A stretch of 56,981 nucleotides of DNA, filler included, from Dimargaris cristalligena (Eukaryota): NCBI GenBank assembly GCA_003614675.1. It is 6 parts of 6 records of this genome, joined end to end, with 100 filler letters (N's around TTAATTAATTAA, not from the genome) between each part and the next. Parts side by side here need not be neighbours in the genome. Positions count along the whole stretch, not along the records: positions 47,612 to 56,981 come from ML003265.1; 5 more parts are not named here. One strand, given 5' to 3'. Below, in pieces: positions 1-56,981 of this stretch; within the stretch, counting starts at the first letter, position 1; each line of letters begins with the position of its first letter. The notes beneath the pieces were generated by a model. That model ran no database searches and had not been told where the DNA came from. It saw only the letters and a list, made by a program, of their open reading frames with translations. A program made the translations under genes and the position numbers.

Positions 1-80
1 TTGAAAATAAACATCCCACCAATTTTCCCATACACATATCGGTTAAAACCTTATACAACCAAGCTGAACTTCATCCATGT
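1..80 (+). mobile_element. Truncated MITE-like element (right half), cut by the contig start
   Basis: ttgaaaataaacatcccaccaattttcccatacacatatcggttaaaaccttatacaaccaagctgaacttcatccatgt aligns closely with 8355-8434 and with the copies at 52304-52447 (minus) and 56645-56787. Confidence 0.75.
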
Positions 81-2237
81 CAAATGGGTTCCGGACAACC
101 CCAGTCAGGTATGAGGATGGGGCGTGGCTCTACTGCTGCTGAATGGCAGCCGCGCATCGGGTCTGTCGTTTTCATTTGTAGGTGGGGGGATCGGACATAC
201 CATGTTCCTATCCTGACGAGGCATCTCCAAAGGATAAATAGATATATATATATATAAGCAATATTTCCCCTCCAATGCCAATACTTCTCGAATATACCAT
301 TCCAGGCTGCGCTGTTTTATTATTTGCCAAGTTGGATACGGATCTATTTTTAATTTACACCTGCTTCGGACCATAGCCATTGCTTGCCTTCCGCCCTCCT
401 GTTTCCAGATTTCCCCACCTAGATTGAGCTGTGGGTGTTTCATCTGGACATTATCTATAGCTCGGCACCACCGGAATGGTTTGGGACCTGTGGTTTCTCG
501 AATAGATCCGACTCTTCTCTTCACTTTCCGCCCATTTCCCTGCTATATTAATAAGTATTATTCCCGCGTGACTCTCGGACCCCGCCATGGAACAGGTTTT
601 GTCAGCGTAGACCTACGGACCTTCCCCCACCTCACTCTGCCGCTGCCGAATTCTTGGAATACCAATATTCACCCCTAACTATTTTACTTCCAATACACCA
701 CCAACTTAATCCATTTTATTCACTAGCCTCCCCTAACTTGGTTTTCGGTGTCGATTAAAAGAACCTTCACCAGATGCACATCCCGGTAATCTCTGACTGT
801 ACTGACACATCTACACACATGCCCACACTGACACGCACCGCATTGCCATATCCGCCGCTAAAGAATACTGTGATATATAATAGCCTGGTTCAATACTCTT
901 CTCACTATATATTGCCCACTCCTGCCATTGGGCCCGCCCTCTATTGCCTCAATCGCGCTAAACCATTTTCTGTCGTTACCGGTTTTATATTAGCCACTGC
1001 ACCCTGGCTCCATTTTTTTATTGGCTTTTTCGCTCCTTTTCACTATTGTTGGGGTGGTTACCTGTCTTTTGGCCCTTTTCCGCCTCTTTCCTCCAGCATA
1101 CTGGACTAGTGCGCCCACGCTAGATTTTTTGATTCCTCAACTAATTGTTCATTTTAAACGTAAGTTGGTGTTCCTTGCGCCTCTCTGTACCACAGAAACA
1201 CACTACTACTATCCATGGGAGTTCTTTTGGGCTGTTCTATTGAGCGACCTTGTTCTTTATTGGCTGAGCCGCCTCCTCTCCCCACCACACCACGGTCAGC
1301 CGCGCGTCTTTGATACTCCCATTTCTCCTCCTCAGGCTCTCTCTTCCTTCCATTTTGCTCTGTTTAAGGGTATCCTCTGTTGAGCATGGGACTTCCGTTA
1401 CTGTTGCCTTCTTGGGCTACTTTATTCTAGTGCCTAATATACATATATATATATATATACTCCACCCCTGCCCCGATATATTCACCATCGTTATTGGCTC
1501 GGCTGTCTCAGAATACTACATACACCTAAGTTTTGGAATCCCCCCGACGTGTACCTGCAATTCCAGTTCCATCTCATTCCAGTTTAGTGCATGCCTTTTC
1601 TAGTCCAGTTCATTTCCTAGTCCGCGCTCTTTTGGAGTTGCCCAAGGCCCCGCCACTTTTCCCTTTAGCCCACCAAGTGACCGAATAGGTGGAACTCCTT
1701 TCCCTATATTGGTCTCTATGCTCATCCCTCGTGCCCCTGTTAGCTCGTCTTCCTCCCTGGACCTTATTATATACAGTGGTTCCTCCGGCTTACTTTGACA
1801 TATATATATATCGCCCTTCTTTGGGGCCTTCGATAACCTCGTCCCCTTTCCCCCTGCATTACTGCCTTTTATCTCTTGCCCTATACAGTACCCTCTGCCC
1901 GCCGTTATATGTACCGACTTTTCCAAAGACGCACGTAGACTGGTTCCCTTAATAACTCGCTGCCTTTGATTCTACTACCGTACTATTGGTTTCTGTCTAT
2001 TTCGTTTCATTGTACTCTCTCTCCCGCTTATCGCCTTAACCGGACTTTCGCTCGTATTGAGGGCCTCGTTATTTACGCTGTCCCCCCGTCTTTCTCTCGT
2101 GCATCCCCCGTATCCTTTATATTCGCCGTCCTTCCACCCCTCCTTCACGCTTTATTCGCTATTCCATCATTTTGGCCCAATTGTCTATTTCTTTCCTATT
2201 CTTTTCCATACCGTGGCGATTTTTTTTTGTTGCAGCC

Positions 2238-4481
2238 ATGCCTCCGTTACTTCCACCACCGGCTGTTTCGTCGTCCAACCCCTCCTCTGTCCTTTCCACC
2301 TCTTCGTCTTGGTCTTCCTCGCGGCCGGCCCGGCCCAAGACCAAGGTTTCCACCTGCCAGTATAAGATCGGGCGCGTGATTGGCTCCGGCACCTTCTCGG
2401 TAGTCAAGGAAGCCTACCATATTCAGACCGGCGAGCGTTTCGCCGCCAAGGTTATCCCCAAACAGCTCCTTCGTGGCGGTAAGGTGCAGCTGCTCCACAA
2501 TGAAGTGGGTATTTTGCGTCACCTGTCCCGCGGTCACCCCAACCTCCTGCAGCTCCACGACTGCTTCGAGACCACCCATAACGTCTACCTTATCACCGAG
2601 CTAGTGACCGGCGGCGACCTGTTCGACCGACTGGGACGCAAGGGTAGCTTCTTCGAATCCGAGGCCGCTGTCATTATCCATGCGGTGGTTAAGGCCCTGG
2701 CCTACCTGCACAGCCAGCAAGTTGTGCACCGCGATATTAAACCCGAGAACATCTTATTCCGCAACGACCGTAGCGACGCCGACCTACTCATCGCCGATTT
2801 CGGACTCTCGGTTATCATGGGTGACCAGAACGTCCAGGCCCTCAAGGCCCGTTGCGGCACTACTGGCTATATGGCCCCGGAGATTCTCCTCCACCAGCCC
2901 TACGGAAAGCCCGTGGATATGTGGGCCGTTGGCGTCACCACCTACCTGCTCCTAAGCGGGTATCTGCCCTTTGAACCCGGCTATACCCCCAGTGGCGTTC
3001 CCCGCCCGGAAGTGGAAGACGATAGTGAACGCGACTACGCCATGATTGACGACATGTTTACCTACGGCGATGACCTTCTGTTTGAGCCCGCCGGATACTG
3101 GGCTGGCATTACGCCTGGGGCCAAGCATTTCATCCGCGGCCTTATCCAGACCGACCCTGAACGGCGCATGACGGCCGAGATGGCCCTGCTCCACCCTTGG
3201 TTGGCCACTGCTGCTACTGCTACTACTGTCTCCGGTCAGATCGAAGATCCCGCGCGGACGGAGCCTCGCCTAACCAAGTCGGAACAGTGGTCCGGGCCCT
3301 CGCCCTTGCCCTACGGCGTGGTCCCGGCGGTTCAACCCGGGACCTCTCCGGCCGCAATACAGTCCCGCGGATTTTTGAAATCGGTGGCATCGATGGTTCC
3401 TTTGGGCAACTGGTCATTCCCCACTCCCCCGCAATCTTGCATCTCGTCGCCCGCGTCCACGGACTCGTTGGGTGACACCCGGGCCCGAGGAACAGAATCT
3501 ATCCTTTCCGCCGCTCCCCTACCGGCGGACTCAACACGGTATCCGACGGCTTCGACTACCACTTACTCAGTGTTGTCCTCGAGCTCATCAGCAGCTAATT
3601 TCTCGTCGCCCGTTACTACAGCTGCTGCTACTACTACTACTACTACTCCTATTGGTGGGGTCTCCGGCGCAAGTGTCCAGGGCTCCACTTCACCGCCCCT
3701 TAGGGCGGCCATGGTCGCTGTTCCCACTATCACCCTTCCCCGCCTGCATAATATTCCGGATACCCAGCTCTTGCAAGTAGCGTCTCGTCGCCGTAGCAGT
3801 AGCTACGAAAAATACCACGAACTGTGGGCGAAGGTCAAAGCTACCTCAACCGCAGCGGACGACGTGACCTCATCGGATATGGATATTGACAGTAGTGGCT
3901 CCCCTACGGCCCCTGACGACCGTCCCGTGTTTCGGCGACCTCAGATCTCCTGTGATACGACTCGTACTACCATGCCGTCCCCCCAGGCACCGAAGGAGCC
4001 GGTCCTACTGACCCCCACATCATCGGCATTATTATCGCCCATGGCGCTGCTCCGCCGCCCCAACAACTCTAGCTCCTCCTACAGCACTGATAACGACGAG
4101 CGAGATGGTAAAAGTGGCATGCGCGCCCCTCCCTCGACCCCGATACCCAGCTATTCCCATCCAGTGTCCACCCCCAATCCCAGTCGGATCAGTCTGCAGG
4201 CCAATAGAGCCGGTCGGCATACCCCGTCGTTTCGGGAGGGGGAGGATACGGCGGGTTCGCATGAATCAGTAATGACGGACCTAGACCACCACCCAGAAGC
4301 CACTACTACCCGCCCTCCTCCTGATCTGCGGCCCCGGATTTTCAATCCGCGTCGTTCACTGCGTAGAGCCATCGAGGTTGTACGGCTTTGTGTGGCTCTG
4401 TCCCAATTGGTGGATTCCCATATCGTTGACGAACGAACTGATAATCGGCCCGTTCACACTATGTGTCATACCCCATTGTAA
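2238..4481 (+). CDS. Ca2+/calmodulin-dependent protein kinase (CaMKI/fungal CMK-like), single exon, ~747 aa
   Basis: Kinase motifs IGSGTFSVV, AAKVI, HRDIKPENIL, IADFGLS, CGTTGYMAPE, YGKPVDMWAVG. ATG at 2238 (gccATG). Long S/T/P-rich tail ending in a CaMK regulatory-like segment FNPRRSLRRAIEVVRL. Confidence 0.92.
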   Translation: MPPLLPPPAVSSSNPSSVLSTSSSWSSSRPARPKTKVSTCQYKIGRVIGSGTFSVVKEAYHIQTGERFAAKVIPKQLLRGGKVQLLHNEVGILRHLSRGHPNLLQLHDCFETTHNVYLITELVTGGDLFDRLGRKGSFFESEAAVIIHAVVKALAYLHSQQVVHRDIKPENILFRNDRSDADLLIADFGLSVIMGDQNVQALKARCGTTGYMAPEILLHQPYGKPVDMWAVGVTTYLLLSGYLPFEPGYTPSGVPRPEVEDDSERDYAMIDDMFTYGDDLLFEPAGYWAGITPGAKHFIRGLIQTDPERRMTAEMALLHPWLATAATATTVSGQIEDPARTEPRLTKSEQWSGPSPLPYGVVPAVQPGTSPAAIQSRGFLKSVASMVPLGNWSFPTPPQSCISSPASTDSLGDTRARGTESILSAAPLPADSTRYPTASTTTYSVLSSSSSAANFSSPVTTAAATTTTTTPIGGVSGASVQGSTSPPLRAAMVAVPTITLPRLHNIPDTQLLQVASRRRSSSYEKYHELWAKVKATSTAADDVTSSDMDIDSSGSPTAPDDRPVFRRPQISCDTTRTTMPSPQAPKEPVLLTPTSSALLSPMALLRRPNNSSSSYSTDNDERDGKSGMRAPPSTPIPSYSHPVSTPNPSRISLQANRAGRHTPSFREGEDTAGSHESVMTDLDHHPEATTTRPPPDLRPRIFNPRRSLRRAIEVVRLCVALSQLVDSHIVDERTDNRPVHTMCHTPL

Positions 4482-6559
4482 TTATATATTTGATGATTTC
4501 TCTCTCTCTTTATTTTCTTATCTTTATGGCGACCTTTCTTTTGCCAGGATTCTTTTATCTATCGCACTATTATTATATACTTATTAGTTTTCGACCTCTA
4601 TATTTATCTATTTCTGATGCAATGCGCTAATTAACGACATTATTTTCTGACATTCGTGTTTTTATTTTCCTTCTGTTTTATTTCTTCTGCTGTATACTAT
4701 ATATTATTTTAACCAACTACACCCTCCTCCCATAGACCATTTTATTTAACCCCCCTCCCTCACAACACTACCCCTCAATTGAACTGTATTTTACATATCA
4801 AACCCGTGGCTCATATGTGGCCTACTTTAACGATATTTTCCTGATGTCCCAATACTCATATATCCCCCTAGCTCTTGCATAAACACCCACTATAATACAA
4901 TAGGCAATTAGTCCGAAATGGCAGTATTGCGATTTTTAATGTCAAAACCATTGAAATATTGTAGTACTTTGTAATGAGACCCATGTCTAACTGATAGAAC
5001 CCGAAGCAATAGTAGGATGTTGTCGACAAGTCGATTATTATCAACAGACTAGCAATACCATCGCCTCCAGATATATGCTGTATTTAATGAGACAGGTGCG
5101 AGTATCTTTCAATTGCTATTGAGTTGCGGTAGCAATGACCGTCCTCACAACTAAGTAAACGTTGACCTGGGCCAATGTTATAAGCTTCACAGTGCCAACA
5201 ACCCGTTAGCCTGAAAAGTATCTTTACAGTTCCTCTAAATATCCCTTAGAGGCACGCTAAAGCATTATTCCCTACAGCCATTACTGAATTCACAACTTGA
5301 ACCATTTGCAATGGATTAATAGGAAATATTCAGCGCATCAGGAAAGCGTCCCTTGTATAGATTGTGAGAAATATGATCAAAGAGCGTCCTAGTGATCTAA
5401 TTATACAATTGGGGTCAACTTTCAGGCGGCTATTAGTTTCGTCTGGATTGTACAATCATGGGGCTAGTGCTGTAGGGGGCGAGGGTGATAAATTGTGCAC
5501 TAGCGACTACGATGCATATTGCTAGACCGAAGAGTCCCGGAAAATGGGCATTGGCCGTGGGACTGATACCTGTCGGCCTGCTAGGACACGAATATATATT
5601 CAATAGTCGCATCTCCCTTTTCCATATTCATCAAATGATCCCGACCATCCTTGATATTTAGCTGGTGGCAAATGTGCATTCCGTGGTATGGCCCACTACT
5701 ACTAAAGTACTTAATCGGCCTATCTGGTAATGCACTGTATAGTGCTACCGGAATAACAGTATAAGTTATAATGTACGCTATAGGTAATAATACATCCAAT
5801 ATTGCTGTAGTGCTACTTTTAAGTCGAAGTGATTATCTGAGTGGTGCCAAACCCAATGGGAAATTGATATGGATTAGGGCAACACTTCATATCAAATAAC
5901 CATTTCTTTTTTTGTCAATACCTAAGGTTCTTTGCCATGCAACTAAAGTTCCCGAGCATATTGCCCATACTAAATATTAATGGTCTTCGGGCTATGTGGT
6001 ACGAATAGACGGTACACCCACTTCAACCCCATCCCCTTCCTCAAGCGGACTGGCTGAAGGGAATCGTTGGCTTAAAGCTTCAATGATTTGGGCGTGTTTT
6101 TTTTTTTGGAGGGGGGGGCACCGCGCGTTGCACAACTCAGTTGCTGATACAGTACTGGTGTGCCGGTGCCGAGGCTCACGCAGCTCAAGGGTGTAAGTAT
6201 GCCCCCAAGTTCGCTTCGCTTATTCGCTCCGTATTGATTGGCTCGTACACCATGCAGTTCCCGCCGTTACCCGATACATTTTCCGGCGTATCTTTCGAGC
6301 AGTTTATTTTTTATACATAAAAGCAAACGCGCCCCACCCCCATTCCAAACCGATTGCTTTTAAATGTCTCCCCTCTAATTGGTTTAGTTTTTTACTCTAG
6401 CATCAGGCTCTATACTGTAACGAAGCAGCGGTCGACTATTCTACTCTTCCATTGAATTTATAGCATTAGATAATTCTACCCTAGACATATTGGTGCATAC
6501 CATTAGTCATTTTGATTGATTACTCCCCTTTATTCCTCGTTGTGAACCTTACTGCCACC

Positions 6560-8035
6560 ATGCTACCGCTTAGAAATATTCTCGCGTCTACAGTGGCGGC
6601 TCATTTAATGACCGTTGACTCACCAGCGAACCTGGGTCGTCATAACACCATCGAACATTCCGAACCCGCATGGTTGAGTGATGTGTTAGGCTTACCTGTC
6701 CTGGTGAAGGAGAGGGTTCTAAACCATTTGAGTGTACCAGCCTATGTCCAGTGGACCCCCGTGCTGCTGGGGACCGACCCTATTGACGTTCTTCAGCTCT
6801 CTGAAAAGGCAGGTGCTTTATTTATATTCACCGTTTATATGCTGTGATGGAAGAAATTTTGGCCACGGTGGGCCAAACCTTAGGTTTCATCCACCAGTAT
6901 CGGCACATGCAGTCCCATAGTCTAGTTCACACAACAATCATACCAAAAAAAAATATTCCCATTTTTCCACTTGCCAACTTAGGTCAAGGTATTTTTGAAT
7001 CGTTGTCAAGAAAATCTAGTGAGAAGTAATTCCGAGTCAGCCCAAGCTAAAGGGTCTACGAACGAGTGGTTTGCCCATGTCCCATTGGAGGCCACCAACG
7101 CAATTAGCGAAACCTTGGCGGGCTTGGGCTGTCGTCGCTCAGCTACTGGTCAGGCCGTATCAAGCCGGACCGGGACATCACCGAACAATAATGCTCCGGG
7201 AATTGACTGCACCTACCTTCAATCGAAGCTTGGCGCCCCGCTGCTCAACCGTACTCAATGGAAATACGTCAACCTAAACCGAGTTTCACCAATCGAAATA
7301 TTTCGCTATTTCTCCGTCGCCCAGATGGCGGATATCAGTACCCTGATGGCACTTGCCACAATGGCGTCAACCGTCCTCCGCCCTACGGACCAATCCCGAA
7401 CGGTCCCACCGGTCGATTATAGCCCATTGAACCTGGGTCTGGATTTGAACCTGGTGGAGCATTTCGCATTACCGATTAGTACCCTTTATAGCACGAGCTT
7501 TGCGATTATGCTGAATATGGCTCTTTGGCGCCTATACCGGGAGGGCAACACCAACCAACTCCATGTCTTTCTTTTTCCCCGGATCAAACGGGGTTCACCC
7601 GGCCGTATTTACCAAGCCTTTCCGTTCATTAAGGGTGCCATCAATTTCATGCTCACATTGGGAATTGCCCGTCGGGACACCCCTTTTGTTGAGTCCGTTA
7701 GCCAACACTGGTTCGAGTCCAGGGCACCCCGGTCCGGTCAAAATGGAACGGAAACAAGGGCAGCCCAACAAGCGTTTTATGAATGTTTACGCGTCAATGG
7801 CTTTGCCGATAGTTTCCGGACCAACCTTGGATTGCGATGGAGATTGACCGATCAGAACGAAGAGCAGGATTCCTTAAAGTGCGCCAAAGTGAATTTCGGT
7901 AGCCGGTGGCTTCGGGTTAAACCAAATGGGGATGTTCTACTGGGCTATTTTGCCCCTCATTTCGTGTTTAATGAAGCTGCCATTGTGGAGGTTTCGCCGG
8001 CTGATACTGTCCTGCCCGTTATAAATCTCAATTAG
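6560..8035 (+). CDS. Uncharacterised F-box-like family protein, paralog A (exons 6560-6808 and 6983-8035, ~433 aa)
   Basis: gccaccATG start; F-box-like VLGLPVLVKERVLNHLSVPAYVQWTPVL; exon 2 is in frame after cttag|GTCAAG. Colinear similarity with 53454-55038, including the intron position. Confidence 0.8.
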
Positions 8036-8291
8036 GCGTTGTGGCATTTCTGCTTGTATGTTCCAATAGTTATATTAGTTTCAGAATCCATTAATCTTGA
8101 ATATCTTAAACATATCAGCTTATTTTTTGTAAAAAAGAGCAATGGTGATGTCAAGTCATTAAATAGTTCCTCCAATATTGATAAAAGTTGTTGTATAAAC
8201 CCATTATGTTAAACCAGGGGAAATACTAACTGGGTGAAAAATCCTGTTTCCTGTTTTTGTTTCCCTTTAGCTTCTCTAAAAACCTGATATA

Positions 8292-8433
8292 TATGGGAGT
8301 AGTTCAACAAAGCTGTATAATGAAAAATCCTTTTAATGAGGCAAGTACTACTGGTTGAAAATAAAAATACCACCAAATTTCCCATACACATATTGGTTAA
8401 AACCTTATACAACCAAGCTTAACCTCTCCCATA
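8292..8433 (+). mobile_element. MITE-like element, ~138 bp, imperfect ~28-bp TIRs, TA flanks
   Basis: TA|TGGGAGTAGTTCAACAAAGCTGTATAA ... TTATACAACCAAGCTTAACCTCTCCCA|TA; three other copies in the window. Confidence 0.75.
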
Positions 8434-8439
8434 TCTAGG

Positions 8440-9480
8440 TTATCATTAAGTAGCCTATGCTGGTACCTATTTATTAGTGTCCCTTCATCCCTTATTTCTA
8501 TAGCATAAGTATTAGTTGAGATGACTGCCAAGTCTGCATATAATATAAGCCATTCTATGTGGCCTTTTACTTGCATAAGTGTACATCCTTAAATAACAAA
8601 TTACCTGAACTTTATTCAGTTTAGTAACCAAACCATAAAGAGTATTAAAGTAAAGGGAGACAGAAGTCAGATAAAGGGCAAAATAATAAAAAAATAAAAA
8701 GAGAAATTGGGAGAAAAATATAAGAGGAGAGGCTAATTTTGCTGCTTAGTAGGATTGGGTACACAGTAGACTGAATTACTGATTTTATAATCAAGCCAGG
8801 GGTAAATGCATAAGTATAATAACTATTGGGTAAGTATAACCCTGGGTACATTTGGGAGACATTTGTAGGTCAGTGGACTCTACTCTTGAATGGATAGTAT
8901 TGAAGAATATATTCATATGTATTTTTTATTATATCTTGTTTCACCCAATTATGTTAGTTTATTCTACTATTATAAGACTATTTATGTTAGCTACTTATGT
9001 TTTACCCCACTAAAATTACAGTTCAATAAAACTAACTACCTAGAGGCACCTACTATCCTCTAGCTACTTTCTTCCCTTACTTCCAGTTTTATTTTCTTTA
9101 CACCCTTAGTATTTATAGTAAACTTACCATATTTTTACCTACTTTTAATTTTATCCGTTTTTTTTTGCACTTATTGGAAGTACACCCCTGATAAGTGAAT
9201 AAACTCCTACCCCTGCCCCTGATGGGTATAGTTATTTTTACTCTATTTTCATTAGTAATAGTATTTTTTCCATTAGTATATTTTATTTTCCTATTTACCC
9301 TTGATTAAGCTGTACCCCTGCCCCTGGCCGGACTACACCTCTATTCAAAGTACAGTTAAAAATAGCTTTCTCCCTTTCTCCCTTTCCCTCCTATTATTTC
9401 ACATTAAGTTTATTAGTTACCCAAATATTACCTATCCTTTGTGATAACTAATATCATTGTCTGGGAACTCCCCTCCCTTT
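8440..9480. repeat. AT-rich, CpG-depleted region, probably a decayed repeat/TE
   Basis: Only about 2 CpG in ~1 kb by eye; no credible ORF; short duplicated motif tacccctgcccctg near 9208 and 9313; runs into the contig end. Confidence 0.4.
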
Positions 9481-9580
9481 NNNNNNNNNNNNNNNNNNNN
9501 NNNNNNNNNNNNNNNNNNNNNNNNTTAATTAATTAANNNNNNNNNNNNNNNNNNNNNNNNNNNNNNNNNNNNNNNNNNNN
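9481..9580. other. Artificial contig-joining spacer
   Basis: N44-TTAATTAATTAA-N44 (stop codons in all six frames). Confidence 0.98.
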
Positions 9581-10983
9581 CTTAATTTATCGAAACCTGG
9601 TCCTAATAATGCATATTCTTTTCATTTTTCGAGATAAAGTTACACACTGAATACATGAATCCTCAGCCCACCAATCTATAGACTTGGACCATCGGTCCGG
9701 AAGGCCAACTGCCATTCGTTTTTCCCTTCCGTTTTCCTCAACACCCCCCCTCCTCCCCTTAACGCCATTCGTAAATCTCCAATTCCCGCCAATGAAAGTC
9801 CAGTGTTAGCCATCGTATACAATGGCCCATTTTGAACAAGGGCTGTTACGTCTGCCGTAGAGGAGTCAAAGATGTAATATTCCAATGTACATGTGTGCCC
9901 TATTATTTCTATGGCGATGGTTTTGCGCATCTTATACCTATGAAATGATAAAAAAACTAGTGTATACTCCGTGGCGTGCCTATACCCTGGTCTAGGGTAT
10001 ATATTGAGGATGGCAGAGTGTTAAGGGTAATGGTTGGACATCCCGTATCCCTTACCCATTGCTTATACTCTTCCATTACTATGGCTTGACACACTACTAA
10101 GTGCTCTGGCTATCCTGAGTATAGCAGCCGCGTATGACCATTATTTTTCATGGAACTTCCATGACCAACCGCCTCTCCCTGTACTACTTCAGTCGTCCCC
10201 AGCGGTATATCATTCTTTAGTTATCGGTTGTATTATCCTATATCCCCCGACTTTAAATGAATATGCCACTATTAAACGTCACAGAATTAAAAATATGTGT
10301 ACACGGGAATGCGGCGGTTGGAATGGGAAAGTAGGATGGGGGGGGTTATTTTAAACTATATATTCCTTTGGCCACCACAAACGGGAGAATTGGGCCAGTT
10401 TTGTTTTTTAGCCATCCGAAAAGTGTCCAATTTTAAACAGGCTTATCTCCAAAAAAAAAAGCACAAATACCCGTGTTCAAAAGTCCCCAACACATTGCCA
10501 TAACGATATCACTTGTTGGACCAAAAGAATTCGCAGAATTCTTAAATTAAAATCGCTGGCCAAAAAAGCCAAGTCGACTAGAGCCAATTGTCGCTACAGT
10601 CTCGGCATAGAAAGCACCCGGGACTTATTCCCTTATATTTTGGGTATGGGCAGCCCCCCCCTCACCTTTTGCTTCGGACAGAAAGCTGTGGTAGTCCATC
10701 GACCGAAATATAAATATCTGCGGGGTCGGCCCCTTCAATTAACCTCCACTAACTCTTTCCTTGCTTGTCAATTCATCAGGTTTCCATGCCTATAAAGTTA
10801 ACTTGTTGGTTTTCATTTTGCCGTCCTTACCCTTTAGAGTCTCCTTCATCCCAAACCCTAGTTTTCCATTTACAGTCACATATTACGGTTTCTGCCCACT
10901 TTTGATTGAAATTATCCCGCTTGATTACTACCAATTCCGTACTCGCCAATTTTTTTTAAAATTTTACTCCTTTCTAGCCAAGA

Positions 10984-12970
10984 ATGAAAGCCGTCATAAC
11001 CTTGCTCGCGGTGGCTACTCTGGCCAACGCCTTGCCAACAACGATGCTGCAGCCGCCCCCACGCGACTGGGATGCACATTCATATTCAAGCAGCGAATTA
11101 TCCGATACAGATACGCTTGTCATTGACCCCGAACTCAAATTGCCTAGCGAGCAGTATTCAAATTTGGGGAAGCCGTACCACAATGTTAATTACCGAGGCC
11201 AAGCCAAACTGGGTAGGAATACCAGTCCTCTGGCCATTGACACTTCTACGGATCAGTGGAACGATAAAGACGGTAGCGACGCCGAATCGGTGTATTATAG
11301 TCCTCAAAGTTCTCCTACTAAGGAAAATATGAACCTGTGGGGTGGCAGCGATGAGTGGGCAGCTTTCAAAGCAAACGCCGACCAGACACTTACGGTACCG
11401 ATGAACACAAGCCCTGGCCAGACACTTCCGGAACCAATGGGCGCAAACAATGGTCCGAATTTTCTGGAACTAATGGACGCAGACACTGACCGGGCACTTA
11501 CGGAACCGATGGACATCAACACTGACCAGACACTTGCGGTACCGATAAACATGAACATGGCTCCATCGGTGCAAGAGGTAACTGTAGTATTATTATAATT
11601 TTCTGTGACCCACCATTAATTTCAGGGACCTATGTTGCCGGACTGCAGAAATTATATCATTGCACCCATAATTTCCCCCTATACATCTACTACTATTTGT
11701 AAGGATTGGATCTTAGACGCCCCCTCATTAATGGATTTTCCCATGCATCATTATTATATTGCCTTGTCTACTATTCTAATAGCCGGACACATCATACTTG
11801 GTTAATGAGAATGCGTCCTCGATTAACCTGCCGAGAATCGAAGAGAGCGGCGTGCCATTATTCTCGGCCTATTTCGGCCCCGTTGTCAAGGCGTATTTCG
11901 CACTCGCCAAAGACGATAAGGTTAATGGGCATAAAGTCACGCAGGTACTGTCCACTTACGAATCCATTTACAGTTCCTTCTCTGACTCCAAGGCCACCGA
12001 ATCCAAGGTGAAACAAGATACTGACTTTTCCCTGCTGAAGCCATCCACCTGGTCGTTACCGTGGTCAAAGTCTGATCAATCCTCCTACTCCTCCTCATCC
12101 ACTTCGTCCACATTTCTTAGCGGATCCACCCAACCAGGGACAACCAACACTGCTCTTGGCATCGCCTACGTGCCCGTCCAACAGCTTGTTAAAGAAGCGG
12201 ATATCCTGAAGGGTTATTTGTGGATGACCTTGAGAAATGGGGAACAACTCACTGGCGATGCCTGGAAAATTATCCAAAAGACGGAAGATATCATGCTTGA
12301 TCGCAAAATGGGGTTTTCAATGTTTAAAGCCCTCCCTGGCAATTGGCAGGTCGACGCGGCTCACTTCTGGCCCAATGACAGTGACGAGGTCACGGCCAAA
12401 GCCGAGAATGCTTTTTTGTATGGCACCGTATTCCCCTATGCCATTCTCAGCCTGCTGAGCCAACCGCAGAAGAAAGACATCAACGCTATTCTCACCATTC
12501 TTCTGGGCAATTCCAAGCTAAAGGACCTCTGGGAGATCAGTCGCGCCGATTCCGTTACTCCCTCCGAAGATCAGAATAACGAGATAGCCCCATTCGTCAT
12601 GGCTACCTTTGCTGATCTGGTGGTGGCCCAGGCCGTTTTTCTGTCCCACTTTGTATACCCCACACAGGCCGGGGCCGGGGACAAGGACGGCAAAGAGTAT
12701 CCGGCTTGCAGGGATGGCGGGTTTAACGTTCGCATTCGCCAATGCAAGGATTTAGCCAGGCTGTATAATGCCCTGCCTGCCACCGAATACAATGCCGATC
12801 TTTATGAATGCTTTAATGACTTTCATATCAACCCCCGCTCGTTCTTTATTGAGAAAGGACAAGTGCATATCGGGTTATCTAAGGAGGACTACCCCCAAGG
12901 CAGCGGTTTCCCCACAGACGAACCATACAATGGATCCGACGAGGACCGCCGATATATCCCTGTTCTTTAA
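10984..12970 (+). CDS. Secreted hypothetical protein (exons 10984-11577 and 11783-12970, ~593 aa)
   Basis: Clear signal peptide MKAVITLLAVATLANA|LP; a phase-0 intron GAG|gtaact...ctaatag|CCG joins the two long ORFs; internal repeats DQTLTVPMNT/GQTLPEPMGA/DRALTEPMDI/DQTLAVPINM; TATA-like tataaata near 10710. Confidence 0.8.
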
Positions 12971-13439
12971 AGCATTCACCTCGTATGTCCTACTCATATT
13001 CTTCCTGAACAGTAGTTTACCTCTCCCATTCGAATTTTTATAGCATACTGCCTAGCGACCAGAGCGAGGCCTTTGTCGTAATATGCCGATTTATGACCAT
13101 CCCGATTTCGTATATATTGTATCTAACTATGCGGGTTCTCAACATTTTTATTTATTTAAATAGCCAAATCTTTAGCTGAATAAATTACTAAGTATTTTGA
13201 CGTAAATGTCAGATGAGTACGTATTATTTTTTTTAAAAAAATATCCGCGACTTGGACAACAAAGGCCGAGGGTTTGTATTGGTTTTCACAGCACGGCAAT
13301 TAGGAGAGAGCGTGCTTACTACTATAGACATGCCGGGAGTTGAATAAAGGGGGGGGGGATGCTAGAGAACGCACCTTGAAATCGTATAAGGACATAGCTT
13401 CAACTAAGTGGATCTTGTCAAAAGCATAGGAACTCTACT

Positions 13440-14901
13440 CTACTTTTCCACGACCAGTTCAATGTCGGCAAAGGTACTAACCGTGTCCGCATTGGAGATT
13501 TTGGGAGACCGGATGGGACGTTTGGACTTTTCCCGAGCCCGTTCCCGTTTCCGAAAGGCCTTCTGACCGGCCTGTTTCTGCAACTCCAGGTTCCGTTGCC
13601 GCACAATCGTTCGGCGTAACCGAATCCCGCAACCCATGAGTAAAACCAAAAACACGCCTCCGAAAACACTGCCGATGATAATTTGCGTATGTACTGTTAT
13701 TGGGGTTCCTTCCACGGCTTGGCCATCCACCATTAATTGGGCACGAAAGTAAAATCGGCGCACCAGATCGGGATTATCCATTGGATGGTCGCCGGTCGAA
13801 TCCACGGGTTCCAACGAAGGAGTGGTATCACCGGGGGTACTGACGCTGTCGCCGGGGGTATGATGGTCATCAGCGCCATTAGAGGTGAGTGTGTCGGGTT
13901 CAGGCATCGAATCAACTCCCGTTGTTTCGGTGCTGGGCGGAGAATTAGAATCGACAGGGGAGGTCGACGCGTTCCCGGCATCCCGCCGGGCCAGGTTGGA
14001 ACTACCGGTGGCCGTATCGGTGGGGTGGTCTTGCAGATCCGGGTACATGTTTACCACGTCGGACCATAGTAAGCTACTGTTACCGATGTCGGCCTGCATT
14101 TTAGTGAGGTCCACACCCGCATCGTATTCAATAGTCATACAGGGTACGTTGATACTGGTTCCAAGCTCGGTACATAGTGAATCGTTGTCCAACTGGTAGA
14201 GAATGAAGAAGCTGACGGCATTCAAGAATTTAACTGGGGGGACTACGGATGCGGTGTTTAAAATGGTCTCGTGAATGACCACATAATTCTCTCCAAGGGA
14301 AAGGTCCTGCTCCAAAAGCTCGGCTAAAGTAAGTAAAACTCCCTAGTGGATTGTTAATATAAGCGCATTAAAGAGGCAATATACCCATCGTTTTTTTTTA
14401 AATAATAATAATATTAAGAATAATATGCAAACAGTGGATTTAGGTTCAAGCAAGTAATGAATAGCGGGGATTAGTAGAGTCCTTGGGGATATTGTGTTGT
14501 GAAAATATGGGGGCGGTACTATAGTTGGTTAGTACCTGGGCCTGTTCCACCAGGCATTCGCAGGTGGGCATATAATGATAAGCGATAACCGGTGCCTCCT
14601 ACAGTTATCGTTATCTGAGTACATGCCAACAGGCCATTTCAATATTAGCGGTAAAAGTATAGATAGATTATATATTTTTGTTACGTACCCCTTGAGCTAT
14701 ACGTCGGTCATTTTTGGCTCTGAATTTGTAAGAGTTGATGTTTAAATAGTTTGCCGATGAATCATTGTAGGCGATGCCTTTAAAGCCAGGGACCAGCATG
14801 ACTACATCACCAACAAATGTAATTACATTAGAGTCTGCCGCCGTGCTATGGGACACCACGCAGAGTCCGGCAAGCAAATTGAAAAGGCTAAAAAATCGCA
14901 T
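13440..14901 (-). CDS. Type I membrane protein of unknown function (exon 14901-14689, possible short middle exon ~14598-14536, exon 14342-13440)
   Basis: Signal peptide MRFFSLFNLLAGLCVVSHSTA; phase-0 donor GGG|gtacgt and acceptor cactag|GGA; S/T/D/P-rich stalk; TM helix IIIGSVFGGVFLVLLMGCGI followed by a basic cytoplasmic tail. Confidence 0.72.
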
Positions 14902-16256
14902 ATTAAAAAGTATAGAGTGTATATAAATAGTAGGTTCACTGGGGAAAAATATGAAGTCAAGTGCCGATACCAAGCGTAGACGCAACTATTGTGTATTAAG
15001 AGGCTAGTCGATGATAAAAAAAAATAGCGCCTTGTGGGGGGCGTTTCGGTTAATATGAGTTAATTAAAATTGTACATGAAGCGATAGTTTAATATAGAAA
15101 GGGGTTCATTGGCGGCAGTGAATCGGCGGGACACATTAAAGGGAGATATAGGTCAAGGCATGCGTGGGCTTTTCAGCCTAAATCGAAAGGTGGGAAAGTG
15201 GGCCTGGCAGAAAAGCTATTCATATATATAGCTCTGTGCTGTGTGGGTATTCTCCAATTCGCTAGAGTGATTGGTAGCTGTAGTGGATCGATAATCTACG
15301 GCGAGCGATCGTACGATCGCCATTATAAGCAGATGGGTCTACCCCCCGAAAATAGCAGCGATCAATGATTTTATCAAAGGAAAGGCGGTGTCAGGATTCT
15401 ATAGATTATCCTATAAATACACTCTAAGTACATTCCTCCGCAGTTAGATTATCATACACCCTTACTTGCCGTCTCTAATCTAGCTAAACTACCCTAGGCT
15501 GCAGTGGCCGAAATTCATTAATGTGTAATAAGCTTCTTCCAATTGGGCCTGGTACCCGGTCAGCAGAGAGCCCCTTGGGAGTCAGAAGTAGGTCGCTGTG
15601 GGCTTGCAAGGCCAGAGGAGATAAAACTACTTAAGTTTATTATTGAGTACTAACCAATCAGTAATTCTGAGTAAAGGGGGTAAATGAAGGCACTAGTTTC
15701 CCTCCTCACAACGTGTGGGTAATACTAAGGAGATATAAATATATATATATATACTTTAGTGGGGCAATTGGACCGTAAGCCTTTATGGTTTGGCATTAGA
15801 GGTGGCATGCTCCCGCATTTTGGCCATCTACAAAGCTCCAGGTGGGGGCTGCCCTTGGACAATGCATAGTTTCATAATTTAGTAGCACTAACCACATCAG
15901 GTGAAAGATGACCATTGGAAGGAGGAATGAGGGGTTTTCCAAATTGTAGTTGTTGTACTTAGTATACTATTATTCAAGTAAAGCGATTGGGAGGATTACA
16001 CACTGTATTTCAATGAGTTGTATTGCCATTTTCTAGTTGGGCGTCAACTTTCCAAAGCTTCTTATAGTTGCCTTCTTTGGTGTCCAATGACTTTTCTACT
16101 CATAATATATATCCGCCACATATCTAACCCATATTAATTGCCTGTAGTACATAGCACTGTTTTTTCTCTATTAACTTACACATATTCATTATTCCAGAAT
16201 GGATATTATGTAGGGCTAATAATAAACTAAGGATAAAAGGAACAGTTGTTGCTGGA

Positions 16257-16840
16257 TATCACCCAGGTTAACTACACTTGGTCCATCAAGAGTCCCAAGG
16301 ATAGGCTTCTAATGGTAGGTGGGGCTTAGACTCAGCCAAGCGGGCTACTAGCATTAGGATGGGGGCATAGTACTAACCAATAAAGGACAGATGCAGGTAA
16401 ATGCCAGGGACATGCAGCAGGCACACTTACTAGTTAGTATAAGGGGGGATAAGTATATATAGAGTTTATTGGGGTAAACTGGGGGATATGAATAAGCTAA
16501 GGAATTGAACTAGTCCCAGTGGGGCCTGGTTATATATATGCAGGGATAGCTCTAGAAGGAGGTCCTAAGGGAAATACTACTGTGACTGTAGTGTGGATAA
16601 GTAAAGAATCTGACCAGACAGCTTCACATCGGGAAGACTCTCATGGGAACTGGAAGAGTCTTGGATCAGTGAGCTGAGTATTTGGAGTGCAAAGCATTGG
16701 GGTCAAATGAGCAGGGTTATATAATAAGGGATGACCCCATAGTGCCGGGGGTGACTATGGGAGGGTCAATATAGCACTATAAGGTGAGAATAGGAAGGTG
16801 ATTATTAGGTCTAGATCAAGTCGGATTAGGAGGGCTGACA
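16257..16840. mobile_element. Solo LTR (584 bp) of an LTR retrotransposon
   Basis: Termini TATCACC (TG>TA)...GCTGACA; perfect 5-bp TSD CTGGA at 16252-16256 and 16841-16845; long similarity to 38844-39388. Confidence 0.88.
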
Positions 16841-19038
16841 CTGGATGAGCGTAATTTGCCTATTAATTTTAGTGACTTGCTATTGCGAAAAATGATATTC
16901 ACAGCACACCAAGTAGTCAATGTTAGTTTATTATTAAATTTCACGTTTAGGAACCAGATGGCGATAAATAATTACACTACTATCGAAAATGGTCAACTTA
17001 TCAGAGCCCCACTAGCGATTCCTGAGCTAAGCCTACAAAATAAATGCCACATTGGCAAGCAAGGGCTGGAGAAAACCCGATTTTACCTTTGGGATTTATG
17101 GAGCACTGAAGTACACTGCTTATCACAGTATTTCTCTACCATAGATTTATTTTAAAGTATCTAGTGGCGGGGTTACCCGGATTTGTCTACCAGTCGCATC
17201 TTTGACTGTATTAGAACATTCCAGTAGTTAGATTTCCCTCCAACAGCCTATACCTATTGGTCCAGGTATAGTTCGGCCCTTGTATAGCCAATACTTATAC
17301 TAGCGAGTGCTGGCCCTTTCATTGGTATATCCCCCTTTTGATTTTCAATAGATGTTCTATTTCAACAGATTTTACAGGGAACTCCATTGCACGGATCAAT
17401 ACTCCTGTCGACAGGTGATGGATCGACCACTTCAATATTAGTGGAAAGAAACGCGGGTGGTTGAACGCCCCGTACAGAGGAATAAGCGATGTCATGCCCA
17501 TTCGACTGTGATACACCCTCTATTAGAATGATCGACGGAAGGCGGTCGATTCCAGGCGGGCTTCACTTATTCAATCGGTAAATGCATTGAATAAGCCATA
17601 AGTAAGAACTATAGACGCGCTATTCAATTGGTAAACTTCTGGGAGCTGTAGGGGAAGTGCTAAAGGCCGTAGCGGGAGATCTAGGGATACAGTGTATGTA
17701 CGAATATCGGTTTGAGGTAAAGAGAAAACAGGTTATAATACAATAACATCGAGGAACCGACAGTCGGGGATAGATTTTTAAGTAGTAGGATTGCGGGTAA
17801 ACATCTTCTGGTGGATTTTAGAAAATAGACTGGACCATTAGGTTCAGCACTAGGATAATACCATCAGATATCCAGGTGGGTCAATGTAGAGACCTCTACG
17901 ATAGCCTTGCCACTCGTAGGTATGCTAGTTAGTTATCTGTGGACATTGAACACCCAAAGCGGCAAACGGCCCTTAGACGATAAATACAAGGGTTTGAAAG
18001 TAACCTGGGCATTCCGTAAATGTTTGAAAGACGTGGAATAGTCTAGATGAGGGCTGTGGGACTGATATCCATAATAAACTTATTTGCTTACCATCCTCGA
18101 CTTCGTTATGTCTTTATACTGTCCCTGTGGTATCAACCTATTTTAAATAAAACCTGGCTACTGCATCTTTTATTTGACCACCTCGTCAATGTTTCCGCTG
18201 TTGTTTGAAATGGGTGAAATTCAAAGCGGCTATATAGGGCTTTCAATGAAACGTTGACGGTACAGTAAAGGGGGAACCTATGCATACCCTGTAAAGCCAG
18301 GTGTTTATAACAGTCTTCTAGCTATACAGCGGAATCTCGTCTCTCGTCCATTCTCCCTGGATTGGGAATTTGAGTGGACTTCACTGAATCTATTCTGCGT
18401 ATGACCCGATCCCTTGGGTGAAAAACTGCATCACGGGGCCGTATGGGACAGGGGGAAAAAATTACCGCCTTTCTGTATTCGATATTCATTGGAGCAACTG
18501 CTCTGGATTAAACTGAATTTCATCGAGATATACGGTGGCTATTACAGGGAATTTGGGATGTAAAGAAGCAAAGTCCCATGCCAATCCACGTGCAAAAATA
18601 TGGTGCTAGTGAGACCTTTGGATGCCACCTCCTACTAATGCCTTTGGTTTTTTCTATTTCCTTGAACTGTAAAAGTAGTAAAGGTACACTGTCCGCTTTT
18701 GCCGGATACTGAATATACACTTAAATTTACATAATTGGGAAATCGAGTAAAGGAGGAGGAGGGGGAGGAATGGATTTCCACTACGAAGAAGTATGGCCCT
18801 AGATTCTGTCTTTAAATTGAGGGAATTCAATGGCCAGTCACCCTTACGAGCGTATGGGCCAGTATATGATTACAAGTGCTAGCCTGTTCACCTAGTCCGC
18901 AGTACCTTTTGCCGTGCCACCCTCCTCGCCTGAGCTATTTTAATATACCATTTGTAATGCCGAGACCCGGTGGACCGGTTAGGTCGGGGATTACGTCATG
19001 GGGGGAAAAAGCCGGGAAAATCGGCGGGAGGTTCGAAC

Positions 19039-19138
19039 NNNNNNNNNNNNNNNNNNNNNNNNNNNNNNNNNNNNNNNNNNNNTTAATTAATTAANNNNNN
19101 NNNNNNNNNNNNNNNNNNNNNNNNNNNNNNNNNNNNNN
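19039..19138. other. Artificial contig-joining spacer
   Basis: N44-TTAATTAATTAA-N44. Confidence 0.98.
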
Positions 19139-20359
19139 TGTCTGCGAGATATACTGACAGGGGTGCTATTTTGTGGTTTCGGGACCTTTACCTTGCTTTG
19201 GCTAATGACCTCCATTCAATAATGCACCCACGGACTTCCCTCTGGTGGCCTCGGATAAGTTACCGACCGGGTGTCCCGCGCCAATGCCAAGACCAGCTGT
19301 CCCAGTTCAGAACCTTACGAAGGTACGGTGGCCAACTTGTGGTGAACCCAGCCAATGTACCGGCCAGTACAACTGTGGCCGCTATTCTTAAGTAGTCCTA
19401 CCATTTAGATGGTCCATGAATTCGGGGTTCGTTTCCAGATATCACTGGCCGGATAGAATGGGAGGGGAATGTACGGAAAGACACCACCAATTCGGGAGTC
19501 CAAAGGAAAAGCCACGGTTACATCGAATAGGCGATGGCAAGGGTAGAAGACAGACACAAGGGTGAATGCGGTCATGTTTCAACTAGGGCTGCATTTTCTA
19601 GCCTATGTTTTCGATGTTTATTTATAGATGGCGATGGCCATATTGAGATATCCGAAGGGCTGGGTTGCGTTTAGCCCTCGGAGGGTGCAAAGTACCCGCT
19701 TCTGGCTGCCTTCTCCCCCCTCCCACTTCGCGTCGACCTTACACTAGTACACTTTCCATACTTGGACAGTATGCCTCCGGTTAAAGTCTCGAAGGAACTG
19801 TACTTTAACGGACCAGTCGAATACGAAAAATGCTAGTTGGATGATAGACTGCCTTGCTTCATTTTCCTTTGAAAGTAGTGGCAGTTCAATATGTAGTAAC
19901 TGGAATGATAAGGGTGTACTTCTGCATAAAACACCGACCAACTACCCATAAAAATACAATGACTGGCCTCATGTCGCCATATCCATTGGGCCCTACTCAA
20001 GGCAAAAGCCATTTATGAAATCATCACTTGCCCTTGGCGTTTAGAATATAAAAGGGTTCGCGATGTTTATACTGAATTAAGTATGCTGATTACAGTATTA
20101 AGGGAAAAACTATATAACATTATTTACTTCGATTCCGGTCTATGGGAACGTCGAGGAGGTGCTGGGTGCTAGTACCATCCATAAATTAGTGCAAAAATGA
20201 TGCGCAAAACGAACGACATGCTTATTACCCGCCAATTAGTACGCATAAACGCCAACCTGTAGCGTATGCAATGTAAACCGCTCCCCCCTCCCTTGTCCGG
20301 GGTGGTCCCCAAAAGGACGAGGTGGATAATATACGGCCGTCATACAAACACGAACCGAT

Positions 20360-22895
20360 TCAATCGTCGTCGTTGTACTGGTCGTACTCATCCAGGTAGG
20401 CATCTGCCCCCGACGGCCGGGGCAATTCATCGTCGAGGTCGGATATTTCGTCCACGTCCGATAATTCGGGCTCGTGGGCCCCTCCAGCCACTGTACCGGT
20501 GATTTCCAGCATCTCTTCCTGGCCATCCACCCCAGTCGGGATGGCAGTGGCGTCCGGCGAGGCGCGTAGGGAAATGGCAGGGGATCCGGTGGTCGGGGTA
20601 GCTCCATTTCGCTGCGGCAGACCAGTGGCGGGGGCGAACTGCGCAGCGGCGATGATTTCGGGTTTCCGATCGGCATTTTCGGCAAACAGATTCTCCAATA
20701 CCGAGTAGTTGATCTTCTTGGACAGTTTTTTGGACGACAGGAGACGCTGGGTAGCTTCCATAGCCGACGACGCCGGGCCGGTCCCCCAACCCCCACCCCC
20801 CGGGCCACCGCCACCCCTTCCCCCCATGCCGTCCGGCCCTTTCTTAGTCCGTCGTTTCCGGGCCCCAGGCAGTCGCGCCCGGTTAGCCGCTAGGGTTGCG
20901 CGAATGGCCTGCTCTTTGAGATAATCGGCGTTGTTATCCATCCACACGGCCGTTTTCTCCTCCACTTCAGGAGCGGTTAATAGCGTTCCCCGAATTTCGT
21001 CGTCGTCGAAATTGTCCCATTTACTCACGTCCTCGTCAAACTTGGCATCGGCCTGGGTCCCCCTAAACTGTTTGGCCAGGGTGGTCATGCGTTCGTTGGT
21101 GACGAACTGGTTGATTTCCGCCAGGAGGGCCCGGTCGCGCTCGTTCATTTTAAGGGGGTTTTGGCGCATGGCCCAGTTGAATCCGAAGGGGTCTTCTTCG
21201 CCGTCGCCGTCGGCATCGTCACCAGACCCGGCCTTACCCCCTCCTCCTCCTTCCAGCCCTTTGGCCCCCGGGTTCAGACCCGATTCCGATTCCGCGTTGG
21301 GGTCAAAAAGGCGGGTCGATTTGACGCCCCCCCGCCCGTCCTCGGTCTCCACGGTGATGGTCAATTTCATTTCCGCCGTTTCGGAGTCGCGCGCCTTACG
21401 TTTACGGCCCCGTTCGAATGCGGGGGGGTTACACGTTTCCTCGAGCCACACATTGCGGAAGTCAGTGAGGCTCAGTTCGCTGGAGGGCGTGTTTTTGAAT
21501 TCGCGTAACCGGTGTTGAATAGTACCCGCTCCGACCTTGGCGACCTGGATAATTTCGCTGTAGGTCCGGTGGAAATTGTGCATGCGGGCTGCAATGAGCA
21601 AACAGGCGCCGCAAATCCCCGCCGGCCGCCGACCCGTTTGGATCCAATCGCGATTCATGCGCTGGACGAGGCGCATGGCGTCGTCGATGACCCGATTGGT
21701 TTTGTTGCCAAATTCCAACAGCATGGCAAACCGCGCAATGTACATGGACGGGTCGACCATGGGGATGATCAAATTAAGCGCCTGGACGAGCTTGGCAAAG
21801 GTTACGCCGAGGAGGAACACGTTGGTCTGGAGAATGTCGCTGAAATCCATGAGCATGTGGCTGGAGCGCTCCTGGCGGCAGACAATGTAGATACAGGCGG
21901 CACAGAGGTTCTGGGTTGGCCGCCCCTTGTTGAAGTTAATGTTGACGGCAAGGGTGTAGTAGCGGTGGGCGGCTTCCTTGAACCGCTCCGAAAGCCGCAG
22001 GGCGGCTCCGATGCTGCCGATGCAACGCCGACCTGATGGATAATGAATCGAAAGGCGAATTTAGAAAGAGGGAAGAGAGGGAGAAGAGTCAGTGGTTTAA
22101 TACAATGAATGGACCGCACAGGTTTAGGATCGGCAGTTGGCCCGAAAGTGGATTCGTACGAAATTTAACTATATAGCCCATCTACTTACCGTTGGAGAGG
22201 GTTTTTTCCCGACTTTGGCCACTGTGCCGTTTACCGTAATGCCCGGAGAGATTGAGTCGACCTGGAGGATATCAATAATACCGGGTTGGAGCTTTAGTCT
22301 ATGGAATTTTGATGGAGGGGGCGATCAACGGCTCGGCTCACAGCAGTATGATATCCACATGGTACTGCTGATGGATGATATAGCCTATGATCATTGCTGA
22401 TGTGACTTAAATCACCTGATTGACAGGGTGGGTCGGCTAATTACCTGATTCAGTTGATACGAGCGAACCCTGCAAAATAGCGGCACCAGTGGAGGACTCG
22501 CCAAAGGTAATTTCCGATACAATGGTGTTCTCTTCGGTCACCTATACCCCCCGGTAGGAATAATAGAAAAGGCATTACATGGACAGATATATATATGAAT
22601 ATAATAATTGAGGTGAGCCAGGCTGTGGGGGTGAATAACAACTCACCTATCATACTCGGCGGGCGTTGGAACAGTGTGAATTGAGGCTCGGACGGTCCCA
22701 GGTGGGGGGGGGGAGCATGTCACATTTGCCGTTGGGGTTGGAGTTAAGGTTGGGGCTGAAATGAAGGGGGCTCTGGGTGTACAGAGGAACTGCGCAAAAG
22801 GGAATTAGACTTACCACACCACATTCGCGGCAAACGGCGTTACCGGCGGCCGAGTCATACTCGATACTACTACTACCACAAGATTGGCACTTCAT
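20360..22895 (-). CDS. BRF1: RNA polymerase III transcription factor TFIIIB subunit Brf1 (exons 22895-22815, 22541-22445, 22261-22190, 22032-20360)
   Basis: N-terminal Zn ribbon CQSCG...CRECG, EENTIVSEITFGE, SREKTLSNG, cyclin-fold repeats (GRRPAGICGACLLIAAR), C-terminal SKKLSKKINYSVL box. All introns GT-AG and in frame. Confidence 0.95.
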
Positions 22896-23768
22896 GGGTG
22901 TCGAGAGTTGTGTGTTCTAAATTGGGGTGGGGTTGGTGGTGTACAGAGAGAGAAACCCGGAGGAGTGGGGGGGTTCTAAGGAGGCGAGCCCAGCAATAGA
23001 TAGAGAGGGGCGGTTAAGGGTCTTGGGAGTAGAGTACAGTGCAGTATGGCGGGGGGGTATACAGCTGCACCAGGGCAGAGTATGTTGTTAAAGAAATGTA
23101 GAGAGAGATAAGGACAAAAGGTGGGGACTACCGCAAGAAAGGGATCGGGAATGCGAATGTGAAGACGAATACGAATACGAAAAAAAATAACAGCGAAGTT
23201 TCAAAGGAATTAGCAGGGTAAAATGGGGCAATGGGGTACAGAAGTTAAACCATACCAGTAGTATATACATTTGATATTTTTTTACCTGCTAATACTTGGA
23301 TAATAAGATAGGGTAGTGTGACTAAAAGGGGAAGCGCAAGTGAGGGGAGCGCGGGCCATTGGGGTAATTCGACAAGGGCAACTATGTAGCAATTCCTCTT
23401 CCCTGCTTCTGCCTCTCCTTCTTTCTCTCTCTGAATCGAACTCGGGGCCGTGGAGAGGAATAACACCACTACACCACCATATTAATTACTCCTTCTCCCC
23501 TCAGGTTACACCCCTTTCGGCTTCGATTCTTCGACTTTCAATTGGCCCGTTGCAATTTGAAACATTTTTCTCCAAGGTGAAGCCCCCCCACGCTTCTCGC
23601 GTCTTAAACTACATTGCCTAAACACGTAAAATCATCCCTACCAATTGATTTGTATTAGTAAACAATACCCACACAGCTTTATGCTAATAATGTACACGTT
23701 CTAGGGTGAAAAAATAATCATAACAAAACAAGGATGGACCGCCCCCCCCACACTGTATGGCTCGCGAA

Positions 23769-24695
23769 TCAACAGCCGTGCACTCCAGTCGCGTCAATAT
23801 AGTAAGGCACGTTTTTAGACGCGATATAGGGAGAGCTGACCACTTTTAGGCAGTTGATGCGGTGGGGCGCCTCCCGCACCGCGGGGTTACGTATGAGTAA
23901 TAGCCGGGTATTAACACATTGGGACCAACACATGCCCAGAGCGGGTTTCACCGCGGGGGGGTCACTGATTAGAAGCGAGGCCGAACCACCGCCATGGGGA
24001 GGAGGGCCCTGACCGTCGGGTCGGACCACGTCTGTGACTTGGTTAACACAAACGATGGCCACCCCATACTCCTCGCCGAGCCGCCGTAACCGCTGGCTCA
24101 GCTGCAGTAGCGTATGTTGCCGCTGGGCGTAGAAATCCATCCGGCGGACCTGGCCCCGTCGACTTGCGTCAAGAGCCGTGAGTTCTTCGCTGCGGAAATT
24201 GGCCGCGATGGAATCAATAACCACGAGTTTAACGCGCCCGCGGGCCAGTAGCACGGGGAGCTGGTAGGTTAATAGGTGGTCCTGGGTTACCACGTCGGTG
24301 AGGTGGGATAGTAGAATACGGTCGCTCCAAGGAATACGGGAAGAAGAAGATGCAGACTCTGGTGGTTGGAGTGGTGGCCAGTGGCCAGCATGGCGCTGGG
24401 CCAAGGCCTCGGCTAGACCGAACAGCCGGTTGGACGGAAACAGGTCTTCGGTCGAAAAGTAAATCGCGTCCCCGTCGAGTCCGCCCAGGGCCCGGGGGAG
24501 CTGGGCCATCAAGCAGAGTTGCAGGCATAGCTGCGTTTTACCCGTGGCGCTAGACCCGGCGATCTCGGTGACCCCCCCTACGGCAATACCGCCCTCGAGG
24601 GCCTGGTCCAGTCGGGGGTCGCCCGTAGTCAAGAAGTGCTGTCGCTCTAGCAACTGGCGAGCTGTGCAGGGCGGGCCGAACTCCGACATAGCCAT
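23769..24695 (-). CDS. XRCC3: RAD51 paralog, XRCC3/Rad57-like DNA repair protein
   Basis: LTTGDPRLDQALEGGI, Walker A GSSATGKTQLCLQL, STEDLFPSNRL, Walker B LVVIDSIAA, VNQVTD, PALGMCWSQCVNTRL. The start is uncertain. Confidence 0.85.
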   Translation of the reverse strand: MAMSEFGPPCTARQLLERQHFLTTGDPRLDQALEGGIAVGGVTEIAGSSATGKTQLCLQLCLMAQLPRALGGLDGDAIYFSTEDLFPSNRLFGLAEALAQRHAGHWPPLQPPESASSSSRIPWSDRILLSHLTDVVTQDHLLTYQLPVLLARGRVKLVVIDSIAANFRSEELTALDASRRGQVRRMDFYAQRQHTLLQLSQRLRRLGEEYGVAIVCVNQVTDVVRPDGQGPPPHGGGSASLLISDPPAVKPALGMCWSQCVNTRLLLIRNPAVREAPHRINCLKVVSSPYIASKNVPYYIDATGVHGC

Positions 24696-24770
24696 AACAA
24701 TAGGGAAAATAGGCACTGGACGGTCCCAAAAGTAATAGGCGGCGGGAATGAGGCCCGGGTAATGGGGAAT

Positions 24771-24818
24771 AGAGGGAGAGGGAGAGGGAGAGCGAGAGAG
24801 AGAGAGAGAGAGAGAGAG
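24771..24818. repeat. (GA)n/GGGAGA microsatellite upstream of XRCC3
   Basis: agagggagagggagagggagagcgagagagagagagagagagagag seen directly. Confidence 0.8.
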
Positions 24819-25183
24819 GAAACAACGGCCAGTGATACATGAAGAAAGTGTGGTCGTTATTTCTTGTTGGTTATAGCGAGTAGCTTATTAAGAGAAACAC
24901 AGTCAGGCAGAAGGTGGCAGTGTATATACCCAAGTGATTGATTAGGTTGGCCTATAGCCCACTCGCCCTTTTTATTCACCAATATGTAAGTATTACTTTC
25001 ATTCGCGGGCTTTAATAATCAGGACTGCTTTCCCGTCCGCAGCACCCACTTACACTTACAGTCGCTCCCAATGAATTAAAGCAATGGAGTTTATTACATA
25101 GGGCTTGTCCCAGCCCTTTATTCAAGGCAATAGATTTCCCGGGTAAGTAAATGTCGCTTGGTTCAAAAGGTGTCCCGATCCAG

Positions 25184-27000
25184 TTAGTGCCAGCCTTCAA
25201 CGGTTGGGCTTGGGTTAGGATTCGGGCTGGTCCCGCTCTCTACCATCTGGTCCGCTAAATCTAGCTGAATAGGAACTGTTCCATCCTCGGGTATCTGTTC
25301 GATTAAGGCATCCCAGTTCGGCCAGCCCCCTCCCGGGTTTACTACGGGCTCATCCCTTGCTTCTCCCCAGCCGTAGCGGGCCCGTCTGATGGCCTCTTCC
25401 TCCGACACCGGCCCGTCGGTTGGGGCTATTTCACTAGAGACACCTTCCTCGCCTTCGCGGCCGGCGGATGCTTGCTCGGTGGAAATATCCCAGTCCGCTG
25501 AGCCTCGACCAAGATTATCATCCGGCGGCGCCCACATGGGAGATAAACTGGGCTCCGAAAACTCGTCAGAGGATGACCAATCGTCTCCCCTATCATTAAT
25601 CGAATCGTTGGCGGGGGGCTCCGGGTACTTCGGGAGGATACCCTTATAGAATATCTTGACGTTATCGTACCGGTCGAAATACGACGCCTTGAAATCGGGC
25701 TCACCTTCCATCCACATGCAAGGGTGCTTGCGCAGCGCGTCACATAGACCGTATCGGGTCTTGACGGCTAACTGAACGGGGTATAAGAACAGCCGATAAA
25801 AATCGAGTGAGTAGGTTTGGACGGCGTCAGGGTTGGTGTTGGAGCTAATAATGGCATTAGCGTTGGCGGCGGTTGATTCGTCATCACTCATGGCCTCCGA
25901 GCCCGACACGTCGTCCCGTCGGGTAATATATAGCAATTGGAGCTCAGCCTCCTTTTGGACAATCTCGAGTATTTCGGCCTCCGTGTACTCCCGGTCGTGG
26001 TGGGGATAGGTGATATCATAGACCAGCTCGTGGACGGGTTCGTTGGGGGTCGATGCGGGGGGTATTTGCGGGAGGACTACCATACCGTCTTGGTCGTCGA
26101 TTCGAGTGAACAGGGCCACTTGGCTAGTGGGACCGATCCCATCCTGGATCGATTGGCGGGTTTCTCCAACGCCGTAGTATTCCACGGTGTACCGGTATTG
26201 CTTAGCGGCGTCCGCACACCAATCCTGAAATTCGGCGCGGGTCCATTCGAACTTGTGGTCCCAGTGGCGGAACCGGGCCCCCGGGGTGCCGTACTGGAGG
26301 TCGGGATAGTAGACATTGTACTCCGCATTCGGGGTGGTGACAATGAACCGGCGGGGCCGGTAACGGCCCAGTACCATGGGGCACACCTGCGCCAGAATAT
26401 CGGGAAGCAAGTGCTCAATCACCTCGGCGCTGACGATACAGTCCAGGTTCTGGAACCGCCGATTGTAATCGGCTAGGGATCCTTGGAACAACTGGATATT
26501 CAGAGGGTGGGGCCGCGGGCAGTCTTCGTCCTCGGGTAGGACGCAGCATTGCTGGTTGGCCTGGTCAAGGTCATCCCGGTTGACGTCTAGGCCGTAGAGC
26601 TGGGTGATGATAATGTCCGACTGGGTTGGTAGTAGGAATTGGAGCAGGTTACCTTCACCACAGCCCAAATCAAGGACCTGTTTAATATACAACGAGAACA
26701 GGGAATTGTATGTGGATATATAGATATCAAGTAATGGAGGGGCTGGGGGAATTAGAGCGGGGTTTCCGGGTAATGAAATTATATTCAATTAAACAAAGGC
26801 CAAAGCCAACCATACAACGTTAAAGCGAGGGTAATACATCAACAACGACTACTTTCATATAGAAGGGTCCTTGGCTGAGGTTGAATACCTACCGTTTGGG
26901 TCGAATCGTCCTGGTAAATAATATCGGCTACTAGGCGTCGGCGCTGGCGCCAAATGGGGTTGCCGAAGAAGGCCTGGGGGGTACCAATGTCGCTGTCCAT
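25184..27000 (-). CDS. HEN1: Small RNA 2'-O-methyltransferase HEN1/HENMT1 (exons 27000-26893 and 26677-25184, ~533 aa)
   Basis: Exon 1 FFGNPIWRQRR (variant of FxPPLYxQR); SAM motif VLDLGCGEG; metal-binding EVIEH; TTPNAEYN; FRHWDHKFEWTRAEF; phase-0 intron ACG|gtaggt...aaacag|GTC. Confidence 0.93.
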
Positions 27001-27985
27001 GGGAGGAGGGGCTATGCGGGAAGTCGGGTGGAGTAGGAAATGAAAAGGTAAAACACAGTAGAGTGCGGAAAGGGTTATGGGTACTTGCTAATTGAGAGGG
27101 GTGCACGCCCGGCGGGGGGTTTAAGTACGGCGGGAGAAGGGTGGGTGGGTAGAAGGGCACCATTGGCCTACTGAGAGGTGGAAGCCGAAGAAAGAAGCGG
27201 CAGAGAAAGTGGGAACGGGCTTGGAAGACCGAGAAGGAACAAAGTCGAAGGATTCCCAGCGGACCGCCTTCGGAAACCCAGCCACCGTCGGTTGCCTCTA
27301 GAACTAGGAAACTTGAACCATTCGGGGAAAAGGTATCGAAGGCTGTTTGCTATTCCGCCTTACCTTACCTTGCTTTGCTTCACTTCTTCATTTTACTTTA
27401 CCCTGCGCCATTCGGCCTTGTAAAAGGACCCTGGGCAGAGTTCGACCCGGGTGGGATTCCCTCGGCTAGGCCGCCCGTCGTCTCGCGTGGTTTGGTGACT
27501 ATGGTCCCTGTCTATTCTGGAGTTTGTGACGTGGCGAGTTTTCAAGTATAGGAGAGGTGGGAGGTCCTTTAAACGCGGTGTGTATGCGCCAGATTCCCCT
27601 CCCTCCACAAACTGCCCTGGGCCACATAGGTCGACGAGGGGTCAACCTCCCCGTACCTAGCCATCTGTCTCTCTTTGTTTCTATATCCGTCTTCATTTCA
27701 CTCCATGCTTCTCTAGTTCTACTCCCATCTGTCCATTTCTAGCTCGTTTTGTCGTCGTCTGTCGTGTTCGGCCTTCCTCTCTTCTACGTCACTGTTGGCC
27801 CCATTCACACTCAATCCTCCCCATCTGGCCTCCAAACGCCCCGCTTAGACTCTAAATTTTATCCTCTTCCCCTTCGATTCCGACACGCGTCTCCCCCCCT
27901 CTCTCCTCTCTTTGTTTATCGGCCCCTTATTACTTTACATATTATTTTGTCCGCAACCTCCAGCGCCCTGCCCTTTGTATCACTC

Positions 27986-28544
27986 ATGCCCGCTCCGCCC
28001 ACATCCAAACCACCCACCGCCAAGGAGGGTCCTATACCCTTCTTCGCTTCGGATGACACCAGTGCCGATTGGCTAACTCCGGCTGCCCAACCAGCGCCCG
28101 CCGCACAGACTTCTGCGTATCCTTACCACCAGAGTCAGCCGCCACCCACCACTCATTTAGCCGCCCCCGTGGCTCAGCCGCCCGGCTCCGCTCCAATGGC
28201 AAATCCCGCCCAGCAGCCCTACAGTCAACCGGCCGGTCATCAGGACTACAGTGGTTACGACCAATACGGCTATTCAGACCCGGCCTACCCGTATCAGTCC
28301 ACCGATGACCCCAACGCCCCATACGCCTACCAGCCAGCGCACACCGATACCTACGCCCAAGAAGATCCCAGCGTGGCCTACAACTACCAAGAGGCTTATC
28401 CCGCTAATTCACAGACCCCCGTCGATCCCAACCAGTATTACCAACCGGATACGGTCGCCGCTACCACCGATCCCGCGCAAACCAACGGTGAATCGTACGA
28501 TGACTACTACAATCAGTACGGCTATTATGCCGATGACGGCCATT
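27986..28544 (+). CDS. 5' part of a low-complexity P/Q/Y/D-rich protein, truncated by the contig end
   Basis: ATG 27986 (MPAPPTSKPPTAKEGPIPFFASDDTSADW...); C-ending codon bias; ORF stays open to the gap. Identity unknown. Confidence 0.65.
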
Positions 28545-28644
28545 NNNNNNNNNNNNNNNNNNNNNNNNNNNNNNNNNNNNNNNNNNNNTTAATTAATTAA
28601 NNNNNNNNNNNNNNNNNNNNNNNNNNNNNNNNNNNNNNNNNNNN
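28545..28644. other. Artificial contig-joining spacer
   Basis: N44-TTAATTAATTAA-N44. Confidence 0.98.
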
Positions 28645-31600
28645 CGATTGGGAAAGGACGGGTGGCTGGGTCGGTAAGGGGGCAATGGGGCTGGCTGACG
28701 ACACGGGTGCAGTGGGCCGGCGGGACTGTGCCACGCTCGCAGACGGCTCGGCCGATGCAGTGGCCGGCATCCCACCCGAGGCCGGACCGGATATATTACG
28801 AATCGCGTCCAGCCGTTGCTGAAGGGAGAGGGTGGATACGATGGGAGTACCAACCTCGCTGGTTGATTTACTCATGGGGACGGCTGGTATGGCGACCGGC
28901 TGGAGTTCTGGTTCGGCAGGGGTCCGGGGAGCAGACAAGGGAACCCGAGCGAAATCAGCCGCGACTAGGACGGCGGACTGGACTGATACGGGGGAAAGCT
29001 CCGTCTCCCCCTCAACCACCTGGTGAGCAGCGGCAAAGATCTCCTCCGCAATTGACGGGAGGCGGACGACCGAAGCGTGGCGACTCGACAGTCGGGACCG
29101 GCTGGCGAGATGGGAACTGGGGGCAGCCGGGGCAGCACCTGCCACAGGAGCAGAACCCGGTTCGGCCGGAGGGGGAGGCTCAGCGGCTGATGTTTCCACC
29201 ACTGCCGCGGCAGCGGGGGAACTCGGCCCAGATGGCTTGGCGCTCGGAGGTTGGGCGGGGGTCAGTTGATCATCAACTCGGCTGCCGGTACTGGGTGTGC
29301 GCGATACGCGACGGGCGAGTTGCGGGGCTGCTATTGCACTTCTGGGTGGCGAGACGGCCTCCTGGACAACCGGAACAGGTATTTCCTCGTGATCCAACTG
29401 TAAACTAGAGACGGAGAATCGGGCAGCCTGGACCAGGGTCGGAGGGGTGCGGGCGACCGACGTTCGTTTGGACCCCGCTGTCGACCGCTCAGCAGATCGA
29501 TTAGGGTCTACCAGAGAAGCACGGGACAAATGCGCCGCACTAACTTCTGCGGATACCCGCTCCTGGGCAGCCACCACCGGACTCGCTGATTTGGACTGTG
29601 AACGGGAGCGGGCTATGGGCTCAACGACTGGCATCACCCCAGACGAGACCTTGTGGGAGGCAGCCCTGGAAAGAGGGGGTAGTCCGGCGGCTATCGACTG
29701 AGCGGTTGGCGACCCCACCGCCGAACCACGGACACCCGGTGAACTACTCGCCGGAACGGCATCTAATGGTGGGGCCCCACCATCATGTGAGCGCGCGGGT
29801 GAGGGCTGGGCCGTTGGTACCCGTGAGACTGGTTTCGATGGTGCAAGCGAGTGATGCGAAGTCACGGGGGCGGGTACGGTAGCGGCAGGTGCCAAGGCTG
29901 GTGATGGGGCAGTGGTGGGCTGTCGGCTGGCCTGCTTGGACGGCGCTAGTGAATGATGTGAAACCCCGAAGGGCTCGGTCGGTTCGATAGGAGCCAGTGC
30001 CGGGGAGGGTGCAGCGGTAGGCTGCCGGCTGGCCTGCTTCGACTGGGCGAGGGACTGACGCGACGCTAGGAGAATCTCAGCGGCCGTCGGTTGTCGACTA
30101 GCCTGTTTCGACGCCGCCGGTGAGTGATGAGAGGCCGAGCGGACTTTGGCCACATCGGCAGGAGCCAGAGCGGGCGACGGGGTAGCGGTGGGCTGGCGAC
30201 TAACTGGCTTCGATTGGGCAAGTGATTGTCGCGACGCTTGGAGAATCTCGACGGACTCGGTCGGTTCGGCAGGGGCTAGGAGCGGCGACGGGGCGGCCGT
30301 GGGTTGGCGACTGGCCTGCTTGGACGGCGTTAGGGATTCTCGCGACGCTTGGAGGACTTCAGCGGGCTCGGTCGGTACTAGGGCCGGCGACGGGGCGGCC
30401 GTGGGTTGGCGACTAGCCTGTTTCGACGCCGCCGGTGAGTGATGAGAGGCCGGGCGGACTTCGGCCACATCGGCAGGGACCATGGCAGGCGATGGGGCAG
30501 CGGTGGGCTGTCGGCTTACCTGCCTCGACCGGGCAATTGAATGGTGCGACGCTTGGAGAACCTCGACAGGTTCGGCAGGGGCTAGGACTGGTGACGAGGC
30601 GGCGGTGGGTTGTCGACTAGCCTGCTTAGACAGCACATGAGAATGGTGTGATCCCTCGAGGACCTCGGCCGGTTCGGTACGAGCCAAAGCGGGTGACGGC
30701 GCGGCCGTGGGCTGTCGACTAGCCTGTCTAGATAACGCCGGTGAATGGTGGGAAGCCTCGAGAACCTGAGCCTCCGCGGCAGGCCCTAATACTGGCGATG
30801 GGGCAGCGGTGGGCTGTCGACTAGCCTGCTTAGACAGCGACAGGGAATGATGAGATGCCTCAAGGGTCTCGACTGCTTCAGTAGGAACCAGCGCCGGGGA
30901 GGGTGCGGCAGTCGGCAGCCGACTGGCTTGCTTAGACTGTGCAATAGAGGGATGTGATGCTGGGAGGACTTCGGCGGGTTCAGTAGGTACTAGGGCCGGC
31001 GATAGGGCAGCCGTTGGCTGTCGACTAGCATGCTTAAACGGAGCCAGGGAATGATGCGATGCCTCAAGAACCGGTGCATCCGTAGCTGCTGCCAGAATCG
31101 GTGACGGGGCAATCGAATGTTGAGATGCCTGGAGGACTTGGACGGGTTCGGTCGGCACGAGAGCCGGCGACGGGGCAGCCGTTGGTTGTCGGCTGGGCTG
31201 CTTGGACGCTGCTACAGAGTGGTGAGAGGCCGGGCGGATTTCGGCCACATCGGCAGGAGCAATAGTAGGCGACGGGACAGCGGTGGGCTGTCGGCTGACC
31301 GGTTTTGATTGGGCCAAGGAGTGGTGTGATGCCTCAAGGATCTCAACCGGTTCAGTAGGTGCCAGCGCGGGCGAAGGAACAGCCGTCGGCAGTCGGCTGG
31401 CCTGTTTAGACGCAGCAAGCGAGTGTTGAGATGCTTCGAGGACCTCGTTAGGTTCGACAGGGGCTAGGGCCGGCGATGGGGTGGCCGTGGGCTGGCGACT
31501 TACCTGTCTGGAGAGTGCAAGCGAATGACGAGACGCCTGAAGGGTCTCCACTGGTTCGGTAGGGACTAATGCTGGCGATGGAGTGGCCGTGGGTAGTCGG

Positions 31601-34600
31601 CTAGTCTGCTTAGATGGCGCCAGTGGGTGGTGCGATGCAATAGCTTCAGGTGCATCATTAGGAGCCAACGCAGGTGACGGTGCGGCAGTGGGCTGTCGAC
31701 TAGCATGTCTAGACAGCGCCGGTGAATGATGACCTGCCTCAAGAGGCTCAGCAACTTCGGCAGGAGCCAACGCCGGAGATGGTGCGGCAGTGACCTGTCG
31801 ACTGACTTGCTTGGACTGGGCAAGTGAATGATGGGATACTTGGAGAACCTCGACCGATTCAGTTGGTACCAACGCTGGCGAGGGTGCAGCTGTAGGTTGC
31901 CGGCTGGCATGATTCGACTGGGCAATCGAATGTTGAGATGCCCGGAGAAATTCGGCGGGTTCGGTGGGAGGGAGGACCGGTAATGGAGCAGCAGTCGGTT
32001 GGCGGCTAGCCTGTTTAGCCGCTGCCAGAGAATGATGCGATGCCTCAAGGGCCTCGGTCGCGGCGGTCGGAGCCAAAGCAGGGGATGGCGCAGCGGTGGG
32101 CTGCCGGCTGGCCTGTTTGGACAACGCCAGGGAATGACTCGACGACTCAAGGACCGGCGCCTCCGTAGTCGCTGCAAGAAGCGGTGATGGGGCAGCCGTC
32201 GGCTGTCGACTTGCCTGTTTCGACGCCGCCAGTGAGTGGTGAGAAGCCGGGTGGACCTCGACCACATCGGCAGGAGCCATAGCCGACGACGGGGCAGTGG
32301 TGGGCTGTCGGCTGGTCGGCTTGGACGGTATCAGGGAATGGTGGGACGCCTGGAGGACTTCGGCCGATTCGGCAGGGGCCAGGAGCGGCGACGGGGCGGC
32401 CGTGGGTTGGCGACTAGCCTGTTTCGACGTCGCCGGTGAGTGATGAGAGGCCGGGCGGACTTCGGCCACATCGGCAGGGACGATGACAGGCGACGGGGCA
32501 GCGGTGGGCTGCCGGCTGGTCTGCTTAGACGGCGTCAGGGAATGGTGGGACGCCTGGAGGACTTCGGCCGGTTCGGTCGGCACAAGAGCCGGCGATGGGG
32601 CGGCCGTCCGCTGCTGGCTAGCCTGCTTGGATGGCGCCAGGGAATGATGCGATTCCTCAAGGGTCCCGACTACATCAGTTGGTGCCAGCGCCGGGGAAGG
32701 TACAGCAGTGGGCTGCCGGCTGGCAGACCTAGACCGGACAATCGAATGTTGAGACGCTTGGAGGACCTCGATGGCTTCGGCAGGGGCTAAGACCGGAGAT
32801 GGGGCGGCCGTCGGCTGTCGGCTGGCCTGCTTCGACTGGGCAAGGGACTGGCGCGACGCTTGGAGAACTTCGGCCGGTTCGGTCGGCACAAAAGCTGTCG
32901 ATGGGGCTGCCGTCGGCTGCCGACTAGTGTGCCTAGAAAGCGCAATGGAGTGGTGGGATGCTTCAATGGTCTCTATAGGGCCAGTAGGGGCTAAAGCTGG
33001 CGACGGGGTAGCCGTCGGTTGTCGGCTAGCCTGTTTCGGCGGTACTAGAGAATGGCGGGATGATCCAAGAGCCTCGGCTTGTTCGGTAGGTGCCAATACT
33101 GGCGATGGGGCGGCCGTCGGCTGGCGACTGGCCTGCTTGGACAGAGCAAGGGATTGTCGCGACGCCTGGAGAACCTCGGCCGGTTCGGTCGGCACTAGAG
33201 CCGGCGACGGGGCGCCAGTTGGCTGCCGGCTGACCGGCTTGGACAACGCCAGGGAATGATACGACGTCTCAAGGACCGATGTCTCCGTAGCTGCTGCAAG
33301 AATCGGTGATGGGGCGGCCGTCGGTTGTCGACTAGCCTGTTTCGACGCCGCCGGTGAGTGGTGAGAGGCCGGGTGGACCTCGACCACACCGGTAGGAGCC
33401 AGAGCGGGCGACGGGGCAGCAGTGGGCTGGCGACTAACTGGCTTCGATTGGGCAAGGGAATGGTGAGACGCGTGAAGAACTTCGACGGGTTCGGCGGGCA
33501 CAAGGGCCGGCGACGGGGCGGCCGTCGGCTGCCGGCTAGCCTGCTTGGAAGGCACAGGGGAATGGTGTGATACCTCAGGTTCCTCGGCCGGGTCAGTAGG
33601 AGTCAGCGCCGGGGAGGGTGCGGAAGTCGGCTGACGACTGGCCTGCTTGGATAGAGCGAGGGATTGTCGCGACGCTTGGAGGACTTCGGCCGGTTCGGCC
33701 GGCACAAGAGCCGGCGATGGGGCGGCCGTCGGCTGCCGGCTAGCCTGCTTGGATGGCGCTAATGAATGACGTGATACCCCAAGGACCTCGGTCGGCTCAG
33801 CAGGAGCCAGCGCTGGCGAAGGGGCGGCCGTCGGCTGTCGGCTGGCAGATCTAGACCGAACCAAAGATACGTGGGTCACCGCATGATTTGATGCGAAACC
33901 CGGCTCCGGGGCTAGTGACCCACCCTCGGGCACAGGGACGCCGACCGTAGGTGGCAAAGTGGGTGACAGAACGGCGGACGGCACTTGGCTAGCCTGTTTG
34001 GACGGGGCCACAGACGGGCGGGAGGCGGTGTGTGACGCAGTGGGGACCGGTTCCACCACCTCACCGGGCTCAGCAACACCAGTGGCTTCCGTGACAGGCA
34101 CCAGAGCCGGAGACGGGACGGCAGTCGGCGGACGCGTCGCCGGCTTGGATGTAGCCATTGATCCGCGAGACGCCTGTATGACCGGCGGCAATGCGGATTC
34201 CACCTCACCGCCCTGACACACGGGACTAATGGGGGTCACCATAATAGCTGCGGGTGGGAGCGCCGGGGAGGCAGCGGCGGTAGGTACACGGCTGGGCTGT
34301 TTCGAAGGTACGAGCGAGACGCGGGACGCCTGCGACCGTCGCCCGCTGGTGGGCCGGGAGGGTGATAAAACCTCTGGTTGAACACCTGAGTCGGCTTCAA
34401 CCGGTAAAGGTTCGAGGATATCCTCAGGCGTGGAATTGGCTGCCGCCGCTACAGGCTGGAGGCCCGAGGTTACCTGGTCAACCCCATCCTCGATACTCAT
34501 GAGGGACGCAGCCAAATGCGGGGATTCGGACTCGAGGGCCAGTTCGTCGGGAACTGGTGGCGGGGACTCGGAAAGGTGCGAGTAGCTGCGACGGACCGCC

Positions 34601-36966
34601 TCCGTCATTGGGGGAGTCACTGGCCGGGAATCCACTTGCTTGTCCATCGAGGGATGGCGACTGGCCGCGGAAGGCACTGGGCCCGAGTCGCCGGCAGCCA
34701 CCACGGATCGATTGGCCGGGGTGGGGGCTTGGGAAGCAATCATCTCGGCGAGTGACACCCGACTGGCGGCCCGGGATACCGGATCGGCCACCGTAATCGG
34801 AGGGGTTCCTGGTTGAACCACCGACCGGTTAGCCAAGGATGCACGGCTAACGGGTTGGGACGCCCCACTTGCCTGGACCTCCGGCGGCGCAGGCTGGTCC
34901 GGCAGGAGCGCCTCGTCGTCGACCTTAACGGGCGGGGGAGACTCCGCCAAGGCCAGTTCCGTAGCGGAGTCGTGGCGGGACAAGCGGGGGGTGGAAACAG
35001 CTTCCAGGCCAGCCAGCGATACCCGGGAAACATTGGACTGCGACGCGCGGAAGTGACCACTACCGGTACCTTGCACCGGCGCAGGGTTCACCGACTCCGA
35101 GGCGGGCTGGGCCTCTTCCGCAGCATGGGTACCCGAACGGCCAGGGGCCGGAGACGCGGGCAAATTGACGCGGGACTGGCTTCGGGTGGGTGAATTCCGT
35201 TTGGAAAGGGAATGGCGGCTGGCCTTTAGACTGGGGGACGGCCGGCCTGACGAACGCCGGGAGCGGATTTTAGGCGAGGCGGCGGGATCCACCAGGGACG
35301 CGCGGGACTGTCGAAGGCTGGGGGGTTGGGAGTCCATACGAATCGGGGTTCGTGGGGAGAGGACGAGGTCGCTAATCTGGGATTGGGTCAGTGAAATGTT
35401 CCCCGTGGGCTCGGCTGCCGGTTCCTCCGCTATACTGGTGTCCTTAACCAGGCTGGCATTACTATGTTTATGAACCGCGTCGCCGGGCTGTTCCAGCTGC
35501 GACCGTGACATACGGGCACTCTGCTCAGCCCCCGCCTTTGGCAGCGAACTGGGCTGGGGGGATTGATGGGTCGAACCATGAGGAGGGGATACTGGGGCGG
35601 TCGGCTCGGCCAGGGGCTCGGCTACCACGGAAGTCCGGGAGCGCGGGGCAGAGGGGGGAGGGGCATCCTCCGGTGGGACGGGGGCAGAGGAATGCGTCGA
35701 CTTTACGGATACCCGGGAGGTCGATGGCTCCGGGATGGGGGCCGCCCCTTCGTCCACCTCCACCTGAGCTAGCTGGGACCGAGATGCATGGACACTGGGC
35801 ACGGCACTGGCTAGCCGACCGCCGGAGTTTTGGGGTGAAATGTGGGGGGAAGGGACGGCCGACACCGGATCGGCCAGCAGAGACCGGGATGCGTGAACGC
35901 TACTCGCTTTTGGTTCGATGGAAGCCAGGGGCTCGGGCTGGACAACGGTATCCAGCTGGGCCAGACTGGCGGTGCGGCTGGGCTGTTGGGAGTGCGACCG
36001 GGACCGGGCTGCTGCAGCCGGTGTATCGACTACGGTGGGGGGCAGCTCGGCGGGTATTACCGAGTCCAATGGCTCCGCCGGGTCAGCATCGTTCAGCATG
36101 GAGGTTACCAGCGGCTCGGGGCCGGCCATATCTAAAACCATGCTCGCCTTCTGGGTCAGAAGATCAATGGAATTCTCGATATCCTGTAAATCGGGATCGG
36201 TGGTGGCCAGATTCAGCCGGCGACTGCTGCCGTGGAAGGAACTCGCGACTAGGCCGGCGGATTCCATCGGGGGCGACATGGGGGCGGGGATATTGCCCTC
36301 CTCGGCCACGATGGAGTCGAAAAAGGAGCTTTCGGTTGAGTCCGAGCGGTTCCAGTGGGTGGGCAAATTCGGGGTGGAAATAGATATGGTGGGGACGGTC
36401 TTGCGGCGGGCGGAGCGCTCAACTCCCGACGGAATGATGCGGGCGCCCACCATAGGCCAGCGGGCGGGATCATTGGACGCAATAGGCTGGGTGCCAGCCG
36501 AGGGGAGGGGCTGGCCCTGGGAACGACCCCGCAGCCGGTTGGCCTGAGTGGCGGCGGCGCGGGCCAGGAGGGTGGAAGCGACGGGCGGCTGGTTATGGTG
36601 CTGGAGAAGCGACTCCAGGCTGCTGTCGAGACTGCTGAAACTCGAGGGACCGTCGGAATACTCGTTGGTGTAATGGTGGACCCGGTTAAAGGTGGCCCGT
36701 GACCGAACGTTTAGGGGAATCACGGTCAACCGGAGGCAGCGGGCACCGGTGGGATCGAGCAGGGGAATGATTTCGCGGAGCTCAAAAGTAGAGCTGCAGG
36801 TGATTAGCTCGCCTTCCTCGTCCTCGTACTGGAGGTAAAAGGGAAAGTCGATATGGAAGAGGGAACGCACGTTGTGGTCCATGGCGTCCCAGGTGAGCTC
36901 GGTGTCATCGTTGAAGACGAATTTGCGGACAACGCTGCGGAAAGTGAGCTGCAGGGCGAACGGCAT
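28645..36966 (-). CDS. Giant (>2770 aa, 3' truncated) PB1-domain protein with a large S/P/A-rich tandem-repeat region
   Basis: Uninterrupted 8.3-kb ORF from ATG 36966 (MPFALQLTFRSVVRKF...); PB1 OPCA motif LQYEDEEGELITCSS; remainder looks disordered. Confidence 0.85.
29790..33860 (-). repeat. Coding tandem array, ~40 units of 102 bp (34 aa)
   Basis: Consensus SKQASRQPTAAPSPALAPTEPAEVLEASHHSLAx; about 41 core units counted by eye (a few with in-frame indels), plus 3 degenerate units on the N-terminal side. Confidence 0.95.
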
Positions 36967-38032
36967 GGCGTGGGTGTGGGGAGTAGCGGGAGGGAGGGAG
37001 GGAGGGAGGGTCGCGGGGAATAAAGCGGTGGATAACAAGGGGGAACCGGCGGTAGACGCAGGGTTTAAAAGTATTGGTTTATACCGAGCCACGGCGGAGC
37101 CGGGGATTGAAAGTGAAAGTCGGGGGAATTCTAGAATAGCTCGAAATAGACGAGTAAAGGTAACAAGCGCGGCCGGGACGGCGGCCACGGGCGGGAGAGG
37201 TGGTTGGAATTAAAGGAAGGTTTATGTTCTAAGGCGGAGGCTAAATGGAGGCGGAGTGTGCCGGGTACCGAGGGCTTTATATATAAATATTTAAAAAGAG
37301 AATGAAGAAGGCGGGTTGGCAAAGCACTGACAGCATGGTTAGCGTAGGAAGAGGCGGTGTTGGGGCACGGCGCAGGTGGAACAAAGAAGTTTGCGGGTGG
37401 GGGGTTGTTATTAAACAGGCCACGCCTTCAGGAATTCTGACTTGGGCCAGCCGGGAAACAATGGGGCGACCGAGAACCTCACCGGTGGTGTAACCAGGGC
37501 TGTATATCCACACTCGGCCTCACTATAACTACTACTATACTACCCTACAGTAATCACGGCTGACCTTTTCCTTCTGTATCGTCGTGCATCTTTCCCGGCG
37601 CCTGCATGCCGCCCAAACGATGCCCCAGCCGGTTTCAATAAATCTTGGAAATAACTCGCAATTATACCCCATGACCTTCCATCGACAAGAAACCGTCTCT
37701 CTGATGCATTTCCCTATATCGCTCGTGACCATCACTGGACCATCCTCCCCTCGCAGTGCTCCATCGCGAAGGCCACATGGCGGTTAATCAGCCCTCTAAC
37801 CCATTAATCAAACAACCCTCCGCCGCTGTTCGTTTAGTGAGGGTTACCAGAGAATCGCCAAGCTCGGGGCTTCGATGCAGAAGAGGATCCGGCCAGAATC
37901 TACCCCCACTAGCCCTTGCAAAGTAGGACAGCCCAATGAAACTTGGCTTCATATCCCCAACTTTAGCCCTGGCCTATTCTGGGGCTCTCGTACACGTGTA
38001 ACCACCCCCTTATCAGTAGGAACTGACATCTC

Positions 38033-38132
38033 NNNNNNNNNNNNNNNNNNNNNNNNNNNNNNNNNNNNNNNNNNNNTTAATTAATTAANNNNNNNNNNNN
38101 NNNNNNNNNNNNNNNNNNNNNNNNNNNNNNNN
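38033..38132. other. Artificial contig-joining spacer
   Basis: N44-TTAATTAATTAA-N44. Confidence 0.98.
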
Positions 38133-38843
38133 TTTTATTACCTATCTTTTCAAATAAAGTTCAGTTTTCAAGGATTTGATTTCAGTTCTTTACAGTGGTC
38201 ATTGTTGTCCATGGTTATGCTTCAGATATCAAGGCTCCCTTACTGCCAAATACTATAGAACAGTAACATTGCTAAGTTTGGCCTATTTCAGCCCCTAAAT
38301 AATACTAGCATAATGAATTCATGTTTAGTTGGGACATTGTGTTCACCCTTCTAATTAAACCAAAATATGAAATCTGCAGGCCTAGTTCTGTTACAAGTAA
38401 CGATTCCAAGAACCAACTTATTCCTAGAAAATGGTGGGTTGTTCACAAATAAAAGAGCACCCTGTCCACTTATAAATGCACCTATTACCTCATATCCCCT
38501 CTTCCATTCTATTTTTCTTGCCTGTACATATACAGCTGTTTTGGCTGTATTTCCCTTTACATTGATTGAGTGTCAGAGTACATGGGTAAGGATATTGTTC
38601 CTTCAAGGTATAGCCCCAGCAAGTGCCATTCAGTAAGATTTGGAGTGTGTCATATAAATAAGGTTTAGTTCTTCCATAAAGGGTTTTTACTTCTATACAA
38701 TGTGAATATTGATTATGTATCATAACTCTTCCTTTTTCCAATACACTATTGTAGGAGGAATCTGCCTGTCTTGACTGCATCTAGCACCATGATCATAATA
38801 TTTCCTATTGTAGGACTATTTAAATATACTTGAAGTTATATGC

Positions 38844-39388
38844 TGTCACCTGGGTTAACTACCCTTAGTCCATCAAGAGTCCTGAGGATAATCTTCTAAT
38901 GGTAGGCAGGGCTTAGGCTCAACCAAGTGGGCTACTAGTGTTAGGGAGGGATCAGTACTAACCAATAAAGGATGAGTATAGGCTAATGCAAGGGACATGC
39001 AGCAGGCACACTTACTGGCTAATACAAGGGGTGAGTGTATAGGGAGTTTATTAAGGTAACTATGGGGGGTAAGGAATAAGCTAAGGAACTGAACTGGTCC
39101 TAGAGGGGCCCGGTTATTTATATGGGGACCACTCATAATAAGGGGTCCTTAAGAGCAATGGGATGACTAAGGAAGATGAGGGCCAGGGCCTTGGCTGGGG
39201 GGCTTGTATCCAGAAGACTCCACAAGAAAGGAAGAACATTGGATCAGCTGGTGGAGTATTGTGTGAGAAGGGTTGGGGCCTTGTCATAGTGGGTTATATA
39301 GCAAGAGAAGAGTAATAGGGTGCAATAAGGCAAGATCAGATGGGTCAATCAGTATTCCCATATTTAGGGAGGATTAGGTGGGCCGACA
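38844..39388. mobile_element. Solo LTR (545 bp), same family as 16257-16840
   Basis: Termini TGTCACC...GCCGACA; perfect 5-bp TSD TATGC at 38839-38843 and 39389-39393; shared blocks such as gtccatcaagagtcc and agggacatgcagcaggcacacttact. Confidence 0.9.
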
Positions 39389-41409
39389 TATGCCATACTG
39401 TCTTGGAGCAGAAACTTATGAAATATTCTTTTGAACTGGATACTTGGTATATTGTGTTAAATGATTGGCAAGCTGTGCCTTTACGGCCTTTATTTATTCA
39501 ATCTATGCCTTAGTTGAATTACAAGGTAATTATTTAACTTGATAATCAGTCTGCCCACCCCATTAGTTAGGCCATGATACTAAAGTTCTTCTGCTTGCGG
39601 ATTATGTATGGCATACCATGGCCGGGCTATAAACACCCTAACGTTGACATTCTTCCTTGCATAGGCCCCATTCAGCTTAAGGCTGACGGCTTCATTCTAA
39701 AGTCAATCAACCCTTATTCACATACTTTTTGGCTGTATCTCTTTGGGGCATACCAGCCGCTACCGCTGACAGTTGTTATAATTACTCTGGCTGGCCTCCT
39801 TGCGATTTTGTATGTAAATTCTTGGTGCAAAACGTCATTATCAGCACCACTATATTTTAACCGTTAATTATATTTTTTTATTGTATAGGCTCAGTTCTAT
39901 ACAAAATGTGAGCATTAGTGGGATAAACACTACCGTTTAATATTTTAGCCGACCCGCCCCTGTGCTCCATCCCGGATATTACTCATATAGTTACACCGAT
40001 AATATCCTATGATGAGCTTCTATGGATATGCCTGCCTTCAAAATCGAATAATTTATTTCGGATTTTTCTTTATTAAACCACTAGCAACCCAACAGATTCG
40101 GGGCGAGTAGCTGGCAAAAAAAAGGGTAAGCACTCCACCAAATGACCAATCTTTTAAACACATTTTCCCAACCGATCCCGTTAGCCATTTGTATTCCAAT
40201 ACTCATTCCCACAGACTCGAAAGGTCGTCCAGTTTACCAGCTATTTAGCTGCCCAAATAATACCTCGGTTGTATCCAAATACCCATCAGCGACGCAGTTG
40301 ATAGAAAGGCGATTTTTATATAAATCGGCCAAAATCGAATATTGCTTCATGAAATATACTATCAGGGGTGAAAATTCAATGATAAGGACAAACCAATGAA
40401 TATAGTTAAAAGTCCAGTGTTGAAGTAAGATTTAAATAGCGGTGCCGCATTCAAGGTGCAACAAGTATTAACAGTGATAAGCAGGTATAGCCAATAGTTG
40501 TTATAATAGACATACACGTAATCAAACTGGTCCATAGCAATACTGGTTTTGTAAGAAATAAGCTGTTGGACTAGAAGCGGCTTATATAATGGCCGCATTA
40601 CCCCGAAGACAGATGACAACAAAAATAACTTCCCAATTGTATGGTACATCGTATAGAACCCATGATAGTGGGCCTAATGGTGTGCAATTCTATAAGATTC
40701 TGCCTAGAAATGAATAAAACTGTTAGAATAGCAAATGGTATGAGCATGTTAATTAGGAAGAGGAACCGGTAGTAAGAGCTTTAATGATAGGGATGTGAGC
40801 GCTAGTAAACTAAAGGATCAGGATGCGTCGTCCATACACTTTTATACGACCTATAACTGACATCTAAAGGCATTGAGAGGGCCAGAAGACCTACATTATA
40901 CTTCCAAGAATAATGTATGCATGAACCAGTCATTAACCGACTATAGTGTTGTGGAAGTTTTTAGCAAGGAGTCCCTGGTCAGGTCAAGGGTGGCTGTAAG
41001 ACACTCTGGTTATCTGGCATAGCGGCCGGGGCTATAGTCCCAGAAGTGCCAGTGGACTCCAATGGAGCTGGGTTACTTTGGTGACTGGAGTTAAGCCCTG
41101 CCATGACTGCAGCTGCAACAAAACCAACGGGTGGCTGCTGAATATCTTAGCAGTAGCATACAGGGTGTAATGCACTTGTGTTTCTGTCTTTGTATGGGAG
41201 CCAGTAATTACCCAGGAATAATACTAGTTCGAATCATTCTGCCATTAGGGAAATCCACGCCCTAGGCTTTAAAAGAAAAATGCCCTAGAACCCTTAACAC
41301 TACTCGCTACATCTTAAATACCGGATTAGAATACGCGCAAATTGTGCATGCTATCGATGAAATAAAAAGTATTATTAACGTAATACAGCAGGCATCCCTG
41401 GCCTTTCGG

Positions 41410-42442
41410 TTAAACGGGTGGTTTGACCACTTTAATCTGGAATGTACACTGGGGTAGATTCGTATCCTTAATAGTGACTGTACAATCGACCCCCAAATTA
41501 GCCAGAATACCCCGAATAATGCCGCACGGGAACCACAAATACGGCGCGACCCGCTTGGTGGCGTGCACGACGCCGTCATCGCCGGACATGCGCAACAGCC
41601 ATTTGAATTTGTTGTCCTGTAGTATATATACTCCCCGGTGGTTGGTTTTCAGATTGTCGATTTGCTTACGGAACAGTTTAGTCCAGATGTCTTTGCATAC
41701 GAATTTGACCATATCCAGTGTGTCGGCGAGCCGCGGCCGGTCTTTGGAATACCGTTCCGCGAGGCGCTGCCCGACGCGGTAGCCGACCTGTTCAACTTTG
41801 TAGTAGAGGGCTTCATTGATATTATCGTCGGTTTCACTTGGCCGGGTCGTATCCGTCGGCCCGGTAGTGGAGGCCCGTGAACCTAGTTCGCTGTGTTGGT
41901 GAGTGCCCGATTCCTAGGGATGAACGGAAGTATGGCCGTGAGCAAGCATATATATATTTAGAGGTATACTTGGCAACATGGATGAGAAGAGCAATGAGTC
42001 AAAGTACGTACATGGACACACGGGCGCAACCACCATGTAGCGGGTAGGCATTGGAGGCTTAGCCCCTATCCCAGTAGTATGCCCGACAGAAAATCCATTC
42101 ACCGTGACAGATACTAATAACGGTATTTAATAGACCGACAGGTTAACAGGACACCCAATAGACAATACTGGCGGGCGGCTATATGGGAGGGCCCTGGGAT
42201 TGTCCCATTGGCCTTATGAGGGCGAGGTAAGGGGAAAGGAGAGGACGTCTTACCTGGAGACTAGGGTCCTGGTCAGACTTAGTCGAAGTCGCATCTGAAC
42301 TTGCCCGAAGTGCGGCGACCATTTCGATAAACAGATAGTCGAAACAGGCCTCATTGACTAGGGGCAGGGGGCTCGGGTTGGAAGACTGCGATTCGTCCAG
42401 CGTTAGCTGGCGAAAGAGGTTGATGGCCGAGGTAATTGACAT
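41410..42442 (-). CDS. TRS33: TRAPP complex subunit Trs33/TRAPPC6 (exons 42442-42254 and 41913-41410, ~230 aa)
   Basis: VNEACFDYLFIEMV; KVEQVGYRVGQRLAER; KFVCKDIWTKLFRKQIDNLKTNHRGVYILQD; PCGIIRGILANLG; phase-0 GT-AG intron. Confidence 0.93.
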
Positions 42443-43003
42443 GGTCGGTTCGGGAATGCTACTGCAGATGGCAGGAAATGAGAGGACCTAATGTGTCGGG
42501 ATATGTACTGTGGGGATGGAGGAATGGGGAAGCAGCCGTTAGAATGGGGATAGGCTGTAACGAATAAAGGAATGGAGAGGCGAGGAAACTCTGATACCTA
42601 GTAGATGTGGTGAGGGAGGCCATAAAGCTCATTTCAATTCACTGTATCACTTCAACCAATGGCTTGTATAGCTATTGCTACAACAAGGGACAAGTGGTTG
42701 CAGATGGCCCTAGGCAAATCGAGACCAAGGCTCAGCATAAATTCACTATGTAATGATTAGCCTTACTTATATCTACTACGCCAGCATCTGCCACAGATAG
42801 GAGGTTATTCTACAGCCAGCGGCGCATTAAGCCTGGCCTACTGGGCCATACAAGCGTTATTTAAGTGCAATTCACTTTATTTTAGAATAAGCAAAATAAT
42901 GTTCACTTCATAACCTCTGAAAGGGGGTGGTAGCCATACTTGATAAGGATTTCTTAAAAATAACAAAATGCGGTAATCTGTCAACAGTAGTTTGGTGTTT
43001 GCT

Positions 43004-46000
43004 TTAGCAGGACTCGGCCATGGCTATCCACATGGTATCACCCGACTGGAAACCACAATCCTCCAGGGTTTGGAAGTTGCGGCCAACGACCCGAGTGACC
43101 TACATACCACGGCCGCCAAATGAAAATACATTAAAATGAATCTCATTAGTATATCATTTTACAGCATATGTCTTGGAAAATATAAGCTAGACGATTCGCT
43201 AAAGGGATGGGTCGTACTTTGAAAATAATGCCTGAAGGAATGCCTGAAAGAAGCGACTGGTATATACTACTTACCTCGGAATCGGCATTCTCGTGGTATA
43301 TCTCCACCTGGCCAGGCATTTGCAATAGTTGGCCACACTTGGTCCTGAAGTCACGAATGGTGATTGTGGCTATTAAGATGCAACGGCATAAAGCAATGGC
43401 ACAAAAAGTATTGAATTAATACGGTATATGGTCATTTGGACAATTATGTCGGGACATAATGGCTGAGTGAGCAGACGCAGTGCTTCATAGACTAAAATCC
43501 GGTTGGTTTAGAGGAAATACACTTACGAATGACCCTTTTGGTGAGCGTCACCATCGGCTGGGAGGTACTCTTCGGGCTGCCCGTCTGGATAGTCAGCTCT
43601 GAGAATAGAGAAGGCATGGATTTTAGAATTATAATATATAGAGTAGTCGGTTTGGTGGCAAAGAGATTAGATTAGCTGGGCAGGAGTGAGCCTAATGTAC
43701 TTGAGCAGGTGATTGTAAAAATATGAAGTAACATTCAATCGGTACCCATTGACTGAAGGGAACGTTTCCGGGAAATACCAATGGACCAAGATATGTTAAA
43801 CTATTTGAGACCAGTTCACATTATGAGAAAAATGACACGCCGACAATATGAGGAAACCTACCAATCACGCGGGATGCCAAGGTATCAGAACTGGGCTGTT
43901 GTTTAGTAGCATTAGGGAGCCCGTGAACTGGATAAATTAGACAAATATACATTGACATTATGCCCGAAATAAAATCTTGTGAGCTATACTAGGGTAGAGT
44001 AGACCAAAGTGGCCCAAAATTCAACCAATGGGGCAGTCCTAGTGTATACAGATATGTGAGCGGCTAAGAATAGTCGCACTAAACTTAGCGGTATTAGCAC
44101 CCCATTATCGAGGGGCCATTTTCGATCGGAGCCCTTCGCCTCATGACAGGTCCAGCGGTATATACTTACGAGCAACTAAATCACGATACCGCGGGTGATT
44201 GGCGGATATGACATCGGCATCCAGGGCCGGGAACTCTTCGGCGATCAACTTCAGATAGTACAGCTCAATGTCAGTGCGTTCCCGTTTCTTGACCTGTTCG
44301 TGATAAACCCCATTTAAAAAATAAAGCGGGCAGATTTTATGGCGGGTCAGTCGAGCCGGATTGAGGTAATTATGTAAGAGGCTGGATTCCAAAGTCAACG
44401 AAAGAGATATAGGTATGAATCTGCTCTTCCAGGATAACGATCAACTGATTCTTACCTCACTTCCATTTAGCATGGTAATCTTAGCCAGATGTCCAACCAG
44501 AAATAAACGGGCTCGGTCCACAGAAATACCTACCGATCGAGGGGTAAATCACATGCATGATCGGGGGAGTTCAGTTAGCAATTGAGGGACTAAATAAAAA
44601 TTGAGAGAGAATCCAGTCCGAGGTATATAAATACAACACCTAAGCAAGGACAATGTCCCAAAGTACAATTAAGGTTGGGATTCTAATCGGGTCTATTTAA
44701 AAATGAGACATACCTTCTACCACTGGATTATCCCGGAAACGTAGGGCACTCAGTTGGGGAAACTTGTCGAGCTGATCCACAGCCGCCCAACTAGCCAGAC
44801 GGTTACCGTTAATATTCAGGGAGACTAAAGTACGAAATGGGACCTTGCTACTCTCGCTGGACGATTCAGTGGGGTAAAACAAATCGGCAAGCTCGTTGTT
44901 TTGCAAGTCGAGCGAAGTGAGGTTAGGCAACTGGCCGAGGGGGGCTATTTCGGACCAAGCACTCAAACCATTGCCCTCGAGCGACAAGTGCCGCAAGGCC
45001 TGTAAATGGTTGGATAAGCAGCCGGGGATTGAGGTATCTAGGACCGATCCCAGTCGGGTGATGCCGTTGAATCCCACGGATAGGGTCTGTAGTTGGGGAC
45101 ATTGGCGCGCGATACTGATTATTTGGGGCCAATGGAGCTGGGTGTGGTTCAGGGCGACTGTTCCCAGATCGAGGGATTTGTGTTGGTCGGTATCAAATGC
45201 AACGGTCTCTGGACCGATGTTATTATCGCTAAATGCCCATAGTCCAACAATAATTTGGGCAAATCCCGAAATATAAGAAGAAGGTTAAAGTAGCTGGATC
45301 GGCCGAGCAATTTTCATGTTCGAGGTATTATGGATTCCCGGTTGGGTGGGCTGAACATGGTCGGTAATGACAAAAGTCGGCTGAATTCCAATACCAACCA
45401 CCGCTTAGACAACCAATGGTGGATCAATACTGATATATATACGATATATCCATACGAACAACAACCCCGATTGATCTAGTTTAGCTTACTTGGCTCGTAG
45501 AAGTCGGAGGCTTGGTAAAGCCTGGGCGATGTTCCAGAGGTCCGCCCAATCGCGCAGCAGGTTTCGGGACAGATCAAGCTCCTCGGCCGCTAATGTAATA
45601 GGCAAATAGCCCCAAGGGGCAATCAAATGAATGAAGCAATAGCATAATGTTTAGTAGGCCAGAATATACCACAGGCCCGTTGGTGGAGAAGTCGAGACAG
45701 TGGGATGGGGGGAGAGACCCGGCAGATTATTAGGAATGGGTGACGCCTGCTAACCTACAGTGCGATAAATGGGCTAATATGGCGAAGAAAATCAAGAATT
45801 CCTCTTACCTGGACACAACGAAGTGATTGTTTCTGCATCGCCACCTAAGCCATCGATGGCCTGATTCGCCAGGCCGATGGTGCGTAAGGTATGCAGTTGA
45901 CTGAAGCGACCCTGAGCCCGGTCCCATCCACAGGTCTGCACGGCAACGCCCGAATCCCCGAGGAACTGGGGTTCCGCCGCCGAAGAAGCCGCTTCCGGGT

Positions 46001-46388
46001 TCGGGGTTGAATTCGAGTTGTCATTCAAACTCGACCCCGGGCCGGCCAACCGGTGGGCCAGGGCCACCAGTTCCTCCCGTTTCGCTACGCCCTCGAGGGC
46101 CCGGTCAACTACCTGTCCGCGGGCCGTTACCAGATACTTCTGAACGAGGGCCTCAAGGAAGGTCTGGCCCCAGCGTAGGGGAAGATGGGGACGGAGGAAG
46201 GACCCCGCGACAGGGGTGGCGGTGGTGAAATAACGCACACCACCCTTACTACCGTCGTGCCTGCCTCGGGTGGGGTCATCCCATTCCACCCCCAGCCAGA
46301 GGTCGGGTGTGCCGGCTACGGGGCCTTCGTAGCGTAATGTACCCCGGGCCCCCTGGTATTCAAAGCGACGATTGATGCGGCTGGACAT
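43004..46388 (-). CDS. TBCE: Tubulin-folding cofactor E (TBCE/Pac2/Alp21), about 9 exons
   Basis: CAP-Gly domain GTLRYEGPV..WLGVEWDDPTRGRHDG; LRRs (EELDLSRNLL, LRHLSLEGNGL, LTSLDLQNNEL, LRFRDNPV); ERTDIELYYLK; UBL-like end TLEDCGFQSGDTMWI. Internal exon boundaries are approximate. Confidence 0.9.
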
Positions 46389-47511
46389 GGGAAGAACTGA
46401 GTTGGGTTGGACTGGGCTGGGCTGGAAGGATATAAGTTGGAAATATCGGAAAGGTGAAATAGGACTGTACTATTATGGAGGCCCAAGGATAAAACGAGAA
46501 TAAAAGGGAGGAGGGAAAAAGACAACGCAATGAGCCCGGCCCTTCCCTTTGTTAGGAATGCAGTTTACAGTACACTAAGGCAGGTCAATGGGTCTTACTC
46601 GTCCGCCCCCGGGCTTGCGTAAGTCAAGGGGGCTCTAAAATGAACTCGATGTACATAAAAATTAAAGGGAATAGGATTCTCGATTGCCTTGGGGTAGTAA
46701 ACGGGGAGAAGAGAAGAGGGGATATAAATTGTATTTATCGAAAGCGCCAGCCCACAAATACGGGTCCTCTAAGTGAAACAAGGGCCACCAGACTTTGTAT
46801 TTCGGTCATTACAGGCGAAATCAACTCGAGGATTTTATCTAGCAGTCGTCGCTTTTAATTAATTGAAACAGCGCGCATCCTCCAATAAAAAAACCTCGTG
46901 AGGCAACTATACCCTCACGCAACCGAAAACGGGGGCCTTTCCCATCTATTTTTGGTTTCGGTCTATGGCGTATGGACTAGGCCGCGATGCTACAACTCTC
47001 CCCCCCCCGTATCTCTCGCTTCACCCCGTTCGTTGGACAGCTGGTCGACGTCAAGTGTAGTAATAATCGCAACACTTAAGCCCTCTCGAGCTGCTAGATT
47101 GTCAAGCCTTTCAACTAGATAGACGTAAATGACTAATGTAATGTGAAGGGAAGAGATACGCGACTAGGAATATCGGAACGGGGTACATAAGTAAAGCAGT
47201 CTTAGTGTCCCTGGTTATCCGTTGCAAGCCCAAGAGTACCGGTCCCATTCGCTTTGTCCTGTGGCACACTCATCTACTCAAAGGAGCGACTAATGCGGGT
47301 TATCGAACAAAGGAAGGGGGTTGAGGGAGGGATACCTCCTCCTTTATTTTCGCTCTTATGCGGGTGGATAGTGCCTGTTGGGCTAGCGTTTTATTGCAGC
47401 ACACAGACTAACTAGGATGAAGCTATATACATTTAACCATACGTAAATCGGTGACAGCATAAATACCGTCGGTGCCGCTGCCATTTACTAACAACTATCG
47501 TATTCCTCGGC

Positions 47512-47611
47512 NNNNNNNNNNNNNNNNNNNNNNNNNNNNNNNNNNNNNNNNNNNNTTAATTAATTAANNNNNNNNNNNNNNNNNNNNNNNNNNNNNNNNN
47601 NNNNNNNNNNN
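47512..47611. other. Artificial contig-joining spacer
   Basis: N44-TTAATTAATTAA-N44. Confidence 0.98.
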
Positions 47612-49159
47612 CATTCGGTGAGCCGGAAAGGGGGGCGGTCGAGGCCGAGGATCCGGCCGCTTTGGGGCCCCCGCTGAAGGAAAAGCCCGGGAAACTCCAC
47701 CCCAGCGTTCGGCGGGGTTTCGGCACCTCCACATTGGGGCCGTGGGACACGACCAAATGGTACCAGTGACCCGGTCGGATCTCCCGGCCGCGCACCAGCA
47801 GAGTAGCCAGGGGACCTAGGACGGTGGGTTCGGTCACTGGACCGGCGGCGGAGGTAGTGGGGGGCACTCGAGCGAGTTGGTAATGGACACTCAAAAGTTG
47901 GGATGTGGGGTCCCACTGGACGTGAAGCTCGGTGGGGGCACTGGAGGAGCGGGAGGGTAGAAGCCGGGCCTCCAGATCAACGAAGGGTTTCGAGGATAGG
48001 GATATCAGGGTCATGGGCTGGATATCGTCGCCGGGCTCGATACAAAACCAGAAGGCGATACTATAGCCCTTTGTATTGACCAATTGGTGGGTGTGGGTCA
48101 CGGTGATGCCCGTGTTTAGCTGGTCCAGGTGAAAATAGGAGGCCGACAGTGAGTTTCGGTAGGCGCGGGCGGGCAGCCGGGCGGGACCGTCGGGGTGGGT
48201 GGCGGTGAGTAGTACGTCATTCAGAATTTTCTGGACGAGGGCGTAATCGGTCCTGGGCCTTTCGGGAAAGGTACCCCCGGTCAAGAATTGGGAATAGGGG
48301 AAATAGAGCGAGTATTCGGGCTGGTCTACGGCTATGGGGGCTTCGGGGTCCCCGGGGGACATGGGGCAATTAAACTGGGCCGGAATCGCCGAGCAGCGTG
48401 CGTGGGCCTGTAGAAATGCGGTGAGCTGGGGCATGGTGGTGGCGTAGCCTAATAGGCTGGTGACCAGGGAGGTGGTATACCGATGGACATTGTCCCGGTA
48501 GGCCGACGATGGGGATTCGGGCAGAGTAAGGCACCATAACTCAATGTGATCTAATAGTAGCGCGGGGATGCGGGAGGTGTGCAGGGCCCATAGGGTTCGC
48601 TCTCCCCGGCCCACGAGGGCATTGAGGCGCCAAAGAAATTGGGCGACTAGTTCGATAAGGGGGTAGGTCTCGGCGGGGACTGTAGGTGGTGGTTCGGAGG
48701 ACGCAAGATCCATGTGAAGTGCAGCTTCGCGAAGGAGGGCAAGAATCAGCTCAGTCAGACCCGTGAGCACGCGGATACCCTCGGGGGTCAATTTTAGCGG
48801 AGTGTTGGTTACCGATATAGCACTGGGGTGGTGGGCGAGTAGTGTGGATAGCGGGCTTGGCCAACGCGGCTGGCTTACGATATGGCCCCAGAGGGCTTCC
48901 CAGATGGCCGGCAGCCGCACCAATAGGCTACACCGCCGCAGGGCCTTCATGGTCCGCTCGCAACCTCGCAACTCTCGGTAGAAAAAGGGGCGAGCTGCAG
49001 GCGACTGGCGAATATGGGCGGTTAACAACTGGATACATGTGGCAATAATGGCGGCCAGCTGACAATTCCGTTCGACCCGACGCTGGTCGCGACGGCTCTC
49101 GCCCTTTCTCGGCTGTACCGAACCACGAATGGCGCCATTCCCGTCGCGTCGGTCCCCTG

Positions 49160-49201
<42 letters not shown>

Positions 49202-49595
49202 ACGATGCCTGATTGTAATGGGCAGAGGCAGTGTACTTCGGTTTAGGTGGTGACTGGTATAGTAGAATGCACCATTCAAGGGCTAGAAGGATAGGTTCCA
49301 TGGTCGATACGGAGCCACTGCTACCACAGCCAGGGCTGGGGGGTACGGCCGAGGCGGCTAAGCAACCGGTGAGTTGGGAGTGGGTCTTGGCCAAAAAGGC
49401 CGGGTCGGCCTCATCCGGGCAATTTTGGTACTCCGTCAAATAGTCGATTAAGGTGACGCAAAGCGATTCCACCGGGTCCCCCGCAGCCAGGGAGGTGGTA
49501 TATGGCGACGAGGAGAACGGGGTGTTAGACATAGGTTCGGCCGACAACATGGGGTGGTTCGCCTGGCCCCGTGGGGGGGCAGCCGGTGGAGACAT
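47612..49595 (-). CDS. N-terminal part of a probable BEACH-family protein (helical region plus ConA/LamG-like domain), truncated
   Basis: ORF open to the gap; GYSIAFWFCIE and IRPGHWYHLVVSH resemble the ConA-like lectin domain of LYST/WDFY3/neurobeachin-type proteins. The BEACH domain itself is not in the window. Confidence 0.55.
49161..49200. repeat. (AGT)13 coding microsatellite (poly-Thr)
   Basis: agtagtagt... seen directly; encodes the poly-T run in the minus-strand ORF. Confidence 0.9.
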
Positions 49596-52304
49596 GGGGC
49601 AGGGTTTTGATGAAGGGGGAGAAGAAAGTTGGTTTTCCAATTTAAAGTGGAGACGGCTTATGAGACTCAGGCGGCAATACCGATAAGGAGGCTAGAGTAG
49701 TCGGGGAGTAATTTAGAAAATAGGAGACGGCGTTTTGGTGGCCTTGACCCACCGTTTTCGGGTGGCAAGCGGGCTGAGTGCACGGAGGGGTGTATCAGTA
49801 TGTAAATGTTTTTTAATAAAGAAGTAAGGGCTCCACAGCAGTCCGATAGCTAACAAAGCACAATGCGGTGGATGGCTGGAGCCAGACTAAGCACTCCGAT
49901 TCGGCAATAGTCTAAATCAGCGGGCAAGGAACGACTAAGCAAACTATATATATAATACAGAGCAAGACGGACTTATAGAAATAGCAGGGTATATAACTAA
50001 ATAGGCGGGAGGGAAAGAAAGGAATGAACCAAGTGGTGCAGCATATAGGAGATGAGGTGGCTCTGTTCCAGTCAGGGTAAAGTTAGGAGGATGTGCGTAT
50101 GCTGTGTACGTGTGGCCTATGGGAGCCAGATATCCTCGTCCGCTTTCAGCAGGGTGTCGCTCAATTTGCCGTTCTCTCCTTCTCCCATCATTAAAGCGCC
50201 GCTGGGGCTATTGTGGGGAAACGACTCTACTGTTATTAAGGAAACGAGGGTTGCCAGTGAACTCCATAGTCTAGCCTGGGCCACACAGCCCCGGCCGCGT
50301 ATGGGCTTACTAAGGTATAAGATCAATGGAATGGGTCATATACAGTCTTAATTAGGACCCTTTACCTTCCAGCCAGGTTGATTCAGCACGCCAGTCTGGG
50401 GAGAGTAGAAGAATCCTTTACCCAGCCCTCCGAATTCCTCTCACAGCAGCCACGCTACAGTGCATCAATTCCCTTCCATTGGCCTTCTAAAACAATCGGT
50501 CATTCCCTTATCCCTACATCCCTCTCGCACCATCCCAGTACTATTTGAGATGAGTTGGACCCCGCTGGATCACCCACGGTGCTAACAAAACACTCCCGAT
50601 GCAAAATAGGTAGGCTGCATTAGTGGGTGCATTCTTCACTCAGGAAACACCCTGACGGATCCCTAAATATACCATAAATAGGGATGCAGGTGCGTTGATT
50701 GGTGCTAATTTAGCTCCCTGCCCACCGCGTATGTAATAAGCGGCTCCTGCTGCCTAATTATGAATTGGCAATAGCCACCCTTGGCCATTCACTCCAAATC
50801 TACCACTATGTAGTAGTGAGCGGGTGGCACACAGTGTAAAGGGGGAAGGGGATCACCACTTCATGTCTCACTGGCCATCGTCTCTGTCCCGCGCCATTCT
50901 CCCCATAAAAACCCCCGGGTGCCCTCAGTTTCGGACATTCCACAAGCCTGACCATCCCCGCTATTGGTGACTGTTTTCCGTCGATACTTGCGGTCCATTT
51001 TCATATGTTTTTTAAATCAAATACGTAACGCTGCTGTACTATGGTGCAGCCACCTGCTAGTCCCCAATTACTCCACTAATCAACAACCATTCCGCCTCAG
51101 CCAGCATCTTATCATTCGGTCTGGGTTCCAATAGCCTAGAGTATACTATTCATTTACAATCCTATTTTGGCGATCTAGGAATTGCCTGGGCCGGTGGACT
51201 CTGCATTAATCGATTCCTTAATTGGGGTTTGGGGATAGTTGGTGTTTAAAGATCACCGTCGAGGGATACTGTCCCATACTCTTGGTACTCTGTAATATAT
51301 GCGTGGCTTCCCATGGAAACCTTATATTATAGGGCCATTTTTGATTAGCACCTAATGCGTGTGCAACCACAATCCGAGACGAACGTCCCCGACCCTACCC
51401 CCTCACGTGACCTAATAAACCAAACGCCCCCCTCGAGCGATGCGCGAACGATAGCCGCCCCCGACAATCCCTAGAATAAGCAGGAAGTATAAAACGAACA
51501 ACATGTTACGGGATCCCAATATCGGGTATATTTAAATAAAATACTTATATAAACTTTACTAGTCGGTTACTCTAAAGGTTCCATGTTCCCCACTCGGACC
51601 GTAGCTCATTGGTAATTCATTCCCCGGTCCTCCTCGGCCATTGTGTTATACGTGATTCCCATACACATGTAAGGTTTTGGATGGTGCGGATGGGGTACCT
51701 TTAAAAATACCGGACAGGGGGGTGGGGGTTAAGACTGCCTATACAGATGCAGTGGTTCTTATATGCATACTACAAGTCAAGACTACTGATACTTATTTAA
51801 ATGGTCCAAGTCAGCCCACGGCAAAGCACTTGACTATAATTCATAGCTTTTGAGGGTTTTTGACCAAATTACCCATTATCATGTTCCCTGTGGATAGCAA
51901 TTATGACCAAAAGGTCGCCTGCCTTAGATTCACTTTAAATAAAACTCTACTTCATCTGACTATAATTCAGCCCAAGGAGATAATATTAATGACCCAGAAT
52001 CAGATTATAACTAACCCCTGCTTTCAAAGGAAAAGTTCAATATTGGGAACGATCACGTGACAATCAGAATGGCATCAAGTTTCGTGGATACAGGCATTTA
52101 TAGTCTAAATAGTAAGCGAGGAATCGGTATTTCCTAAGAGAATGCCCAAACTGCTGGTAAAAAGAGCTAGAGGGTCTGGATAATTAATTCATTGTACGCT
52201 ATTCATCAATTCATGACTAGTACCGGTTGGAAACAAACGGCATCCTGAGCAGCGGTCTGTAGCAGGGATGCCAAATAAAATCACTGCAGGGAATTGTCAA
52301 TTGA

Positions 52305-52446
52305 TATGGAAGAAATTCAAACCAGCTGTATAAGGTTTTACATAATACATGTATGGACGAATATATGCAAGAATATCTTTTAACCAGTGATATTGACCTC
52401 ATCCAATGGATTTTTCGTTATACGGCCTGAATGAACTTCTCCCATA
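52305..52446 (-). mobile_element. MITE-like element, ~138 bp, TA flanks
   Basis: TA|TGGAAGAAATTCAAACCAGCTGTATAAG ... TTATACGGCCTGAATGAACTTCTCCCA|TA; the reverse complement aligns end to end with 8292-8433 at the same length. Confidence 0.78.
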
Positions 52447-53453
52447 TTGTTTTCTAGAAAATGGCCCAGGCCTGACTTCCCTCATTCAATCAATTAGTTT
52501 CCGTGTTTACGGATATTCAGAGCTACCTACCTACTCGTTTGGGTATTTTATATCAATCGGTGGGTTATTAAAACCACGTGATCAGTAGAAGCCAGCTAGA
52601 TATTGAGCAAATGTGTTATTCGGTAGAGGGCCGCTAGTGGTCATGGTGAATTCTTTCTCCTCTAGCGCAATCCCGTCTGGTGCTCTAGTGACAAAGACTT
52701 ACCGCGGTACTATAACCAGCCTCTTCCATATTTACGGGCGAGGGTGCCTAAAAAAGAAAGACACTCGATATTATTGTCCCCGGTCATTCCAAATCAAAAT
52801 AGGCGGATAGAGTGGCATGTAGAAATACCACTGCTTCATTGGGTTAGCTGCTCCCATGAAACTGTTACCTTGGTGCCACACAAAGTAGTACGGAAATGGG
52901 CGCCATTTTATTTTTCCTGCCTTGACTTCGTCGATGGGCCGAGGGTTTTCTCCCCGCTGTGGATCGATATGCTCCCGCTTCGCCCCATTTAACTTCTAAT
53001 TAGCAAAATTATTGGCCTGGTAAATCGGCGGTTTGAACTTTCCCCTACAAGACACAGAAGGCGGGTTGCATCGACTGGCCAATCAAATGTATATATACAC
53101 AGTACTTGGCGCGACGTCTCACAGTGTTGTACCCTGGCAAAACAACACACTGGCGTGTTGGCGAAGTTCATCCCTTAAGGCTAAATCAAAATACCGAAAC
53201 TATACGTATGTTAAAAAAATCGGGGATCGGGCATCTCATCAAAGATGCCTATCTTGTTGTTATGCCTTTCTAATCACACCTTCGGGTCTCCCCAAATCTT
53301 CTCTGTTCCCAATTCCTCGTCGTCGTTTACTAATTTATTTGGTTTAACTAACTTGTAATATATTTCGGCTCGGACTCATTGCATGTAATTTCCGTCAGCA
53401 TATTTACAACTGGGGCCAAACTTTGATACTTATCTCCCAGCCAAATTCGCAGT

Positions 53454-55038
53454 ATGAGGATAGCCAAATACCTATTGGCCGGATTGGTAGGGTTGAGAAA
53501 CCATCAGAAATTTGATGGCCGTGACCATGTTAGTACTTCCCCCCAGCTGACTTTAGGCCAAAGAATTATGGACCTACCAGCAGAATTGCGATACCTCATT
53601 GCGGAGAAAATAAACCTTAGTGACTATATTCGGTTGGCTCCCATACTGTTTCCGAACGAAGCGAACTTACAAATTCAACTTACGAAAAAGGTCGGTGAAA
53701 ATGAACCGCCTTATTTAATAATCAGTCTCTCCTAGTTACTTTTCTCCCACTTATGCGAGACTAAAGATATAGATGAAAGCTGGAATACCCGAAGTGCCGA
53801 TCCTGGTGCTTTGCGACGCGTGGGTAGACCTGGATTTATCGATACCTTGTCAACACTAATTAAACCGAATATGAGTGTTCTTTATTCTTTATTGTGGAAA
53901 TCCGCCACATTCCTTGGCCTTACAGATCAATGTTTTCATACGGGAGCTTAAGAATATAGCACCTGTGCTGCAACTGGAATCTGAGGCTGAAAACGAAATT
54001 GGGAGGTATGAGATATCCCAGGGCAAACTGGATGACATGTTAGGCCACTGGACCACCGTGTTTCCGTTAGTAGCCAACACCGCCCTCATTGGAATCATTG
54101 GAGATGGTATCGACACTAGTGACCGTCACCGCACATCTGGTACCTCCCTTAGGTTGCTCACCAACGGTCAGGTTGATTACATGAAATTTGAAACCTTCTT
54201 TGGTACCAATCTACCGCAACAGCCATTCTTCGCCCAATCCAACTGGCGGTTTCTCAACATGGACCACCCATCTCTCTCTCTCGACGGGCCTAATCTGGCG
54301 ATGCATTTCCCCTTGGTAAAGTATGCAAACCTGGAAACGCTCACTCTTCTCAATGATATTGACGGTGACCTGGAAAGGGGATCTGTCCATAAGCAGGTTT
54401 CCAGACCGCAGTTTGAGATTATACGTAAAGAGCTGAATTTTAGTGCGCTTCAGGGAATGTACTATAATATGCAGCACATCCACTCCATCATAGTCGCGTT
54501 ATCAGCGTGTTTAATACTTCACCGCCTGTACCACAGTCCAGAGACCCAACGCCGTGCTATAATCGTCGAGTTTTTGGATCTTCACTTCCAGAAGCCGAAC
54601 TATCAGGACCCTTATCCCAAGCCCCATCGGCTGATGCAAACTGCAGTCGCCTTTATGCTTACTCTAGCCTCCGTGCGGAAAGACCTGCAGCTGGTGATAG
54701 CCCTCACTGATCGGTGGAATGGAAAATTCCAGAGGGAGGCTCGAAATACTGTGGGGGGCCCCAAAAAACCGTTCGGGAATTGCCTAGAAGCCGTGGGTTT
54801 GGACGAAGGTGCCGAATACCTGCGTAAGGTTTGGGCGATAAAATATCCAGAGTTGACTTTAGATATGGGGGAGTGTGCCAATCTATACCCGGACACGCGT
54901 TGGCTTCGTGTATTGCCCGATGGGAGTGTGGCCTTGGCCTTTTATTCCAAGGATTTCAGGTTTCCAGATAAAGCTACACTCGATATTTCAGTTATCTATA
55001 AGGCTGAGTCGGATTTTAAGTTAATGACATGGAAGTAA
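53454..55038 (+). CDS. Uncharacterised F-box-like family protein, paralog B (exons 53454-53690 and 53926-55038, ~449 aa)
   Basis: F-box-like IMDLPAELRYLIAEKINLSDYIRLAPIL; phase-0 intron AAG|gtcggt...ttacag|ATC; colinear with paralog A. Confidence 0.82.
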
Positions 55039-56644
55039 TCGGCTTTACCGGATACGGTTATTACTAGGCAGCTCAATTAACGTTATTATCTCTTTTTTTT
55101 TTTTCAATTTGTTGGCAAGTGGCGATTATAGTAAGCCTTTAATAGAATCGTTATAAATATGGCTTTGTTTAGATAGAGTGAATCAATCAATCTATGAACT
55201 ATGGATACAGATTGTCTGTAGTTTACAATCGGGCCGGTGGTAATCATTATATTTTCCGCTAATACACGGACTCGCTCTGCAACACTGGTTAGCGTACCAT
55301 GCTTCGGATAACATGGTACCGTGCAATGCCGAGTATTGAAACCCATGTACATTTAGAGGGTGGGGTACGACTGGGATTTCCACTCTCTTCCACTAATCCC
55401 CTTGGTTACAATGGCTCTACCTTTGTATGATTCGGTCATCACTGCAATACTATTACCAACCCAGTGCGATTAGTTTTGTTTAAATATTGGCATGTAACCT
55501 TGCATCGATCAGTGCCCCCTTTTGGGGCCCCGTTTATCCCGTTTACTACGGCCGGGTATTATCGCCAAAACAGGTAATGGAAATCCTAATAGCGTCATTT
55601 AGCTTGATGTGTAGGCGTGCCCCAAGAAATAGTCAATAAAATCGAGACTAATGGTGGAAAGGCACGGGTAGGGCAACTAGATGCTGCAATCAACAAGTGA
55701 GTGAAAATGAGGCATACTTTACAACCGGAGTTTGCGGCTAGTTAATGCTTTCGTGTCAAACATGGTTCTTTAATTTCAAGTCAAGACCAATTTAAACACC
55801 TTTTTATGTTGTTCAGGGGTACTTTATCATATTATAGGTTTCCCGAGTAATATTTAAAAACCCATACATTTTGTCAGGCTCAAAATTTTTTGCATTACAG
55901 GATGTGAATATCTGGTATACTAATATCTATATGATTGAGGTTAAGGAGAACGGCATGGACCTGTTTTCGAGCCTACTGCATATTATATTCATTGGCTTGC
56001 CGAGGTTCGAATATATAGCCTGTTTGTGTAAATATTGCAGTAAATAATATGCAAACTGAAGGAAGAAGCACCGACGTGCTATTGTTTGGAGCTACCAATT
56101 AGCACTTTGTCTAGGTTCCAGGTCTGTTCAGATTTAATACTCATTAATTAGTATCCCATGGTATAGGCCATGTGGGGCAGTACCAATCTTGTGAAGCCAA
56201 TTGTTACCAACTAAAAAGTGGTGTGATAACCGTAGGCACTCTCGGTGATGATATCCCAGGATCAATAAAAATCAGTCTTTTATTAAATAGATTCGAAGAG
56301 TTAAATGGCCATGAGGAGAAGGCTGCCCTCTTTAGCAAATTTATTTAGTAGATATATTTAGACACATGGGAGGTAAATATTTTCATAAGGTAAGGTCAAT
56401 AAAATAATCTCATGCTTGGGATGAGGTGATTTGTAAACAAAGAACACCTGTTTGTGATATATATTTTTGGGTGCCTGGTAGTCCATTGGTACGTAATTTG
56501 CCTTCGGGAATTCTAATGGAACTTTGTTCCGTTGACTGGGTCAATATATTTCCAAGTTGCTTACTTTCAACATGTTATTTTACTTCGTATATCGGTCTAT
56601 TACCATCATTAATGGGTTAACAATGTTATGTACAACTGACAACA

Positions 56645-56787
56645 TTAAGGGAATATTATACAAGTCTGTATAACGAAAAATATGTTGGATTAGGCAGATA
56701 CAACTGGTTAAAAATGAATCACCTGCCTATTTTCCCACACACATATTATTTAAAGCCTTATACAACTGGGCCGGATTTCGCCCATAT
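56645..56787 (+). mobile_element. Diverged MITE-like copy
   Basis: tgtataacgaaaaat...ctggttaaaaat...ttttcccacacacatattatttaaagccttatacaac...gccca|ta matches the other copies. Confidence 0.65.
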
Positions 56788-56805
56788 TAATGATCGTTAT
56801 ATGTA

Positions 56806-56981
56806 TGTCGCCCCTCCTAATCCGTCCTAATCCAACCGATATGACTGCCATCATATCAGGCCGTATAGCGCCATATTGTACCCCCCGGTGTCACAGAGTG
56901 GTGGTGTCGGGCCACTAAAATGAACAACAAAAATATATCAAAAGGGCAGGGTGGCTTCTCCAGGTGAACTGGTTTGTCACT
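56806..56981. mobile_element. Partial LTR related to the two solo LTRs, in the opposite orientation and cut by the contig end
   Basis: tgtcgcccctcctaatccg matches the reverse-complemented ends of the solo LTRs (tgtcagccctcctaatccg; tgtcggcccacctaatcc); tatagcgccatattg versus tatagtgctatattg further in. Confidence 0.6.

Follow-up and report, generated by a model that had tools for sequence, protein, structure and literature searches.

The window analysed here, a stretch of 56,981 bases from Dimargaris cristalligena, was composed of six contigs of about 9.4 kb with N blocks between them (1-9480, 9581-19038, 19139-28544, 28645-38032, 38133-47511 and 47612-56981), and two genes of one protein family were located in it: gene A at 53454-55038 on the last contig and gene B at 6560-8035 on the first. 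Searching the window by tblastn with eight family members as queries returned these two copies only. The ORFs of the window were eukaryotic, including those for a protein kinase, Brf1/TFIIB, a Rad51-like ATPase, a TRAPP subunit, a CAP-Gly protein and an LRR protein, and Rfam gave no match in the window.

Gene A was resolved into two exons on the plus strand. Exon 1 (53454..53690), defined from the ORF list and the sequence, codes for 79 aa and ends in QLTKK at phase 0; it contains the hydrophobic N-terminus MRIAKYLLAGLVGL, followed by a helix segment with the motif LP-x-E-L. A GT..AG intron of 235 nt in phase 0 (53691..53925, plus strand) separates it from exon 2 (53926..55038), which codes for 370 aa plus the stop and holds the conserved, predicted all-alpha core, so that the spliced product has 449 aa. 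Three features of this product are used below: an F-box-like segment at 53565..53648 (plus strand; residues 38-65, IMDLPAELRYLIAEKINLSDYIRLAPIL), which matches Pfam F-box-like_2 below threshold and has the LP-x-E-L motif at residues 41-45; a stretch at 54781..54876 (plus strand) bounded by the family-conserved codons of C365 (54781-54783) and C396 (54874-54876); and an RWLRV motif at 54898..54912 (plus strand), which by the alignments belongs to the best-conserved block of the family. The gene model was compared with the paralog P0004, with which exon 1 aligned at P0004 residues 16-78 (tblastn, E 7.6e-6), exon 2 at E 8e-56 (tblastn, P0004 as query), and the spliced product in colinear fashion at 35% identity over 402 aa. 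Of gene A itself there are two public models, P0002 (190 aa) and P0011 (195 aa); in each, the N-terminus is missing and part of the interior is left out. Gene A is thus truncated by mis-annotation in both public protein sets, and the corrected model has 449 aa.

Gene B, also on the plus strand, has an exon 1 at 6560..6808, whose 83 aa comprise the N-terminus MLPLRNILASTVAAHLMTV, identical to that of the public models P0001 and P0010, and a helix segment with LPVLV in the corresponding motif. The intron (6809..6982, GC..AG, 174 nt, phase 0) is followed by exon 2 at 6983..8035, with 350 aa of the predicted all-alpha core plus the stop, giving a spliced product of 433 aa. The splice junction proposed for this gene in the earlier note (LSEK|VKVFL) is the one used in P0010, the model of the second assembly, and the two products agree at 431 of 433 residues. 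P0001 represents an alternative splice, in which the donor is a GT lying 4 nt further downstream and the acceptor also comes later, so that the intron is GT-AG and 23 aa are lost; the residues dropped hold a K-x-N-x-F-L helix that is conserved by the paralogs and kept only by the GC-AG model.

The two genes are paralogous. BLASTP aligned their exon-2 products at E 2e-15 over 263 residues, 58 of them identical (22%), and their exon-1 products at E 0.001 over 42 aa; every one of the colinear blocks previously listed for the pair was recovered. The shared phase-0 intron position likewise holds, since both introns fall in one alignment column and both are in phase 0.

To count the family, a profile built from the two proteins was run, without a word index, against 1,835,955,588 representatives and returned 9 proteins at E <= 0.001, with 7 remaining at E <= 1e-10 and 6 at E <= 1e-30. 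The 15 members of the nine clusters are without exception D. cristalligena entries named 'hypothetical protein', from two assemblies. Counted in protein representatives at 50% clustering, nine loci is a minimum: since neither public protein set annotates gene A correctly, further unannotated copies are possible. As a control, the TRAPP subunit found orthologs in Tieghemiomyces parasiticus, Dimargaris xerosporica and Dispira parvispora at 81%, 71% and 66% identity, respectively. This indicates that the restriction to one species is not a database gap, because the proteomes of three other Dimargaritales sit in the protein collection. Word-indexed protein searching gave no match with gene A exon 2, and with the family alignment it gave three rows from 8000 scored candidates, all from D. 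cristalligena, a result unfit for counting; among metagenome contigs, a four-protein alignment produced 98 pattern matches, none of which encoded a relative. With no Pfam family above threshold as well, the proposal of an unrecognised lineage-specific family stands: the family is undescribed, lineage-restricted and, in the collections searched, so far found in D. cristalligena alone.

The proteins of the family are about 430-480 aa long and the paralogs are 22-40% identical; between the two strains a family protein varies at 0-5 residues only. Therefore, the nine loci form an old or fast-diverging set and represent no large recent expansion; the large expansion that the earlier note had deduced from two copies in the window is not borne out by the nine loci (a lower bound, at 50% clustering) that the two-protein profile retrieved. 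An origin as a transposon was also considered and rejected, because the paralogs are 22-40% identical and their flanks share only short MITE-like repeats. The genome is stated as 20-30 Mb (PMC9866270), and two of nine family loci on 57 kb of it is more than expected by chance.

To describe the conserved architecture, AlphaFold2 was used on the full-length paralog nearest to gene A, P0004; from an alignment of ten rows it yielded a model with a mean pLDDT of 74 and a pTM of 0.77. In this model about 20 helices and two short strands form one compact body between residues 30 and 411. Residues 1-24 form an unpacked N-terminal helix with a pLDDT of about 50, while the remainder is well packed, except for a disordered C-terminal tail rich in Ser, Pro and Glu. 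P0009 ends differently, in a hydrophobic tail of 19 residues. The best-conserved block of the family, G-S-R-W-L-R-V-x-P-x-G, lies near the C-terminus, and W383 and G390 of P0004 in it are nearly invariant. A pair of cysteines with a spacing of 31-35 residues recurs through the family: the first, at alignment column 415, is kept by all 9 rows and the second, at column 449, by 8 of the 9. They are the sole cysteines of P0004. The family proteins are larger and poorer in cysteine than fungal secreted effector candidates typically are.

Structural and profile comparisons gave this predicted body no convincing relative. Foldseek with the full P0004 model found nothing at E <= 0.001, with TM values of 0.10-0.17, and the whole-family profile against PDB sequences returned one row, PHO23, at E 0.089. 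ESM Atlas, searched with P0004 residues 26-100 and 100-411, gave no usable feature match, and its structure rows were unrelated (TM <= 0.49). VIA-align of the full model against 48,161 chains retrieved generic helical proteins of the alpha-solenoid or TPR-like scaffold type, headed by RRN3 (7oba_O; Z 7.1, rmsd 7.7, 237 aligned) and including ASCC2 (6yxq_B; Z 6.5) and designed repeat proteins; these Z values fall inside the background that the tool states for unrelated helical proteins, and the trait in common is the all-alpha architecture. The P0004 model thus predicts a compact all-alpha body with no convincing known fold.

The N-termini were then compared by the best 8-residue Kyte-Doolittle mean, taken over the first 35 residues in the family and over 22-residue segments in the controls. 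A value >= 2.0 was reached by 7 of the 8 full-length family N-termini, in comparison with 0.8% of 118 cytosolic N-termini and 10.2% of 600 internal family segments; the hydrophobic N-terminus noticed in genes A and B is thus a family-wide feature. The sequences were also read individually against the von Heijne rule, by which signal peptides have small residues at positions -3 and -1 of the cleavage site. P0004, P0009 and P0015 each have a positively charged n-region, and their hydrophobic runs span 11-15 residues. The N-terminus of P0004, MKVNNFGIALFALLAGRQYSSA, reads as signal-peptide-like in the form MK-VNNFGIALFALLAG-RQYSSA, and that of P0009, MKVYITSALLAVFSFTNLGRA, in the form MK-VYITSALLAVFSF-TNLGRA, both with small residues at -3 and -1; P0015 has a poorer cleavage site. 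The remaining family N-termini are weak to moderate when read as signal peptides. In gene A the hydrophobic run is short, at 9 residues; RNHQK comes next, and positions -3 and -1 lack small residues. In the branch of gene B the N-terminus is moderately hydrophobic and conserved in sequence, as M-x-L-K-x-x-L...V-A-S-x-L-T-x-F-N-S-P-x-N-P, which is unusual among signal peptides. The remark that the signal peptides of genes A and B look weak was therefore fair, yet those of P0004, P0009 and P0015 look canonical.

These features bear on two readings of where the proteins may act. Judged from the protein sequences, our tentative preference is for passage through the secretory pathway, with which the N-terminus, the cysteine pair and the C-terminal tails, hydrophobic in P0009 and Ser/Pro-rich in P0004, would fit; the weak run of gene A, the conserved N-terminus of the gene B branch, the size of the proteins and their few cysteines may argue against it. 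The same features could instead describe an intracellular orphan family that is neither F-box nor secreted, for example a helical scaffold associated with a membrane or an organelle, in which the N-terminal helix serves for structure or anchoring. Conservation of the gene B branch N-terminus in sequence, beyond hydrophobicity, would agree with this, as would a large, cysteine-poor protein and a core whose resemblances are to generic helical solenoids and scaffolds only. Against it stand the canonical-looking signal peptides of P0004, P0009 and P0015, the family-wide cysteine pair and the unpacked N-terminal helix of the model, at a pLDDT of about 50. We consider an intracellular orphan family rather unlikely.

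The segment following the N-terminus was evaluated as a possible F-box, a region that had been chosen in the earlier note for its motif. The gene A protein matched F-box-like_2 (PF13013) at 16.3 bits, below the curated cut-off of 21.6, with E 0.0099; its isolated segment gave E 0.0044 for the same model and E 0.093 for F-box (PF00646), two matches that are not independent because the models are related. All Pfam F-box matches were sub-threshold and came from gene A alone, that is, from 1 of 10 rows and 1 of 8 N-terminal segments. The LP dipeptide is kept in 6 of the 8 aligned segments, with its leucine invariant, and the consensus LP-x-E-L-x3-I-x3-L-x-L-S-x-Y-x2-W-A-P-V-L has a hydrophobic spacing like that of F-box helices 1-2 in the Pfam consensus. 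Helix 3 of the F-box carries a signature with a conserved Trp, [CS][KR]xW. This signature is absent from the aligned segments, which have A-P-[VI]-L and then a Gly/Pro-rich loop instead, and in the gene B branch a Trp lies some 7 residues ahead of where the helix-3 Trp would be expected. The proposed F-box-like motif is real, but its Pfam score stays below the cut-off and belongs to gene A only, and the helix-3 Trp is absent. 

Modelled alone, a 63-residue N-terminal fragment folded into four short helices with a pLDDT of 89.7. Foldseek with this fragment returned five rows, all at E >= 4.8. VIA against the 48,161 chains gave TPR-like matches with Z <= 5.1 (3rkv_A at Z 5.1, rmsd 4.2, 60 aligned), and no F-box protein was among the best 50. 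Neither fragment search argues for or against an F-box. A profile of the N-terminal segments against PDB sequences found no F-box protein at E <= 10, its two rows having E values of 0.71 and 1.6. Set beside the Pfam F-box families PF00646 and PF13013, the segment shares an N-proximal L-P-x-E-L, hydrophobic spacing over about 25 residues and short helices, and differs in its sub-threshold scores, in the missing helix-3 Trp and in the signal-peptide-like N-terminus ahead of it. Taken together, it appears fairly doubtful that the family has an F-box of any kind.

If there were one, the proteins might be endogenous cytosolic F-box proteins, in which a divergent F-box binds the Skp1 of the fungus itself, the N-terminus is no signal peptide, and the all-alpha core is the substrate-recognition domain of lineage-specific SCF adaptors. 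Fungi carry lineage-specific F-box expansions, and in favour of this reading are the gene A matches, which may also count against secretion, F-box proteins being expected in the cytosol, together with the helix 1-2 spacing of the family consensus and the folding of the isolated segment into short helices. It would have to be reconciled, however, with a best score of 16.3 bits, below the cut-off of 21.6, in a single family member, with a segment profile that retrieves no solved F-box protein, with a Pro/Gly loop where the helix-3 signature should lie, and with canonical-looking signal peptides directly upstream of the segment in three paralogs. We consider the endogenous F-box reading unlikely.

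The alternative form, in which the F-box would be exported, has to be seen against the lifestyle of the organism. The Dimargaritales are described as parasites of other fungi that use appressoria and haustoria, and D. cristalligena as a biotrophic haustorial mycoparasite of Mucorales (PMC9866270). Cokeromyces is a host of D. cristalligena. Secreted F-box mimics would be exported through their signal peptide and delivered by the haustorium to the Mucorales host, where host Skp1 would be bound by the L-P-x-E-L helices and SCF ubiquitination redirected, the all-alpha core picking the host proteins for SCF-dependent degradation. Such a mimic would combine the signal-peptide-like N-termini with the sub-threshold F-box-like segment of gene A, and the parasitic habit, the restriction to one species and the deep divergence of the paralogs would suit it. 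It requires two components at once, however, each of them weak. The family is also small and not greatly expanded, and its proteins are only 0-5 residues apart between strains. We know of no host-delivery route in D. cristalligena. In the abstracts covered, F-box effectors are mainly bacterial and no fungal case was found. The F-box-effector idea depends on one sub-threshold match, and secreted mimics of this kind appear highly improbable to us.

With the bacterial F-box effectors Legionella AnkB, Ralstonia GALA/RipG and Agrobacterium VirF the family would share only the hypothesised logic of a parasite protein with an F-box-like motif; AnkB and RipG are described, in published abstracts, as carrying an F-box and as translocated by type IV and type III systems, respectively, whereas this family is eukaryotic, with N-termini of the ER type, a motif that stays below threshold and an all-alpha core that is unrelated. 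With lineage-specific candidate secreted effectors of biotrophic fungi and oomycetes, such as the alpha-helical ones of the RxLR-WY/LWY type, the family has in common that its deeply diverged paralogs are species-restricted, helical and signal-peptide-like at the N-terminus and belong to a haustorial biotroph. Those effectors have, however, no sequence relation and no convincing structural relation to the family, and the host of D. cristalligena is another fungus: the Phytophthora LWY effector 9j5i_D aligned with the P0004 model at Z 5.8 (rmsd 4.6, 214 aligned) and AVRvnt1 (7xp9_A) with the N-terminal fragment at Z 3.6, both at background level. The main text of the D. cristalligena genome paper (PMC6784888), which describes a supplemented axenic medium for the fungus, makes no mention of secretion, effectors, F-box or signal peptide.

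The reading we tentatively favour, from the sequences at hand, is that these proteins form a lineage-restricted secretory or surface family of a haustorial mycoparasite, in which the L-P-x-E-L helices are simply part of the domain. A family protein has a short hydrophobic N-terminus, which may be an ER signal peptide or the descendant of one, a predicted four-helix segment starting with L-P-x-E-L, which would make up the first helices of the domain and no Skp1-binding F-box, and a compact, predicted all-alpha core that carries the cysteine pair and, near the C-terminus, a G-S-R-W-L-R-V-x-P-x-G hairpin. The site of action would be extracellular or on the cell surface, with the interface to the host fungus as the most plausible place. 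Secretion, a disulfide and a role in parasitism are what we infer for them.

On present evidence, the family is an orphan like many others in any poorly sampled fungal genome. To our knowledge, no F-box-type effector of a fungus aimed at another fungus has been reported earlier, and a secreted F-box mimic, if true, would be a fungus-against-fungus F-box effector. Haustorial mycoparasites among the early-diverging fungi are, as far as we know, almost unstudied at the molecular level, and the family offers a reasonable entry point for how such a fungus may manipulate its fungal host.

Among the public protein models of the helical family to which genes A and B belong, both those of gene A (53926-55038), P0002 and P0011, are truncated at 190-195 aa and contain a spurious internal intron. 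Near residue 420, the 724-aa model P0014 of a paralog ceases to follow the family, and approximately 300 extra residues in it are unmatched in P0007, a model of 447 aa; P0014 is probably a fusion with an adjacent gene.

A MITE-like element of approximately 150 bp, with inverted ends of approximately 30 bp (ATATGGGAGAAGTTCAAC... / ...GTTGAACTTCTCCCATAT), was found near both genes. One plus-strand copy lies shortly 3′ of gene B (8291-8435), and gene A is bracketed by two copies in mutually inverted orientation, at approximately −1 kb (52300-52447, minus strand) and +1.6 kb (56646-56791, plus strand). A further plus-strand copy (1-81) is incomplete, being interrupted by the start of contig 1. As two loci alone are involved, any association of the element with the family is unproven. 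Separately, a dispersed repeat of approximately 280 bp is shared at 80% identity between 16259-16540 and 38846-39124, on separate contigs.

Nearly an entire contig is occupied by a single 2870-codon open frame (28597-37209, minus strand) with a GC content of 0.60-0.66, whose N-terminus carries a PB1 domain (E 4.6e-8). Within it, an internally repetitive block of approximately 4 kb (29.8-33.8 kb) gave numerous shifted self-matches at 64-79% identity.

At gene B, the two public models conflict over splicing within 6809-7051: P0010 uses a GC-AG intron and retains 23 conserved residues, whereas P0001 uses a GT-AG intron by which the same residues are lost in frame. This conflict may reflect either an annotation error or alternative splicing of this family member.
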